Assembly (NCBI GenBank): GCA_041742075.1 | Contig: JBGSJJ010000016.1 | Location: forward strand, 83,128 to 147,127 | DNA from: Minisyncoccia bacterium | Lineage (GTDB): Bacteria; Patescibacteriota; Minisyncoccia; Phycocordibacterales; UBA918 | DNA length: 64,000 nucleotides | Direction of reading: 5' to 3' | Shown here: one piece after another, positions 1 to 64,000 of the stretch | Numbering within the stretch: the first letter of the stretch is position 1 | Layout: every line of letters begins with the position of its first letter | Translations under genes and position numbers: made by a program | The notes under the pieces: generated by a model | Databases searched by the model: none | Seen by the model: the letters and a program-made list of their open reading frames with translations, nothing else | What the model was told of the DNA's origin: nothing

Positions 1-113
1 AAGAAAAGCATGGCGAAATCACTGCTAGTTGGAATCCAAACGTCGTGAGCCCGGTACAACGTGCCAATCCCCCGAGTGAACTCAGTTAAATTGTGATTAG
101 CTTCACATCCCTA

Positions 114-153
114 AAACCTACCTATCATTAATGATAGGTAGGTTTTAATTTTG
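114..153. terminator. Perfect 34-nt hairpin (aaaacctacctatcattaatgataggtaggtttt) flanked by A and T runs; bidirectional rho-independent terminator candidate
   Basis: Inverted repeat read directly in sequence; T-run after, A-run before. Confidence 0.6.
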
Positions 154-206
154 ATTAAAATTAGATTTGTTGTATAGTTCGAAATAGATTCGATAGTGAG
201 GTCACC

Positions 207-785
207 GTGAAAAAAGTCGCTCGAACTGCTCTTCTTGTGTCAGGAAGTGAAGAACGTCACGCAAGACAACAAGTGCTATTCTCAGAGTATCTTGTCAGCA
301 TTGGTGTCGATGTTCGCATGCAAAATTATGCAAAAGCCCAAGTTATACTTGAATCCATTAATTCCGCAGTAACTGATACTCCAGACGATGGGATTCTGCT
401 GATTGCATTTTATGGCCATGGTTCTCCCAAAGGCTGGGAATCAGCATCACGCTTTGGTTCAGTTACCTACCGAAAAATTATTGACGCTATCTCATCAGTG
501 AAGTTGAGGGTTCAGTTTGTTAACACCACCTGCTATGGACATTACTAAATTAAGGAATTAGTTGGCAGAAGATCAGGCCTTATAACAGGAGTTATTACCA
601 CCTGGGAAAGCTACTCAGTGTCTTACGACAATACGATTAGAGATGTCCAAGAAGCTTGGGGAACAAATACTTTGCCAGACAACATGCGACAAATCTTTTC
701 AAGTGAAGAAGTTGATTATGATGCTGAGTTTATGGGAGTGCAACGTTGGGGTGCTATACACGATCAGTATTTTTTCAGGAACTAA
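207..785 (+). pseudogene. Caspase-like (clan CD, peptidase C14/CHAT-like) ORF interrupted by a single in-frame TAA at 546-548; GTG start
   Basis: Strand-HG motif (IAFYGHGS) and strand-Cys motif (VNTTCYG) in caspase order; the same reading frame continues protein-like for 79 codons after the TAA to a TAA at 783-785. Confidence 0.4.
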
Positions 786-789
786 ACTT

Positions 790-1340
790 TTATTATGGGC
801 TTCGTGCCTAGGGCTCACGCATGTGTGGGCCTTTTTCTTTGTTTCAAGGAGTTCGAAACATATTTCCCTAAGCGAGACGCCAAGCGTGTACTCGCCTCGG
901 GAAAGGCTCGTACACTGGGCGTTCGCATAAGAAAAACAGTCTTTGTTTCCCTATTGTAGGACGCTAGCGTATTTTCTCCCTGGTGGGTTGTGTAAAACAA
1001 GGAACGCGGTGACTATGTTTTTCATACATAGAAAATTCTATTCCTAATGGATTTTCTATGCTTCAGGTAGTTCGAGGTGAAGAATCGCCCTGCACGGATA
1101 GTGCAGAGCTCCCGCAGGACGCTAAGCGTGAATGCTCCCTATTGGGTCGCATTTCACGAAGCGTCGGAATTTATGCCCTAGAGGGTATAAGGGAAACATA
1201 TAAATAGCTTTGCTATTTATTGTTTCCCTAAATCCTAAACTCTATAACACCACCATCTTCTCAACAAGTGGGCTATTGTTGAAAATAGCCCTAGAAACCT
1301 TGAGAATCGTCGATTTGCCCGTCTACTAAGCCCACAAATG
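790..1340. repeat. Non-coding region with recurring short motifs (TTTCCCTA; GACGCYAAGCGTG) and several hairpins; only spurious ORFs
   Basis: Motifs at ~863, 946, 1134, 1214 and ~877, 961, 1109; no credible ORF. Confidence 0.4.
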
Positions 1341-1402
1341 CAATTTTCCGGCCTTAGTAGGCGAGCAACCTTTTTGTTGGTTTTCAATGTACCTAAAAAC
1401 AG

Positions 1403-1422
1403 TATACCAAGCGCTTGGTATA
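1403..1422. promoter_or_regulatory. 20-bp perfect palindrome TATACCAAGCGCTTGGTATA; a half-site copy (TATACCAAGCGCT) at 1576-1588 overlaps the start codon of the small ORF, and AGCGCTTGGTAT recurs at 10106-10117
   Basis: Read directly; candidate operator. Confidence 0.45.
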
Positions 1423-1426
1423 AATA

Positions 1427-1591
1427 TCAAGTGCCAGCGGGCTTGGTCTTTCCCCACCGTACCTTGGCTGCCTTTTTACCAATTTCTTTGAAGTGCTTTT
1501 TACCGTACTTCTTTTTGGTAGTAGTGCCACCCTTTTTACCCAGTTCTTGTGCTGCTTTATTCTTCACTTGGATATTATACCAAGCGCTCAT
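1427..1591 (-). CDS. Small lysine-rich KGG-repeat-like stress protein (54 aa; not in supplied ORF track because <60 aa)
   Basis: Manual translation MSAWYNIQVKNKAAQELGKKGGTTTKKKYGKKHFKEIGKKAAKVRWGKTKPAGT; ELGKKGG / EIGKK repeats resemble the KGG stress-protein motif. Confidence 0.35.
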   Translation of the reverse strand: MSAWYNIQVKNKAAQELGKKGGTTTKKKYGKKHFKEIGKKAAKVRWGKTKPAGT

Positions 1592-1606
1592 TATTTTTGA
1601 AATAGG

Positions 1607-2551
1607 TTATTGTCCCCTGAATTTGCGGTATCGTTTTTCTGCTTGCTTTCCGTACATCATTGTATAAATCATCGAGCTTTCAATGCATGAGTGTCCGAGG
1701 ATGTTTGTGACATCAGAGTTTGAACCTCCTTGTTCAATAATATTTCTTCCCATGTAGTGCCTCATTGAGTGAGCGTTCAGTGGCCGTACGAGACCAGCCT
1801 TGTTTGAATATCCTCTAAGCATCTCGCAAACACCGCTTGGCTTGAAACGTAAGCCCCGAGTTTTATTTGTTCCTGAGTTATGTATCGAAATGAAGAGTGC
1901 GTTTGGATCACGCAAGGCATTGGCCTGTTTAAATCTTTCTCTGCGATCAATCCATTTACTGATTGCTTCACTAGTCTCTTTTGTCCAGAATATTTCTCGG
2001 AGGGGTCGGCGAGTTTTCGCTTTCTCAGTTTTAATCAAGGCTTTATTGTTCACCAGATCAAGATCATCCATATCGAGATTCAAGATTTCACCATTTCGTG
2101 CGCCGGTATCCCAGAGTAGTCTAATGATTGCTGTATTTCTGACGTTTCGTGGGTCTGTATTCTTAGGTATGATATCAATCAACTTTTTAAATTCTTCCTT
2201 CGTAGCTACACGAGGAATTTTATATTCCTTTTGCGGAATTGGTATTAAATTTTCATTAAGGACCTTCCATCCTCTCAAATTACAAAATTCAAAAAACTTT
2301 TTATATGCCATGCATTTTGAAATGAAGCTATTGTGAGCCCATCCCATCTCTTTCATCAAATTTAAATATTCCATCATGTCATTAAGCGTGATGTCTTCGA
2401 TATGTGGGTTACGTAGAAACACACTAAAGAGCCGAAGGTCTTTGTCGTTACCTCGGGTAGTAGTGCCATTTATCTTAAACGTGCGCCAGTTTGTGAATTC
2501 GTCTATAGCGTCTTTGAATAGCATAGGGATTTTTCCAACCAAAAAGCCCAC
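1607..2551 (-). CDS. Tyrosine site-specific recombinase / phage integrase
   Basis: C-terminal catalytic region with R..HxxR..Y pattern (LLWDTGARNGE; HSMRHYMG; GHSCIESSMIY); 314 aa. Confidence 0.85.
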   Translation of the reverse strand: MGFLVGKIPMLFKDAIDEFTNWRTFKINGTTTRGNDKDLRLFSVFLRNPHIEDITLNDMMEYLNLMKEMGWAHNSFISKCMAYKKFFEFCNLRGWKVLNENLIPIPQKEYKIPRVATKEEFKKLIDIIPKNTDPRNVRNTAIIRLLWDTGARNGEILNLDMDDLDLVNNKALIKTEKAKTRRPLREIFWTKETSEAISKWIDRRERFKQANALRDPNALFISIHNSGTNKTRGLRFKPSGVCEMLRGYSNKAGLVRPLNAHSMRHYMGRNIIEQGGSNSDVTNILGHSCIESSMIYTMMYGKQAEKRYRKFRGQ

Positions 2552-2588
2552 TCGATGCTACTCTTGTGGACTTTTCAGTGGCGGTTCT

Positions 2589-2675
2589 ATCCTTGCGGAC
2601 AGTTGGCCGTTCCCTAGCTAGGGAGACATTTCCTTGCGGAGATGCCATATACATTCTATCCCTAGCTGGGGACAA
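2589..2675. repeat. Two tandem imperfect ~42-bp units, each TCCTTGCGGA-N-CCCTAGCT(A/G)GGGA (the latter a 12-bp palindrome); candidate integrase arm-type or accessory-factor binding sites next to the att core
   Basis: Read directly; lies between integrase gene and left direct repeat. Confidence 0.4.
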
Positions 2676-2679
2676 AGTC

Positions 2680-2729
2680 CATTGGTAGCATCGGGACCGT
2701 TGCCGGCCCAGATCCCTTTCGGGACAATG
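2680..2729. repeat. Left copy of ~50-bp imperfect direct repeat (CATTGGTAGCATCGGGACCGTTGCCGGCCCAGATCCCTTTCGGGACAATG); candidate attL
   Basis: Matches 37111-37162 at roughly 85% identity with small indels. Confidence 0.6.
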
Positions 2730-2744
2730 GATTCATATTCGGTT

Positions 2745-2768
2745 GCCACTATAATCTATTATAGTGGC
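2745..2768. promoter_or_regulatory. 24-bp palindrome GCCACTATAAT-CT-ATTATAGTGGC just inside the left repeat
   Basis: Read directly. Confidence 0.35.
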
Positions 2769-2858
2769 TGTCTATTGTCAATACCCTTAATGTATGGTCT
2801 AAAGAGTTAGGGAGCATATGAACAAATAAGTCAAGTAAAATAAGGGTATTTAGAAACT

Positions 2859-2899
2859 AAAAAAAAGAAAGTCGCACCACCCAATAGGGCGATGCGACT
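2859..2899 (-). terminator. Rho-independent terminator downstream of the PRTase gene (hairpin AGTCGCA...TGCGACT followed by a T8 run on the minus strand)
   Basis: Read directly. Confidence 0.6.
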
Positions 2900-2921
2900 G
2901 AGTTTTAATAAAGAGCTCAGG

Positions 2922-3923
2922 CTATCCTAGTCTTTTCCTTACTTTTTCCAAGAACACCCTGATCTCCATGTTTTGATCAATTTGCCCAGATTTGGCTCCA
3001 ATTTCGATAGGTATTGAAACCCTTGGGTTAGCCCTTAGAAGCTCCCCTATCGTCATTTTTTGCCCTACACGGCCAAACAGCTCAATACTGGTATCCAGGC
3101 AAAGCCTCGACAATTCTCTAGCTCCCTCAATCGGCAAGCTTGCCCACTCCTCAATCTTGCCGAACGGCAATATGTAGGGATAGGCAGAACTGAAACCCTC
3201 TGCGCTTCGGACCGGCATGAAGCTATTACCAGATGCTTCGCCTAAGACACGTCCGCAGTTGGGGATGAACGGAATGAGATCGTGGTCAGGAATCCAATCA
3301 AGAAGGCTCTCGATTGGATGCACTATGACGAGCTCACCCCTGAAGAACTGACCGAGGACAAACTTTGCCCTTGTACAACAGAACCCGATGACAATCGCCG
3401 TGACTGTGACGCCTCGACTATTGAGCTCATGAAGTACGGACCGAAGTGTGCCGCCGCTGAATGCCCCATCCTCAATGAGGACAACGGAGCGCCCAGCAAA
3501 CTTCTTTGCCAAATCATCATACTGCTTTGCGAGTGGCTTGAAGCCTGGACGAGGACCGTGTCCTATCAACTGACCATCCGCATTGAACAGACGGTTGATG
3601 TTGAGGAGTAAGCCTTCGCTTTTCGGATTCGAGTCGGCAATCTCTGGACATGTGCTGAGGACCGCTTGCTGAGCAAGGTCAGTTATACGGGAATCAACTT
3701 GCTCCCAGATTTTTCGCCTGAGTTCACCCATCTCGATCGTATCGATCATGATGCCTGGAAGAGCCTGCTGTATCTTTTGAAACAGGCTCCTGTGAAAGCG
3801 TTCGAACAATTGGTCATTCGGACGCGGGATTGTGATAGTCTTCGGACGAAACGCCTGAAGACGACTTGCCACGTCATAGGTAACCACGTAGGTCCCATGA
3901 CGATCTGATTCTGTTGAATTCAT
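2922..3923 (-). CDS. Phosphoribosyltransferase (type I PRTase) domain protein with ~130-aa N-terminal extension
   Basis: PRPP-binding motif VVLIEDGAFSGGT; 333 aa; somewhat higher GC than neighbours. Confidence 0.55.
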   Translation of the reverse strand: MNSTESDRHGTYVVTYDVASRLQAFRPKTITIPRPNDQLFERFHRSLFQKIQQALPGIMIDTIEMGELRRKIWEQVDSRITDLAQQAVLSTCPEIADSNPKSEGLLLNINRLFNADGQLIGHGPRPGFKPLAKQYDDLAKKFAGRSVVLIEDGAFSGGTLRSVLHELNSRGVTVTAIVIGFCCTRAKFVLGQFFRGELVIVHPIESLLDWIPDHDLIPFIPNCGRVLGEASGNSFMPVRSAEGFSSAYPYILPFGKIEEWASLPIEGARELSRLCLDTSIELFGRVGQKMTIGELLRANPRVSIPIEIGAKSGQIDQNMEIRVFLEKVRKRLG

Positions 3924-4035
3924 GAGACATCCTTGTTTTTTGTTTATGAAAAAGAACGGGCACTAGCCCGCTTTTATTTTATCTTTTATGCATTCAACTT
4001 GCTACTTTTTTCTTTATAAAAACTTTAGCTTTTCT

Positions 4036-4359
4036 TTAATTATTCTTGAGACGATCAATCAACATTTTGTAGCCTCCACAACCCTCTTTCAACCATCGAT
4101 TTATTTTTGCGATCGTGTTCGGAGAAACCATCTCATCACCAGCCCACTTTTCTTGGATCTGAGTGAATGACATACCCGAATCAAGCATTTTTGCTACCTC
4201 CCATCGCATTGCAAACTCTCGCAAGTCACGCTCACTCATAAGGTCGCGGAAGAATGCTTTCAGTTCATCCTCATTTTTCAACGACAAGAACGCCTTGATT
4301 AAGTCAGGTGATTTTTGTTCTATTTCTTTCCAAATGTTATTTTTTTCTTGATCGTCCAT
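4036..4359 (-). CDS. YerC/YecD-like TrpR-fold protein
   Basis: Pattern F..DL....E...L..R..VAKML..G.....I.......S..TI.R..RWL..G..GY.ML.DRL matching the YerC family. Confidence 0.55.
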   Translation of the reverse strand: MDDQEKNNIWKEIEQKSPDLIKAFLSLKNEDELKAFFRDLMSERDLREFAMRWEVAKMLDSGMSFTQIQEKWAGDEMVSPNTIAKINRWLKEGCGGYKMLIDRLKNN

Positions 4360-4401
4360 ATTTATCTGATTATACCACTTTTGAGTGAATCTAGGGAGTT
4401 T

Positions 4402-4812
4402 TTACTTTTTCTGTTCTATAAGCCAATCCAATGCTTCATAGATCGCATATTGGTTCTCTCTCGTGTTCATGTGGTACAGCGAATCGGTCTTATTATTTTT
4501 CTCTAAAGCAATGAGTTCTGATGCCATAGGCGAGTCGTCAAACCATACAAAATCTTCACTCATATCAATTGCATCAGTTTTCAAAACATCCCAATCCGTT
4601 GCTTTGATTTTTGTTGCAAGATCTATAGTATCTTGCACAACGTTGTTTCTTCTTAAAGAGTTCAAAGCACCCTCTGAATCACCTTTGCAATGGGTTGTTA
4701 GCCAGTAACAATCGTGGTGCTGAATCACGTATTCTAAAAATTCATGTAAACCCTTTGCTGGCACACTATTTTGACCGAGTAATGTTCCGTCTATGTCTAG
4801 GTAAATTTTCAT
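4402..4812 (-). CDS. Small HAD-superfamily hydrolase-like protein
   Basis: N-terminal DIDGTL motif I; 136 aa. Confidence 0.45.
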   Translation of the reverse strand: MKIYLDIDGTLLGQNSVPAKGLHEFLEYVIQHHDCYWLTTHCKGDSEGALNSLRRNNVVQDTIDLATKIKATDWDVLKTDAIDMSEDFVWFDDSPMASELIALEKNNKTDSLYHMNTRENQYAIYEALDWLIEQKK

Positions 4813-4832
4813 TTATAATTAGTTTCATTTTA

Positions 4833-5237
4833 TTATTCCATATGTAAATAAATCTTTTGTTCTCTAATCTTTGAAGCCTCAGCGAGGGCAGAGGCTATCT
4901 CGTCCTTATGCAGACGGACCATTTCGTTGGGTACATGCATTGTGTCGTATCCATTCTTGTGGGAATAGTAACCTCTACTCAAATCGGATACGATTTGGTT
5001 TGGATCAGTCAAATGCTGAATTCCATCAACCTCAATATTTAATTTTGCCTTCGGAATTGCTAGATCAATGTGTTTGTGACCGTCATGGAGCTCAATTAAA
5101 ACTCTCACACCCTTTTCTTCAAGTGCTTGTTTTAAATCTGTAGCTTCCTTGGTTGGATTACGATATTTTTTTATTATTTTTATTTTATCTTCTGTATTCA
5201 TTTGTTTTATTTTACCAGCAAATGTCGGCTTTCTCAC
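4833..5237 (-). CDS. DUF559 / Vsr-like endonuclease domain protein
   Basis: Motif HIDLAIPKAKLNIEVDGIQH typical of DUF559. Confidence 0.5.
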   Translation of the reverse strand: MRKPTFAGKIKQMNTEDKIKIIKKYRNPTKEATDLKQALEEKGVRVLIELHDGHKHIDLAIPKAKLNIEVDGIQHLTDPNQIVSDLSRGYYSHKNGYDTMHVPNEMVRLHKDEIASALAEASKIREQKIYLHME

Positions 5238-6090
5238 CTATTTTTTCTTCAACATATTTTTTAACTTCTAGAAACCCACCAATCTCGTCTATAAGTCCGA
5301 GCTCCTTTGCTTTTTCCCCAAGAACAGAAGACCCATCTGCTATCGATCGAACCCTATGAATTGGGATATTTCTACTTTCAGCAATGTCTTGAATAAAGTT
5401 TTCGTGAACAATTTTTAGATCTCTCACTATGATAGCTTTTTCTTCTTCAGTGAGTAGTTTGTCTGGACTGCCCGCATCTTTATACTTACCCGCACTCAAT
5501 TGTACATACTTCACGCCATCTTTTTCATTCTTTGCTACATTTTCCAGGTAGGAGATTGTGACGCCGATACTCCCTACGTCAGAATTCTTTGACGCAAATA
5601 TTTTATCAGCCGTAATGATAGACCAGTATGCGGCAGATGTTCCACTTTGTCTGATAAAAGCAACAACAGGTTTTGAAACTGATTGAATAGTTTTTGCAAT
5701 TTCTTCACCTGCTACAGGATATCCGCCCACTGAGTCTACCTCGATAATAACTGCTTTGATCGCTTCATCCTCATCGGCAGATATCAATGCTGACATAATT
5801 TCCTCACTACCAACCACATCTTTGTCGCTCATCAATTCATCATCATTTGATTCAGGTACATATGTATAAAGATCTCCATGAAGATTAATGCCTAGCACAT
5901 TACAGCTACTTGTATCACTCTCTGCATATCCAGAATCGTCACCGTAAGTGACTGATCCTTTGGTGATAGCATCGTATGCGTAATTACTTCCGATACTTAG
6001 AATAAAAAATATTAGCAAAATACCGACTGCATAAAACTTTAGTCGGTGTTTTGTAACAAATTCAAGTGCTTTTTTTTCTGAGTGGTTCAT
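5212..6090 (-). CDS. sppA: Signal peptide peptidase SppA (S49 family, 36K type) with N-terminal TM helix
   Basis: VIIEVDSVGGYPVAGEEIAKTI...SGTSAAYWSI...DVGSIGV motifs. Confidence 0.75.
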   Translation of the reverse strand: MNHSEKKALEFVTKHRLKFYAVGILLIFFILSIGSNYAYDAITKGSVTYGDDSGYAESDTSSCNVLGINLHGDLYTYVPESNDDELMSDKDVVGSEEIMSALISADEDEAIKAVIIEVDSVGGYPVAGEEIAKTIQSVSKPVVAFIRQSGTSAAYWSIITADKIFASKNSDVGSIGVTISYLENVAKNEKDGVKYVQLSAGKYKDAGSPDKLLTEEEKAIIVRDLKIVHENFIQDIAESRNIPIHRVRSIADGSSVLGEKAKELGLIDEIGGFLEVKKYVEEKIGEKADICW

Positions 6091-6281
6091 GTGTCAATAT
6101 TTTATCACTTTTACATTTCTTCCGCTATTTCGGCAGCTTCGTCCTCGTCAAGACCTTCCTGATCCATAATCTCCTTTATTTTTTCAGCATCCTCAATATC
6201 CACTCCCTGATTTTCAGCTATTTCTTCAATCTCTTTTACTTCTTCTGGATCTTTGTCATCAAACATAAGTTTATTGATTAC

Positions 6282-7787
6282 CTATAATATATTTAACAGT
6301 CGCTTAAAAATCGCATACATTGCGTAGGTATCTAGATTACAGTAAATCTTGAGCGCATTGATGAGTTCAGTTGCTTCTTCCTTTGAATACTTGCCGTCTA
6401 CTATTTTCTTCCATGCCTGAGATGCCGTACCACCTTCTTTGATCAAAAGTTCTTTATATGAAAGCTCCGGCACAAGAACAGGAAGAACCTTTTTAATTGA
6501 GCTACTACCTTTAAAATCCTTATGCACATAATATTGCTTTGAAAATATTTCCATGAGATCGAAAACTCTCGCATTTATTTCTTCAAAGAAAGCCTTATAC
6601 TCTGGCAGTCTTATTCCCATTTCCGTATTTCTTGATTTTTCAAAAGGCTTATACCACACGATCACACTTCCTTTAGGACCGATTTGGGATTGAAGAGACT
6701 TTGCTAATGCAGGGCAAGGATCACCGGATTCGGTGTAGATAAAATCAAAACTTTGAGGCGCCGCACCAGGTGTTTGAACAATTTGAAGTGAATATTGAAA
6801 TGGTATTTGATCATACGATGAGTAACCATCAAACAACGGGATTGCTGATGGAAATGTTTCGTAATCCAGAAAATAAAGCGGGTATTCCAGTTTATCGAAC
6901 TCATCCGCAATCATGTCTTTTTTAATGAGTACCCGGTCTCTTATGTGTGTATCGATCTGATTTTGCTGTGATTCACTGAAAACAATCCTTCCATCTGCCT
7001 CATGAATGTGAAATACGTTACCATCGATAAGTTCCATCAGTTTCTTTTTGCTGCTACCTATTCGGTTTAAGTCGTGTACCGAATATTCTGGAATATGAGG
7101 GTTATTATGTTTAAATGTAGAGCAATGGCTACTTCTTCCTTTGTAAACGCAACAGCAAGGACCATTGGGCTCATTCTCAGAAGACAGATATTTTAAAGCG
7201 ATATTCATTTCATCCCACACTACAGAGATCATGTCTGCTATTACCTCACTCACTTCGTCTATTGAAAAAAGCTTTATGATATCTAGTTCCCCATTCCTCA
7301 CATACTCCTTATTGAGATGCAGAAGGTTGATACCTGTCACTCTTACCCCACACTTGTGTAGTAAAGCTACTTGAAATGCGAGGTCATAAAGATGAACTTT
7401 CTCACCCACTTCATTCGTAGCCTTGATCTCATATATTTGATAACCGTCATTTTCTGGATCGTATTTGAGTACATCGACCGCTGCGAGAAATCCATCTTTA
7501 ACGAAGATGGGCTGGAAAATAGTTTGACCCTTCTTGGCGACAAGATCGAGAGTATCAAGTCGAGCTTTCTCATCTCTGCCTTCTATAAGCACACCGCTTG
7601 GAAAGAGCTCACGGGCCACAAGCTCAACCTCGTTACCAGTTTCAATGATATGCTTTTCGAATTCGGAAAGTTCAGTTGCATAGTAAATATCCGGCTTGTG
7701 AATTTTCATCCAAGCATTCTTTGGGCATTCTCTATAAAGTATGTAATCAGTTTTTGATAGCGTCATATGGTTAGGCCGAAGGGTCAC
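6282..7787 (-). CDS. DUF2779-like predicted PD-(D/E)xK nuclease with central Cys cluster (CCCVYKGRSSHC)
   Basis: N-terminal SKTDYILYRECPKNAWMK signature; D...EIK catalytic motif (AVDVL...YEIKATN); overlaps upstream ATPase gene by 17 nt. Confidence 0.5.
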   Translation of the reverse strand: MTLRPNHMTLSKTDYILYRECPKNAWMKIHKPDIYYATELSEFEKHIIETGNEVELVARELFPSGVLIEGRDEKARLDTLDLVAKKGQTIFQPIFVKDGFLAAVDVLKYDPENDGYQIYEIKATNEVGEKVHLYDLAFQVALLHKCGVRVTGINLLHLNKEYVRNGELDIIKLFSIDEVSEVIADMISVVWDEMNIALKYLSSENEPNGPCCCVYKGRSSHCSTFKHNNPHIPEYSVHDLNRIGSSKKKLMELIDGNVFHIHEADGRIVFSESQQNQIDTHIRDRVLIKKDMIADEFDKLEYPLYFLDYETFPSAIPLFDGYSSYDQIPFQYSLQIVQTPGAAPQSFDFIYTESGDPCPALAKSLQSQIGPKGSVIVWYKPFEKSRNTEMGIRLPEYKAFFEEINARVFDLMEIFSKQYYVHKDFKGSSSIKKVLPVLVPELSYKELLIKEGGTASQAWKKIVDGKYSKEEATELINALKIYCNLDTYAMYAIFKRLLNIL

Positions 7788-10047
7788 ATAGAATCTTTAA
7801 TTTTTTGTAATGATCGTCATCGGACATATGTATGAATTCTATGACGTTTTTTGCCACATCTTTTGCTTCAAGTGTTGCAGCGGTGATCGGCCGAGTGAAG
7901 TCTAGCCCGTGTGAGTATTCGTGCAGAAACTTTACGATGAAGTCTGCTACTCCTTTGTTTTTGAGGTTGGGATCAGTGACATATTTATCGTGTACCATTT
8001 GAGCAAAAGCTCGATCTGTACCACACGACCACTTAAAACCTGCGAAATATTCAAGTGCTTTTCTTGCGACATTTGGTATAAGTGGAGCATCTATTCCTGT
8101 ACCATTTTTATTGAAGTTATAGAGTTGAAAAAATAGGAATTGATACTCAGTTTTGTATTTGCGGATAATATCGGGCAGGGGCTCAATTTTTGCTTCATGT
8201 GTCGCCCCTGTGCGATTGCAGGTCATAAGATAAAGTTCGGCATCGTCGGTGTCGTTCATCCAATCTCGGACCAGATTAAAAAAGGCGAAGTTGTGTGTAA
8301 GTACTATCAACTGCTCGGCTTTTATAAGCTGTCTTTTTATGAGGCCGAAAGTGCGGAACAAAAATATTTCATCTTGACTGTCTACAGGATCATCTACCAC
8401 AATTATTCCGCTCTCCTTTTTAAAGCCGTCTTCTTCAAGTTTTGCAAGAAAATAAATCAATGCTATGACACTTTTCTCACCCTCGCTTAGGTGCTTTGCA
8501 TTCTTACCACGGCGCTTCACAATGTAACCCACCTCTGGAGCATTTGGATCTGTAAGCTCTAGATATATTTGTGATTCACCGAAGAAATCTTTGAGAACGT
8601 CATTTATTGCATCGATTGCGATAGAAGCATTTAGGATACCGCCACGTTTCTTTTTTATTTCACCATTTAGTGTGTATATTTCTGTTTTTAATGGACCAAG
8701 CTTTGCATCAAGATCGGCGAGGTCTTTTTTCTTTTTGAAATACTCTTTTGACTTCAAAACTGACGCAATGGTATGAATCTCAATTGCTTTTGCTGCTTCA
8801 TCTATTTTATCCATCCTCTCATCATGTTTATTGACTATAGCATTAAGCTTTTCAATAAGTGCACCGAACTCTTGAATAACATTCTCAGGATATGGAATTT
8901 TTGAAATAGTTTTTTTTCGATCATGTAGATTCTCACGCTTTTCATTGAGAGCAACAATCAGTGCTGTAATTGAACCACGTAGCTCTCTGCCTTTATCTTC
9001 AACGCTTGATTTTGTTGCAAGATATTCGTTTGCCAAATCAGGAAATAGTCGACTTGGTTCAATAAATACTGCCTCAGCTTTGTTTTCTGCTACGTCTATT
9101 TTTGTAATAATGTCATCAATTCCCTTTTTTGCTTTTTCGAGCTCCTCAGTAAAAAATTTGCCAAGGTTTTCTAGGAATCCTTTATCGAGAGTTTTTTTAC
9201 AAAATTGACACGATTCGAGATCTCGGTTTTTATGTATATGATATCCTTGTTCAGTCCAATCTCTGAGCTCTTTGTCAGAGTCGAGCCCTTCGATTATTTC
9301 GATATCTACAAATGTATCTAAGAGATTATTCGCATTTTCAAATAATACAGAAAAATCATTAACCCCTTTTAATTCAGAACCAATTTTTTGTTTTTGATTT
9401 TTAATTATGTCCCTCTTGCTGTCTATATCTTCTACCTTTTCTATAATCAATGAGTCTAGATTCTCAGGAGTGATCTTACCGTCAGTAACAAAAGGTTCTA
9501 TTTTTGTACGGTTGTAGCTTCGTCCATAGTATGTTCCACTACCGAGGGGGGTATTAGTAAATTGCTTGATTACTTCACGGGCAGCTTCAGTAAAAATATT
9601 TTCTATAGAGCTAATTTTTCCTCTATCTACTTCTAGCCGACCATGCTCTTCTCTTGCCGTGGTAACTTTCGCCTCTAGAGAAGTTATTTCAGCTTGTGCA
9701 TCTATATTATCTTTTCCAACAATGAGAATTTTCTTTGCTTTTGACTCGTGGAACTCAAGATTCTCTCGGATAAAATCCTCATTGAAAACTTTAATACTTA
9801 TATTACTAGTGAGCAGGTCTGATTCCTTGATAACGCCTGTGTTAGACTGAACCTGAAATTGCATTGAAGAAAACTCCGGCATATCAATTTTCTTCTTCTC
9901 AACAAAACTTAACACGCGCGACATGGTTGTTTTACCACATCCATTCCACCCATAAATTAAGTTGTATTTTTTTAGATCACTTCCACCCCATTGAAAGGTA
10001 TCGAAAGCATCAATATTTGTTATGTCTTTTAATTTGGTAATAGGCAT
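7771..10047 (-). CDS. AAA_13-family ABC/Rad50-like ATPase with coiled-coil and CxxC hook (RloC/PrrC-like architecture)
   Basis: Walker A GWNGCGKTT; CQFC in coiled-coil; signature LSEGEKS; Walker B IIVVDDPVDSQD; H-loop LTHN; ~200-aa C-terminal extra domain; 758 aa. Confidence 0.7.
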   Translation of the reverse strand: MPITKLKDITNIDAFDTFQWGGSDLKKYNLIYGWNGCGKTTMSRVLSFVEKKKIDMPEFSSMQFQVQSNTGVIKESDLLTSNISIKVFNEDFIRENLEFHESKAKKILIVGKDNIDAQAEITSLEAKVTTAREEHGRLEVDRGKISSIENIFTEAAREVIKQFTNTPLGSGTYYGRSYNRTKIEPFVTDGKITPENLDSLIIEKVEDIDSKRDIIKNQKQKIGSELKGVNDFSVLFENANNLLDTFVDIEIIEGLDSDKELRDWTEQGYHIHKNRDLESCQFCKKTLDKGFLENLGKFFTEELEKAKKGIDDIITKIDVAENKAEAVFIEPSRLFPDLANEYLATKSSVEDKGRELRGSITALIVALNEKRENLHDRKKTISKIPYPENVIQEFGALIEKLNAIVNKHDERMDKIDEAAKAIEIHTIASVLKSKEYFKKKKDLADLDAKLGPLKTEIYTLNGEIKKKRGGILNASIAIDAINDVLKDFFGESQIYLELTDPNAPEVGYIVKRRGKNAKHLSEGEKSVIALIYFLAKLEEDGFKKESGIIVVDDPVDSQDEIFLFRTFGLIKRQLIKAEQLIVLTHNFAFFNLVRDWMNDTDDAELYLMTCNRTGATHEAKIEPLPDIIRKYKTEYQFLFFQLYNFNKNGTGIDAPLIPNVARKALEYFAGFKWSCGTDRAFAQMVHDKYVTDPNLKNKGVADFIVKFLHEYSHGLDFTRPITAATLEAKDVAKNVIEFIHMSDDDHYKKLKILCDPSA

Positions 10048-10163
10048 GTGTTTTTGGGGTTTTCAAGATAAAAAAATATTACCACAAAATAGTACTTTTA
10101 TAAAGAGCGCTTGGTATGCAAATGACTATGTATTTTGCAAAAAGTAAGCTAAAATAAGGAGAC

Positions 10164-11183
10164 ATGAGATATTACGGTTGCAAAACCAAACTGCTTGATT
10201 ACATTGAGGATGTCGTTACAACTTTACCCGTAAAAAAAGGGGCAATTTTTTTCGATATATTTAGTGGGACAACTGCAGTTGGTCAACATTTTAAAAAACT
10301 TGGCTATACAGTTTATTCGAACGATTTTTTAGAGTTCGCATACTCACTAGCTCGAACAAATATTGAAACGGCTAAAATCCCTAAATTTAAAAAGTTAGGA
10401 TTGTCGGATGATATTATTGATCATCTAAATAAACTTAAGGGTAAGGCTGGATTCATTACAAAAAATTACTCACCATTTAACGGAAACAAACGTCAGTATC
10501 TTTCAGTTGAAAATGCTAAAAAGGTTGATGTGATTAGAGAAAATATCGAGAACTGGAAGAATAGTAAATTAATTTCTGAAACGGAATATTATTATCTTAT
10601 TGCAAGTCTCATAAACGCAATCAGTCTTGTTGCAAATGTAACAGGTACCTACGCTGCATTTTTGAAAAGCTGGGACAGACGGGCTTTAAAAAATATCACT
10701 TTAGGACATGGAGAAGTGTTTGATAACAAAAAAGAAAACAGGGCCTTTCGAGCCGATGCAAATGATCTCGTTGGGATGCACAAAGTAGATATTCTATACC
10801 TAGATCCCCCATATAATGCTAGGCAATTTGCATCAAATTATTTTTTTCTAGAATTGGTGGCGGAAGGTTGGTTTAGGAAAATTCCTGAGATATATGGAAA
10901 CGCGGGAATGAGGCCTTATGAGGATCAAAAATCAGATTATTCAATTTCTCGAAAGGCTGCTGACGCGCTTCTAGATTTAGTAACAAAAGCAAAAGCAAAA
11001 TATATTTTATTGAGTTACAACGACGAAGGAATAATACCGATTCCTGTGCTCAAAAAAATTCTTTCAACTCGCGGTGAAGTTAAGGAATACACAAAAGAAC
11101 ACAAACGATACCGCGCAATTAATCAAGATGGGTCGAAAATTATAACTAAGGAGCATTTGTTCCTACTAACTGTAAAAAAATAA
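10164..11183 (+). CDS. Dam/DpnM-like N6-adenine DNA methyltransferase (alpha class, D12 family)
   Basis: N-terminal RYYGCK...FFDIFSGTTAVG (motif I) and LYLDPPYN (motif IV). Confidence 0.75.
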   Translation: MRYYGCKTKLLDYIEDVVTTLPVKKGAIFFDIFSGTTAVGQHFKKLGYTVYSNDFLEFAYSLARTNIETAKIPKFKKLGLSDDIIDHLNKLKGKAGFITKNYSPFNGNKRQYLSVENAKKVDVIRENIENWKNSKLISETEYYYLIASLINAISLVANVTGTYAAFLKSWDRRALKNITLGHGEVFDNKKENRAFRADANDLVGMHKVDILYLDPPYNARQFASNYFFLELVAEGWFRKIPEIYGNAGMRPYEDQKSDYSISRKAADALLDLVTKAKAKYILLSYNDEGIIPIPVLKKILSTRGEVKEYTKEHKRYRAINQDGSKIITKEHLFLLTVKK

Positions 11184-11184
11184 T

Positions 11185-11994
11185 ATGGCTGAAAAAATGA
11201 ACAACTTAAATGGCAAAGAGTGGCTACAAAACTCCTTTAGTATTTGGAGAGACGTTGGTAAAACATCCGAGGAGAGGAAGTTGAAGCACCCTGCAATGTT
11301 TCCACAGCAATTGGTCGAGAAACTCATTAAAATCTACACAAAAGACCCTGGTGAGGTCATTCTCGATCCTTTTCTGGGTATTGGCTCAACATTAAAAGCA
11401 GCTCACAACCTTGGAAAGAAAGGAATCGGCTTTGATTTAAATAAGGACTACTGCGAGATTGCCAAAGGTAGAGTTACAAAACATGAAGCTGATGAAAATT
11501 TTGATAAAAAAGTAAAAAGATTTGAACCCAAGATCTATTGCGAGGATTCAAGAAACATTTTAAAGCACGTCAAACCAAATTCAGTAGACCTAGTGGTTAC
11601 ATCACCGCCATATTGGGATATCTTAACCATGAAGAGAACTGCTGACATGAAAGATGGACGTAAGTATTCCGATTCAGACGATGATATTGGTAATATTCAC
11701 GACTACGAGGCTTTTCTCCAAGATCTAAAAACTGTTTATACTGAGGTCTACAAAACACTAAAACCCAACAAGCGATGTATCTGCGTCGTTATGGATATTC
11801 GTAAAAAGGATAAATTCTATCCATTGCACGAAGATCAAAGTCGCATCATGCGTGAAATAGGATTTGAGCTCGAAGAGTATGTTATATGGGACCGACAAAA
11901 AGAGTACAACAACATGAAAACACTAGGCTATCCATGGGTATTCAGATTCAATAAGGTACATGAATTTATTTGTGTCTATTGGAAAAGAGCTTAG
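11185..11994 (+). CDS. Second DNA methyltransferase (N6/N4, PF01555-like)
   Basis: HPAMFPQQLVEKLIKIYTKDPGEVILDPFLGIGST (AdoMet-binding region) and VVTSPPYW (catalytic motif). Confidence 0.7.
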   Translation: MAEKMNNLNGKEWLQNSFSIWRDVGKTSEERKLKHPAMFPQQLVEKLIKIYTKDPGEVILDPFLGIGSTLKAAHNLGKKGIGFDLNKDYCEIAKGRVTKHEADENFDKKVKRFEPKIYCEDSRNILKHVKPNSVDLVVTSPPYWDILTMKRTADMKDGRKYSDSDDDIGNIHDYEAFLQDLKTVYTEVYKTLKPNKRCICVVMDIRKKDKFYPLHEDQSRIMREIGFELEEYVIWDRQKEYNNMKTLGYPWVFRFNKVHEFICVYWKRA

Positions 11995-12542
11995 TTAACT
12001 ATAAAATCTTTTTTTGAGAAAGGAATGACTGAATCTTCGCTGATTTGGTCATTTTTTTCATCCCAACCAACGACAATAATATCTTGTCCTTCCCCATAGC
12101 TAAGGACTCTCTGTCTTATTTTATCCTCAAGTAGAAGAATGTTTACTTCATTGGATACTCCATTTGTAGAAGCGACAAATGCCAAAAGAGCGCCAGTGAG
12201 TTTGGCGTAACAATTCATCTCACCCAATTCTTTAAGACTGAGTGCGGATGTTGATCTGTTGAGTAGTACTAGTTCTAAACGAGAATTTTTCTTATTTTTT
12301 AAAATACCAAGTACATCTGGTTTAAATTCCCATGTAGAATAATTTGCTATTTGTTTGATAGCCTCATTATTCATTTTTGCCAGACTCGTCTCTGGTATTA
12401 AAACAGATACAACTTCATGTGTTTCAGAAAATTTTATATTCAAAAAATTATTTAGCCAATTCTTTAATTTGTTTGTAAAAATATTTTTGTCCATATAATT
12501 AAATATTGATGAAGTTAACTTTTCCATTTTGAAGTGTAGCAA
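11991..12542 (-). CDS. Small protein paralogous to the PD-ExK C-terminal domain of the 547-aa protein, with degenerate catalytic lysine (ELV instead of EAK)
   Basis: KPDVLGIL...RLELVLL...SLKELGEM.YAKL aligns with KPDVVGFL...AFIEAKITPLDLKSLGQLMGYCFV in the neighbour. Confidence 0.4.
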   Translation of the reverse strand: MLHFKMEKLTSSIFNYMDKNIFTNKLKNWLNNFLNIKFSETHEVVSVLIPETSLAKMNNEAIKQIANYSTWEFKPDVLGILKNKKNSRLELVLLNRSTSALSLKELGEMNCYAKLTGALLAFVASTNGVSNEVNILLLEDKIRQRVLSYGEGQDIIVVGWDEKNDQISEDSVIPFSKKDFIVN

Positions 12543-14142
12543 GCTGAATCATTCGACCTTCAGCATATTGTAGTAAATCTGGACGTGCTTTGAGTACTTT
12601 AATAAGGGATAGTGATGGTTCTTTTGTTGAAATGAGAATAGCTTCTATTGGCTGTGCAACGAAGCAATAACCCATAAGCTGACCCAGACTTTTCAAATCA
12701 AGTGGTGTAATCTTTGCTTCAATGAAGGCTAGAGCTTTTTGTTTTTCAAGAAAACCTACAACATCTGGTTTAATTCGATACTTATCACAATAATCAAAAA
12801 CATCAAGCAATTCTCGATTTCTATTTTTCAAAAATAGATTTAGATTTCCGGCTGATGTATCAAAAGCATCTGCTGGTTCACTATATTTTTTTGACAGATA
12901 GTCTGTAAAAAATACAGTCAATGGTTCGTACATTGCCTGCTCAGCCATTTCCTTCTCAGTTTTTCTCTTTGTAGATGGAGCTTTCTCTGGCCTTATTTTA
13001 TTAGTTGCATTTTCCGTTAGCTCATTTCTAATAATATCAAATTCAGCCTGAATCTTAGAAAAATCCTCATCTAGCTCTATATCACCGGTGATAGCAAAAA
13101 GATCAGGATTTTTCGATTTACTTTGCAATCCTTGAAGATATTTGCACCCCATTGCAAGATTGATCTGCCAGAAAGCATCAAAATGTCTTCGAGCTGATTC
13201 TGGAATTCTTAAATCATTTTCTCCCGGATGGTATGCCTTGAGTTTCCCATTGGTAATTTTTGAAGGTGGAAACCAGTCGTCAATATTATCAAATTTAACT
13301 CCTAGATTATGAGCTTTTAATTCATCAAACATTGACTGTTTAGAACTTATACGAAATTTAAAATCCCCATAATATTCTGGAAAGAATTTTATTTGATGTT
13401 CACGACCCCAACTCGTTGGGTTTGTCTCATAAAAGTCATTTAAATTACCATCTCGAATATTTGGATGACCCCAGTCTATCGTATGTATTGGGAGATTAAA
13501 TTGCGAACGCATGAAGTTATCGATTTCTACGGGGAGATGCCAGTTTCTAACTATTTGATAGTAAACTCTCATTCTTCCGTGTCCATTTTTTCCATCACGA
13601 TTTAACCAACCACCCGCATTTGCAAAACCAGAGGTATCAAGTAATCCATTCACAAATTCTATTTTTGCTTCTTTTGTTGCAGTCTCTAATTCTTTCGGAA
13701 TATGAAATCTATCGAAGCTTGTGTCCGGTGAAAAAAATCTTGTTATATCCTTGAATTTGTCTTTGTCATTTTTTAAATCAATAACTAGAATTGTCATGGA
13801 CTTATTTCCTGTAATATCAAATTCAGCATTAATACCAGTCTTTAGAAAAGGTACAATCACATTTTTTAAAGATTCGACTGTAGAAAGTGGTTGATTGTAT
13901 GTCTTTTTGACTGACGAGTCTAGAACGTGACCACATTCTGGATTTTTACATTTTAGTCCGCCATTTTTATTGTCAGTTGCTAACCACCCACATTTTGGAC
14001 AATGAGCAATCCCAGCAATAAATTCATTTGTGTGTGAGAATTCAATTGCGATCGAAAAGCTATCCATGAAGAAATGACCTCGGCCTGTTATGAGACCGAG
14101 TAGGTACGCTTCCTCAGGAATTATAGTGTTATTTTCAGCCAT
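12499..14142 (-). CDS. Candidate restriction endonuclease / nuclease: degenerate LAGLIDADG-like motifs, zinc ribbon, C-terminal PD-ExK domain
   Basis: AYLLGLITGRGHF and EFVNGLLDTSGF (LAGLIDADG-like, acidic residues replaced); CPKCG...CKNPEC; KPDV...EAK; convergent with the two methyltransferase genes. Confidence 0.45.
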   Translation of the reverse strand: MAENNTIIPEEAYLLGLITGRGHFFMDSFSIAIEFSHTNEFIAGIAHCPKCGWLATDNKNGGLKCKNPECGHVLDSSVKKTYNQPLSTVESLKNVIVPFLKTGINAEFDITGNKSMTILVIDLKNDKDKFKDITRFFSPDTSFDRFHIPKELETATKEAKIEFVNGLLDTSGFANAGGWLNRDGKNGHGRMRVYYQIVRNWHLPVEIDNFMRSQFNLPIHTIDWGHPNIRDGNLNDFYETNPTSWGREHQIKFFPEYYGDFKFRISSKQSMFDELKAHNLGVKFDNIDDWFPPSKITNGKLKAYHPGENDLRIPESARRHFDAFWQINLAMGCKYLQGLQSKSKNPDLFAITGDIELDEDFSKIQAEFDIIRNELTENATNKIRPEKAPSTKRKTEKEMAEQAMYEPLTVFFTDYLSKKYSEPADAFDTSAGNLNLFLKNRNRELLDVFDYCDKYRIKPDVVGFLEKQKALAFIEAKITPLDLKSLGQLMGYCFVAQPIEAILISTKEPSLSLIKVLKARPDLLQYAEGRMIQLATLQNGKVNFINI

Positions 14143-14190
14143 AAATTACTCTATAATTCTACACTTTTTTTAGTGTTTTGAACAGAGAAT

Positions 14191-14367
14191 TTATTTACCG
14201 GCAAACGGGACATTTGTTTCCCCTTTATTTGCAAAGTAAAATGAGAATGCCATTGATGCTAGGATCATAAAATCTTTAGGATCAATTCTACCCACAAACA
14301 TCCCAGCAATGGTCGCCACTGCCATCAGAATAAAAACTACTTTTGATGCTGATTTTAATATTTCCAT
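14191..14367 (-). CDS. 58-aa two-TM membrane protein (holin candidate; below ORF-track length cutoff)
   Basis: Manual translation MEILKSASKVVFILMAVATIAGMFVGRIDPKDFMILASMAFSFYFANKGETNVPFAGK; start 3 nt from amidase stop. Confidence 0.4.
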   Translation of the reverse strand: MEILKSASKVVFILMAVATIAGMFVGRIDPKDFMILASMAFSFYFANKGETNVPFAGK

Positions 14368-14369
14368 AG

Positions 14370-14975
14370 CTATAATTGGTTTAATAGATTAATAATTTGT
14401 GCCTTTATCACTCCCCTGTTTGGGACCGACTGAGTGAATAGTTTTTTGATTACTTCATTTCGTACATTTTCTGGTTTTTCTTTATAGTCGGTTATATCTC
14501 CATGGATGATGATATTTTTTGGATCAAGTACGAATGCCGTCTCTGGATTGTTTGAAAATGATTTTATAAGTTCTATAAGTTGGTCATATTGCCATTCGGT
14601 TATGTCATTTTCGTTTGATTCAACAACACCATCCTGATCCACGTCATATCCTGCCGCGAGTTCAATTCCTATAGTGTACTGATTTGGATTGACCCATGAA
14701 CCATCTAGATTCTTGAGCATTACTTTTTTTGCTCTATCGTTTGGGTTACTTATTACTCCTGCATGCCATGCTATGTCAGTAATTTTTACTAGCTGGACTA
14801 TTTCACCAGGCTTTCTACCAATCACAAAATGTGAAGAGGATCTATTTGGCCTATTTGCATTTGAGAGCCAGCTCACTGCGCCGCCATATGAGCCAAGCGT
14901 AAAGTGCAAAACCACAACGGCTTTCTTTGTAGGACCAACTGAGTAATTTGGTGTTTGTTGAAATGATATATTCAT
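14370..14975 (-). CDS. N-acetylmuramoyl-L-alanine amidase (Amidase_2/PGRP fold) endolysin
   Basis: SHFVIGRKPGEIVQLV...DIAWHAG motifs. Confidence 0.75.
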   Translation of the reverse strand: MNISFQQTPNYSVGPTKKAVVVLHFTLGSYGGAVSWLSNANRPNRSSSHFVIGRKPGEIVQLVKITDIAWHAGVISNPNDRAKKVMLKNLDGSWVNPNQYTIGIELAAGYDVDQDGVVESNENDITEWQYDQLIELIKSFSNNPETAFVLDPKNIIIHGDITDYKEKPENVRNEVIKKLFTQSVPNRGVIKAQIINLLNQL

Positions 14976-14978
14976 AAA

Positions 14979-15260
14979 TTATTTTTTAGCTGGTAATCGT
15001 TCCTCAAGGATTGTTTCAATTTTTATCAATCGTTCGCTTGTATCCCGATAGCGTTCGGTATTCGCTTGGTCTAGTCGTTTTACGTTTTCTTCAATTGTAT
15101 GGATGTGGTTATCTCGAATATTATTGAGAGCTTCGATAACCTGAATATCACTCTTTGGTGCTTGGAGCATGTTGAAGATTCCGAATGAAACGCCGACGAT
15201 TCCAATTACCAGAGAGACCTGGTTGTATAAAAATTTCTTGAACGTCTCTTGTTTTTCCAT
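14979..15260 (-). CDS. Single-TM small membrane protein; holin or lysis accessory candidate
   Basis: TM segment LVIGIVGVSFGIFNML then coiled region; immediately upstream of amidase. Confidence 0.35.
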   Translation of the reverse strand: MEKQETFKKFLYNQVSLVIGIVGVSFGIFNMLQAPKSDIQVIEALNNIRDNHIHTIEENVKRLDQANTERYRDTSERLIKIETILEERLPAKK

Positions 15261-15305
15261 ACCTAAAGCATAGATGTCCCTTACGACAAAAAGGGGTGTA
15301 TTACT

Positions 15306-17648
15306 TTATTGAGAGATTAGAGCTCGCACAGCTTCGATTTGTCTTTCAGGGGTAATGTTTCGTACTAGGTTTATTCCCTTTCTTACCGCCTTTGAGAGTA
15401 ATCCTGATGCATTTCCTGTAGCGACATCGGTAAGTGCTCCGGTTGCTTCCTCTGCGGTATTCACCCCTTTTGTGATTTGTTGCTGTAGACTTTGTGACTG
15501 AGTTGTACCGAACAAGTCTTCAAGAAAATTTGCAAATAGGAACTGACTTCTTGCATCAATATTCTTGTTATATCCATACTGCCTTGCGAGATCCTGGATA
15601 TTCTGCACAATCGCTAGAGGACGTGACGAAGCGTTACCGAGAATTCTTCGGCCAACCTCTCCAGCTCTAAGCGATGAATCGATCTTTGTTGCTTCAAAGT
15701 CTTTTCCGAGAGCACGCTGGAAATAATCCATCGCACTGGTAAGCTTTGAATACTCATTTGAAAGCTCCGCATAATCGGTATCGATGTATGCGATATTGTC
15801 TCCCAATCCTCCATACACTTTTTGAAGGATTCGCTTTGCACTTTTATCGAGGTTTCCTTCAAGAGTTCCGAGATCAACTTCAGTTCCGAGTTGCTGTCTG
15901 ATCATGTCCACAGTCTTTACGTTTGATTTTTCTCCGAGATTAGAGATTCTCTGATGAACGCTTTCTATTATCTTCTGGACCTTAGGAACATTTGCATACT
16001 TAGAGTTTGAAAAATCGAGACCGTCGTTAGTTATTTTTATTCCGGCATCATCAAGGTCTTTGTAGAAAATATCCGCAGTATCGGTAATTGTGACGGGATT
16101 GTTGCCAAGCTTAGATCTCAAAACACCAAGATCTTGACCAACTTTTTGACGTGCGCTTTCGACTGTATCAGCCTGTTCAATGAGTATTTTTCCAGCCTGT
16201 TCGATCGGCTGACGTGAGTATGTCTTATCTTTTGATGCCTGCTCCGCAACTTTCATAGCTTTATCAAATATTTTTTTATCTTCAAGAGATGCGTTCTTAA
16301 TAAAGGCAACGTCTTGGTCTGCAATACCTGACTTTAGAGCTTCGGTTGCTTTTGCATCAACAACTTTTTTGCCGTCCGCACCTACAGAATAGTTAATTAC
16401 ATCAGCTGGAATCTTTCTACTTTCATCAATCACGTCATCTGCCTTTGAGACCAATTCGTCAAAGGTTGTTTTATTAGGATCAATGAGTGTTCGATATTTT
16501 TCTCCTGCACCTGGAACATTCATATCCAAATTTGCCGCAATATCATCAATGCGCCCCTTAGCAAGTTCGGGATTAAGAGCACCATCTTTTTGATAAACCT
16601 GATCAATGCTCAAATCGCCATTTTTGATTGCAGCCTTGAAGGAATCTTCATCAGCATGCTTAGCAATTTCGTCGTGAAGCGAATTGATAGTCTCATCGGG
16701 AGTCATTGATGGCTTAAGCATGTTGTTGATTTCCCTTCGCCGATTTAAATATCCACTTGTACCACCAACGACCGCACCGACTGTTCCACCGGCAACACCA
16801 CCGACAACACCGCCAGTGAGAGCGTCTTCTGCAATTTCAGAATTGCTTTTGTTATCCTGCATTGCTCGAGTCGCACCTTGTGCTGTTCCCCATACAGAAC
16901 CTGACACAAGACCTTGCTTAGCACCTTGCCATGCACCTTTGAGGATGGCTTGAGCTTTTGTACCACCACCGATAATGCTTGGGAGCGCACCGGCTGCAGG
17001 TGAGACAGTGCTTCCTATACCAGCTTTGCCGAGAACAGTTGCAACTTTCCCAGATGTTTTTCCTGCGATAAGAAGTTTTCCGCTTTGAGCACCTTGAGCT
17101 GCTTTACCGTATGATCCTGCTGAAAGAATATCTACAGCCACACCAAGACCTTCTCCGAATATTTGCTTCGCTGTTTTATTTACACTCGCATTTGTCTCAT
17201 TGATATCAATTGGCGGTTTGCCTGCATCTTTCATGTGCTGCTGAAGTGCTGCCTCAAGGCGAGACGTGTCTTCGCCTCTTTCCTTTTTCTGCTTGATGGT
17301 TTTCAAAAGATTGTCAGTAATTTCCTGACTCTGTGCCATAAGTTCCTCATTCTCTTTATTTGTCCACGCTGCACTTCCAGGCACAAACGATGGCAACGCA
17401 TCAGCTATACTCTTTCCGAATTTCTTCTCACTCGAAATAATTGCGTTGCCCACAGCTTTTGTTCCACTCCAAATCTTTGCTCCGAGACTTTTTTTCTCAG
17501 GTTCCTGAGTAGCCGGTGCTTGAGTCTCGTTTGCATATTTCTGTTTGAAGTCATTTACGACAAATTGAACATCCGCATCGCTTTCTTTGTTAGCGACCAT
17601 TTGCTGAACGATCTTATCAAGTTGTTGTCTTCTGGATTCTGTAAGCAT
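15306..17648 (-). CDS. Large phage structural protein with Gly-rich hydrophobic segment (tape-measure or ejection/internal virion protein candidate)
   Basis: GGVVGGVAGGTVGAVVGGTSGY segment; coiled-coil-rich; position in late operon. Confidence 0.4.
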   Translation of the reverse strand: MLTESRRQQLDKIVQQMVANKESDADVQFVVNDFKQKYANETQAPATQEPEKKSLGAKIWSGTKAVGNAIISSEKKFGKSIADALPSFVPGSAAWTNKENEELMAQSQEITDNLLKTIKQKKERGEDTSRLEAALQQHMKDAGKPPIDINETNASVNKTAKQIFGEGLGVAVDILSAGSYGKAAQGAQSGKLLIAGKTSGKVATVLGKAGIGSTVSPAAGALPSIIGGGTKAQAILKGAWQGAKQGLVSGSVWGTAQGATRAMQDNKSNSEIAEDALTGGVVGGVAGGTVGAVVGGTSGYLNRRREINNMLKPSMTPDETINSLHDEIAKHADEDSFKAAIKNGDLSIDQVYQKDGALNPELAKGRIDDIAANLDMNVPGAGEKYRTLIDPNKTTFDELVSKADDVIDESRKIPADVINYSVGADGKKVVDAKATEALKSGIADQDVAFIKNASLEDKKIFDKAMKVAEQASKDKTYSRQPIEQAGKILIEQADTVESARQKVGQDLGVLRSKLGNNPVTITDTADIFYKDLDDAGIKITNDGLDFSNSKYANVPKVQKIIESVHQRISNLGEKSNVKTVDMIRQQLGTEVDLGTLEGNLDKSAKRILQKVYGGLGDNIAYIDTDYAELSNEYSKLTSAMDYFQRALGKDFEATKIDSSLRAGEVGRRILGNASSRPLAIVQNIQDLARQYGYNKNIDARSQFLFANFLEDLFGTTQSQSLQQQITKGVNTAEEATGALTDVATGNASGLLSKAVRKGINLVRNITPERQIEAVRALISQ

Positions 17649-17649
17649 T

Positions 17650-19224
17650 TTAGTATTGGTATTTATCTCTTAGTGCACTCTGTTCTGGTGTGGCGGTGGT
17701 ATCGACAAAACCACTGCTATTTTTGGCAGCCTCGTATTTCAACAAGAAAGCGTTGACCTTATCTACTTCAGCTTGAATCTGTTCAGGGCTCAGACGTTGT
17801 GCATCAAGAGATGATGCGGTCGAAGTCATGAGCTCGACGTCACGGTTGGACATCTGTGGACCGAAGAACTTTTTGATATTCGGATCTGTTACTAAAGTGA
17901 GAAGGTTTGATTTGACGGTATCAACATAAGCTTGAAGTTGTCTAAATGAAGAATCGCCGATAAAGGTGTCACCAAGAGTTCTACTGATTGCGCTAGGACC
18001 GGCAGCGCTTTTGAGTTTCTGCACATTTTCGAGTGCACTTTTGAGCGTACCGATTTGGTAAATCGAGTCTTGTGTAGATGTTGAACTAGTGAGTGCTGTG
18101 ATGACAGCATTCTTGAGGTTTGCGGGCACGTTTGCGATTGTGGCTTTTCCTGCATTGATCTGACTTACCCATGAATCAACAACAGGATCGGAAGCTGTGC
18201 CAGATCCACCGGTTGGTGCGTATGTCTTTGCCTTGGAAGCGATGACTGTTGTTTTGCCAGTGACAGGATCGTAAACGTAGCGTGCCTGACCTTCACCAAG
18301 ATCGAATTGATTGATTTCTGATTTTGTTTTTTCAGTATCAACTTTCTTTTTTTCAAGATCAGCTGCCGATTTAGCAGCCTCTTGATCTGCTGCAACTTTT
18401 TGAGCTTTAACATCAGAGAATATTGATATGAGCTGGTCTTTGCTGAAGCCATATTGATCTTGAATCTTCTCAAAGTCTGCATCACTGATTTCTTTCGGAT
18501 CAACTCCAAGAGCGAGCATGTTTTTAAGGAATGAAGTGATTTGATCTTTCTTTCTCTGACCCTGAGTTTCAAGGAATTGGAAATACTTATCAGCACCCTG
18601 CTGAATCGCAACACGCTTAGCTTCAATTTCGGCAGTAGCATCTCTAGTTGCCGCACCAAGAAGAGATGAGATCTTTACATTCGCTTCACTTCGATATGTT
18701 TGCTCCTCTTGATTGTTATAATTTTCTGTTGTCTGAAACTCTGATTCTCCTGTAGCACTTCCAATTCGGCCACCGGCTGCTGCGAGTGCGTACGATTGGC
18801 CTTGGCGATTCTTGCCTGTAGTATTCCTGAAGTTTGCAATTTGATCGCTCACAGCGGCGTTTATGGCGTCAATTTGCCCTTGAATACGTGCTCTTGTAGC
18901 TGATCTTATAGCTTCCTCGTTTACAGTGTCGGTTGCTTGGTTCTTGTAGGTTTTCCCTATTTGTGTCGTTGTAGAATCTTCCACATAGCTTGGGACTGTA
19001 ACTTTTGCTACCTGAGCTATGGTCTGTTTTGTGTTGTTTGTTGTAGGAGCTGGTGTCTGTGCAGGTGCAGGAGTTGAATTTCCTAACGACAAAGAACGCC
19101 CAGCATATATTTTGTTGGGATCTGTAACTGAGGGATTCAAAGTCATGAGCTCTTGCATGCTTTTCCCTGTCTTTGATGCGATTCCACTTAAGGTATCGCC
19201 GTACTGTATCGTGTAGGAAGACAT
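17650..19224 (-). CDS. LysM-domain protein (peptidoglycan-binding virion or ejection protein candidate)
   Basis: N-terminal YTIQYGDTLSGIASKTGKSMQELMTLNP LysM motif. Confidence 0.55.
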   Translation of the reverse strand: MSSYTIQYGDTLSGIASKTGKSMQELMTLNPSVTDPNKIYAGRSLSLGNSTPAPAQTPAPTTNNTKQTIAQVAKVTVPSYVEDSTTTQIGKTYKNQATDTVNEEAIRSATRARIQGQIDAINAAVSDQIANFRNTTGKNRQGQSYALAAAGGRIGSATGESEFQTTENYNNQEEQTYRSEANVKISSLLGAATRDATAEIEAKRVAIQQGADKYFQFLETQGQRKKDQITSFLKNMLALGVDPKEISDADFEKIQDQYGFSKDQLISIFSDVKAQKVAADQEAAKSAADLEKKKVDTEKTKSEINQFDLGEGQARYVYDPVTGKTTVIASKAKTYAPTGGSGTASDPVVDSWVSQINAGKATIANVPANLKNAVITALTSSTSTQDSIYQIGTLKSALENVQKLKSAAGPSAISRTLGDTFIGDSSFRQLQAYVDTVKSNLLTLVTDPNIKKFFGPQMSNRDVELMTSTASSLDAQRLSPEQIQAEVDKVNAFLLKYEAAKNSSGFVDTTATPEQSALRDKYQY

Positions 19225-19230
19225 GTGTTT

Positions 19231-21327
19231 TTATTCGATCGATGTTACGAGATTAGGCATCATGAAGAACAGGTCGACCGCTCCTGGATTCTTTATTTTG
19301 AGTGCCGCCTCAAATCGATAGAGCGGAAGCCGGACGATTACACCCTCAATGGCTCCGGGGATAGTCTTGTTGTAGGTACCGACTAATTCATCATCAAGAT
19401 AAACTTCAAAGCTGAATGGCTTGTCAGTCCATGCAACAATTCCGCCATTAACATTGTTGTCGGTCGCTATAAATACCCATCCATTTGTCGTAATCGCCGG
19501 ATCAGCGGCACGCTGGATGTTGTTAGTCTCAGCACTCTTTTGCATGAAGTTTGTCTGATAGGTACCGTCATCCCAGATGCTGTGGGTATACGGGATATCA
19601 TTGATAGTCATCTGATTGTTCACGAGATCAAATGTCAGCTTTGCCACACGGTTCTGTGGCTTGTTCCACCACATCCAATTATTCGCATCCAGCTTCTTGA
19701 GGTAGTTAATGTTTGAATCGAATACGCCGTTTCTCATCTCAAGTGTGTGAGAGATAGATGTTGTATTTACCGATACGGTAAGCATGATGAATCTCGATCG
19801 GTCACGTCCTCGATATGGATGCAACTGTCCCCATGGGTGGTAATAGACAAACTTATCCGTTGCCACTTGTACCAAATTGGTGGCTCTATAACCACCGTTT
19901 CCATCGTATCCGATTATGATTGATGCCTGAATTGTTGGTGTTGTACCTGTTACTGTGATTACGGAAGACTTCATACGTGATACTGAAGTGTCCCAGAAGA
20001 TGAGCTGTGCTTTATCAGTGCCGTTTTGCACAATTTGCGGAAAGGTAGAGGTTGCCTGGTTCACTACTGATCCGTATGAGGGAACAGTTCCTGAAAGCGT
20101 CACAACATAAATCGATAAGGTGGTCCCGGTGTAAACCGCAAGAAGAGCCTTATCGGTATCAAGTTTGCAGAGTTTTTTCCATGTGAAGTTTGTTGCGGCA
20201 ACTTGCACTGGAGTGTTCACTGATGCAACAGTGCCTGATACCGTGATCGTGGCGGTGTGAGTGAAGGTACTTGCTCCATGTCCGAATGTGCAGAGAATTT
20301 TGTTTGTGTTTACAAGGACCGCATCAAAGTTGGAATCATACTGATCGAGCGTTGTAATGATGGCAGGAGTTCCCCACGTGATAGTTCCATTTGTTGCAAG
20401 TTGTCCAATGATGACATAGATACCTGCCGTTCCTGCCTGTTGTCGATAGAAAAGTGCAAACCGATCATCTCCCATTTCCACAGTCAGGAATGTAATGTTG
20501 TTTGTGCTTTCTGCAAACGGAGATGAGATGGCGGACTGCCACTCGGGTCGCTTAATGAACGATTTAACATTCAACACATCGATTCGCTTAACAAGTCGAT
20601 CTAAATTATTTGGCATGAAAATCTTTCGGGTCGCTCCGGCGAGGAGCTTGTACTCCTTCATCGGGAAATTCATGACAGCGTGTCTATGCTGCCACAAGCG
20701 ATCATTCGAAGCGTCTTCTTCTCCAGCTCCGTGATAGTACATTTCTCGAACGTTGTACTGTTGAGCGGAGTTGTTATTTACACCTGCGTAGTAATGAGGA
20801 TGTATCATTGAGTCGGCATCGGACTCATCTACACCCACTACTGTGGTTCCTAGAGTTGCCGCATCCCACTGATTTCCTGCTCCGGCAAGTGCTTCACCAA
20901 GCACGATTGAGTTGCCCGCTATACCACCCACCTTTGCAATAGCAATGAGTGTATTTGTTAGTGAACCTACTTTTGCATATGCAGTCGGATGCAGGGTTGT
21001 CTGTGTTGTGTATTGAGAGTTTGGAGTTCCTTCAAGATTAATTGCCACAGCTAGATTCGCAATCGACTCTTCTTTAGTTGCACCAATCTTCACCTGTCCA
21101 TCGACACCAGTGAGCGTATTCACGAAGACGTACGTTTTGGAATCAATGAGCACGGTTTCGCCGTTCACCACATTAAGTGCAAGAGTGAGAGTTCCTCTGG
21201 CTTTTACGGCTGGATACCTCATTTGCCCCAGACGATTAACTTCCATCATCATTACTTGAGGGAATAGCCATTGCCCTTTTGGAGAGACTGACTGAGGTTT
21301 CTTGTCTGTGAATAGTGTTACGCTCAT
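19231..21327 (-). CDS. Phage structural protein (tail or ejection candidate), 698 aa
   Basis: Position in late operon; no motif recognised. Confidence 0.3.
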   Translation of the reverse strand: MSVTLFTDKKPQSVSPKGQWLFPQVMMMEVNRLGQMRYPAVKARGTLTLALNVVNGETVLIDSKTYVFVNTLTGVDGQVKIGATKEESIANLAVAINLEGTPNSQYTTQTTLHPTAYAKVGSLTNTLIAIAKVGGIAGNSIVLGEALAGAGNQWDAATLGTTVVGVDESDADSMIHPHYYAGVNNNSAQQYNVREMYYHGAGEEDASNDRLWQHRHAVMNFPMKEYKLLAGATRKIFMPNNLDRLVKRIDVLNVKSFIKRPEWQSAISSPFAESTNNITFLTVEMGDDRFALFYRQQAGTAGIYVIIGQLATNGTITWGTPAIITTLDQYDSNFDAVLVNTNKILCTFGHGASTFTHTATITVSGTVASVNTPVQVAATNFTWKKLCKLDTDKALLAVYTGTTLSIYVVTLSGTVPSYGSVVNQATSTFPQIVQNGTDKAQLIFWDTSVSRMKSSVITVTGTTPTIQASIIIGYDGNGGYRATNLVQVATDKFVYYHPWGQLHPYRGRDRSRFIMLTVSVNTTSISHTLEMRNGVFDSNINYLKKLDANNWMWWNKPQNRVAKLTFDLVNNQMTINDIPYTHSIWDDGTYQTNFMQKSAETNNIQRAADPAITTNGWVFIATDNNVNGGIVAWTDKPFSFEVYLDDELVGTYNKTIPGAIEGVIVRLPLYRFEAALKIKNPGAVDLFFMMPNLVTSIE

Positions 21328-21338
21328 AAATTTATTTT

Positions 21339-22115
21339 TTAATTTGTTACTTTGCTAATAAGTCGGCCATCGACAGTGGTTATTTTTGATCTCGAAATGC
21401 CATCGTAGAAAGCATACAGATAGCCATTCAGGTCGTATTGCATGACATACGTTTTTCCATTCACGTTGTCATGAATGGACCGAACAGTTCCATCTTCATT
21501 TCTGACCACATCTACGTTCTCGAACCCTGCAGAAATTCCCACAAGAGCTGCGGCCATAAGCTGCGACAATGTGACTGGCTGATTTGCTGATACAGCACTT
21601 GGAATTGTCGGAGACAGAGCGAAAGAATTCTGTCCGGTAAAGACATTGTTTGCATCGAGTTCTGCCTTATTTGCTAGAGATGTGTCGATGTACTCTTTAT
21701 CGGGAATATGATGTGGATCGGTGAGAGCGGGAGCGGAATCGTATTTAAGAGGTTTTGATCCATCAAACACCTCGTCACCGTTCAACATGTCGACGATGAT
21801 CTTGAGATTCACGAAATCGGTCAGGTAACATTTTGATCCCGCTCGATGACCATTTAAGTTTTGTACCCCTACCACCTGTGCACCTTGGCGAGATACACTA
21901 ACAATGTTGGACATCGCATTTCCTGTAAGATCGAACAAAAGATGTTCTTCATCTCCAGTTCCTCGGTCAACAATCATGCAGTATTTCGCATTGGGTAGGA
22001 CCACTCCGTTCTTATCGGTTATGCTGGTCAGAGCACCTGCAATAGCACCGTTCCCGAGCTTAGTTGCAAGCGAGGTTTCGAAGTTTGCGACGACTTTGGT
22101 GAGTTTTGATACCAT
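21339..22115 (-). CDS. Phage structural protein, 258 aa (tail needle or fiber candidate by position)
   Basis: Position only. Confidence 0.25.
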   Translation of the reverse strand: MVSKLTKVVANFETSLATKLGNGAIAGALTSITDKNGVVLPNAKYCMIVDRGTGDEEHLLFDLTGNAMSNIVSVSRQGAQVVGVQNLNGHRAGSKCYLTDFVNLKIIVDMLNGDEVFDGSKPLKYDSAPALTDPHHIPDKEYIDTSLANKAELDANNVFTGQNSFALSPTIPSAVSANQPVTLSQLMAAALVGISAGFENVDVVRNEDGTVRSIHDNVNGKTYVMQYDLNGYLYAFYDGISRSKITTVDGRLISKVTN

Positions 22116-22155
22116 ACCAAAAGTATGGATTCAAAAAAGTGCAAAACATGGTGCA

Positions 22156-24057
22156 TTACTGGTTCACATTCTCACCATCAAGACTGACATGCTGTTTTTG
22201 TCGATAAACCTTGGGTAATTTGTCCTCGTAAGTCAGGATATCCCAGTCAACCGACTCCATGATGCTCACATAGCCAATCCCCTTTGCTATGAATCTGATA
22301 CTTCTCCGTCTGAATTTGGGTATCTTCATTGCTTTAATATGCATTTCAAACGGATACACTTTTGCCTCTCCATCTCCACCGATTGCTGCCTCTCCGACCA
22401 TGGTCGTACCAACACTTGACGGACTTGTTCTGTTTACGTATGTCGCATCCCCACGAATTGTGCCGATAAGAACGTATCCGGCTCCATCAAAGTCGGCATA
22501 GACCTCCACGTATTGAGCAGGATCGATCTCGCCTCGATATCGAAGTCTTCGATATTTCTTCAGTCTTCGGACTCCGTAGGTTTCGTATTTGCTATCCCAG
22601 TTGTTTTGAATTACATAGCTGTCATCGTCGAATCCATTCAAAATTTTATAAACAGTTTGTGTGTGAGGACTTCCGCCATAGAGAACGCCTGAATCCTTGG
22701 CGAGTGCCTTCATTCCATAGTTTGAAATGTCGACAGTGTTTTTTACAATGTCGATGATTAATGTTAGGTCATTGACGATGCTATTTTGTGCACGACACGA
22801 GAGAACAATAAATTGTCCGTACGTTTCCATAACAGTATCGGAGTAATCAAACTGCTCCCAGGCAAAGTGAGGAATAAGTTCAGTGGCAAGGATGTCATCG
22901 CCCAGAGGGTTCTTTTCAAGGACTGTAAGTTGTGGACGATCGGGGTTTGCGGTGTTGATGAAGACCACTCCACGACCTGTGGTCACTACACTCTTTCTAG
23001 TTTGCACACCAATGTTTCGTCGGACCACTTGGTTATTGAAAGTCTTATCATCGTCAGTGTACTTATGCTGATATGCACTCTGTTTTTTAAGTGAGTAGTA
23101 GTTTCCATCAATTCCAATCACTAGCTGTTGGATTGCATCACCTCCTTCATCCTGTCGAATGACATCTCCTTCACCAGCAAGACGGGATGCGCTGTAGGTA
23201 AAATCGGCAACACCTTTGCTCGTGCTGTTTTCCCAGACATATGTTGCTTGAATATTGTTTGCTGAGGCTGAAGGTATTGTTACGAAGGTTACGCTCCATG
23301 CACCTGTGATGTAATTGATTGTGCCGACACCACCTACAGTTCCTTTAAGTCCCCCATTTTTATCGTCAGTAAATATTTCGCCACCCACGTCGGTACATTT
23401 GATAGTCACGAGTCCACAGTTTCTTTTTGGTTGACCAGACTTGAACAACAGCACACCTAAGAATGTTGTCTGTGATCCGTTTCCACTTGCAGCATTCTCA
23501 TTGGATATCTGTGTGAAGCTCGTACCGGCACGTTGTACATCAATATAGCTTCGGTAAAGTGCCGTTGTATCTTTTGCTATGCCCCAGAGATACATTCTCG
23601 CCTTGTCTATGAGCGGGAATCCACAGAAGAAGTCAGTGGTCGTATAAAGTTGGATATGGTCATTCGGATTAGCGTTTGCAAATTTGAAAAGCCCACCTGG
23701 ACCACCCGCAAACGTCCACGCACCAGTGAGCGAGCTATAATTGGTAAAAATATAAAGATCGTTTGGATTTAACCCTGTGACTACACTTATCCATGTGATC
23801 CCATTGAAGTATTGAATTGCTGTCGCCACCTTTCTCCAAAGAATAGCTGAACCGTTTGCCTTATATCCGATGTGTATTGCAGGACACGCACCAGCAGAAC
23901 CCTCATCTCCCACTGTCACTTTTCCCCGAGCGAGTTCTATACGCCCATCGATAGTTATCCAATTTAAAGACTCCTTGGCACTATCTTTAGGAGTGTCCTC
24001 GTTATCTTCTCGGTTATGCACTCCTGAAGCAAATTTTTTGATCTCATGGTTTGCCAT
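22156..24057 (-). CDS. Phage structural protein, 633 aa (tail hub or receptor-binding candidate)
   Basis: Position only. Confidence 0.3.
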   Translation of the reverse strand: MANHEIKKFASGVHNREDNEDTPKDSAKESLNWITIDGRIELARGKVTVGDEGSAGACPAIHIGYKANGSAILWRKVATAIQYFNGITWISVVTGLNPNDLYIFTNYSSLTGAWTFAGGPGGLFKFANANPNDHIQLYTTTDFFCGFPLIDKARMYLWGIAKDTTALYRSYIDVQRAGTSFTQISNENAASGNGSQTTFLGVLLFKSGQPKRNCGLVTIKCTDVGGEIFTDDKNGGLKGTVGGVGTINYITGAWSVTFVTIPSASANNIQATYVWENSTSKGVADFTYSASRLAGEGDVIRQDEGGDAIQQLVIGIDGNYYSLKKQSAYQHKYTDDDKTFNNQVVRRNIGVQTRKSVVTTGRGVVFINTANPDRPQLTVLEKNPLGDDILATELIPHFAWEQFDYSDTVMETYGQFIVLSCRAQNSIVNDLTLIIDIVKNTVDISNYGMKALAKDSGVLYGGSPHTQTVYKILNGFDDDSYVIQNNWDSKYETYGVRRLKKYRRLRYRGEIDPAQYVEVYADFDGAGYVLIGTIRGDATYVNRTSPSSVGTTMVGEAAIGGDGEAKVYPFEMHIKAMKIPKFRRRSIRFIAKGIGYVSIMESVDWDILTYEDKLPKVYRQKQHVSLDGENVNQ

Positions 24058-24060
24058 AAA

Positions 24061-24690
24061 TTATGCGAGTTTAAAGCGAGCATCTCGCAGTTTAAGATTT
24101 TTAAGGTAACGTTGGTATTGCACAGCGTTATCCTGCATATTGCTTCTGGCCTTTTCGCATTTCTTGATAATGTCCTCATCAATAAGCATTGAGAAAACAA
24201 TCATTGGATGGTATTCAGGTGGAAGCTTTGGAGACGTTGCAACAGTGATGTCATCAGGACTTGTTTTGTAGTCGTATTCGTATGCAGCACCCACGCCTGG
24301 ACTCTGTGCAAAGTTTATCTTTCCGTCTGAGAGATCAATCCAACACACATTGCTGAAGCTGCTCGCATTTCTTTGTCCCATTGGAACTACCAGATACGGT
24401 GCTTTCTGGCTGCCTATGTACACGACTTTCATTACTGGTTCTCCATATGCCGCATCGTCACTAAAGTTTTCAAGAAATTCATCGAAGTCGGATGAAAGAG
24501 TTATCTTTCCATCACTTTCGATTACTCCGGCTTTCTTTCGGCGTAAAAACTCCCACGGTTGTTCCATGTAAACAAGGCGCAACTTGTCGTTTGCGAGGAT
24601 AAGTTCTTCATCGCTCGACAGATCGGTTGTATCGTCTGTATAAAGCTCGAAGCGGTCTATGATTTGTTGTCCTGTAAGTGGTGTTGCCAT
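24061..24690 (-). CDS. Phage head-tail adaptor candidate, 209 aa
   Basis: Position immediately after capsid gene. Confidence 0.25.
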   Translation of the reverse strand: MATPLTGQQIIDRFELYTDDTTDLSSDEELILANDKLRLVYMEQPWEFLRRKKAGVIESDGKITLSSDFDEFLENFSDDAAYGEPVMKVVYIGSQKAPYLVVPMGQRNASSFSNVCWIDLSDGKINFAQSPGVGAAYEYDYKTSPDDITVATSPKLPPEYHPMIVFSMLIDEDIIKKCEKARSNMQDNAVQYQRYLKNLKLRDARFKLA

Positions 24691-24774
24691 AATTGTTTTT
24701 AATTCTCACTGCCAGAGACAAAGCTAAGTTTGACCCTGGCACTGAGCCCGAGCGTACTCGGGACAGTGTGTCTG

Positions 24775-25977
24775 TTAAGACTGGAGAAGAACGTCGAGGA
24801 ACTGTGGCTTTCCGTCTGCGAAGGTAAAGATTCCGTAGATTGCATCTGCACGGATGATCTTTGCTCGCTGGTACGGGTCATCAACCATTTCCATCTCGGC
24901 AAGGTCTTGGATGACCACGTCGATCGCACCCTTCTTACCGTAGTAAGCGTGTACGAGGTTCTTGGTAACTGTGTATGTGGCGTTTCCACCGAATACAAGT
25001 CGTCCTGAACCAGTTCCGGTAATGGTGATAGTGTCCGCACCATCGTTATCGACCGCAGCAAGCTGCAAGTCGACCCAGTTTGACTGGTCGTAGTTTGGAT
25101 CGACATCTGTCCAAGCGACATACTTAACTCCTGCGGTACCAGTTGTCTGGTGAATCGCATCGATGAGGTTATCTCGAGTGGCATCAACTCCTGCTTCGAT
25201 AAGCACGTTGCCTGGTGTAGTTCCGATTGCGGCTACAAAGGTGTACACGTATCCGTTGACAGAGAATGTCTGAGCAGCGGTTGGGTTGGCTGACATCGTG
25301 ATGATCGCTTCAGCAAGAAGGTTCTCAGAGAGATAAAGCTCTGCACCACCTACTGGACCTGCATAACCGTTTTTAAATGCGGCTGCTGCAAGGTCAATAT
25401 TCTTCGACATAACGTACTGTTCGATCACTGATCCACCGTAACTGTCGAGGACAAGCGCAAGACTTGTGAGGTCTTGGTTTGCCTTTCGGAGTTTCGCACG
25501 TCCCTGAGCCAATAGCTGAGGAATGTTTGAAGTGGAAAGAGTGATGGCTGTTCCGTTCGACGTCATTGTGGTGAGGTCGCCGGTGTCGAATGTCTGCTGA
25601 GCTTTCTTCACTTCAGCAAACACATCGGCATCGATGTATCGAGACAGCTTCTTTGCTACCTCAGCACCGATTGTCTCTGCCGGATTCAGTGGGCCTGACT
25701 GAATCATTTCTTTCTTCGAGACACGGAAGTCCGCACCCTTGTTCTTGTTGACCAAGAGAGTCTCACCAGAGTCATTGAGCTGGTCAATGGTTCGGTTTAC
25801 ACCGATGGTGATGTTACGCACACGGATTGGTGCGAGAGAATACTTCACACGTTTTACTGATGCTCCATACTCGAGTTTCTTCTCGAGACGTGTGTTGGCG
25901 ATCTCCATAGCCACGAGCACTTTGTCGAATACCGCTTGATAGGCGTTATCGAACTGTTCTTTGAATTGTACTAACAT
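24775..25977 (-). CDS. Major capsid protein (HK97-fold candidate)
   Basis: 400 aa; follows scaffold-like gene; composition typical of coat proteins. Confidence 0.5.
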   Translation of the reverse strand: MLVQFKEQFDNAYQAVFDKVLVAMEIANTRLEKKLEYGASVKRVKYSLAPIRVRNITIGVNRTIDQLNDSGETLLVNKNKGADFRVSKKEMIQSGPLNPAETIGAEVAKKLSRYIDADVFAEVKKAQQTFDTGDLTTMTSNGTAITLSTSNIPQLLAQGRAKLRKANQDLTSLALVLDSYGGSVIEQYVMSKNIDLAAAAFKNGYAGPVGGAELYLSENLLAEAIITMSANPTAAQTFSVNGYVYTFVAAIGTTPGNVLIEAGVDATRDNLIDAIHQTTGTAGVKYVAWTDVDPNYDQSNWVDLQLAAVDNDGADTITITGTGSGRLVFGGNATYTVTKNLVHAYYGKKGAIDVVIQDLAEMEMVDDPYQRAKIIRADAIYGIFTFADGKPQFLDVLLQS

Positions 25978-26022
25978 GGTTGGATAAAAATTTAATGAAT
26001 AAATTTACCCTTCCAGAATCAA

Positions 26023-26937
26023 TTACTTTCGATGACGTGATCGGTGAGTCAATCGGTCGATAAGACCATCTTGGTACTTCTCGAATTCCTGTCCTCCTTT
26101 CTGACGAGACTGAGCGATGCGCTTGTGATCATCTTCGCTTGGAGTCTTGTAGTCTGGCTCCTTCTGATGATTGTTCCCCTGAGAGCTGTAGCCTTCCATG
26201 CCTGGTTCTGGCTGTTCAGAGTCGCCATAGAGTTCCTCGAGAATGTCTTCCATCGTGCGACCAAGGTTTTCCTCGCTCGACATGATGTATTTCTTCACGG
26301 CTTCCTTTTTGGCAACCTTGGCAAGATCTGGGTTATCAGCAATCACACGATCAAACTCTTTCGAGATTGCTCCTGTAATCTGAGCGTTAGAGATTTCTTT
26401 CGACTGCGCTTCAGTCTTTTTCTTAATGTCTTTGATATCTGTAAGGTACTCGTCTTCGAATTGCTTCTTGGACTTGGTGAGGAGGATGCTTGCAAGCTTC
26501 TGAACAAACTTCGGCTGCAATTCCCACTCTTTGGCGAGTTCGTCGAGTTCGTCTAATGCGTCATCGGCGGTTGTACCTCCTTTCTTGATCTGCTGCTGCA
26601 AATCTCGAATGGTAGGGATGACCTCGTCACGGATCATCTTTTTCATTTCACGATTCTCTTTCTTGAGGTCGACTATGAGACTTTCTTTCTCATCGCCTTC
26701 CGCAGGCTTACCTGCTTTAGAATCACTTTCAGCTCCTGCAACTTGTGCAATCGATTGACCATTTGAAGGGTTGTCTGAATCTTTCTTGCCACCCTTATCG
26801 GTTGGCTGAGATTCCCCTGTAGCTTTTCCTGACTTATCGTCAGCGGGTGCTGCTTCCTGGTTGTATGGTTTTGGCATATACGTTTTATATTTCGATGGTT
26901 TCGCCCCATCGTTGCTCGATTGTGGAACGCAGAGCAT
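26023..26937 (-). CDS. Scaffolding protein candidate (highly charged, helical)
   Basis: K/E/D-rich low-complexity sequence between portal and capsid genes; true start may be the internal MPKPYNQE. Confidence 0.45.
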   Translation of the reverse strand: MLCVPQSSNDGAKPSKYKTYMPKPYNQEAAPADDKSGKATGESQPTDKGGKKDSDNPSNGQSIAQVAGAESDSKAGKPAEGDEKESLIVDLKKENREMKKMIRDEVIPTIRDLQQQIKKGGTTADDALDELDELAKEWELQPKFVQKLASILLTKSKKQFEDEYLTDIKDIKKKTEAQSKEISNAQITGAISKEFDRVIADNPDLAKVAKKEAVKKYIMSSEENLGRTMEDILEELYGDSEQPEPGMEGYSSQGNNHQKEPDYKTPSEDDHKRIAQSRQKGGQEFEKYQDGLIDRLTHRSRHRK

Positions 26938-27098
26938 TAGCGCATTACCTTTTTATTAATAAGAGGTTGGCCCCTCTATGTAATTAGTTTGATGCCATAA
27001 GAAAGCAAAAAGTGGTGCATTACTTTTACATAAGAAAAACCACCGGCTTCCCGATGGTTTTGTCTTTAGAATTTCTTTATCTTTTCTTTATGAATTCT

Positions 27099-27491
27099 TT
27101 ATTTCGTTGCTTCGGCTGCTGCACTTGGTCGCTTTCGTGCAAGCTCGTCGAGCAAGGTATCTAAATCTTCATCAGCACCGATGAATCGTCGTAACATCTG
27201 CACTGACGCTTCAAACCTTGCGACTACGGAGATGAGCTTTCCAAGTTCAGGAGTATCGTGAAGAACAGCGAACAATTCGTTCATTGCCTTTCGTGATTCG
27301 TTTTGCAATCTTTCGATTGTGTCCTTTCCTGCTGGAGTCTTGGACCATGAGACAAGATCACTTGCTACGTCGATTGCCTGACTGATTTCTTTTACTTCGG
27401 CTTCGTCAGCTTCTTTCTGCTCTGCATTCGCTTCTTCTAAAGCGTTATGTGGACCTGTTAGATCTGGTTGTGTTTCTGGTGTTTCGCTCAT
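27099..27491 (-). CDS. Small acidic phage protein
   Basis: ORF in operon context. Confidence 0.3.
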   Translation of the reverse strand: MSETPETQPDLTGPHNALEEANAEQKEADEAEVKEISQAIDVASDLVSWSKTPAGKDTIERLQNESRKAMNELFAVLHDTPELGKLISVVARFEASVQMLRRFIGADEDLDTLLDELARKRPSAAAEATK

Positions 27492-27862
27492 AGCTTTAGT
27501 TGCTTACGGACTTCTTTGTCCTCGCTAGTAATCGTGCGCAGGATTCGCTTCGCTTCTTTCTCCTGATCCTTGAACTGTCTCGCTTTGTTTTCTTGGATCG
27601 ATAGCATGATGAGTGCGTGACGCTTCTTAGATGTCAGCTTTTTCATGAATGCTACAAGGTCAGGATTGGCTCTTCGGATATTATCTGCAAGTGCCTCTTG
27701 GAGCTTTGCATTGGCTTCCATTTCCCGTGACTGCTTACGGATCTGTTCGATGTTCCGATTAAGCTCACGCAATGAAAACTCCGCCATCTGCCCATGCTTG
27801 GTGATACGGTAGTCCCCCTTATCCTTCGCCTTCTTCTTGATTTGATAATTAAATTTCAGCAT
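27488..27862 (-). CDS. Small basic coiled-coil phage protein
   Basis: ORF in operon context. Confidence 0.3.
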   Translation of the reverse strand: MLKFNYQIKKKAKDKGDYRITKHGQMAEFSLRELNRNIEQIRKQSREMEANAKLQEALADNIRRANPDLVAFMKKLTSKKRHALIMLSIQENKARQFKDQEKEAKRILRTITSEDKEVRKQLKL

Positions 27863-28203
27863 TAGATTGTCGCTTGGCCTACGCCGTTATCTTCGTTTTG
27901 ACGCTCCTGACCTTCGTCGAGTGTCGCAGTTCCTGCTGTGTTTTCGTCTTCAGGATGATTTATCGTAGTATCACTGGAGATACTACGATCAGGGGCAGTA
28001 TTCTCGACCTGAATATCTTTTCCTTCCTGGTTAGTCTCATCGGCATCATTCTGCTTGCATCCGTTGATATCGTAGTCCTCTCGAGCTTCACGTTCAGTAT
28101 TAAATAATGGGCTTCGGTAAATTACCGATCCGTTTTCGTCGTATCGCTTCCATAGCCATTTGCCTTCAGCTTCTACGAATTTTACATTGTTTGATTCAGA
28201 CAT
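27862..28203 (-). CDS. YegP/DUF1508-like domain protein with acidic tail
   Basis: KFVEAEGKWLWKRYDENGSVIYRSPLFNTEREAREDY resembles YegP repeat. Confidence 0.35.
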   Translation of the reverse strand: MSESNNVKFVEAEGKWLWKRYDENGSVIYRSPLFNTEREAREDYDINGCKQNDADETNQEGKDIQVENTAPDRSISSDTTINHPEDENTAGTATLDEGQERQNEDNGVGQATI

Positions 28204-28222
28204 AAATTTTATTAGTTAATTA

Positions 28223-30238
28223 TTATTTTGATAATGCTGCTGTTGCAGCTGCTTCCGCACCTGGATCACCTGGTGGGATTGATTCTCCTGCAGCAAGCTC
28301 AGTGTCTGTAAGTCCAGCTCCATCGACCATCCGTCCTCCTCCGCTGATTAATCCTGCTTTTGCAGACTCGGCCACAACCGAGCGTGCTGCGTTCTTCTCC
28401 ACGATCGGCGCTATGTTGTCGATGTAGGAGAATACTGCCGCATGCTGCTCAGAGCTTAGTTCGTGGTCGTATTTGTCGGATAGGTCATGGAGTCTCTGTA
28501 GGAATGCTGTGTTTGCATCCTTGTAAAGTGGAGGAGTGTCGCCACCGAGTAGTATCTGGAATGCCTCGTCCGCTTGAGCCACAACCTCGATTGCATCGTA
28601 GTCACTTGTATCGAGAAGTCTCTTGATCGTGTCATCATCTACGCCTGCTATCGTTGCTTGAGTTTCAAATAAGACTTTCTGATTGATTGTCTGATCGCCC
28701 TTATAAGCACCTAGGAAGGTCAGCTTGTTCTTGCTGTCTGCAAGATTGCTTTGTGCTTCAGCAAGACTTGATTCGACGAGGATGTCGTAATCGTTTTGAT
28801 AAGGCTTCAAGTCTCGAGCACTTACCATCTCGATCTCCAATCCCATAGGACCAAGTATCTGGACAGCCATCTTCTTTTTCAAATCCTGCATGACACCCTC
28901 TTTGTGTAGGACTGCAAATCGGTAGTAGCCTTCCGCATAGCTTTTGTTCAGTAGTCCGAAGCGATCTCCTGCCTGCATTAGGTTTCCTTCGTAAATTCCG
29001 AGAGTGTCTTCATCGCTCGTACCTCTCACGTCTGCAGTCACACCGCTTTCTGATTCGACTATCGACTCGAGTTTGTCGTACACCTTGAATGGACCTTCGA
29101 TCGGAGGAGTCTGTCTTGTTTGAAGCACTCGGTTCACGTCCACGTTTCCTTCAATTTCAATGTAACCGTCCTTTCTGTAACGAACTTGCGCTAAGTTGCG
29201 GACATAGTCAACGTTGACAGCTGTCTGAGGTCTGTTGATTTGTTCGGAGTTATCGAGTGACTGGTTGATACTCTTTTCCTGAGCTTGGAATATCCCTCGT
29301 GCAAAGTCGCAATACGATGGTGTCCAGAACTCACGAGGATCTGGGAACGCAGCCCATGTCCATATCGGATACTTACCGCTCTTTCGGATCTCCTTCCAAG
29401 GTTCGCATCTGATACAGTCTCCCGATGGAGTAAGGACCAAGTAAAAACGATTGTCGTTCTCGTCTGTTGTTATCCATGTATAAAAAATAAATTGGTTCTC
29501 GTTCTTGTACCGATCACGTGGAGCACCGGATGGCTTTCTGTTGTCCTTATCGTTATCCTGATTGGTTTTGGCTTTCGTATTCGTTCCTCCGTCCATCAAC
29601 TCTTCAGCTACTTTTTTGTAGTAGATCCCATCTTTTATTCCCTTTGTGATCTGTGCTCGAGTAAGCTTCGTGTTCCACCATCCGAGGTATGCAGCTTTCT
29701 CTACTCCGCTTCCGTCTTCTTCTTCGGTGCACAAGCCTCCCACGTCTGGATCAATCAGGAAGTCCTTCGGATCAATAAGGTTGAGTAAACTCTTGTACTG
29801 ACCCTTATCGTTTCTGGTCATGTAAAGATAAACTGCACGTCCGTAGATTGCAGCATCTCGCTTACCCATGAGGTCTTTGAAGTTCCAACGTCCTATCTTT
29901 GCATCCTTATCTTTGATGGAGTTCATCAGCTTCGACTTCTTCAGGTCTGCTGTTTCCCCTTTGACGTATTTGAATGTGAGTGGGCTATCGATCTTCGAGA
30001 GGATGGTGTGCACGTATCCATGCATCTTGTACAAAGGCACTTGGGCTCTGGTGTCAGCCTGATTCGTTGACCCTCCGTAAGGTGAGATGACTGACGGACT
30101 CGACTTGTCAGGGTTCATCATGTCCTCGTTCTTATTCCACGAGCTCATTCGAGCCTTCTTGTACCGGTATGAAAAATCAATCTCGTTTAGAGCTTGCTTT
30201 GCCAGTTCATCTCGTTTCTTGTAGTGGGCTAGTGCCAT
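28223..30238 (-). CDS. Portal protein candidate
   Basis: 671 aa, immediately downstream of large terminase. Confidence 0.5.
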   Translation of the reverse strand: MALAHYKKRDELAKQALNEIDFSYRYKKARMSSWNKNEDMMNPDKSSPSVISPYGGSTNQADTRAQVPLYKMHGYVHTILSKIDSPLTFKYVKGETADLKKSKLMNSIKDKDAKIGRWNFKDLMGKRDAAIYGRAVYLYMTRNDKGQYKSLLNLIDPKDFLIDPDVGGLCTEEEDGSGVEKAAYLGWWNTKLTRAQITKGIKDGIYYKKVAEELMDGGTNTKAKTNQDNDKDNRKPSGAPRDRYKNENQFIFYTWITTDENDNRFYLVLTPSGDCIRCEPWKEIRKSGKYPIWTWAAFPDPREFWTPSYCDFARGIFQAQEKSINQSLDNSEQINRPQTAVNVDYVRNLAQVRYRKDGYIEIEGNVDVNRVLQTRQTPPIEGPFKVYDKLESIVESESGVTADVRGTSDEDTLGIYEGNLMQAGDRFGLLNKSYAEGYYRFAVLHKEGVMQDLKKKMAVQILGPMGLEIEMVSARDLKPYQNDYDILVESSLAEAQSNLADSKNKLTFLGAYKGDQTINQKVLFETQATIAGVDDDTIKRLLDTSDYDAIEVVAQADEAFQILLGGDTPPLYKDANTAFLQRLHDLSDKYDHELSSEQHAAVFSYIDNIAPIVEKNAARSVVAESAKAGLISGGGRMVDGAGLTDTELAAGESIPPGDPGAEAAATAALSK

Positions 30239-30292
30239 AGTGTTTTCAGTATGCGTGTGATAAAACGCATTTTTTGGTGTATTACTTTCTGA

Positions 30293-31972
30293 TTAGATCC
30301 CAATGTCAGGGTATTGAGGGCTTTCATCATAGAAATCATCCTCATATGCTGGTCTTAGCTTGCCGTATGCCGTATCGATCGTAGGTTCTGGTCTTGTGTC
30401 TCTCGGCTTCTCTGTTCCTGCAGGACGTGCAATATCGCTTTGATACGCTGTTGCATCGCTCGTATCGTCATGAGTTGAATCAGGAAAGCGCATCAGTTCG
30501 TTTTCCAAGTCTTTGCATTCTCCTTGAAGGTGATAGACGCTTCTTGTTTCGTATCGGTAGAGTAGTCCTGTTCTTATTCGATCCTCTTTCGATCTACCTG
30601 CATGCTTGAGCCATGTGAGTGGTAGGAATATCTGTCTCATCCTTTGCTCATGTCTTAGCATTGGCTCAAGACCTCGAGTAAACGCTGTATCTTCCCATCC
30701 GAACTTCACAGGTGGTGTGCCTGCTTGGATAAGAAAGCTGTAGAGTCCGAACATTTTCTCGATGATTGCTGTTGGACCAAGCTTTTCTCTCCATGCTTTC
30801 AAATGCCATTTGCCTTCCCTGTCTGTCCAGTTGATGCAGATGCCCACGTAGTCTCCGTCTTTGCTTACCTCACCCTCTTTTCGACTTGGTGTGTCTAGGG
30901 TCACGTATGCTGCTAGCTTCTTGTGCATAAGGTCATCCCAGCTTATTGGCATGAACCATTCACGTTTGAAGATTGCCTTTGATTCGTCTATAGGCTGACA
31001 GAGCATTTCTGCTTGGAAGTCCATGTCACCTTCTTCTGGTGTCCACATCGATCGTCTTTTGCTTTCAACGCTTACCTTTCCAGTTGCCTTGGCTTCTTCT
31101 TCAGTCATCACCCATCGCTCAGGCCATGTTGGTGTGTGTATTCCCGTGATTAGATCTCCTTGGCATATAGGGACTATTCGCACTCTCAATTCTGGATCAT
31201 GCTTTGCACGCTCGATGATACTCTGTACGTTTCCGTATTCCGACAGGATGTTACCGAGGTAGATAACCCTTCGTCTTGCAGAGTCGAGACCTCGCTTGAA
31301 CTCTTGTATGTGTGTACGGATCTGGTTTGTGGATGCTTCGCTCTTGAGTGTCTTCTTGGTTTCGAAGTCATCGAGTAATACGAAGCCTGGACGCATCGCT
31401 CCGTGTACACGTCCTCGGACTGATTCCTGTGTACTGTGTGCTTCGACACGGATACCTTCCTTGGTGATATTCCCGTCATCATCTTTTGTTGGATTAGTGA
31501 TGAAGTCCTTCACTCTCTTTTGCGTTACCTCGTCTTTGCTTCGAGTAGTGTTGTATTTCTCTCCGAAGTCTTCGATAAATCTCTTATTGGTTTGAAGCTC
31601 CCACACAACGTCAAACAGGATACGTTCAGAGTTTGTGCTATCAAACGCATCCGCATTGATGTATGGCTCTATGTCATATGCAATCATGTACAGGATCAAT
31701 CCCTTTACGAAGCTTGTCTTTGCACTTTCTCCAAACATGAACCATGCAATCTCTCTTATTCGAAGGTCTAGAAGGTCATGAACGTCAGCCATCATTTCGT
31801 AATGGAAATCAGCAAACTCACACCTCACGTATCTTGGGAGGTAGTAAGCAATAAAATATCCGAAGTGCTCTTTAGCGTGCTTCGTACGCACTTCCTTCCT
31901 CGATTCTCGGAGTGTCTTCATTCCGAGTTCCGTCACTGGAGGCATTATTGTTTTGGGTTGTTGGGTTTCCAT
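30293..31972 (-). CDS. Terminase large subunit
   Basis: Walker B-like FVLLDDFE; C-terminal RNaseH-like nuclease acidic motifs (DSTHDDTSDATAYQ); size 559 aa; start may be a downstream Met. Confidence 0.65.
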   Translation of the reverse strand: METQQPKTIMPPVTELGMKTLRESRKEVRTKHAKEHFGYFIAYYLPRYVRCEFADFHYEMMADVHDLLDLRIREIAWFMFGESAKTSFVKGLILYMIAYDIEPYINADAFDSTNSERILFDVVWELQTNKRFIEDFGEKYNTTRSKDEVTQKRVKDFITNPTKDDDGNITKEGIRVEAHSTQESVRGRVHGAMRPGFVLLDDFETKKTLKSEASTNQIRTHIQEFKRGLDSARRRVIYLGNILSEYGNVQSIIERAKHDPELRVRIVPICQGDLITGIHTPTWPERWVMTEEEAKATGKVSVESKRRSMWTPEEGDMDFQAEMLCQPIDESKAIFKREWFMPISWDDLMHKKLAAYVTLDTPSRKEGEVSKDGDYVGICINWTDREGKWHLKAWREKLGPTAIIEKMFGLYSFLIQAGTPPVKFGWEDTAFTRGLEPMLRHEQRMRQIFLPLTWLKHAGRSKEDRIRTGLLYRYETRSVYHLQGECKDLENELMRFPDSTHDDTSDATAYQSDIARPAGTEKPRDTRPEPTIDTAYGKLRPAYEDDFYDESPQYPDIGI

Positions 31973-32471
31973 ATTGTCGTTTGAATATTGATTCGTGATC
32001 TTCAGTCTCCTTTGGTGTCATCACAAACACACCGATACGTTCTGTCTTATTAAGTTCGATTGTCTGAGGTACTTTTCCATCCACTCGATCCATGACCATT
32101 CCTGCTGCTTTAAGGTTTCCATCCACTGCCATGCTGATCACCTTTTTAACTATCAGTTTGTCGAACAGGATCTTCTGTCCATCCTTGTTGATTGCACCAG
32201 CCTCTCGGACGTATTCCCTGAAGACCGTAGTGAAATGTCTGGCTCCCATTGGCTTACCTGGGTTGCCTGGGATGAACTTACCCGTGACTGGATCTCTGTC
32301 CGTATTTTCACCGTATTTACGGTCATCCGAAGGGTCTAACGGAGCCTCGGAAATGCCGTTATTTGCCTCTACGGGGCGTGAAGCATCCTCACTCCTTGGA
32401 ACGTCCTTAGGAGCTTCCAAAAGGAGCACTTTCGGCTGATTGTTTTCATTATTTTGTTGGTTCATGCTCAT
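31872..32471 (-). CDS. Terminase small subunit candidate
   Basis: GNPGKPMGARH motif resembling TerS N-P-x-G-R-P box; start set at internal Met (MSMNQ) to avoid overlap with upstream methyltransferase gene. Confidence 0.4.
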   Translation of the reverse strand: MSMNQQNNENNQPKVLLLEAPKDVPRSEDASRPVEANNGISEAPLDPSDDRKYGENTDRDPVTGKFIPGNPGKPMGARHFTTVFREYVREAGAINKDGQKILFDKLIVKKVISMAVDGNLKAAGMVMDRVDGKVPQTIELNKTERIGVFVMTPKETEDHESIFKRQYGNPTTQNNNASSDGTRNEDTPRIEEGSAYEAR

Positions 32472-33831
32472 AGATGGTTTTTGGCCAGTTTTCCGGCTGT
32501 CCGTTCCGGACCACCTGCTCGATGCCGGTGAAATCCACCCATCGCTGAACAATCACGTCTACGAACTTTGGATCGAGCTCTATACCTGCGCAGACACGTC
32601 CCGTCTTCTCGCATGCGATGAGTGTGCTTCCGCTTCCGAGAAATGGATCGACCACCAAGTCTTCAGCTTTCGAGCTGTTCATGAGAGCGTATGTAATAAG
32701 CTCGACTGGTTTCTGTGTTGGATGTTTATATTCATTCACTTTGTCTCGCTTCATCGTCCAGATCGTGTATTTGCCTTCGGTTTCAAGTTTCTTTTGTCGC
32801 TTTGCCCAGTTGATGAGTTTCTGTTCGCTGTCATGAAAATCTATAATCGTTGAGTGTGTGCGATCGCCGTAGAAGACTGTTTTGATTCCATCTTTTGCAG
32901 CGTAAAAGAATGGCTCATGCTTCCATCGGTAGTCGCCCCACCCCATTGATGCGGTCGGCTTGTTCCAGATGAGTTGATTGCGGATAGCCATATCAAACTT
33001 CTTCAATGCTTTTTCAAATTGCGCTTGCGTTGATGTTGAGTGGAAGACATACCAACCTGCACCAGTCTTTGCAACTTCCGCAAGACAGCCGAATGCTTTC
33101 TCAAGGAATGAATCAAACGCTTCTGCATCCATGTGATCATTCATAATGCCCTCGCTTGTATTCTTTCCTCGACCGGCGTAGTTCACGTTGTATGGAGGAT
33201 CTGTAAACACGCAGTCCGCTTTTCTTTGCTGGACAGTTTTGTTGTATGCATCCATGTCAGTCGAGTCTCCGCAAACAATTGTGTGTAGACCGAGCTGATA
33301 CACATCGCCGAGTATTGTCTTCGGCACTTTCGGTTCTTCAGGGACCACATCATCTTTCTCGTCATCTTCGAGGAGAACATCTCGATCAAAACCGGTGAGC
33401 GTGATATCAAATCCTGATTCATCGAGAAGTTTAAGTTCTTCTGTTATGAGTATCATGTCCTGCCCAGTGAGTGCATTGAGCTGGTTGTCGGCGATTCGAT
33501 ATGCCTTTATTTCTTCCTCGTTCAAGTCATCAATGAGCATGTACGGAATAACAGGTTCACCTTTTCTGGTGAATGCTTTTGTCTCCATGAGTGTGTAGCC
33601 GAGCAGTTCGGTCATGGCAATAAAGCGGCCATGGCCTACGACGATGACATTATCTTTGTCGAGGATGATTGGCTGCTTGCATCCAAATGCTTTTATCGAG
33701 CTTGCGATCTTTTCAAGTTGAAAGCCTGGATGTTCTTTTGCATTCTTATCGTATTTTTTTACGTCTGTGATTTGCATATGAGTTGTAGTTATCTTTTCTC
33801 CATCCAGCTCGTCATGCTCGACTCGTTGCAT
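32449..33831 (-). CDS. ParB-like nuclease domain fused to N6/N4 DNA methyltransferase (phage orphan methyltransferase)
   Basis: N-terminal ParB-N pattern (IILDKDNVIVVGHGR); FTDPPYN and HPTQKPVELI...VVDPFLGSGST motifs. Confidence 0.75.
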   Translation of the reverse strand: MQRVEHDELDGEKITTTHMQITDVKKYDKNAKEHPGFQLEKIASSIKAFGCKQPIILDKDNVIVVGHGRFIAMTELLGYTLMETKAFTRKGEPVIPYMLIDDLNEEEIKAYRIADNQLNALTGQDMILITEELKLLDESGFDITLTGFDRDVLLEDDEKDDVVPEEPKVPKTILGDVYQLGLHTIVCGDSTDMDAYNKTVQQRKADCVFTDPPYNVNYAGRGKNTSEGIMNDHMDAEAFDSFLEKAFGCLAEVAKTGAGWYVFHSTSTQAQFEKALKKFDMAIRNQLIWNKPTASMGWGDYRWKHEPFFYAAKDGIKTVFYGDRTHSTIIDFHDSEQKLINWAKRQKKLETEGKYTIWTMKRDKVNEYKHPTQKPVELITYALMNSSKAEDLVVDPFLGSGSTLIACEKTGRVCAGIELDPKFVDVIVQRWVDFTGIEQVVRNGQPENWPKTIYEHEPTK

Positions 33832-34271
33832 GCGCCGATTTTTCCGTTGTCATCCATGTACTCATAGGTTGGCTTTCCATTTTCTGTTGGCGTTATTCCA
33901 ATGACGAGACGCTCCTCGCCTTTTGAGTTGCGACATATCGTGCCGAAGGTGTAAGTCATCGTCTGGTCGGGATGTTTCTTTTTCCAAAAATGCTGGAGTG
34001 CTGCAAAGAATTCGCTTTGGACCGTTTCAAGGAATGCCACGAGAGCACCCTTGTGTTCAGTCTTGAATATTGAAAGTAAGCTGTGAGCGCCAATGATCCA
34101 CGGACCGACGAGGTCAGGGCGTGCAGCAAGAAATCTTGCCGACAGGTTTAGCGGATTTGGATGCTGTTCTTTTTTTGTTTTGGTGGGTTTATTTTTCATG
34201 GTGATTAGTGATGGTGTTCTGTCGCATCCGATCCGAGTATCTGGCCGCATAGACTGCAGCGCTTTACCCAT
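33789..34271 (-). CDS. Hypothetical phage protein
   Basis: ORF only. Confidence 0.25.
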   Translation of the reverse strand: MGKALQSMRPDTRIGCDRTPSLITMKNKPTKTKKEQHPNPLNLSARFLAARPDLVGPWIIGAHSLLSIFKTEHKGALVAFLETVQSEFFAALQHFWKKKHPDQTMTYTFGTICRNSKGEERLVIGITPTENGKPTYEYMDDNGKIGACNESSMTSWMEKR

Positions 34272-34609
34272 CGGATATGCCCGCAGCCTTCCATCCTGTG
34301 CTGCTCGGCCGACATCTTGATAAAGTCATATGTTCCTTTGAGCTTTTGCTCGTATTTCTCCTTTCTTCGTTCTCGATAAATGTCTGCGATTTCTTTAGGC
34401 ATGTGTCCGAGGACTTTCATCCTTCGAATCCATCCGTAGTATCTGATGTGAAAGAGGACCGACTTTTTGTAAATTCCAAAATAAACCGAGAGCCAATTAA
34501 TTCTCCATCCCTCATCCTCAAAGCAACGTTGAAGATGTTTTATTTGTTCTGGAGTTAATTTGTGTCTTGGGTTATTGGCGTTGTACATAATTATTCTTTT
34601 CTGTGCCAA
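34205..34609 (-). CDS. Hypothetical protein with C-terminal Cys/His cluster (CGHIRWVKRCSLCG)
   Basis: ORF; possible zinc-binding. Confidence 0.3.
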   Translation of the reverse strand: MAQKRIIMYNANNPRHKLTPEQIKHLQRCFEDEGWRINWLSVYFGIYKKSVLFHIRYYGWIRRMKVLGHMPKEIADIYRERRKEKYEQKLKGTYDFIKMSAEQHRMEGCGHIRWVKRCSLCGQILGSDATEHHH

Positions 34610-35498
34610 GGATTCGTTTTGCGATCTCGGCGACTACGTTTACTGTCACAGCGTTTCCGAGGGTTTTATACCTCTGCGTGTCGCTTATTCCTTCCGTCCA
34701 TCCGTCTGGAAAGCCTTGGAGTCTTTCGCATTCTTTTGGTGTGAGCTTCCTAATACGCATGGAGTGTCGCCACCTACTTTTAAGGTCTGACATATTCCGG
34801 ACACCTCGAGAGGTTTGCGACTTCGAAACAAGCTGCTGATTATTCCCTGCGTCATCCTTTCCGAGAGAAAATATTTGCGGTCGGGAGTCTTTTCTAAGAT
34901 GTCCAACAATAAACACTCGCTCTCTGTTCTGAGGGACCCCGAAGTTCTTGCTGTTAAGCACTTCCCACTGGATGTCATACCCCAGCTCATCCAGTGAGGA
35001 GAGGATAGTTCCGAACGTGCGCCCACTGTCGTGAGAGAGAAGCCCTTTAACGTTTTCAAGGAGAAGTAGCTTTGGCTTCTTGGCAGAGATGATGCGAGCA
35101 ATCTCAAAAAAGAGTGTGCCGCGTGTATCTTTAAATCCTTTTCTTTTCCCCGCGACTGAGAAAGATTGGCAAGGAAAGCCTCCGATAAGAAGTTCAAAGT
35201 CAGGTAAAGACCTAGCCTTGATTTTTCTGATGTCTCCGAAGTTCTTGTGGTCGAAATGTTTTTCATAGATTTGGATTGCATATTTGTCGATCTCGGAATA
35301 TCCAACACATAGTGGGGCTGACCTGTCTCGAGCGTGTAGCAGTACTTCTCGCTTATCAATGGACCGGACCCTCCCTTGTGTGCATTCTTTCTGTTGGGAT
35401 TTCTTGCCGACGTGTGCATGTTTAAGATTGCTTTCATGTGCTTTTTTTATTCCTAGTTCGAATCCGCCAATGCCGGAGAATAAACTGAAGTACTTCAT
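34572..35498 (-). CDS. DNA (cytosine-5)-methyltransferase
   Basis: Motif I FSGIGG, motif IV GFPCQSFS, motif VI ENVKGL. Confidence 0.85.
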   Translation of the reverse strand: MKYFSLFSGIGGFELGIKKAHESNLKHAHVGKKSQQKECTQGRVRSIDKREVLLHARDRSAPLCVGYSEIDKYAIQIYEKHFDHKNFGDIRKIKARSLPDFELLIGGFPCQSFSVAGKRKGFKDTRGTLFFEIARIISAKKPKLLLLENVKGLLSHDSGRTFGTILSSLDELGYDIQWEVLNSKNFGVPQNRERVFIVGHLRKDSRPQIFSLGKDDAGNNQQLVSKSQTSRGVRNMSDLKSRWRHSMRIRKLTPKECERLQGFPDGWTEGISDTQRYKTLGNAVTVNVVAEIAKRILGTEKNNYVQRQ

Positions 35499-35908
35499 TC
35501 GCTTCGGTGATTAAGCGTTATCTCCACTTCGACCCGCCCTTTTCCATCGGACGCATAGTGGGATTCGAATGCCCCATCGAGGAATTTGTCATTGAGGAAT
35601 AAAGCATCGGCAAGACCTTTGAACACATTGTCAGGATCTGCATGAACTCCATTCACCCAGAAGATCGTTATCGACATTCGTGCACGCTCGGATATTTTTG
35701 TTGTGAGAGGCTGCTTCTGTTCAGAGGAGAACTCGGGATAGTTGCGATAGAAAATGCTGCGGACATATTCTTTCCATGCGTGGTATTTTTTTGCATGAGG
35801 TAGCCACAGCGCTCGACCAACAACACGAACATATGGGACCGGATTACCTTCTAGGTCTTCCGGATTTCCTTTTATTGTGAATTTGATTATTTTTTTCATT
35901 GGTTTCAA
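35495..35908 (-). CDS. rusA: RusA-family Holliday junction resolvase
   Basis: HADPDNVFKGLADAL motif. Confidence 0.65.
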   Translation of the reverse strand: MKPMKKIIKFTIKGNPEDLEGNPVPYVRVVGRALWLPHAKKYHAWKEYVRSIFYRNYPEFSSEQKQPLTTKISERARMSITIFWVNGVHADPDNVFKGLADALFLNDKFLDGAFESHYASDGKGRVEVEITLNHRSE

Positions 35909-36444
35909 TTTCTAAATTTGTTAATGGTCATCTTTCGAGCAAGTTCTCTTATCCCTGTGGATAAGTTTTCAACAGGATCCCTAATACTTTGTTTCTCTTT
36001 GTTTCCTAGGTTTTGTGTGTCTACTTTGTAGGACAAGCGTTGTCTATTCTTTAGACCGATTTTGGTCAACTTTCTAGACTGGTCTATTAAATTGACTACC
36101 TTATCCACATCCATATGCAGGTTTATTTCGTACACATTTCCCTTCTTGCTTTTCATGACTCTGATCGCTTCTGACTGGGCTAGATTCCTCAGACCGACTG
36201 CTACCGCCTGCTTTGAGAGACCTGTTCCATAATCGAGCACGTTGCCCCTACGATCCTTTATCCCGTCCGTAAATTGAGAGAAGCTAATGCGGTCGGACCC
36301 TTTGTGGAATCCGAATGTTCTTCGGCATATGTAAATCAAACATCGAGCTTCGGACTCAGGTATGAGTGGGATCACCAGATCGAGGATCAGGTTTGGGAGC
36401 TGTGTGCTATTTGGTATCAAATTAAGTGTTTTATTTTCTTCCAT
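35905..36444 (-). CDS. Phage replication initiator-like winged-helix protein
   Basis: LIYICRRTFGFHKG...LSKQAVAVGLRNL pattern resembling HTH_36 replication proteins. Confidence 0.45.
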   Translation of the reverse strand: MEENKTLNLIPNSTQLPNLILDLVIPLIPESEARCLIYICRRTFGFHKGSDRISFSQFTDGIKDRRGNVLDYGTGLSKQAVAVGLRNLAQSEAIRVMKSKKGNVYEINLHMDVDKVVNLIDQSRKLTKIGLKNRQRLSYKVDTQNLGNKEKQSIRDPVENLSTGIRELARKMTINKFRN

Positions 36445-36560
36445 AGTTTTGGTTGAAGAGAGAAAGCGCCGGTTACGGCGGCGATCTCTCTTTTGACTTT
36501 CCGTGAAATTTTTGGGAGAATGTACTTATCTAGGGTTCAGTCTCTCCTCACGGGGGGATT

Positions 36561-36863
36561 TTATTTTTTTGATAATGTTTCGAACTTATCTAACCTCTTT
36601 CCGGTTGCGGCATGCATCGTGTCTCTAATTTGAGTGATGACTTCATTGAGAAGTCCGTCATAGATGATTCCGTGAGCCATCGTGATGTTAGTTTCGTTGT
36701 CAGCGTCTAAGTTAGTAAGCTTGCCCATGATGTCGCTTGTAAATTCAGCGACCTCATCAAGCATGTGCGCAAGAATCTGCTCGTCGACTATTGCCTGAGC
36801 CTTCTCTTTCACTAGACTTAGTGCTTCTCGAGCTAATGCTTTAGTTTTTGCTTGTGTAGTCAT
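36561..36863 (-). CDS. Small helical hypothetical protein
   Basis: ORF only. Confidence 0.3.
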   Translation of the reverse strand: MTTQAKTKALAREALSLVKEKAQAIVDEQILAHMLDEVAEFTSDIMGKLTNLDADNETNITMAHGIIYDGLLNEVITQIRDTMHAATGKRLDKFETLSKK

Positions 36864-37122
36864 GGTTATTTTTTAGCTTTTGGAGATATTGTTTCCGAAG
36901 TTCTTCTCGCTCCTTCAGTTTTGTTTGTCTTACCTTGCTGAGCTTTTTGTTCTTCGTGATTCGTATCTCGTGTGGCCATTTATGGTCTATGTCGATCACG
37001 TCACCGACGTTAATGCGATATAGTTTTGTGAGCCATTTCCCTTCAAGGATCACGGCCGGTATGCCGTTTTTCCGATAGGTCACGACCCTTTGTTTTTTTA
37101 GGATGTAGGGCATTGGTAGCAT
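36841..37122 (-). CDS. AbrB/MazE/SpoVT-like swapped-hairpin DNA-binding protein; start codon lies inside the right direct repeat
   Basis: YRKNGIPAVILEGKWLTKLYRINVGDVIDI resembles AbrB-type barrel. Confidence 0.4.
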   Translation of the reverse strand: MLPMPYILKKQRVVTYRKNGIPAVILEGKWLTKLYRINVGDVIDIDHKWPHEIRITKNKKLSKVRQTKLKEREELRKQYLQKLKNNHDYTSKN

Positions 37123-37162
37123 CAGGCCGTGTGCACCGGCCGATCCCTTTTCGGGACAATGT
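37111..37162. repeat. Right copy of the ~50-bp imperfect direct repeat; candidate attR
   Basis: CATTGGTAGCATCAGGCCGTGTGCACCGGCCGATCCCTTTTCGGGACAATG versus left copy. Confidence 0.6.
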
Positions 37163-37167
37163 CTTAG

Positions 37168-37530
37168 TTAGCGGTACTTCTTGTGAATTTCGAGTGCTGT
37201 TGGATACAGTCCTTTTTGTGCGAATAATTCGTTTACCTGTTGGGCTTCGCCTTTTATGCCGACATGCCACTGGTTCACTTCATTGATCGGACGCGGGTCT
37301 TTGTAGTCGTAGATGGTAAGTACCATAGGACGCTTTTCATGCGTGGATTTGAAGGACCATTCGACCCGAACTTTTCCGTCACCCGATATCCATTCGCCCT
37401 CTTTGGTTCTGTCATTCGGCATTCCTAACTTATCCACAAGCTCCTGATAGGACGCATGCAGATATCCGTGGAAGCTCGTATGTAACGTATCCCTGTGAGT
37501 GGCTGGGACAAATCTGGTTTTCGCTTTCAT
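37168..37530 (-). CDS. Hypothetical protein
   Basis: ORF only. Confidence 0.3.
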   Translation of the reverse strand: MKAKTRFVPATHRDTLHTSFHGYLHASYQELVDKLGMPNDRTKEGEWISGDGKVRVEWSFKSTHEKRPMVLTIYDYKDPRPINEVNQWHVGIKGEAQQVNELFAQKGLYPTALEIHKKYR

Positions 37531-37677
37531 TTCGATGTACTTCTAATTGTTGATAAATTCGACCTTTTTAGACGGGGTAGGCAATATAAAAATCGCCGAC
37601 TTTCGTCGACGATTCTTTTGGTCTTTTTCTTGTTTTTTAAGGGTTTTTTGCCCTTTTTTCTTTAGAAGATGGTGTTG

Positions 37678-38775
37678 TTATATCATGAACTCAATGACGT
37701 CGCCGTCTTTGACGATGTATTCCTTACCTTCAATTCGAAGCTTTCCTTCATCACGGGCAGCTTTAAGTGAGCCACATTCTACCAAGTCATCAAACGTTAC
37801 TACTTGAGCGCGAATATACTTCTTCTCAAAGTCGGTATGAATAGCTGCTCCCGCTTGTGGTCCAGTTGAGCCGATAGGTACCGTCCAAGCACGAGTTTCT
37901 TTTTCTCCGGTAGTGAAGTACGACATGAGGCCAAGTCGGTTGTAGCAGGCGCGAATAAGTGCGTCTACCCCACTGTCTTGAGCGCCATATTCACGGCGGA
38001 ATTCATTTTTTTCGTCAGGTGAGAGGTCCATGAGCTCGTGTTCTACTCCGGCGTCTACCATCAGGTACTGAGACTCTGTTCGTTCAAAAAATTCAAGCAA
38101 ATCATCCCAGCGCTCATCACCGAGTTCGTCGAAGTTTCGAGCGCCGTGCTTCTTGTTACAAATATACAAGAACGGCTTCATGGTTAAGAGATGGAGACCC
38201 TTAATAAGCTTTTGCTCGTCAGCGGTCATCTCAAGAGAGTTAGCGAGCGCGCCACCTTGGAGGATTGGACTAAGACGTTCAAGCAAGGTCTTTTCAGCGA
38301 CTGCATCCTTGTCCCCTCGCTTGGCGTCTCGTTCGACATTCCCTAGGCGTTTCGTAACTGTTTCCAGGTCTGCCATTACCAGTTCAAGGTTGATTACTTC
38401 AATGTCCGAGAGTGGATCAACAATGCCGGTAACATGGTGAATATCCTCATCTTCAAAAATACGGACTACTTGCGCAATCATGTCGGTCTCACGAATGTTA
38501 GCAAGAAACTTGTTACCAAGTCCTTCTCCCGCTGAAGCTCCTTTAACGAGGCCTGCGATGTCGACAAACTCCACCACAGCTGGAAGGATAGTCTGACTAC
38601 CAGAGATAGCTGAGAGTGTGGCGAGACGTCCGTCCGGTACTGCTACTACTCCGACAGACGGGTCGATAGTTGCAAAAGGGTAATTTGCGATTAACACACT
38701 CTTTTGTGTGAGTGCGGTAAAAAGCGTGGATTTTCCTACGTTGGGCAAACCAACAATTCCAACAGATAATGACAT
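37678..38775 (-). CDS. ychF: Ribosome-binding ATPase YchF (Obg-family GTPase)
   Basis: [15 protein letters not shown]-loop; C-terminal TGS-like end [17 protein letters not shown]. Confidence 0.9.
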
Positions 38776-38939
38776 AGAAGGCTAGACTAGCAGATTCAGA
38801 CTTTTTTTGAAAGTATTGCAATACTAATCTGCAAATTTAGTGTCTGTATTACGACAGCACTGTGTATGAAAATGCTTGTGATTTGTGTGAGTATTTACTA
38901 CTCTTAAGCAAGTGTTACAGAACTATAAGTAATTTATAT

Positions 38940-39455
38940 ATGAAAACTAATATCTACATCACCGCTTTCACTGGATTTGCGTTGATTCTGCTCGCATCAA
39001 TGTTTATCTTGATGCAAGTGTACCAAAGCAGAGTCGACTCAATCTCAGGCGAAACAGAATCAATCGATTCTACCTTTGAAGAGTATGGTGAGTTTGAAGA
39101 ACCAGAGTATGTGGAGTCAGAACAGCTTGACCCGGTAGATGGTGGTGCCGGAGTTGGGTACGATAACCCAGGTATTTCTGAAGAAATGCCAGCTCCAACT
39201 GAACCAGTGGCTTGTACAGAAGAAGCTAAAATCTGTCCAGACGGTACCAGTGTCGGGCGTACGGGTCCCAACTGTGAGTTTACTGCTTGCCCGACATCGC
39301 CTGCTCTAGAACAGCCAGTTCCTGAAGAGGAAATGACGGCTTGTACGATGGACGCTATGATGTGTCCAGATGGATCATATGTTGGGAGAACTGGACCGAA
39401 CTGTCAGTTTGTCTGCCCAACTTTGAACACGCCAACAGATTTGGAATCAAACTAA
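38940..39455 (+). CDS. Secreted or anchored acidic protein with duplicated Cys motif C..CPDG(T/S)xVGRTGPNC(E/Q)F
   Basis: N-terminal hydrophobic segment from internal Met; two repeat copies read in translation. Confidence 0.45.
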   Translation: MKTNIYITAFTGFALILLASMFILMQVYQSRVDSISGETESIDSTFEEYGEFEEPEYVESEQLDPVDGGAGVGYDNPGISEEMPAPTEPVACTEEAKICPDGTSVGRTGPNCEFTACPTSPALEQPVPEEEMTACTMDAMMCPDGSYVGRTGPNCQFVCPTLNTPTDLESN

Positions 39456-39473
39456 GTTAACTACGAAAACAGC

Positions 39474-39501
39474 AAAAGCGGGCTTGAGTGCCCGCTTTTT
39501 G
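39474..39501. terminator. Rho-independent terminator (GCGGGCTTGAGTGCCCGC + T-run), bidirectional position
   Basis: Read directly. Confidence 0.65.
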
Positions 39502-39517
39502 TTATTTGTGTGCCTTG

Positions 39518-39898
39518 TTACTGCCTTGGCTTTAAGGTTTTGATCTGCTTCTTGATTACCTCATCATCCACAATACAGGCGAATTCAGCATAGTCGGTGC
39601 CATACTTTTCTTGGTCACCAGCATAGTAATTGAGTTTAAATACAGTACCTTTTGTAAGCATTCGAACTTGCTTCTTAACTCTTATATTGAGACCAGCTAA
39701 GTACGGAACAATCTCAATTCGTTCCACTTCCGTGAACCTGCTGTCACGACTGACCCAAACTGAAACTGCTTGAAGCACGCGTAGCGGTACTTTTGCACTG
39801 TAGTGAATACAAACGTTGAGTTCTCCAAGTTTTATGATTCGCTCCATACTGATTCCCTTTCCTACTTTTGCTAATTTGGAGGCTAGGTTACAGAACAT
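39518..39898 (-). CDS. Hypothetical protein
   Basis: ORF only. Confidence 0.3.
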   Translation of the reverse strand: MFCNLASKLAKVGKGISMERIIKLGELNVCIHYSAKVPLRVLQAVSVWVSRDSRFTEVERIEIVPYLAGLNIRVKKQVRMLTKGTVFKLNYYAGDQEKYGTDYAEFACIVDDEVIKKQIKTLKPRQ

Positions 39899-40241
39899 TC
39901 CTATCGTGTGACACTACGCCAGCCTTGTTTCTTGAAGTAGTTGTATGAAATGTTTCATTCGTTACGGGATTGCAACGGAATGTTACGATTTTGTACTCAA
40001 TAATATGAACATCGATACGTTGTTTTGCATCGATAATTCTTTTTATACCAGAAACATAGTTAAAAGAATGAAGAAGGGCTCTTTTAGCTGTTTCAGCGCA
40101 CACCCGCAGATTATGTTCGACCATGTAATTTACCTGGGCACGACTGGTGTGACGCACGAGCAAATGGACCTCAAACAATCTCCCGCCTTTGTAGACAACT
40201 AACGCACTTGATTTTGGCATGCCAAACCCCTGTATTGTCAT
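39888..40241 (-). CDS. Hypothetical protein
   Basis: ORF only. Confidence 0.25.
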   Translation of the reverse strand: MTIQGFGMPKSSALVVYKGGRLFEVHLLVRHTSRAQVNYMVEHNLRVCAETAKRALLHSFNYVSGIKRIIDAKQRIDVHIIEYKIVTFRCNPVTNETFHTTTSRNKAGVVSHDRNVL

Positions 40242-40322
40242 TTGAACAGACTCTATGAAAAATATACCAGCACTTGACTTATTTTGCTAGTGTGGCTGTA
40301 AGTAGAATTGGTTAGGCTCAGC

Positions 40323-40946
40323 CTAGTTTTGAGCTTCTGCTTGCATCATGGCCTCCAACGCTTCAGGATTGAAGCCCTCCCCACTCATCATCATTTCCAA
40401 GTCCATAAACACGATGTCGCTTGGTGGAACAAAAACAGAATCATCCACAGTCCACGGAGTACAGTCGTATTCAACCTCTTGGTTGTAGTCAAAAGAAGCC
40501 GGGTTGTTTTCAGGCTCTACTGTTTCAGCTTCGGTTGTTGGCTCGAGGTGCTTGGTTTTGATAGCAAAGGTACCTTCGGTTGACTGACCCCAGGAGTAAT
40601 TGTTGGTTCCGTCGTCAATCGTATTAAATGTCATTTCTTCATTGTTTTGAATCATGGTTGTTTTTACACTCACTCTACCGCCAGCTGTATAGATTACGCC
40701 ATTAGTTGGAATAGAGTCACCACCAATGGCGTCTGTGCTATAGGTACACTTCATCGTCTCGGTTTTAGTAAAGAGTGACATAAAGGTACTTACCCCCTGC
40801 TCAACTTTAGTTTCTTGAATTTCTGCACTTGTGTCCTCTCCTTCACTTTCAACACTAGGAGCTTCAGCCTTATTAAAAATGAAAAAATAGGTAACGGCGA
40901 TTACCACTAACGCACCAATCCCCCCGATGACAATATTTTTGTTCAT
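40323..40946 (-). CDS. Membrane-anchored secreted hypothetical protein
   Basis: N-terminal TM/signal anchor. Confidence 0.35.
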   Translation of the reverse strand: MNKNIVIGGIGALVVIAVTYFFIFNKAEAPSVESEGEDTSAEIQETKVEQGVSTFMSLFTKTETMKCTYSTDAIGGDSIPTNGVIYTAGGRVSVKTTMIQNNEEMTFNTIDDGTNNYSWGQSTEGTFAIKTKHLEPTTEAETVEPENNPASFDYNQEVEYDCTPWTVDDSVFVPPSDIVFMDLEMMMSGEGFNPEALEAMMQAEAQN

Positions 40947-40984
40947 ACGCTCATGTTACTTCCAGTAATACTAAAAGTATACCA

Positions 40985-41386
40985 CTACCAATTTAAGTAC
41001 GTGATAGTGAGTTGCAAAATTGAGGCAAACAGCACCCAAAGGAAGTACGGGATGTTGATAAGCGCCACCCACTTGTAGTGAGGATAAATAACCATGAGTG
41101 CCCAGGCGAGTGTAAAGAGCACAAGAAGAATATCAAGCGACGCTAGCTCGTTACTCTTTAGGCTAAACTGCAGTGGCGTAAAGAGTCCATTAAAGACGAG
41201 GTTCAAAAAGAACGGGAGGCCGATAAGGAAAGACAGCTCTCCTTTAAGGATTTTATAGAAAACATACCCGAACGATACAAATATAACCGTGTAGAGCACA
41301 GTCCATACTGGACCAAACAGCCAAGCTGGCGGAGCCCAACTTGGCTTTATAAGAGTGGCGTACCAACTTACTTCAGAATTCATCAA
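40985..41386 (-). CDS. tspO: TspO/MBR family tryptophan-rich sensory protein
   Basis: WYATLIKPSWAPPAWLFGPVWTVLY signature. Confidence 0.8.
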   Translation of the reverse strand: MMNSEVSWYATLIKPSWAPPAWLFGPVWTVLYTVIFVSFGYVFYKILKGELSFLIGLPFFLNLVFNGLFTPLQFSLKSNELASLDILLVLFTLAWALMVIYPHYKWVALINIPYFLWVLFASILQLTITYLNW

Positions 41387-41398
41387 TTAATAGTACTC

Positions 41399-41977
41399 CT
41401 ATGAACCTTTTTTACCTAGGGCTTCAACTTGTTTAAGCCATTTAGCGCGATGCTCGTCAGAAATGCGTTCACAAGGACCAAAGGCTGACACCGCGACGTC
41501 TATACCGGCAAAGCCGAGGATACCGTGCTGGATTTCGTTGGTGTAGTCACCAAACATCCACCAGGTTTTAAACGGACTATGTGAACCAGCAATAATAATC
41601 ACCCGACCAGTCTTCCCTTTAAGACGTTGAATGAGTTTCTTTGTAGTTTTGTCAAAGTTAAAAGCAAAACCTGGAATCCAGATTCTATCAAACAGGCCTT
41701 TGAGGATAGCTGGCATCGTACACCACCAGTTTGGATACACAACCACAATGTGGTCAGCCCAACGAAACGACTCTTGAAGCTGGAGAAGGTCTGGTTCAAG
41801 TTGCTGAATTTCCTTGTACCCTTTGTGCAGAATTGGGTCAAAGTTAATCTCCCCAATGTTTACGCGGATTACTTCGTGACCAGCTTCTTGTGCACCAGCT
41901 TGATAATGATCCGCCATCGCTCCCGTAAAAGTATCTTTATCGGAGTGACCGAGCAGAATAAGAATTTTCTTTTGCAT
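41399..41977 (-). CDS. Flavodoxin-like NAD(P)H-dependent oxidoreductase (Flavodoxin_2/MdaB/KefG-like)
   Basis: ILILLGHSDKDTFTGAMA N-terminus and VVYPNWWCTMPAILKG pattern. Confidence 0.6.
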   Translation of the reverse strand: MQKKILILLGHSDKDTFTGAMADHYQAGAQEAGHEVIRVNIGEINFDPILHKGYKEIQQLEPDLLQLQESFRWADHIVVVYPNWWCTMPAILKGLFDRIWIPGFAFNFDKTTKKLIQRLKGKTGRVIIIAGSHSPFKTWWMFGDYTNEIQHGILGFAGIDVAVSAFGPCERISDEHRAKWLKQVEALGKKGS

Positions 41978-42052
41978 ACTACAGAAAAGTATAACAGAGT
42001 CAGCGCACTTATAAGTGCGCTGACTGTGGGTTAGTTTTGGGACAAAACTTGC

Positions 42053-42424
42053 TTAGCGTCTGATGGTTCCGTTTGGATTGAACTGTCCTTGTGTACCCAT
42101 TTGCGCTTTCATGAGTTTTTCCTTCATCTCAGGCGACATGATGGCCATAATTTCTTTTTGGTACTTCGGGAGCACTTTCATGGCAGCGTTCATTTGGTTG
42201 CCACCTTTCTTCATCTCTTCTTGTAGCTCCTTAGCAATCTTTTCAAACAGAACCGGGTCTTTTTCGACCATAGTCATAATCATTTCTCGCTGATCAGCTG
42301 GCACGTCTTTAAGTTGCTTTTCAAGCAACTTCTTCATCGCAAAATTCTTTATTTTTCCAAACATAGTGGTGCTATTGTAGCAAGTCACGCCTATCCGTAA
42401 AGGTACAAGTCGAGTGATTGACAT
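42053..42424 (-). CDS. Met-rich small hypothetical protein
   Basis: ORF; likely starts at an internal Met. Confidence 0.25.
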   Translation of the reverse strand: MSITRLVPLRIGVTCYNSTTMFGKIKNFAMKKLLEKQLKDVPADQREMIMTMVEKDPVLFEKIAKELQEEMKKGGNQMNAAMKVLPKYQKEIMAIMSPEMKEKLMKAQMGTQGQFNPNGTIRR

Positions 42425-42469
42425 TTACCAATAAATGTATTAGAATCCGAGCAAACTTATATTTATATT

Positions 42470-44005
42470 ATGATACAGAAACTATATACATGGTACGGGA
42501 AGCGAGTGGTTAATGGCGTAGCAGCAGTTGTAGTATTGCTCGTTATTGCTGGAATTGCAGTGAATACGCTTAGAAGTGAGCCAGAATCAGTCGATGCTGA
42601 TCAGCCTCTTTCAGTCAAAACTGCCCCAATAGCTACACTTGGCGAAGGAAGTGCACGAACGTACGTGGGTACCGTAAGTGCGGTAAATGAAGCCAGTCTT
42701 AACAGCGAAGTGGGTGGTCGAGTTGTGTCTGTACCAGTATCTATTGGTGACCGAGTGTCAGCTGGTGGAGTTATTGCCCAACTAGATAACGCGTCAGAAC
42801 GTGCTCAGGTAACTCAAGCCCAAGGTGCATATGAGGCAGCTCAGGCTGGAGCACAGCAAAGCGATAGTGGTATACGAGATGCTGAAACGGCTCTCGTAAG
42901 TGCTAAAAATAACGCGCTCACTACGGTAAAAGCTTCTTATACTACAGCTAACAGTGCGCTTATCAATTCTGTAAACAAATTCTACGGTTCTCCTCAGAGT
43001 ATGATTCCTGGAGTCCGTGTGAGTGGTGGCAACACCTCATTCCTTAATGAAGAGCGAGTGGCTTTTCAGACTATCATCCCGGCTTGGCAGACAGAAGTTG
43101 ATTCAGCTCAAGTCACAAGCAACCTTCCACAACTTCTGAGTGATGCTGAGACGAAAACATTGCGCATGCTCACACTGGTTGATGCTTTTATTGAAATTAC
43201 CAGTACCGCCGGTGGAAACGAAGTATTTCAAGGTCAGCCACTCTCTTCATATAGTGCTGGGTTACTTAACGAGCGTACAAGCCTTAATCAGTCCGTACAA
43301 AACATTCGTTCAGCTAAGTCAGCTCTTATTTCAGCCGAAGAAGGTATTGTGCGCGCAAACATTGGTGGAACAAACGCCGATGTCTCACTGGCAAACGCAC
43401 AAGTAAAGCAAGCTCTTGGTTCTCTTCAGTCTGCGCAAGCCCAACTCGCTAAGACAATTATCCGCAGTCCGATAGCTGGTACAGTAAATGCCCTTCAAGT
43501 AAAAGTCGGCGATTTCATCGGTGGCGGTGCACCAGTAGCTGAAGTAGTGAATGCCAGTGCCTATGAACTATCTATTTATGTTAACGAAATTGAGCGAGAA
43601 ACGATTGCAATTGGAGACATTGTAAAAATTAATAGTGCCCTAGATGGTGTCGTGACAAACATCGCTCCAGCGCTTGACGCCCGAACACAAAAAGTTGAGG
43701 TGAAGATTGCAATTGAAAGCACTGAAATTCTTTCGGGAGCAACCGCTATCGTTTCCCTTGCTACGTCAACCACACCTACCACTAATAATGAATTAACAGT
43801 ACCGCTTACAGCCGTGGCCTTCTCAATTGAGAACGGTGCCGTACTCGTAGTACGTGATGGTCTTGTTCAAGCACTCCCTGTAACACTTGGTGAAATCCGC
43901 GGTTCACAGATTGCTATCTCTGGTGACGTTTCTGAAACGACTGAAATCATTGTTGACGCTCGCGGTTTGGTAGTAGGACAAAAGGTTAGTACTGAACAAA
44001 ACTAG
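42470..44005 (+). CDS. Efflux periplasmic adaptor (HlyD/membrane fusion protein family)
   Basis: N-terminal TM, coiled-coil, IRSPIAGTV...VKVGDFI lipoyl-like motif. Confidence 0.75.
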   Translation: MIQKLYTWYGKRVVNGVAAVVVLLVIAGIAVNTLRSEPESVDADQPLSVKTAPIATLGEGSARTYVGTVSAVNEASLNSEVGGRVVSVPVSIGDRVSAGGVIAQLDNASERAQVTQAQGAYEAAQAGAQQSDSGIRDAETALVSAKNNALTTVKASYTTANSALINSVNKFYGSPQSMIPGVRVSGGNTSFLNEERVAFQTIIPAWQTEVDSAQVTSNLPQLLSDAETKTLRMLTLVDAFIEITSTAGGNEVFQGQPLSSYSAGLLNERTSLNQSVQNIRSAKSALISAEEGIVRANIGGTNADVSLANAQVKQALGSLQSAQAQLAKTIIRSPIAGTVNALQVKVGDFIGGGAPVAEVVNASAYELSIYVNEIERETIAIGDIVKINSALDGVVTNIAPALDARTQKVEVKIAIESTEILSGATAIVSLATSTTPTTNNELTVPLTAVAFSIENGAVLVVRDGLVQALPVTLGEIRGSQIAISGDVSETTEIIVDARGLVVGQKVSTEQN

Positions 44006-44007
44006 GT

Positions 44008-47000
44008 ATGTGGGAATTCTTCATAAATAAAAGTAAGTTTACTTACTTAGTAGTATTTGCACTGGTTTGTTTTGGACTCTACTCAGTTTTTCTTATTCCT
44101 CGTGAATCCTCACCGGAAGTACAGATACCGATTGGTATTGTCACGACCGTTCTCCCAGGTGCACCGGCAGCAGATGTTGAGTCACTTGTCACCAATGAGA
44201 TTGAACGTGGCTTGTTAGGCGCGCTTGATGATGTTAAAGAAATCACCTCTAGTTCTCGTGAAGGGGTGTCAGTTATAACAGTAGAATTTGATGCACGGGC
44301 TGACATCGACGAATCAATTGATGAATTAAAGGACGCCATCGATACACTTAAGGGTGAATTGCCTGGAGAGGCGGAAGATCCTTTTGTGTCAGAAGTAAAC
44401 TTTGTAGACCAACCAATTCTAACTTTTGCGGTATCAGGTGATGCTTCTCCAAGAGAGTTTCTTGAGCTGGCAGAACGTCTTGAAGATGAGATAGAAGGAA
44501 TTTCGGGTATTTCTCGTGTTGAATACAGTGGTGTTGGCGAACGAGCGGTCAGCGTGGTGGTTGAACAGTCAGCCCTCGTGCAATACGGTGTATCCTTACA
44601 GCAAATTACTTCAGCACTCCGCAGTGCAAACACCGCCTTTCCAATTGGGCAAATTGAAAACAACGGTATTCTTTACAACATTACCTTTGATGGTAAGCCA
44701 ACTGACTTGAATGACATAGAAAACGTTTCAGTTGCTGTTAATAACGGTCAACCAGTATACGTTCGTGACGTCGCTACAGTAAAAGACACAGTTTCTGAAT
44801 CACCTGCTTTTTCTCGACTCAGTGTTGATGGTAAGCCTTCAAGTAATGCAATCTCGTTTAGTGTCTACAAGCAACGTGGCGGTGACATCACTCGTCTCAC
44901 GAGTGATGTGCAAGAGCGTCTCGCTGAACTAGGTACAGGTGGGGGTGTGCTTTCTGAATTTACTATTGTGCCTATTCTGGATTCAGGAGCCGATATCAAG
45001 AAAGACTTGGTTAATCTCTCATCATCAGGACTCCAGACAGTTATCTTAGTTGTGCTCGTACTCATCATTGCAATCGGCTGGCGAGAAGCGTTTGTAGCAG
45101 GTCTTACCGTGCCACTTTCCTTCCTTATCGGGTTTATCGGACTCTACCTGTCTGGAAATACCATAAACTTCCTCAGCCTGTTTGCTCTCATTTTAGGAAT
45201 CGGAATTTTGGTTGACTCAGGGATTGTGATGGTTGAAGGTATCAATCGACGCATGAAGGAGAACCCAAACATTAACAAGCAGGAAGCCGCTCGCCTCGCG
45301 GTTCGTGAGTTTGCTAGCCCGCTTACTTCTGGTACCTTAACGACGGTAGCAATGTTTGCTGGTCTTTTTATCGTCACTGGAGTTATTGGTGAGTTCATTA
45401 AGAGTATTCCTTTCACGCTTATTTTTATTCTATTTGCTTCTCTCTTTGTTGCATTGGCTGTTGTACCTGTAGTTGCTTCAGTAGTACTTCGCCGACGGAG
45501 TGCTACCAATTTTGAAAAGAAACAAATTGAATACACACATCGTCTTGAAAGTTGGTATCGAGCTAAACTGTCCTATGTAATAGGTCATGCTCGCCGTGAA
45601 AAAATCTTCCTGTGGTCAATTCGCGCCCTACTTATTGTGGCACTTGCTTTGCCTTTTGCTGGGTTAGTGAAAGTAGTTTTCTTTGAACAAGGTGACATTG
45701 ATTATGTATTTGTCGACATTGAACTTCCACAAGGTAGTACTAAAGAAATAACTGACTTGTCGGTTCGCCGAGTAGAAGAAGTACTTTACAAGAATAGTGA
45801 CATTGAATCATTTCAAGTTACTGTTGGTGGAGGTAATCAGTTTGTTGAGGGTTCAGGTTCAGGTGAAAGCCTTGCCAGCTTCTTCATTCTCCTTAAAGAT
45901 GAGCGTGAAAACACCAGTTCTGAAATAATTACGAATCTGCGAGTTGCACTTCAGCCGGTTAATGACGTAAAGGTTGTTGTGAGTCAGCCGAACGAGGGAC
46001 CGCCAACTGGTGCTGCTATTGGCGTGACGTTTGTTGGTGATGACCTCGATGAACTGGTAGCACTTGCAAACGAAGCAGCGATTGTGCTCAGTGAACTACC
46101 AGAAACAACAAACATTCGAACTAGTATTGATGCCGGAAGTGAGTTCGTCGTGGTACTTGATACTGCCAAGGCTGCTTCTTTTGGACTTGATGCACAAACC
46201 GTCTCTGGTGTACTTAGAAGTGCAGTCTTTGGTACCGAAGCAACGACATTAAATGACCTAAATGCTGAAGTACCTGTAGACGTTAAGTTGAACATAGGTA
46301 ATACCCTTAATGTTTCTAGTGAATCTACCAATGTAGTTTCTATCGATGCACTACGTGCCCTAGTATTACCAACTCAAGACGGTAGTACTATTCCCCTCTC
46401 AGCAATTGCTGAAGTACGCTTACAAGAATCACGTACCGTAATCAATCACGAAGACGGTTCACGAGTGGTAAGTGTCCAAGGTGACATTACTCCACTGGGT
46501 AACGCTCGTGGGATTCAAACTGCTTATAATGGTGAACTGACTGAGAAGCTTGAGGTACCAGCATCGGTGACCATGCTTCCTGGAGGAGAAACCGGTGAGT
46601 CTGACCAGGCGTTCGTAGAACTCTTCGTCGCTTTGGCTGTCGGTATTACTTTGATGGTAGCAGTGCTTGTGTTTGAGTTCAACTCATTTAGGCACATGCG
46701 TTACGTCATCTCTATCCTTCCGTACTCTCTCATTGGTATCATGTTTGGGTTGGCGATTACACAAAACGCCCTTTCCTTCCCTTCTATCATGGGCTTCATT
46801 GCGCTCTCGGGTATTGTAGTAAACAACTCAATTCTTCTCATCGATATGATGAACTATGACCGAAAGCAAAACCCAGGAAAAGCAGTCCGAGACGTTGTGA
46901 TCGATTCATCGGTTGGCCGTCTTCGCCCAATCTTACTTACAACCGTAACTACCGTGATTGGTATGGTGCCACTCACCTACTCTGGTGACCTCTGGGCACC

Positions 47001-47100
47001 ACTTGCCTACGCAGTAATGTTTGGACTTATTTTCTCTGTGATTATTACTCTGGTACTTGTACCGATTACCTACAACCGCAAGCCTGGCGAACTTGGCTAA
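44008..47100 (+). CDS. RND efflux permease (AcrB/AcrD/AcrF family)
   Basis: 1030 aa; N-terminus MWEFFINKSKFTYLVV...ESSPEVQIPIGIVTT characteristic of AcrB-type. Confidence 0.85.
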   Translation: MWEFFINKSKFTYLVVFALVCFGLYSVFLIPRESSPEVQIPIGIVTTVLPGAPAADVESLVTNEIERGLLGALDDVKEITSSSREGVSVITVEFDARADIDESIDELKDAIDTLKGELPGEAEDPFVSEVNFVDQPILTFAVSGDASPREFLELAERLEDEIEGISGISRVEYSGVGERAVSVVVEQSALVQYGVSLQQITSALRSANTAFPIGQIENNGILYNITFDGKPTDLNDIENVSVAVNNGQPVYVRDVATVKDTVSESPAFSRLSVDGKPSSNAISFSVYKQRGGDITRLTSDVQERLAELGTGGGVLSEFTIVPILDSGADIKKDLVNLSSSGLQTVILVVLVLIIAIGWREAFVAGLTVPLSFLIGFIGLYLSGNTINFLSLFALILGIGILVDSGIVMVEGINRRMKENPNINKQEAARLAVREFASPLTSGTLTTVAMFAGLFIVTGVIGEFIKSIPFTLIFILFASLFVALAVVPVVASVVLRRRSATNFEKKQIEYTHRLESWYRAKLSYVIGHARREKIFLWSIRALLIVALALPFAGLVKVVFFEQGDIDYVFVDIELPQGSTKEITDLSVRRVEEVLYKNSDIESFQVTVGGGNQFVEGSGSGESLASFFILLKDERENTSSEIITNLRVALQPVNDVKVVVSQPNEGPPTGAAIGVTFVGDDLDELVALANEAAIVLSELPETTNIRTSIDAGSEFVVVLDTAKAASFGLDAQTVSGVLRSAVFGTEATTLNDLNAEVPVDVKLNIGNTLNVSSESTNVVSIDALRALVLPTQDGSTIPLSAIAEVRLQESRTVINHEDGSRVVSVQGDITPLGNARGIQTAYNGELTEKLEVPASVTMLPGGETGESDQAFVELFVALAVGITLMVAVLVFEFNSFRHMRYVISILPYSLIGIMFGLAITQNALSFPSIMGFIALSGIVVNNSILLIDMMNYDRKQNPGKAVRDVVIDSSVGRLRPILLTTVTTVIGMVPLTYSGDLWAPLAYAVMFGLIFSVIITLVLVPITYNRKPGELG

Positions 47101-47128
47101 GTTAGGCATTTCGTCATATAATTAAGTT

Positions 47129-47677
47129 ATGAAAAAAATTATACTAGGACTAGTGTTAGCATTAGTGCTTATACCATCTGTGTCTTTAGCTCAGTCAAAT
47201 GTTGACGCAAATCAACGTGCAGTTATGATGCAACTAATTGCTTCACTATTAAAACAAGTTGAAGTATTGCAAGCTCGTTTAATTGAGATTCAAAGTGTTG
47301 AGAAGTCATCAAACTTAACTCCATACCAAAAAGCAGTTAAACCACTTGTCGATGAACTGACAAAAAATCGTGATAAGCAAGAAGAACTTCAAGATAAGTT
47401 CGATGAAATGTATGAAGATGAGTCTGAAGAGATCGAAGAGTGGGAAGATGTATTTGATAATGATTGCGAAGGTACCTCAACTAAAAGTGTTGTAGTCAGA
47501 CATATGAAAGTACAGTGCTCATCTATCGGTTCAAAAATCATTAAGTTAGAGGCAATAATTAGTGACATAGAAGACGATAATAAAGACATTGTTGAGGATA
47601 TTGAAGAACTTGAAGAAGGGGAGGAAGAACTTGAAGAAAAAATTGACCTACTTAAAACTAGATACGGCATCTCATAG
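47129..47677 (+). CDS. Secreted acidic coiled-coil protein
   Basis: Signal peptide; E/D-rich. Confidence 0.4.
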   Translation: MKKIILGLVLALVLIPSVSLAQSNVDANQRAVMMQLIASLLKQVEVLQARLIEIQSVEKSSNLTPYQKAVKPLVDELTKNRDKQEELQDKFDEMYEDESEEIEEWEDVFDNDCEGTSTKSVVVRHMKVQCSSIGSKIIKLEAIISDIEDDNKDIVEDIEELEEGEEELEEKIDLLKTRYGIS

Positions 47678-47679
47678 AC

Positions 47680-47713
47680 AAAAAAACACCTCGCATAGCG
47701 AGGTGTTTTTTTG
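47680..47713. terminator. Rho-independent terminator (ACACCTCGCATAGCGAGGTGT + T7)
   Basis: Read directly. Confidence 0.7.
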
Positions 47714-47722
47714 CATGTATAC

Positions 47723-48244
47723 TTACGCAACCTTCTCTTCCTTCATACTTTTAAAAACCGCCATCAAGCCGTTCACGAGTGAGATAGCCAGGAAGATTGC
47801 GGTCATGTAGCCGAGAAGAAACTGAAGCAAGGTAAAGCTAGATAGCCCAAGGGAAAAAATAGTCATCAGTACCCCAAGCGTGTACCAGGAAGTGGCTTGC
47901 AGTGCCGGTCCGACCGTACTTGGCATAATCTGCTTGGTCATAAGGACGGCGTTCAAAAATATCACTGACAAAACAATCCAGAACGCTACAATGTGCGAAG
48001 TAAAGTACACATCGCCTGCCATACCATAGGCCTTAAGACCGAGTGTGAGTGAAGTGATAAAGATAGTGGCCATCGCTACCCGAAGCACACCATAGGTGAC
48101 TCCCATTATTCTTCGTTCCGTCGGCTCAATCGTACCGTCGTGTATGGCCACAAAAAAATTAACTATCGCAATCGTAGAACCACCTACCCCCAGTGAGACA
48201 GACATGGTCTGGATTATGGCTACTAAAATCAATATCCATTCCAT
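47723..48244 (-). CDS. Integral membrane protein, paralog of the next gene
   Basis: Shared motifs IGLGVG.STIAI.NF.VAI.DGTI...E.RKIMGVTY..LRVAM. Confidence 0.45.
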   Translation of the reverse strand: MEWILILVAIIQTMSVSLGVGGSTIAIVNFFVAIHDGTIEPTERRIMGVTYGVLRVAMATIFITSLTLGLKAYGMAGDVYFTSHIVAFWIVLSVIFLNAVLMTKQIMPSTVGPALQATSWYTLGVLMTIFSLGLSSFTLLQFLLGYMTAIFLAISLVNGLMAVFKSMKEEKVA

Positions 48245-48247
48245 AGC

Positions 48248-48811
48248 TTAAGAGGCTTTTGTCGACGCTGGCTTTTTGGACTTGAGGTAGTGCATGATGC
48301 CGTTCACCACTGCTAAGGCAACGACTATGTCACCCATGTAGAGTAGGAAAAACGTCATCATATCAAGACTAAACAAATCAAACATATGGATAGTGGCGAT
48401 AAAGCCAAGCGTGTACCAGGTTGCAGCTTGGAGAGCCGGGCCTATCTTGCTCGGAACCCAGCGCTTGGTCATACCAAGCGCATTTAAGAAGAGAATAGCT
48501 ACTAAAATCCAGATATACTCATCAACACTCGCAAAAAGAGCTGGATCGAGTACTGTGATGATAGCGGTCGTCACAAAAATAGAGAACATGGCTACTCTGA
48601 GCGTGATGTAGGTTACCCCCATGATCTTTCGCTCAGACGCATCAATGGTTCCATCCCAAATAGCCACAATAAAGTTACTAATAGCGATTGTTGAAGAACC
48701 GACACCAAGTCCAATGGTGCTGGCTTGAAAAACGATAGCAAGTGGAAGAATTAGTTCGAGCATATAGTTAAAGTATAGCAAAACGCGATGCCGAAGCATC
48801 GCGTTGTTCAC
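48248..48811 (-). CDS. Integral membrane protein, tandem paralog
   Basis: Same motifs as 47723-48244. Confidence 0.45.
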   Translation of the reverse strand: MNNAMLRHRVLLYFNYMLELILPLAIVFQASTIGLGVGSSTIAISNFIVAIWDGTIDASERKIMGVTYITLRVAMFSIFVTTAIITVLDPALFASVDEYIWILVAILFLNALGMTKRWVPSKIGPALQAATWYTLGFIATIHMFDLFSLDMMTFFLLYMGDIVVALAVVNGIMHYLKSKKPASTKAS

Positions 48812-48824
48812 TTTTTCGCACTAC

Positions 48825-49322
48825 TTACCTCGCGTAGCGTCTTGCGAACTCCCAGGGTGGTACACGATCGCACGAATATAAATACGCTGGTACATATAGA
48901 AGTAATCCAAGGGCGAGTATCAGTGAAGGGCTATCTTCATACCCATGTACGACAAACGACGCGCAGGAATAAAGCATTAAAAACATCAGTGCAATCCTTA
49001 AAGTTTGAAGAACGGTGCGAAATAGATTGCGCCCAGTTCTGGTAGCAAATCGGTAATCGCGAGCCAGTTGCGGTATGAGCTTCGTGACTACTACATACAT
49101 CATGCCACCAAGAAGTAAGCTAAGAATGATGGCAATTTGACTGTCTTTTATGACCGAAACATTCATGAGGAGAATGACGAGCGATGAAATAATAGAGCCA
49201 GCGCCAAGCCTCGGCGCTTCCATACCCGAGTAGTGCACGAGTCGGTTGAAAACGTTGTCGAGTAGTTCAATGTCAAACCAAGCCAAGCCTCGCAGAAGCC
49301 TTTCCATTTCTACCTCCGCCAA
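48825..49322 (-). CDS. Hypothetical membrane protein
   Basis: ORF with TM segments. Confidence 0.35.
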   Translation of the reverse strand: MAEVEMERLLRGLAWFDIELLDNVFNRLVHYSGMEAPRLGAGSIISSLVILLMNVSVIKDSQIAIILSLLLGGMMYVVVTKLIPQLARDYRFATRTGRNLFRTVLQTLRIALMFLMLYSCASFVVHGYEDSPSLILALGLLLYVPAYLYSCDRVPPWEFARRYAR

Positions 49323-49373
49323 AAGCGATATCCATCTCGATAGTAGCGAAAAAATGAAACTCCTGCAAGATGC

Positions 49374-49625
49374 CTAAATGAGAATTGTAGCGTGATTGTT
49401 ACTTATCTCTAACGTACCAATCTGAATTTGAAACACTTCTGTAGTCGTGTCTGCTTTTGTGACAGTTAACGTTCCAGTCTTAAGTGGTGAGATAAGTGCC
49501 GTGTGGTTTGGCAAGATAGTCATCTCACCGTCAATTCCTGGTACCTGCACACTGATGACTTCCCCGTCAAAAACCGGCCCGTCAACGCGAGAGATAGTGA
49601 GTTTAAGTAATTGCTTATCGGTCAT
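49374..49625 (-). CDS. atpC: F-type ATP synthase epsilon subunit (short form)
   Basis: Operon position and beta-sandwich-like sequence. Confidence 0.7.
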   Translation of the reverse strand: MTDKQLLKLTISRVDGPVFDGEVISVQVPGIDGEMTILPNHTALISPLKTGTLTVTKADTTTEVFQIQIGTLEISNNHATILI

Positions 49626-49767
49626 AATTTAAATATTTATACGATGAGTCTCTGAATATATTGACGAAGTGGATAGGTTTAGATACGAGGCACACCAGAG
49701 AAATAAATTGAGGCGTACTTCTTGTACGATGAGAATTATTTCTCGCAGTGTAACAAAGTAGATAGAC

Positions 49768-51156
<1,389 letters not shown>

Positions 51157-51219
51157 TTAATAATATTCACTCGCGTAACGCTGAGTCATCAATTCCCATA
51201 AGAAACTGATGACTAAGTA

Positions 51220-51540
51220 TTACAGAGTCCCATCCCATCGGTTGTTTCTAATATCTGAAAATAAGTCATACAATTTCTTATCTACGTCTGAAATTTCAAT
51301 TGTCATTGCTGTCCCATACTTGTTGTTTTGTGTAACTTCTTCATCGTACTTATAAAATTTCGGAAATACTTCATTCAAATAATCTGCAAACTTATACAGA
51401 AAACCTTCTTCTGAATAACCTGTTTCCAACATAGTAGCAAGCGCTTCCTTATGAACCAGCTCAATCTCAGACTCAGCAATATACTCCTGCCAATCAGCAA
51501 CTTTTTTTGACTCAGTATTACCTCTAAAGTTCTCTTTCAT
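51220..51540 (-). CDS. AT-rich hypothetical protein inserted between atpG and atpD
   Basis: ~33% GC versus ~48% in flanking atp genes (counted by eye); 106 aa acidic. Confidence 0.4.
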   Translation of the reverse strand: MKENFRGNTESKKVADWQEYIAESEIELVHKEALATMLETGYSEEGFLYKFADYLNEVFPKFYKYDEEVTQNNKYGTAMTIEISDVDKKLYDLFSDIRNNRWDGTL

Positions 51541-51549
51541 AATAAATGA

Positions 51550-52452
51550 TTATTTCATTGCTTCCATACCGCCAGTAATCTCAGACACTTCTGCAGTAAT
51601 CGCCGCTTGACGCGCCTTGTTAAACTTAAGCGTCAAGAACTTCGCTACTTCCTTACTCTTATCGGTCGCGTTCTTCATCGCGACCATACGCGCTGAGTGC
51701 TCGCATGCCTTACTTTCAAGGAGAGCATGGTAGAGAATAATCTGCACGAGTTGCGGAATGAGTGCAGACAGCACTTCTTCGGCAGATGGTTCAACACTGT
51801 AGTTGATTTGCCCTGAAGTAACTTCAGTTTGAGTGCTGTACTTACCGGTCTTTGGCTTGATACCAGACATGATAAATTCAATCTCGCCTGGATCAAGTGG
51901 CAGCACTTGGCGCACAGTCGGCACCTGCTCAAAGGTAGACACAAAGTTTTGGTAGACAATCTTAACTGACTTGTAGGCATTACCGGTAAAAGAAGTAAGG
52001 AGGGTGTCTGCCATGCTGTAGACATCGTTAACGGTAACTCCATCAGAAATGTTGGTGTATTCACCAACGAGCGTCTTTTTTTCACGCCGGGCAAACTCCA
52101 CTGCCTTGCGTCCGATAGCGAGCACATCTACCTCGCCTTCAGCCTTAAGAATTTTGTCTGCCTGCTTTAAGACAGCGCTATTTACGCTACCCGCGAGACC
52201 CTTATCACTCGTGACAATCACGAGGAGTGTACTACCTGCTGTACGCTTTAAAGCGAGCGGATGATTAATCCCCTCCGGTGAGTCAGATAGTTTCTCCAAA
52301 ATACGGAGCGCAGAAAGAATATACGGACGGCTCAAAAACGCGCGCTCTTGGCTCTTGCGCATCTTAACCGCTGACACCGACTCCATCGCCTTGGTGACTT
52401 TCCCGGTCTTCTTGGTAGAAATTATTTTGTTTTTAATCTGCTTCAGCGCCAT
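51550..52452 (-). CDS. atpG: F-type ATP synthase gamma subunit
   Basis: MALKQIKNKIISTKKT N-terminus, C-terminal AITAEVSEI. Confidence 0.9.
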   Translation of the reverse strand: MALKQIKNKIISTKKTGKVTKAMESVSAVKMRKSQERAFLSRPYILSALRILEKLSDSPEGINHPLALKRTAGSTLLVIVTSDKGLAGSVNSAVLKQADKILKAEGEVDVLAIGRKAVEFARREKKTLVGEYTNISDGVTVNDVYSMADTLLTSFTGNAYKSVKIVYQNFVSTFEQVPTVRQVLPLDPGEIEFIMSGIKPKTGKYSTQTEVTSGQINYSVEPSAEEVLSALIPQLVQIILYHALLESKACEHSARMVAMKNATDKSKEVAKFLTLKFNKARQAAITAEVSEITGGMEAMK

Positions 52453-52464
52453 GTTTATCTAGTT

Positions 52465-54036
52465 TTATACAGCTACTCCGTAGTAGTTACTATGAGCAGT
52501 TTTGAAGTCAGCTATTACCGTGGTGAGCTTTTCAATTGTCTCCTCAGACAAATCCCGTGAGGTTTCGATAGCTTCAAAGATTTCCTTTCGGTCACGCTCG
52601 ATAAAGCCGAGGAACTCGTCTTCCATCTTGCGTACGTCTTCTACTTTGGCACCGTCATAAAGGCCAGTGTTTGCTGCATAGATAGAAGCTACCTGCTTAT
52701 AAAACGGCATTGGGTTGTTTTGTGGCTGCTTAAGTAGCTCTACGTACTTCCGGCCACGTTCGATACGGTTCTTCGTGTCTTCATCAAGGTCAGAGGCAAA
52801 CTGCATAAAGGCTTCGAGTTCACGGAACTGTGCGAGTTCAAGACGAATCTTCCCGGCTACTTTCTTCATTGCTTTTGTCTGTGCAGACGATCCCACGCGT
52901 GATACTGAGATACCGACGTTGAGGGCAGGACGAATACCTTTGTTGAAGAGTTCACCTTCAAGAAAGATCTGTCCGTCAGTAATCGAAATCACGTTCGTTG
53001 GAATATACGCAGACACGTCCCCTTCCTGTGTCTCAATTACTGGCAAGGCTGTGATAGACCCGCCACCGAGCTCCTTTGAGAGCTTGGCAGACCGTTCGAG
53101 AAGTCGTGAGTGGAGGTAGAAGATATCGCCTGGGTAGGCTTCACGTCCTGGTGGACGACGAAGGAGGAGCGACATCTGTCGATAGGCATTCGCGTGCTTA
53201 GAAAGGTCGTCAAGAATAATCAGCACGTCTTTCCCCTGCTCCATAAAGTATTCACCAATTGCCATACCAGCAAATGGTGCCAAAAAGAGCATTGGTGACG
53301 CTTCTGAAGCGGAAGTAGCGACGATAGTGGTGTACTCCATCGCTCCGGCTTCTTCAAGTTTTGCCATCAGACTAGCGGTCTTAGAACGCTTTTGTCCGAT
53401 AGCGACATAGATACAAATAGGACACTTTTCTTTTGGCTCGTACTTTTGGTTAATGATGGTGTCGATAGCGATAACGGTCTTACCAGTCGAGCGGTCACCA
53501 ATGATGAGTTCTCGCTGACCACGACCGATTGGAATCATTGAGTCGATAGCTTTAATGCCGGTGTGAATCGGTTCATTTACCGCTGAACGCTCCATAACGC
53601 CGTAGGCAACGCGCTCAATCGGCATATTGCGGTCAGTCTTAATCGCACCTTTGCCGTCAATCATCTCGCCAAGTGGTGAAACCACTCGACCGACGATGTC
53701 CGCCCCAACTGGGATGGAAAGCAATTGCTTAGTCCGACGCACTTGCATACCTTCTCGCACACGCTCAGCGTTTCCGAGCACTACTACCTTTACCACATCC
53801 TCTTCGAGGTTGAGTATGAGTCCAAAGAGCGTCTCACTTGAGGCGATAGTCTCGGCAAGTGACTTGCCAGCTCCATCGTCAAAGATGACCATCTCCATCA
53901 TTTGCGCTCGCGCGAGACCATCGATCTCAGCAATACCGTCACCCACCGAGGTAACGACGCCAATTTCTTCGGTCAAGACGGTCGTATCGATGCCCTCGAT
54001 TTCTTTTTTGATCTTATCAATGATTGTTGAACTCAT
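52465..54036 (-). CDS. atpA: F-type ATP synthase alpha subunit
   Basis: [18 protein letters not shown]-loop. Confidence 0.95.
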
Positions 54037-54051
54037 ACGTAATAATGCGTG

Positions 54052-54435
54052 CTAGTTGGTAATAGTGCGATACAGCTTCACAAGCTGTGACTTATAACTC
54101 TGATCAATTTGTTTGTGGTCATGAGCTACGATGACGCCACCGATAATGGTGCTGTCTACTTTGGTCACATACTCTTCTTTGGTTTGAAGTGCCTCGAGCG
54201 CTGTAGCGATAGCTTCCTTTTGTGACGCAAGAGCGCTTTTGTCTGCTACCGTCACAACCGGTGCTGACGTAGCTTGCTTTGCAGAGAGTGTTCGATGAAC
54301 GGCTACGAGAATCTGTTTATGAAGCACCAAGTGTCCTTTCCGTGTCAGTGTCTCTTTAAGACCACGTAAAACTGTCTCAACCGGCGTGCCGGCTTTGAGG
54401 AGTGTTAAAACAGATTCAATGTAGTTTTTCTTCAT
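54052..54435 (-). CDS. atpH: F-type ATP synthase delta (OSCP) subunit, short
   Basis: Operon position; helical. Confidence 0.6.
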   Translation of the reverse strand: MKKNYIESVLTLLKAGTPVETVLRGLKETLTRKGHLVLHKQILVAVHRTLSAKQATSAPVVTVADKSALASQKEAIATALEALQTKEEYVTKVDSTIIGGVIVAHDHKQIDQSYKSQLVKLYRTITN

Positions 54436-54443
54436 ACAATATT

Positions 54444-54893
54444 TTACGCACTTGGTTCACGAAGGATTTTCTCCGCCGCGAGGATGGCAGTTTTAGCAAT
54501 CTCTGCTTCACTTTCCTTCTCCGCTCTGGTCTTTATCTCGACACCCTTTCGCTCAGCATCCTTAATGACTGCTTCAGCCTTTGCTTCAGCCGCCTTAAGG
54601 AGTTCTCCAGCTTTTTCGTCGGCAAAGGCAGTCGCTCGCTTGGCTACTTCCTGTGCCTCAGTATGAGCACTTGTGAGAACAGCTTTCTTGTCTTCTTCGG
54701 CAGAAGCCCGGACTTTAGCCGCTTGCTCAGCGTCTTCAATACCTTGTTTGATTTTCTCCTCGCGGTCAGCTAGGAGTTTCAAGACTGGCTTGTACAAGAA
54801 GTACGACAACAGTCCCATCAAGACAAAGAAGTTGATGATTTGGATGACGATAAGTCGTGCATCTATGCCGAAGGCTTCAATAAGTTGTTCCAT
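54444..54893 (-). CDS. atpF: F-type ATP synthase b subunit
   Basis: N-terminal TM then long charged helix. Confidence 0.8.
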   Translation of the reverse strand: MEQLIEAFGIDARLIVIQIINFFVLMGLLSYFLYKPVLKLLADREEKIKQGIEDAEQAAKVRASAEEDKKAVLTSAHTEAQEVAKRATAFADEKAGELLKAAEAKAEAVIKDAERKGVEIKTRAEKESEAEIAKTAILAAEKILREPSA

Positions 54894-55040
54894 AATTCAA
54901 TTTGTAAGTAGATTGATAATACGTCAGAGATGGCGCCAGATGCGAGGAGAGACAGAATTTCAGAAGAAGACGTATGGTATATACGGCGCCTGATGAAATT
55001 GTAGTTTCGACAAAGCAGATGGTGCCAGTCTTTGACTGTA

Positions 55041-55322
<282 letters not shown>

Positions 55323-55382
55323 TTAACTCAATAATGGGCAAGTACGAGTCGCGCGTCCTATGGCGAAACTCGTGATTACCAA

Positions 55383-56177
55383 CTAATGATGTGGTTCGGC
55401 CACTGCCAGCTTAATAAATATCAGTGTCAAAAAGGCAAACACCCCAGCCTGAATGAACCCAACAAACACTTCATACGCCAAAATCGGGATTGGCAAGAAG
55501 AGTGGCACGAAGAACAGTGCGACCGTAAGGAGCGTCTTGCCGGCAAAGATGTTACCGAAAAGTCGAAACGAAAACGAGACGAGACGGCCAAGCTCACTAA
55601 TAAGCTCAATGATACCTACCGTAAAGTTCAAAATACGGTTACCGATACCATGTCCCTTGAAGGTAAGGAACTTTCCGCCGTACTTCCAAAAACCCATTGC
55701 GAGGATACCAGCCATTTCAATAAAGAACATGGCAATCAAAGCAAACGCAATAGTGATGTTTAGGTCAGTAGCTGGTGGGTAAAAGAAAGGAATCAGGTGT
55801 TCTTCTTTCCCATGACCCTCAAAAATTCCGATTGAAGTTACGCCAGGTAGTAGCCCAGTCCAGTTCATCGCGAGGAGAAACAAAAAGATAGTCATGAGCA
55901 CCGGAAAATACTTTGTAGCCAAGGTACGACTTTCGAGCGTGTTAGCGACGAAGTCAAACATCCCCCCGACAATGAGTTCAAAGATATTCTGGAGCTTTCC
56001 GGGAATTGCCTTCAGATTTCGGCTGACGTAGATAGCAATTCCGACCAAGATGGCCATTGAAAGCCACGTGGTGAGCATGGTTGCGGTAATAGGTACACCA
56101 AACACCTCACCTAGGACGTACGGTGACAGTTTGACTGAAATACCTTCGGCGGCGTATGCAGTAGCGATAAAGTTCAT
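55383..56177 (-). CDS. atpB: F-type ATP synthase a subunit
   Basis: RLFGNIFAGKTLL motif. Confidence 0.9.
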   Translation of the reverse strand: MNFIATAYAAEGISVKLSPYVLGEVFGVPITATMLTTWLSMAILVGIAIYVSRNLKAIPGKLQNIFELIVGGMFDFVANTLESRTLATKYFPVLMTIFLFLLAMNWTGLLPGVTSIGIFEGHGKEEHLIPFFYPPATDLNITIAFALIAMFFIEMAGILAMGFWKYGGKFLTFKGHGIGNRILNFTVGIIELISELGRLVSFSFRLFGNIFAGKTLLTVALFFVPLFLPIPILAYEVFVGFIQAGVFAFLTLIFIKLAVAEPHH

Positions 56178-56334
56178 AGCATGTAAACACGCAAAAGCTC
56201 ACCTTTTGCGGTCGAATACTAGCATAATATGGCCTAAATGACAAAATAATTCTGGGTATGACCGTTTCACTGTACTTTAAAGCTCAGAGCAGTAAAACCG
56301 GCGACACTGAGTGGTGTCGCCGGCAGAGCGGTAT

Positions 56335-57006
56335 TTATCCCATACGACATTGTGTCGCTAAAATCTCTTCAAAGGCCCGCACAAAGTCGTCTGGACTATC
56401 AGCTTTCACCGCTGTAGCTGACTTGTCTTCAGCTTTAATTACGTCTGCAAAGCTGGTATACCCACCTTCGTAAAACTGGTGAGGTAGAGAAATCAAGTGC
56501 ACAGAACCATTGTACTGATGTACTATCGTACTAATTTCATTTTCTAAAGTACCAACAACCTGAGGTACCGGAACATCATTAATACCAGCTGAATCATGCA
56601 GGATGATAATGATAGGGTTTCTACTTATAATATCTTCACTACGTTGAATATCTTTCAAAAACACAGCCGGTTTTGTACTTGTATACATATAGTAGTTTGA
56701 AGAAAAACCTCTGACTGCAATGTCTTTAGAAAACTCCTCGGGGCTTGTGGTAGCAATAAACCTATAACTCAAGCCAGCCCACGTGTATCCAATAAGCTGA
56801 ATATTGCAGTTAAGTAGCGCATCATGCACAGTTTCGTCTTGAAGTGCCATGAGCACTCCTTTTTTGTACTCTTCTACCGGGTTAATTTTGGTATTTGTGT
56901 CATCTTTGCTGTCTGACACATCAAAACCAATTACAAGCGGTCGGTAGTAGTCTTCAGCACCAGCCGAAGTAGCCAGTAGACATGCGATTATCAAGGAACG
57001 AACCAT
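56335..57006 (-). CDS. Secreted hypothetical protein
   Basis: Signal peptide MVRSLIIACLLATSAGA. Confidence 0.35.
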   Translation of the reverse strand: MVRSLIIACLLATSAGAEDYYRPLVIGFDVSDSKDDTNTKINPVEEYKKGVLMALQDETVHDALLNCNIQLIGYTWAGLSYRFIATTSPEEFSKDIAVRGFSSNYYMYTSTKPAVFLKDIQRSEDIISRNPIIIILHDSAGINDVPVPQVVGTLENEISTIVHQYNGSVHLISLPHQFYEGGYTSFADVIKAEDKSATAVKADSPDDFVRAFEEILATQCRMG

Positions 57007-57114
57007 GGAGTCAGTCTCCCACTACTAAGGACAAGGCTACTTTCATAGTAAGGCTAATTTTTATGATTGTAAAATCACAACTATAGTACTAGCCTGTATG
57101 TCACTTTTTCGTGA

Positions 57115-57834
57115 GTGAGCTGGTATTATTACCATATGACCTACAAACACCTTTTCTTCGATATGGACAAGACCATCGCGCCAGCGCGCGAACCCATGCT
57201 TAAAGAGATGCACGAGCTACTTACTGAACTACCACACGACATCGTGATTGTCTCTGGTAGCCTCCTTTCGCAAATAGAGTTTCAATCTCACAAACTCCCT
57301 GCCTACTACTTAGGGGTAAACGGAAACCATGCTAACGACACTGAAAACAACGAACTGTGGAATCACCCACCTCTCTCTGAAGAACACAAACAAGAAATCC
57401 ATGACCATATTGCTCGTGTCATAGACTTGCTCGATCATGACCTCAACCATGAGTGGAACCCGATTGAAGACCGTGGTTCACAAGTCACCTTTAGTCCGAT
57501 TGGTAACACCGCCCCGGTCGAACTCAAACGACACTATGACCCTGAGCGCCTGAAGCGAGAAAAGTGGCTACAAGAGATTCCCTTTGCTTCTGAAGAACTC
57601 ATGGTGAAAATAGGTGGTTCAACCAGCTTTGACTATATTCATAAAGACCGCCACAAAGGCACCAATGTCCAAAAACTAATTAACCAGATGGGCTGGAACA
57701 AGGAAGACTGTGTGTACTTTGGTGATGGCCTCTATCCAGGCGGAAACGACGAAGTCGTTATTGGTGTGATAGACACCGTGCTCGTACAAGACCACCTCGA
57801 CACCTACAACAGGCTCCTTGAGTTTAAAAAGTAG
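57115..57834 (+). CDS. HAD-superfamily hydrolase (IIB/PMM-like)
   Basis: FDMDKTI motif I; GGSTSFD; GDGLYPGGND motif; probable start at the downstream Met. Confidence 0.6.
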   Translation: MSWYYYHMTYKHLFFDMDKTIAPAREPMLKEMHELLTELPHDIVIVSGSLLSQIEFQSHKLPAYYLGVNGNHANDTENNELWNHPPLSEEHKQEIHDHIARVIDLLDHDLNHEWNPIEDRGSQVTFSPIGNTAPVELKRHYDPERLKREKWLQEIPFASEELMVKIGGSTSFDYIHKDRHKGTNVQKLINQMGWNKEDCVYFGDGLYPGGNDEVVIGVIDTVLVQDHLDTYNRLLEFKK

Positions 57835-57883
57835 TAGATAAAAGAAAATCCGACCGCATAAAGCAAGTCGGACAGTGTTAAAC

Positions 57884-57985
57884 GCCGGCCAGGCGCTTTT
57901 GGTATATGAGCAAGAAACTTCTCGCAGGAGCATCGATACGTTTTGCTCATCGCGACCCATCGGTCACAACCAAAAGTTAACCTGG
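57884..57985. other. Long nested imperfect hairpin (outer stem GCCGGCCAGG/CCTGGCCGGC; inner TTTTGG/CCAAAA; ATGAGCAA/TTGCTCAT)
   Basis: Read directly; intergenic 392 nt region. Confidence 0.4.
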
Positions 57986-58226
57986 CCGGCGCCGTCTGTG
58001 CTTTTCTGAGTTGATAGTTCAAAAGCACCTACCCAGTCCCACACATGTCAGCATTATAGCATACATTTTGCCATTAGCAACACTGAAGAAAGTCTTTTGT
58101 ATGTTTGGTATTCTCGGGAATTCTGTACCTCATACCATTCAACAGTAATCAGGTCAGAAGCTGTTGACGCACTCCCCTCTGTGCTGTACTTTTTAAAGAG
58201 AAGAGGTTTTTGGAAGGACAGACACT

Positions 58227-58727
58227 ATGGCTCGTCCAGGTTACGCTCCACCAGCTCTGCAGGCGAAATCAGTCCTTGAGAAGTTGCGTGAAATGTTCAA
58301 CACAGCACCAATGGTTGATAAGACTACCTTGGTGCTCACTGACGCATTTTCACATGAGACCATGCGTGTTGAAGTCGAAAACTCTCCGGACATTCTCGAA
58401 CAAATGGTCCTTGAATACATTAAGTGGTGGCGACTAATGGCGCTCTATCCTGAGTATCGGATTGTTGCTCCCCCGCCGGTGTTTGTGGTTTCAAATGCTC
58501 ATTATGCTCTCAATCGAGAAAAGTTTTTTTATGATTTGATGCGGTATTTGCGGGTTGGCGAAATCAGCAATCGACGCTGGCGTGGGCCGGAAGACATTGA
58601 TGGCCTGCTCGACACTACCAAGTGTTACGAGAAAACCTATGGTAATCCCGCTAACCCATGGCGCGATATGTTCCGCCTCACCAAAGACATTCTTGACCTG
58701 GAAAATGTGGAAACGTTGCGTTTTTAG
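58227..58727 (+). CDS. Hypothetical protein
   Basis: ORF with plausible sigma70-like promoter upstream (TTGACG...TACTTT). Confidence 0.4.
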   Translation: MARPGYAPPALQAKSVLEKLREMFNTAPMVDKTTLVLTDAFSHETMRVEVENSPDILEQMVLEYIKWWRLMALYPEYRIVAPPPVFVVSNAHYALNREKFFYDLMRYLRVGEISNRRWRGPEDIDGLLDTTKCYEKTYGNPANPWRDMFRLTKDILDLENVETLRF

Positions 58728-58750
58728 TAAGCAACTACACACTGACCAAA

Positions 58751-58777
58751 CGGCCCGCATCTCACGATGCGGGCCGT
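58751..58777. terminator. GC-rich hairpin (CGGCCCGCATC...GATGCGGGCCG) between convergent genes
   Basis: Read directly; weak U-run on minus strand. Confidence 0.5.
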
Positions 58778-58787
58778 ACCTCGTTCC

Positions 58788-59378
58788 CTACCCTACTTTG
58801 CTCTTTGTGAGTACCCTGTACGGAACCAAAAGTACCAGAAGCATGACTATCTTTATACCAAGGTCAGCCACTGCGAGCGACACCCAGAGCGGAAGAACCG
58901 GACCAACTCCAAGGAGTGGTGCAAGTTCAAGCGCCCAGTTATTGCCATCGGCGAGAAGTGCGTAGGTAAGCCCGGAGAACGCAATACTGAAAAACAGAAA
59001 CGTATCGACAACCGAACCAAGTGCCGAGGAAATAGCTGGCCCTTGCCACCACGGTAAGTTACGCAAACGGTCAAACACCTGTACGTCAAACAACTGCGCT
59101 ACCAAGAAGGCCGTAGCTGAAGCCAGCGCAATGCGAAGCGTCGTTACCTCAAAAAACGCCGCCACAAGTGAAGCCAGAATGCCCACCACTAGCCCGAAGA
59201 AAATCACACGCCTAGCATCAGCCTGTCCACGTAAACGATTCACGATGTCGGTCACGAGAAACGCGAGCGGGTACGTGAGCGCACCCCAGGTAAGCCAGGC
59301 TCCGAGCGGATACTGCACGAGTATGTTCGAGAAAATCACGACCGTCCCCATGGCAACTATGTATGGTACTAAAGGCAT
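58788..59378 (-). CDS. yhhQ: YhhQ-family (COG1738/DUF165) queuosine-precursor transporter
   Basis: WGALTYPLAFLVTDIVNRLRGQADARRVIF and FDVQVFDRLRNLPWW...GSVVDTFLFFSIAF align closely with E. coli YhhQ as recalled. Confidence 0.8.
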   Translation of the reverse strand: MPLVPYIVAMGTVVIFSNILVQYPLGAWLTWGALTYPLAFLVTDIVNRLRGQADARRVIFFGLVVGILASLVAAFFEVTTLRIALASATAFLVAQLFDVQVFDRLRNLPWWQGPAISSALGSVVDTFLFFSIAFSGLTYALLADGNNWALELAPLLGVGPVLPLWVSLAVADLGIKIVMLLVLLVPYRVLTKSKVG

Positions 59379-59735
59379 TGTATTTAAATAATTATAGTAA
59401 AAGAATCGCCCTACAGTCTACAGGCTCTTAGAAAAGGTACTGTATTGACAGACAACGCTTATCTTGTATAGTACCCCACAGTAGTCAGCTACCAGTCTAT
59501 AGCAGTCTGGTCAAGGAGAGCCTACAAAGCTGTCAGTCCGAAGTACTCCTTCGTCGGTAACGCGGTATGGATTGGCACCCATACTGGCTAGGCCATATAA
59601 TTACCCTTTCCCAAGGCACCAACCCTCTACATGAACCCCGCTCAACTTGAGCGCGGGTTCTTTCTTTGCTCAAGAATTAGTTTTAAGATACTTCCTAAGA
59701 AATCCGGATGTTTTAAGTAAGTTAAATGATTTAAT

Positions 59736-60398
59736 TTAGAAATAGAAATTTATTTTTTTATTTAACTCCTCAAGATTTGCGTACGGGTCAGGGTAATCTA
59801 CTCCATTTGGAATAAATCTGATTGATTCCTCAAAGCACTTTTTTGCCTTCATATTCACGTTTGAGCCAGCATACAGCACGCCGATGTTATTACAAATTGT
59901 CGAGTAACTAAGATTAGACTTCAGCGCGAGATAAAATGAGCTGTAATACGCGGGTAACACATATCGGTTGGTGTCTTCATCGTCATATAAAGCGACACCC
60001 ATCACTGGGGTATTTTGCACAATCTTCTGGGCAGTTTCCCCTGTTGGAAATCGCAGTGCTCTTACCCCATCACGTACAGCGTATTTATGAACAATCTTAG
60101 TCGCGAGTTCAGCCCACTCCTCCTCTTCTTCTTCTTCACCAGTATAATTAAAGCCTCTACTTTCTAGTGCGGTAAATTGTAAAGGATTGTTTTTTATGTC
60201 TTCGTATACACAGTGCCCAATTGCGTCAAGAGCATCAAGAGCAGCAGCGAAGTCTACCAATGCGTTCTTATCATCGTAGATCATAAAAATATTATAATTT
60301 AGCATTATTCTCCAGCCACAACCAAGACGACAACCATAGAAATAGTCTTCACGAAGTACTTCACATCTTTGTGCTTTTTCATAGAAATACTGTAGCAT
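59736..60398 (-). CDS. AT-rich hypothetical protein with poly-Glu stretch
   Basis: ORF only. Confidence 0.35.
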   Translation of the reverse strand: MLQYFYEKAQRCEVLREDYFYGCRLGCGWRIMLNYNIFMIYDDKNALVDFAAALDALDAIGHCVYEDIKNNPLQFTALESRGFNYTGEEEEEEEWAELATKIVHKYAVRDGVRALRFPTGETAQKIVQNTPVMGVALYDDEDTNRYVLPAYYSSFYLALKSNLSYSTICNNIGVLYAGSNVNMKAKKCFEESIRFIPNGVDYPDPYANLEELNKKINFYF

Positions 60399-60469
60399 GA
60401 CATTACCTATACTTATTGAATCACGGTTGACAAATGTCTGTCATCAAGTAAGATAATAATATTACGACG

Positions 60470-60515
60470 AAAAGGGGCCCGAACGGTTAATTACCTAAGG
60501 CCCCCTTTTCTTTTT
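60470..60515 (-). terminator. Rho-independent terminator (GGGGCC loop GGCCCC) with flanking A and T runs, overlapping the last codons of the NYN gene
   Basis: Read directly. Confidence 0.55.
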
Positions 60516-61013
60516 CTCGATTTTGTTTCGCATGTTTGGAGCGCTAAGACTGTCAAAATACTGATGACCAAGCCTTTTTAGTAAGGATGAGGCTTTTTGA
60601 CCATCTGGAAATAGCACCTTTTCAAATCGATCCTTCTCAATCAAATAGTCAATTAAATTTTTATAATCCCCATCTCCCGAAACAAGAACGATTTTGTCGA
60701 ATGTTTCATTTTCACACAGTCGACGCATAATGGAAAAAATAATATCGGAATCCACATTCCCTTTTTTGGTACCTAGCATTGCTGCAGTATGCTGTCTGAA
60801 AATTAAAATGAAACCTGCTGCCTGAATCTCTTCGTATAGGTAATCTCGGACACCATCTTCTTGAACGTATCCTAGATAATAGTATGCCTTCTCAACATTG
60901 TACTTTTGCTCTAGATAGACTCGCAAACGTTTTAGGTCAACTTTCCATGGCAAATTACTATGAGTTGTACCCATGTGTAAATTCTGCCCGTCAACGTATG
61001 CAATGTTGCTCAC
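60495..61013 (-). CDS. NYN-domain (LabA-like) protein
   Basis: IAYVDGQNL...VLVSGDGDY pattern. Confidence 0.65.
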   Translation of the reverse strand: MSNIAYVDGQNLHMGTTHSNLPWKVDLKRLRVYLEQKYNVEKAYYYLGYVQEDGVRDYLYEEIQAAGFILIFRQHTAAMLGTKKGNVDSDIIFSIMRRLCENETFDKIVLVSGDGDYKNLIDYLIEKDRFEKVLFPDGQKASSLLKRLGHQYFDSLSAPNMRNKIEKKKRGP

Positions 61014-61064
61014 TTATAAAGTATAACAACTTTGAATTGCTATATTCAAACTCAAATTAATTAT

Positions 61065-61937
61065 TTAGTGACCGTAGGAAATTACGAGCACCATTTTGTC
61101 ACAAATCGGACAAAATACGTCTGCCACTGCAGCATCATAGTATTCGGTATTATCTTTAGCGTTACCAGTCCAGCCACAGACTGGGCATGTAACTTCAGAA
61201 GCATCATTGAAGTCTTTTGTAGACATGATAGCCGCAGAGTGCGTGGCTATAAAAGGGATGCCAATCCCTGACTGTAAGGTGCGAGCCGCGCTACAGAGTT
61301 CGTTTGCAAGAGGACTCTCACCCCACGCCATCACTATCGTCCTAATTACGTGCAATGTATGCGCAACTAATTCTTCTTTAGGTGCATTAAAGCGTGCAAA
61401 GGTCGCATCCCCGTCAATTTTATAGTCAGCTATCAGCTCAGTTGCGTTACTAAGTACATCACCAGACTTTACCAAAAGTGACTCGTGAGAAAACTGTCGA
61501 ATCTCTTCAAGTGCTTTCTCCTTGCGTTCATGCCATGACAAGCTTTTATCTTTTTCCGTCACACTATCAACGAGCTCGGCTACATGTTCACCAAATTTTT
61601 CAGCTATCATTTTTCTCGTAACTGATCCATATGGTTCACAATCCTCAATAGTGTCGTGAAGTATCCCAGCTACCACAACATCTTCACTAGCCCCAGCTTG
61701 CGATAGTATTAGACCAACGGTCAGTGGATGTGTAATATAAGGGATATCCTTACCTTTTCTTTTTTGTTTTACCGGTTCCTCGTGCACAGCAATAGCGAAG
61801 TGAATAGCTTGTTGAATTTTGTATGTATAGATCATAATTTTTTTGTTAGAGTTTATATTATTTTCTCTCCCAAACCAAAATAATAAAAGCGGCTCGGAGA
61901 GTTGATCCAGTGCAAAAGACTGAATGAAATCTCCCAA
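61065..61937 (-). CDS. HD-domain (p)ppGpp hydrolase-like protein (SpoT/Mesh1-type HD) with C-terminal zinc ribbon; alternative start at 61835
   Basis: ITHPLTVGLIL...GILHDTIED motif; CPVCGW...CPICD. Confidence 0.6.
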   Translation of the reverse strand: MGDFIQSFALDQLSEPLLLFWFGRENNINSNKKIMIYTYKIQQAIHFAIAVHEEPVKQKRKGKDIPYITHPLTVGLILSQAGASEDVVVAGILHDTIEDCEPYGSVTRKMIAEKFGEHVAELVDSVTEKDKSLSWHERKEKALEEIRQFSHESLLVKSGDVLSNATELIADYKIDGDATFARFNAPKEELVAHTLHVIRTIVMAWGESPLANELCSAARTLQSGIGIPFIATHSAAIMSTKDFNDASEVTCPVCGWTGNAKDNTEYYDAAVADVFCPICDKMVLVISYGH

Positions 61938-62050
61938 CCGCTTTAAGGGTCAGTCGCTCCTACCATGTGGCTTCCCGCAGATTTCCCAGGTTGCCTACCA
62001 ACTTACGAGTGGAGATAGATGCGGTAATCATGCTGATTACCTTTTTATTA
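61890..62050 (+). ncRNA. Candidate small RNA ending in a strong intrinsic terminator (GGTAATCATGCTGATTACC + TTTTTATT) with no plus-strand ORF
   Basis: Perfect 7-bp stem and T-run at 62023-62050; upstream imperfect hairpin GCGGCUCGGAGAG...UCUCCCAACCGC. Confidence 0.3.
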
Positions 62051-62096
62051 TACAACAAAAGGTATAATCCTACAAATAATATTATGTAAATTAAGG

Positions 62097-63032
62097 CTAG
62101 GTGTTAATAAGGTCAACGAACCTTATAACCTTGGCTTTTTCCCAATCCATTACTTTAGCGTACAAACCGTTATGTTTATGCGCTTTGTTGTAAATACATC
62201 CTTCACATTCAAATTCCTCTATAACATCCAGCTTTTGTTGATGTCGTTCAAACAGTCTAAATTGCCCAGGAATTACCTCAATCTCATGAAAGCATGTCAT
62301 AGGTACAACATATCGCAAACCGTCCATTTGAAAAATATTCCAGCTTATGATTTCTGCAATTTCTTCTTGACAGTTTATACTTGGTTTTTCTCCAAATTTA
62401 TCTTCATAGTAGTCTATGAAGGTGTATAGAAGATTTTCACGAGCAATCAGCAAGTTGTCCCCTTGCCACTCATAACCATAGCTCGACTTAAATGCTTCTT
62501 TTGACCAATCTATCCAATCTGATTTATTGTCACAAAACTTGGAAACAACTTTCATTTTTCTATCTAAAAAACCAACTCGGCTACCAACTTTAATAAGCAC
62601 ACCATGGGCTACTGGGTTATAACGTGTGACGATAAACGGAGCTTCACCACAAGTAATTTCGAGTTTAATTTGACGAACATACTCTTGCCAGTTGTTCTTA
62701 TTTGGTTGAAATGATTCAAGAGACCTGTTCATCTGATCAACTGTTTTAATTGGTGTAAAAACTTCAGCTTTGTCCTTAGTACGTCTACGTTGCTCCTCAA
62801 GACTTTTAGCCGCACGAGGTTGAATAAGTAGATTATACATTTCCGTCACGAGCTCGGGTTTTATTATTGATGTCGGCAAAAAATCATTACCATTATTAAC
62901 ATATGAATCAGTTCCCCAAATTATATTTTTTCTGGTAGTGCGGTCAATCAACAAAATATTTAGCAAAGAGCCAGATCTATGCAAAAAGCCCTCTTTAACA
63001 TCAATATTTTTTTCTTTAGTTTTATTACTCAT
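62097..63032 (-). CDS. AT-rich hypothetical protein downstream of partial methyltransferase; possible cognate restriction endonuclease
   Basis: Operon position only; no motif confidently recognised. Confidence 0.3.
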   Translation of the reverse strand: MSNKTKEKNIDVKEGFLHRSGSLLNILLIDRTTRKNIIWGTDSYVNNGNDFLPTSIIKPELVTEMYNLLIQPRAAKSLEEQRRRTKDKAEVFTPIKTVDQMNRSLESFQPNKNNWQEYVRQIKLEITCGEAPFIVTRYNPVAHGVLIKVGSRVGFLDRKMKVVSKFCDNKSDWIDWSKEAFKSSYGYEWQGDNLLIARENLLYTFIDYYEDKFGEKPSINCQEEIAEIISWNIFQMDGLRYVVPMTCFHEIEVIPGQFRLFERHQQKLDVIEEFECEGCIYNKAHKHNGLYAKVMDWEKAKVIRFVDLINT

Positions 63033-63068
63033 GAATATAATAAAATCTAACTACAAATATGTACCAAA

Positions 63069-64000
63069 CTATTCTTTTTTTGAGCTTACAGAAGATTCAA
63101 TATGGAGTTTTAATTCGTCAGTAAATTTATATTTTTCATAGAGCCACTCATCTGTAAATAATTTGCCATCTAATTCATCGATGTAAAGTATGTAATCAGG
63201 AATATTATCAAAGCCTCTTACATAAAGATCTTTTTGCGTTATTGACATTAGAAATCTTGCAGTTTTTGTCATGAATAAACTTCTAATAAGATCGAGGTGG
63301 TAATCGTCGTCCTTCTCTGGTAATACAAATAAAACATCACCACTTGCTATTGTATTTTTCTCAACAATTTTTGGATTGTTATTGAAGATATTTCCACTTT
63401 TTCCTGCAATAGCATGTCCCTTTTTATCAAGCATTACTTTTCTGGTGCTAAGAATTTCATGAGGAATTTTATTCAAAACGGTTTTGTCAATATAAAACCA
63501 ACCAAATCTTGTTCCTTTACCAGAACCATTATTAGCCCAAATTTTTACTGGCTGTGATAGTTTTTCACTTGATTTTTGCAATTTGTCCTTATGCTTATTT
63601 TTACTGTACCCGAATTCACTTCCGCCAAGGCTACCGATATTTCCTACTATTCTATCGCGCATTGTTTTACCTTCATTTAAGAGAGGTTTCAATTTATCAA
63701 GAATTTCTTTTTCAAATGGGTTAGAAAAAAATTGTTCTGTTTTATGGTAGTAACCATAAGGTTTACTTTCAATTGAGTAACTAATTTTTCCTCTAAAGTT
63801 TTTTTGGAAGATTGTTATACATACACCTCCGTCAATAGTTACCGCCGGAAATAACTTCGTTGCATCTGGATAGAAGTCAAATCTCTTAAGTCCGGAATCT
63901 ATTATTTGATCGCGAACTTTTACCATATGTTTTTTTGGAATAACCCACCTACCAGGATGAATTATTGCAGCATTATCTGAAATTTCCGCAGCAAAAAAAA
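63069..64000 (-). CDS. C-terminal portion of an N6-adenine DNA methyltransferase (Eco57I/TaqI-C-like target-recognition region); ORF open at window edge
   Basis: Reading frame continues without stop to position 64000; AIIHPGRWVIPKKH...VRDQIIDSG..RFDFYPDATKLFPAVTIDGGVCITIFQK resembles the post-NPPY region of gamma-class methyltransferases. Confidence 0.45.
   Translation of the reverse strand, partial: FFAAEISDNAAIIHPGRWVIPKKHMVKVRDQIIDSGLKRFDFYPDATKLFPAVTIDGGVCITIFQKNFRGKISYSIESKPYGYYHKTEQFFSNPFEKEILDKLKPLLNEGKTMRDRIVGNIGSLGGSEFGYSKNKHKDKLQKSSEKLSQPVKIWANNGSGKGTRFGWFYIDKTVLNKIPHEILSTRKVMLDKKGHAIAGKSGNIFNNNPKIVEKNTIASGDVLFVLPEKDDDYHLDLIRSLFMTKTARFLMSITQKDLYVRGFDNIPDYILYIDELDGKLFTDEWLYEKYKFTDELKLHIESSVSSKKE

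What the first reader, a model, noticed from the sequence alone, without database searches (positions are those of the whole stretch)
10164..14142. Restriction-modification-like module with two methyltransferases opposed to an unusual 547-aa Zn-ribbon / LAGLIDADG-like / PD-ExK protein and a degenerate 183-aa paralog
The Dam/DpnM-like methyltransferase (DPPY) and a second PF01555-type methyltransferase are arranged like DpnII/LlaDCHI two-methyltransferase systems. The convergent partner is not a typical ~280-aa GATC endonuclease. It is a 547-aa protein carrying a CxxC...CxxxxC ribbon and two LAGLIDADG-like boxes whose acidic residues are replaced (LLGLITGRG, GLLDTSGF), so it is probably non-catalytic and DNA-binding. 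It also has a C-terminal D...EAK PD-ExK domain. The adjacent 183-aa ORF, which overlaps it by 44 nt, is a recognisable paralog of that PD-ExK domain with the catalytic Lys lost (ELV). It may be a regulatory or structural subunit.
Basis: partly seen in the sequence, partly recalled or inferred. Interest (0 to 1): 0.65.

Follow-up and report, generated by a model that had tools for sequence, protein, structure and literature searches.

The report
Restriction system using dead homing-endonuclease fold
This phage-borne restriction-modification cassette has a DNA-cutting enzyme that appears to recognise DNA with a catalytically dead homing-endonuclease (LAGLIDADG) fold tethered to an ordinary nuclease domain, and it is partnered by a small degenerate copy of that nuclease; this design has been engineered in the laboratory, but I found no description of it in nature.

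Summary
M1 (10164-11183) is a D12-class DPPY adenine methyltransferase. M2 (11185-11994) is a PF01555 methyltransferase with SPPY, probably N4-cytosine. The 547-aa protein gives a confident model (pLDDT 89.9). Residues 1-345 form a single-chain LAGLIDADG homing-endonuclease fold with both catalytic acids replaced (R21, S171) and a Cys4 zinc ribbon inserted. A variable linker follows, then a RecB/NucS-like PD-(D/E)XK domain with invariant E401, D460, E475, K477 and Q488xxxY492. The small ORF is really 167 aa, starting at the ATG at 12494, so there is no 44-nt overlap. It is a true paralog of that nuclease domain (hhalign 98%, E 3e-13), with ExK replaced by N-R-S. Large, small and M2 genes co-occur in all 28 related loci whose contig continues past the large gene, across bacteria and archaea. 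The second methyltransferase is swapped among three unrelated adenine-methyltransferase classes, which implies an asymmetric target. Distant relatives keep the recognition protein and a canonical nuclease as separate genes. Best reading: a heterodimeric Type IIS-like restriction enzyme of a family absent from Pfam, NCBIfam, PADLOC and PHROGs. It is not a DpnII/GATC system. Whether the small subunit is catalytic remains unresolved.

The parts
10164..11183 (+). M1: D12-class (alpha) N6-adenine DNA methyltransferase, 339 aa, DPPY motif. This is the variable member of the methyltransferase pair.
   Evidence: PF02086 at 2.2e-33. PADLOC MTase_II PDLC03287 at 5.6e-94. Dam model TIGR00571 scores only 16.6 bits against a cut-off of 114.85. 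Replaced by gamma-class N6_Mtase/Eco57I/TaqI_C or MT-A70 enzymes in related loci.
11185..11994 (+). M2: PF01555 DNA methyltransferase, 269 aa, SPPY motif (probably N4-cytosine). Motif order is permuted: FxGxG comes before SPPY. This is the constant member of the pair.
   Evidence: PF01555 at 8.3e-36, matched in two stretches in swapped order. PDB matches: 2zie at 1.2e-29 and cytosine-N4 methyltransferase 8s9n at 4e-19. Present next to the small subunit in all 28 related loci whose contig continues past the large gene.
11991..12494 (-). Small subunit, 167 aa: a paralog of the nuclease domain with degenerate catalytic residues (K3, PD60, N79-R80-S81, E92xxxY96). Its stop codon overlaps the M2 stop codon tail-to-tail.
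   Evidence: Homologs are 161-174 aa and start at MDK. hhalign against the large subunit: 98%, E 3e-13. Motif alignment. NRS and PD codons verified. Start context shown.
12499..14142 (-). Large subunit, 547 aa: recognition module, linker and nuclease domain.
   Evidence: 350 homologs, all about 545 aa and all named 'hypothetical'. AlphaFold2 model pLDDT 89.9.
13108..14142 (-). Recognition module (residues 1-345): single-chain LAGLIDADG homing-endonuclease fold plus a helical extension. Both catalytic acids are replaced.
   Evidence: Foldseek against the PDB: PI-SceI 4.4e-5; I-DmoI probability 1.0 with target-normalised TM 0.5-0.58; also I-OnuI and I-SceI. R21 and S171 sit at the penultimate motif positions and are never acidic in 57 + 148 sequences.
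14080..14118 (-). LAGLIDADG helix 1 (residues 9-21, PEEAYLLGLITGR); R21 replaces the catalytic Asp.
13906..14013 (-). Cys4 zinc ribbon (residues 44-79), inserted between beta2 and alpha2 of the first LAGLIDADG half. Absent from the split-form relatives.
   Evidence: C48, C51, C65 and C70 are invariant. PF14952 zf-tcix at 1.7e-5, below Pfam's cut-off. Sequence verified. Split forms lack the Cys residues.
13630..13674 (-). LAGLIDADG helix 2 (residues 157-171, ...FVNGLLDTS); S171 replaces the catalytic Glu/Asp.
12958..13107 (-). Variable helical linker (residues 346-395).
   Evidence: Lowest conservation in the protein (mean column identity 0.39), with a dip in model confidence.
12502..12957 (-). 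Cleavage domain (residues 396-547): RecB/NucS-like PD-(D/E)XK nuclease with E401, PD460, E475-A-K477 and Q488xxxY492.
   Evidence: These residues are invariant in 57 homologs and in every covering sequence (68-74) among 148 superfamily representatives. Domain model pLDDT 89.4 with alpha-beta-beta-beta-alpha-beta topology. Foldseek hits: NucS 2vld (probability 0.98), PaqCI, LlaBIII, NucC, Hjc, Can2, EcoT38I, OkrAI, MunI. Viral proteins named restriction endonuclease, VRR-NUC or RecB-family nuclease.

Best explanation
This is a Type II restriction-modification cassette with an asymmetric target, carried as an accessory island in a tailed (pro)phage of a Patescibacteria-like host.

Proposed mechanism:

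- Two methyltransferases each protect one strand. M1 makes m6A. M2 has SPPY and most likely makes m4C.
- The endonuclease is a heterodimer built like a Type IIS enzyme.
- In the large subunit, a LAGLIDADG homing-endonuclease fold that has lost both catalytic acids, and gained a zinc ribbon, serves as the sequence-recognition module.
- A roughly 50-residue variable linker tethers this module to a canonical RecB/NucS-like PD-(D/E)XK cleavage domain, which cuts near the bound site.
- The 167-aa small subunit is a duplicated copy of that nuclease. It is co-translated with the large subunit and pairs with the tethered nuclease domain as its obligatory dimer partner.

On the small subunit, I lean (about 55:45) to the view that it is a pseudo-nuclease. 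The complex would then have a single canonical active site, which either nicks or cuts the two strands in turn on the flexible linker. The alternative is that it cuts the second strand through a relocated active site.

Shown: gene content, folds, motif conservation, paralogy, and strict gene linkage across phyla.

Inferred: DNA binding by the LAGLIDADG module, strand-specific methylation, the heterodimer contact, and the cleavage pattern.
For: 1. Methyltransferase identities.

2. Fold of the large subunit:
- LAGLIDADG fold for residues 1-345.
- No acidic residue at either catalytic motif position in 57 homologs or 148 superfamily representatives.
- PD-(D/E)XK fold and an invariant E-D-ExK-QxxxY signature for residues 396-547.

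3. Paralogy of the small subunit.

4. Linkage:
- Large, small and M2 genes are adjacent in all 28 related loci whose contig continues past the large gene. These come from Patescibacteria, Nanoarchaeota, Thermococci, Actinomycetota, Gammaproteobacteria, Firestonebacteria and Gastranaerophilales.
- The start of the small gene lies within -4 to +6 nt of the large gene's stop.

5. Non-orthologous replacement of the second methyltransferase. It is D12 in 12 loci, gamma-class N6_Mtase/TaqI_C in at least 8, and MT-A70 in 1. This is what is expected if two strand-specific methylations of an asymmetric site are required.

6. Distant split-form relatives:
- They encode a roughly 290-aa LAGLIDADG-like protein and a separate roughly 165-aa nuclease with the full D...ExK motif, beside two methyltransferases or a 700-aa fused N6A+C5 methyltransferase.
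- One sits on a 6.5-kb Lactiplantibacillus plantarum plasmid that otherwise carries only replication and toxin-antitoxin genes.
- This shows that the recognition and cleavage modules are separable, and that the pair behaves as the R component of a restriction-modification system.

7. Precedent: class III heterodimeric Type IIS enzymes. In BspD6I/BstNBI the small subunit is a copy of the large subunit's catalytic domain. In BtsI/BsrDI the small subunit has a non-canonical motif (PMC3017599).
Against: - Nothing here is biochemical. Neither the recognition sequence nor the cleavage position is known.
- K-mer depletion over 297 kb of carrier contigs gave no asymmetric candidate site.
- The PDB matches of the nuclease domain are weak (best E 1.6e-3, TM about 0.3-0.4).
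- LAGLIDADG enzymes normally read 14-22 bp, which is far longer than methyltransferase sites, so the module must be used differently here.
- In WhiA, a dead LAGLIDADG domain may have surrendered DNA binding altogether (PMC3384342).
- D169, H226, N228, E248 and H249 of the recognition module are nearly invariant even in split forms that are paired with different methyltransferases. That degree of conservation is not what specificity determinants should show.
- A heterodimer with only one canonical active site is an awkward way to make double-strand breaks.
Confidence: 0.75

Rival explanations
1. A true class III heterodimer, like BspD6I or BtsI. The small subunit is catalytically active through a relocated, non-canonical site made of D60 plus E89/E92 from the following helix, with K88 or R80 as the basic residue. 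It cuts the second strand, but only when docked on the large subunit.
For: - PD60 is invariant in 43 small subunits. Its only known role in this fold is metal binding.
- R80, S86, K88, E89 and Y96 are also invariant.
- The most conserved segments of the small subunit are the active-site-equivalent strand and helix (column identity 0.85 and 0.81, against 0.61 overall).
- Q488 is replaced by an acid, E92, which would point into the pocket.
- A restriction system needs double-strand breaks.
Against: - Three of the four canonical catalytic residues are replaced at once (E401 to K, E475 to N, K477 to S).
- The BtsI motif itself is not present.
- The helix after the ExK strand is the dimer interface in FokI (from my own knowledge). 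If that also holds here, it could explain the conservation without any catalysis.
- Free nucleases of the split form keep the canonical residues, so loss in the small subunit looks like relaxation of the catalytic constraint.
Confidence: 0.35
2. The recognition module keeps a cryptic second catalytic centre, so the large subunit has two different active sites (class II-like). In that case the small subunit is only a regulator.
For: D169, H226, N228, E248 and H249 are nearly invariant across 148 superfamily representatives, including split forms associated with different methyltransferases.
Against: - Both metal-binding acids of the LAGLIDADG site are absent everywhere.
- The secondary structure around GHPN/EHQ is not a beta-beta-alpha-metal motif.
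- Split forms still need a separate canonical nuclease gene.
Confidence: 0.08
3. A DpnII/LlaDCHI-type GATC system, with a Dam-like methyltransferase and a DpnA-like second methyltransferase.
For: - The pairing of a D12-class and a PF01555 methyltransferase matches DpnM/DpnA.
- M2 has a partial match to DpnA structures (8.7e-11).
- GATC is mildly depleted (0.74-0.77).
Against: - M1 scores 16.6 bits against the Dam model's cut-off of 114.85.
- M2 has SPPY and gives stronger matches to N4-cytosine methyltransferases.
- M1 is swapped for TaqI-like or MT-A70 enzymes in relatives.
- The nuclease gives no DpnII-family match.
- GGCC, CATG and other palindromes are equally depleted, so the GATC signal is generic.
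Confidence: 0.03
4. Not a restriction enzyme. Instead it is a domesticated or mobile homing-endonuclease derivative, or a NucS-like repair nuclease, that merely sits beside unrelated methyltransferases in a defence island.
For: - The fold matches homing endonucleases and NucS.
- The locus lies in a phage accessory island next to other defence-like genes.
Against: - Linkage to M2 and to a second methyltransferase is invariant in all 28 related loci whose contig continues past the large gene, across bacteria and archaea, while other neighbours change.
- Split forms always sit beside methyltransferases too, including on a minimal plasmid.
- There is no intron or intein context.
Confidence: 0.04

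Closest known systems
R.BspD6I / R.BstNBI (class III heterodimeric Type IIS restriction endonuclease; nickase large subunit plus small subunit)
   Same: - The large subunit has a recognition domain, a linker and a PD-(D/E)XK cleavage domain.
- An adjacent small gene of about 170-190 aa is a paralog of that cleavage domain.
- The target is asymmetric.
- An origin by duplication of the catalytic domain has been proposed (PMC3017599).
   Different: - The recognition domain of BspD6I is FokI-like (winged helices), not LAGLIDADG.
- There is no sequence relation: no PDB sequence match at E <= 10.
- BspD6I, FokI and their relatives are not among the top 50 structural matches.
- The BspD6I small subunit is reported to have a functional catalytic site, whereas here the ExK is replaced by NRS.
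R.BtsI / R.BsrDI (heterodimeric Type IIS)
   Same: - A large subunit carries recognition and a canonical PD-(D/E)XK site.
- A small subunit of about 18-25 kDa carries a non-canonical motif and is inactive on its own.
   Different: - In those enzymes the canonical site is in a different domain arrangement.
- Their small-subunit motif is PD-Xn-E-X12-QR, which is not found here.
- No LAGLIDADG fold has been reported for them.
Engineered I-SceI(inactive)-FokI chimeric Type IIS endonuclease (Lippow et al. 2009, PMC2685105)
   Same: A catalytically dead single-chain LAGLIDADG scaffold is used purely for DNA recognition and is linked to a PD-(D/E)XK cleavage domain that cuts outside the site.
   Different: - The chimera is man-made.
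- It recognises 18 bp.
- It uses FokI homodimerisation.
- It has no methyltransferases and no paralogous small subunit.
WhiA/DUF199 (domesticated LAGLIDADG transcription factor)
   Same: It has a bacterial single-chain LAGLIDADG fold with the metal-binding acids replaced (Arg and Gly in T. maritima WhiA), recruited to a host function and tethered to a second domain (PMC3384342).
   Different: - WhiA is fused to a helix-turn-helix domain and regulates genes.
- Here the partner domain is a nuclease and the context is restriction-modification.
- No sequence match to WhiA was seen.
NucS/EndoMS and RecB-family PD-(D/E)XK nucleases
   Same: - NucS is the best structural match of the cleavage domain (2vld, probability 0.98).
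- The E...D...ExK...QxxxY signature is shared (the motif assignment is from my own knowledge of the RecB family).
   Different: - There is no sequence-level match.
- NucS has its own N-terminal DNA-binding and dimerisation domain and acts in mismatch repair.
- NucS is not linked to methyltransferases.
Type IIS systems with one m6A and one m4C methyltransferase, for example MboII (M1.MboII / M2.MboII). This comparison is from my own knowledge and was not tested here.
   Same: Two separate methyltransferases of different chemistry each modify one strand of an asymmetric site.
   Different: R.MboII is a single polypeptide unrelated to this family. The methylated bases were not determined here.

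Membership tests
Type II restriction-modification system (asymmetric-site, Type IIS/IIT-like) | The endonuclease gene or genes are adjacent to the cognate DNA methyltransferase gene or genes, and this linkage is conserved through horizontal transfer. | tested here: met
   Large, small and M2 genes are adjacent in the window and in all 28 related loci whose contig continues past the large gene, across bacterial and archaeal phyla.
Type II restriction-modification system (asymmetric-site, Type IIS/IIT-like) | Two methyltransferase activities, one per strand of a non-palindromic site. | tested here: inconclusive
   Two methyltransferases of different classes are always present. The second is swapped among D12, gamma-class and MT-A70 enzymes, or fused as N6A+C5 in the split forms. 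Strand specificity and the target site itself cannot be tested with these tools, and k-mer depletion was uninformative.
Type II restriction-modification system (asymmetric-site, Type IIS/IIT-like) | Separate recognition and cleavage domains joined by a linker. | tested here: met
   The model shows residues 1-345, then a poorly conserved linker at 346-395, then the domain at 396-547. The two modules occur as separate genes in distant relatives.
Type II restriction-modification system (asymmetric-site, Type IIS/IIT-like) | Sequence-specific cleavage of unmodified DNA at a fixed position, blocked by the cognate methylation. | not testable with these tools
   This needs biochemistry and methylome data.
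Class III heterodimeric Type IIS REases (BspD6I/BstNBI type) | [quoted passage not shown] | tested here: met
   hhalign probability 98%, E 3e-13; BLASTP E 6e-8.
Class III heterodimeric Type IIS REases (BspD6I/BstNBI type) | The small subunit carries a functional catalytic site. | tested here: inconclusive
   The canonical E...ExK is replaced by K...N-R-S, and Q by E, while PD60, K88, E89 and Y96 are invariant.
Class III heterodimeric Type IIS REases (BspD6I/BstNBI type) | Sequence or structural homology of the recognition domain to the FokI/BspD6I recognition domain. | tested here: not met
   The recognition module matches LAGLIDADG homing endonucleases instead. There is no PDB sequence match.
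LAGLIDADG homing endonucleases | [quoted passage not shown] | tested here: met
   Foldseek: PI-SceI, I-DmoI, I-OnuI and I-SceI at probability 0.9-1.0, with target-normalised TM up to 0.58. Helices 9-21 and 157-171 carry the motifs.
LAGLIDADG homing endonucleases | An acidic metal-binding residue at the penultimate position of each motif (D20/E117 in I-DmoI; PMC3384342). | tested here: not met
   Position 21 is R/K(/H). Position 171 is A/S/T/C/I/V/N/G. Neither is ever D or E in 57 + 148 sequences.
LAGLIDADG homing endonucleases | A match to curated sequence models (Pfam LAGLIDADG_1/2/3, Hom_end). | tested here: not met
   Only PF05204 Hom_end at E 0.09, 13.3 bits against a cut-off of 21.1.
LAGLIDADG homing endonucleases | Encoded within an intron or intein, or as a free-standing homing gene. 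| tested here: not met
   The gene stands free in a methyltransferase-linked cassette in every locus.
PD-(D/E)XK nuclease superfamily (RecB/NucS-like) | An alpha-beta-beta-beta-alpha-beta core with Asp at the start of strand 2 and (D/E)xK in strand 3. | tested here: met
   For the large subunit's C-terminal domain: topology; D460, E475 and K477 invariant; matches are dominated by restriction-endonuclease-fold proteins in the PDB and BFVD. For the small subunit, only the Asp is kept.
PD-(D/E)XK nuclease superfamily (RecB/NucS-like) | A match to a curated sequence family. | tested here: not met
   No Pfam, NCBIfam, PADLOC or PHROG family matches either the C-terminal domain or the small subunit.
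DpnII/LlaDCHI GATC systems | A Dam-family GATC methyltransferase and a DpnII-family endonuclease. | tested here: not met
   TIGR00571 scores 16.6 bits against a cut-off of 114.85. The nuclease has no DpnII-family match. M2 has SPPY, not DPPY.

The most novel reading that the evidence does not exclude
This would be a natural restriction-enzyme superfamily in which a dead homing-endonuclease (LAGLIDADG) saddle has been re-tuned to read a short asymmetric site and hands cleavage to a separable RecB-like nuclease. In the fused branch, the nuclease's dimer partner has decayed into a pseudo-nuclease. The enzyme would then be either a natural site-specific nickase used for restriction, or a single-active-site enzyme that cuts both strands in turn. 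This would be the first link between LAGLIDADG homing endonucleases and restriction enzymes, and a new modular scaffold for Type IIS or nicking reagents.
Probability: 0.3. Interest if true: 0.8.

Novelty: new variant of a known kind. Interest (0 to 1): 0.62.

Why it matters
Restriction endonucleases have been assigned to the PD-(D/E)XK, HNH, GIY-YIG, PLD and half-pipe folds. In the papers I could search, LAGLIDADG is the one major homing-endonuclease fold with no restriction-enzyme relative. PMC3384342 names WhiA/DUF199 as the host protein carrying this fold.

If this family works as proposed:

- It shows that nature built the 'dead meganuclease + tethered nuclease' design that engineers later made by hand (PMC2685105).
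- It documents an evolutionary series: a split recognition and nuclease pair, then a fusion, then a decayed paralog.
- It offers a compact new source of Type IIS or nicking enzymes.

The family is rare (467 cluster representatives among 1.84 billion proteins) but spread across bacteria, archaea, phages and plasmids. A cultured carrier of the split form exists (Lactiplantibacillus plantarum P9, plasmid p9), so the proposal can be tested directly.

Tried and rejected
1. Curated family scans (Pfam, NCBIfam, PADLOC, PHROGs) of the large subunit, its halves, the small subunit and the split-form proteins. None gave a significant family apart from a sub-threshold zinc-finger match.

2. Sequence and profile searches of the PDB with the large protein, with alignment A1 and with alignment A2. 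Only chance-level matches were returned.

3. K-mer depletion (k = 4-6, Markov expectation) on the window and on 23 carrier contigs (297 kb), to guess the recognition site.
- Only generic palindromes (GATC 0.74, GGCC 0.66) and the Shine-Dalgarno-like CCTCC were depleted.
- No asymmetric candidate emerged.

4. Promoter and terminator scans of 9900-14500. Counts were no higher than in shuffled sequence, and there is no terminator between the convergent units.

6. The 990-1300-aa relatives (P0264-P0268) gave no Pfam domain for their N-terminal 800 residues.

7. The DpnII/GATC idea was rejected.

8. The neighbouring AAA_13/PDC-S06 and DUF2779 genes were considered as part of the system. They are adjacent as a pair only in the closest relatives (L001, which carries a different nuclease in place of DUF2779, and L006), so they are treated as a separate neighbour.

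Full report
**Observation**

The region holds four ORFs exactly as described.

- M1 (10164-11183, +) matches the D12-class adenine methyltransferase family PF02086 (2.2e-33) and carries DPPY.
- M2 (11185-11994, +) matches PF01555 (8.3e-36) and carries SPPY.
- On the opposite strand lie a 547-aa ORF (12499-14142) and a smaller ORF.

In an alignment of 57 homologs sharing 42-88% identity:

- the four cysteines C48, C51, C65 and C70 are invariant;
- D460, E475 and K477 are invariant;
- the two LAGLIDADG-like boxes are conserved, with R/K at position 21 and A/S/T at position 171.

Two details need correction.

1. The 183-aa ORF is an extension to an upstream TTG. All 87 homologs are 161-174 aa and begin MDK/MEK. 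The gene therefore starts at the ATG at 12494, four bases after the large gene's TAA, and there is no 44-nt overlap.
2. The residues that align with E-A-K are N79-R80-S81, not 'ELV'.

**What the large protein is**

No curated library recognises it. Pfam gives only a sub-threshold zinc-finger match, and NCBIfam, PADLOC and PHROGs give nothing. PDB sequence searches return noise.

An AlphaFold2 model built from the 57-sequence alignment is confident (mean pLDDT 89.9, pTM 0.80). Foldseek against the PDB returns only single-chain LAGLIDADG homing endonucleases for the N-terminal part. These are PI-SceI (4.4e-5), the TliVMA intein endonuclease, I-DmoI (probability 1.0, target-normalised TM 0.5-0.58), I-OnuI and I-SceI.

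The two motif helices are residues 9-21 and 157-171. In homing endonucleases the penultimate residue of each motif is the metal-binding acid, D20/E117 in I-DmoI (PMC3384342). Here those positions are R21 and S171. They are never acidic in the 57 homologs or in 148 representatives of the wider superfamily. A profile alignment to the I-DmoI sequence places AYLLGLITGRG on AYLLGLIIGDG.

The Cys4 ribbon (residues 44-79) is inserted between beta2 and alpha2 of the first half.

**The C-terminal domain**

Residues 396-547 have the alpha-beta-beta-beta-alpha-beta order of PD-(D/E)XK nucleases. D460 opens strand 2, E475-x-K477 lies in strand 3, E401 is in the first helix, and Q488xxxY492 is in the helix that follows. 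I recognise this as the RecB/NucS-type signature from my own knowledge. All six residues are invariant in the 57 homologs and in all 68-74 covering sequences among the 148 representatives.

A separate model of residues 390-547 (pLDDT 89.4) gives weak but coherent matches.

- PDB: NucS 2vld (E 1.6e-3, probability 0.98), then PaqCI, the LlaBIII nuclease domain, NucC, Hjc, Can2, EcoT38I, OkrAI and MunI.
- Viral proteins (BFVD): annotated restriction endonuclease, VRR-NUC, MmcB-like or RecB-family nuclease.

The stretch at 346-395 between the two modules is the least conserved part of the protein (column identity 0.39, against 0.56-0.73 elsewhere).

**The small protein**

It is a genuine paralog of the cleavage domain (BLASTP E 6e-8; hhalign 98%, E 3e-13). 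A joint alignment shows the following changes relative to the large subunit.

| Large subunit | Small subunit |
|---|---|
| E401 | K3 |
| D460 | D60 (kept) |
| E475 | N79 |
| K477 | S81 |
| Q488 | E92 |
| Y492 | Y96 (kept) |

The protein is under strong constraint (mean column identity 0.61). Its two most conserved stretches are the active-site-equivalent strand and helix (0.85 and 0.81), and PD60, R80, S86, K88, E89 and Y96 are invariant. This fits either a relocated active site or a conserved dimer interface.

**Context elsewhere**

Contexts of three homologs and 29 loci from species-representative genomes were scanned with profiles of each component.

- In all 28 loci whose contig continues past the large gene, the order is large, small, then convergent M2.
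- The start of the small gene lies within -4 to +6 nt of the large gene's stop.
- The small and M2 stop codons usually overlap tail-to-tail, as they do in the window (11991-11994).
- Carriers include Patescibacteria, Nanoarchaeota, Thermococci, Actinomycetota, Gammaproteobacteria, Firestonebacteria and Gastranaerophilales. This is the patchy spread typical of mobile restriction-modification systems.

M2 is always the same family (E 1e-65 to 1e-190). The second methyltransferase is a D12 enzyme in 12 loci, a 506-581-aa gamma-class N6_Mtase/Eco57I/TaqI_C enzyme in at least eight, and MT-A70 in one. Replacing one methyltransferase by unrelated adenine methyltransferases while keeping the other is what would be expected if each modifies one strand of an asymmetric site.

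M2's SPPY, and its matches to cytosine-N4 methyltransferase structures (8s9n, 4e-19) as well as to 2zie (1.2e-29), suggest m4C. M1's DPPY suggests m6A. M1 is not a Dam orthologue (16.6 bits against a cut-off of 114.85).

**A wider superfamily**

A profile search of 1.84 billion cluster representatives found 467 proteins. Among the best 148 there are:

- 20 fused proteins of about 540 aa;
- 41 recognition-only proteins of about 300 aa;
- 48 nucleases of about 165 aa;
- 4 proteins of 990-1300 aa that carry the module at the C-terminus.

In Planctomycetota and Anaerolineae contigs (L030-L032, L034), the recognition protein lacks the zinc ribbon. It is followed by a separate nuclease with the full E...D...E-C/A-K...QxxxY signature, co-directional with M1- and M2-like genes, and there is no extra paralog.

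The same split pair lies beside a 700-aa fused N6A(NPPF)+C5 methyltransferase in two records. One is a 6.5-kb Lactiplantibacillus plantarum plasmid that otherwise carries only replication and toxin-antitoxin genes. The other is a Lachnospiraceae phage.

The correlation is strict. Split forms have one canonical free nuclease. Fused forms have one canonical tethered domain plus one degenerate free copy. Free nucleases and small subunits share a C-terminal tail (..I/L-P..) that the fused domain lacks. This suggests that the small subunit descends from the free nuclease, and that the fused domain is the duplicated copy.

**Mechanism proposed**

Shown:
- gene content, folds and motif conservation;
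- paralogy of the small subunit;
- strict gene linkage;
- separability of the recognition and cleavage modules.

Inferred:
- The dead LAGLIDADG saddle binds a short asymmetric sequence. It is the only candidate DNA-reading module in the split forms.
- M1 and M2 each protect one strand.
- The tethered nuclease cuts nearby on unmethylated DNA.
- The small subunit pairs with the nuclease domain in the way the two cleavage domains pair in FokI or BspD6I.

The closest working analogues are the class III heterodimeric Type IIS enzymes. In BspD6I/BstNBI the small subunit is a copy of the catalytic domain. In BtsI/BsrDI the small subunit uses a non-canonical motif and is inactive alone (PMC3017599). 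The engineered chimera of inactive I-SceI and FokI is also close (PMC2685105).

I lean slightly towards a pseudo-nuclease partner, because three of the four catalytic residues are lost. That would leave one canonical active site. The enzyme would then nick, or would cut the two strands in turn; BfiI, a Type IIS enzyme of a different fold, is reported to cut two strands with one active site (cited).

**Membership**

It is not a member of the BspD6I/FokI family: the recognition fold is different and there is no sequence or top-ranked structural match. It is not a functional LAGLIDADG endonuclease, because the catalytic acids were tested and are absent. It is not a DpnII-type system.

**Unexplained**

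D169, H226, N228, E248 and H249 of the recognition module are almost invariant across the whole superfamily, whatever the partner methyltransferases. That is too conserved for specificity determinants. They may be structural, may contact the nuclease, or (least likely) may form a cryptic catalytic centre. The recognition sequence remains unknown, because k-mer depletion showed only generic signals.

**Setting**

The window is a tailed phage or prophage. It encodes a large terminase, a portal protein, a major head protein, a ParB-methyltransferase fusion and an amidase lysin. The cassette lies just beyond the lysin in a low-GC island (0.33-0.40, against 0.44-0.47 elsewhere), next to an AAA_13/PDC-S06 ATPase and a DUF2779 nuclease-like gene. 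A Candidatus Campbellbacteria chromosome has the same arrangement.

**Verdict**

This is a well-supported, uncharacterised restriction-modification family. Its overall logic is known (a heterodimeric Type IIS-like enzyme with two strand-specific methyltransferases). Its recognition module is new: a domesticated homing-endonuclease fold. It also carries an unusual degenerate partner subunit. I rate it a new variant of a known kind, of moderately high interest.

Noticed in passing
window 6282-10047 (- strand): A 758-aa AAA_13 ATPase (PF13166 at 2e-110; PADLOC candidate system PDC-S06 at 2.9e-140; weaker PrrC and AbiLi matches) overlaps by 17 nt a 501-aa DUF2779 protein with weak Cas4-like matches. 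This looks like a separate candidate defence pair adjacent to the restriction-modification cassette. The ATPase is also adjacent in L001 and L006. DUF2779 homologs recur a few kb from the cassette in L018 and L023.
   Followed up: partly
window 14370-34000: The window is a tailed phage or prophage. It encodes an amidase_2 lysin (14370-14975), a major head protein (24775-25977), a portal protein (28223-30238), a large terminase (30293-31972; phrog_38 at 2e-41) and a ParB-DNA methyltransferase fusion (32449-33831; phrog_498 at 5e-129). The restriction-modification cassette sits in a low-GC island (about 4000-14200, GC 0.33-0.40 against 0.44-0.47 elsewhere) just past the lysin. No tRNA genes were found in the window.
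   Followed up: partly
L035 4429-5806 (L. plantarum plasmid p9, NZ_CP060181); L036 2751-4110 (Lachnospiraceae phage PV036410); L030-L032, L034: This is the split form of the same enzyme. A roughly 290-310-aa LAGLIDADG-like protein without the zinc ribbon is followed by a separate roughly 165-aa nuclease with the canonical D...ExK motif. They lie beside a 700-aa fused N6A+C5 methyltransferase, or beside M1- and M2-like genes. All are annotated 'hypothetical'. The L. plantarum host is cultured.
   Followed up: partly
P0264-P0268; L037 275-3728: Proteins of 990-1300 aa carry the dead LAGLIDADG module at their C-terminus. About 800 N-terminal residues match no Pfam family. In L037 the next ORF begins like an M2-type methyltransferase (NRLNDLTNKDW...). 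This may be a third architecture of the superfamily.
   Followed up: partly
window 11185-11994: M2 is circularly permuted relative to the PF01555 model. The SAM-binding FxGxG (residues about 61-69) precedes the catalytic SPPY (about 140-143), and Pfam matches it in two stretches in swapped order. Some PADLOC MTase_II models match it end to end, so a family with this permutation exists.
   Followed up: no
window 11991-11994, and the same junction in most related loci: The convergent M2 and small-subunit genes end with overlapping stop codons, and there is no terminator-like hairpin between them. The tail-to-tail overlap is conserved in many loci. It could couple expression of the two units through convergent transcription.
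   Followed up: no
window 13390-13480 (residues about 221-252 of the large subunit): The motifs TIDWGHPNIRD and REHQxKFFPEY are nearly invariant (H226, N228, E248, H249) across the whole superfamily, including split forms paired with different methyltransferases. Their role is unexplained.
   Followed up: partly
L019 8103-8720: In a Thermococci contig, an extra 205-aa ORF with no Pfam match is inserted between the small subunit and M2.
   Followed up: no
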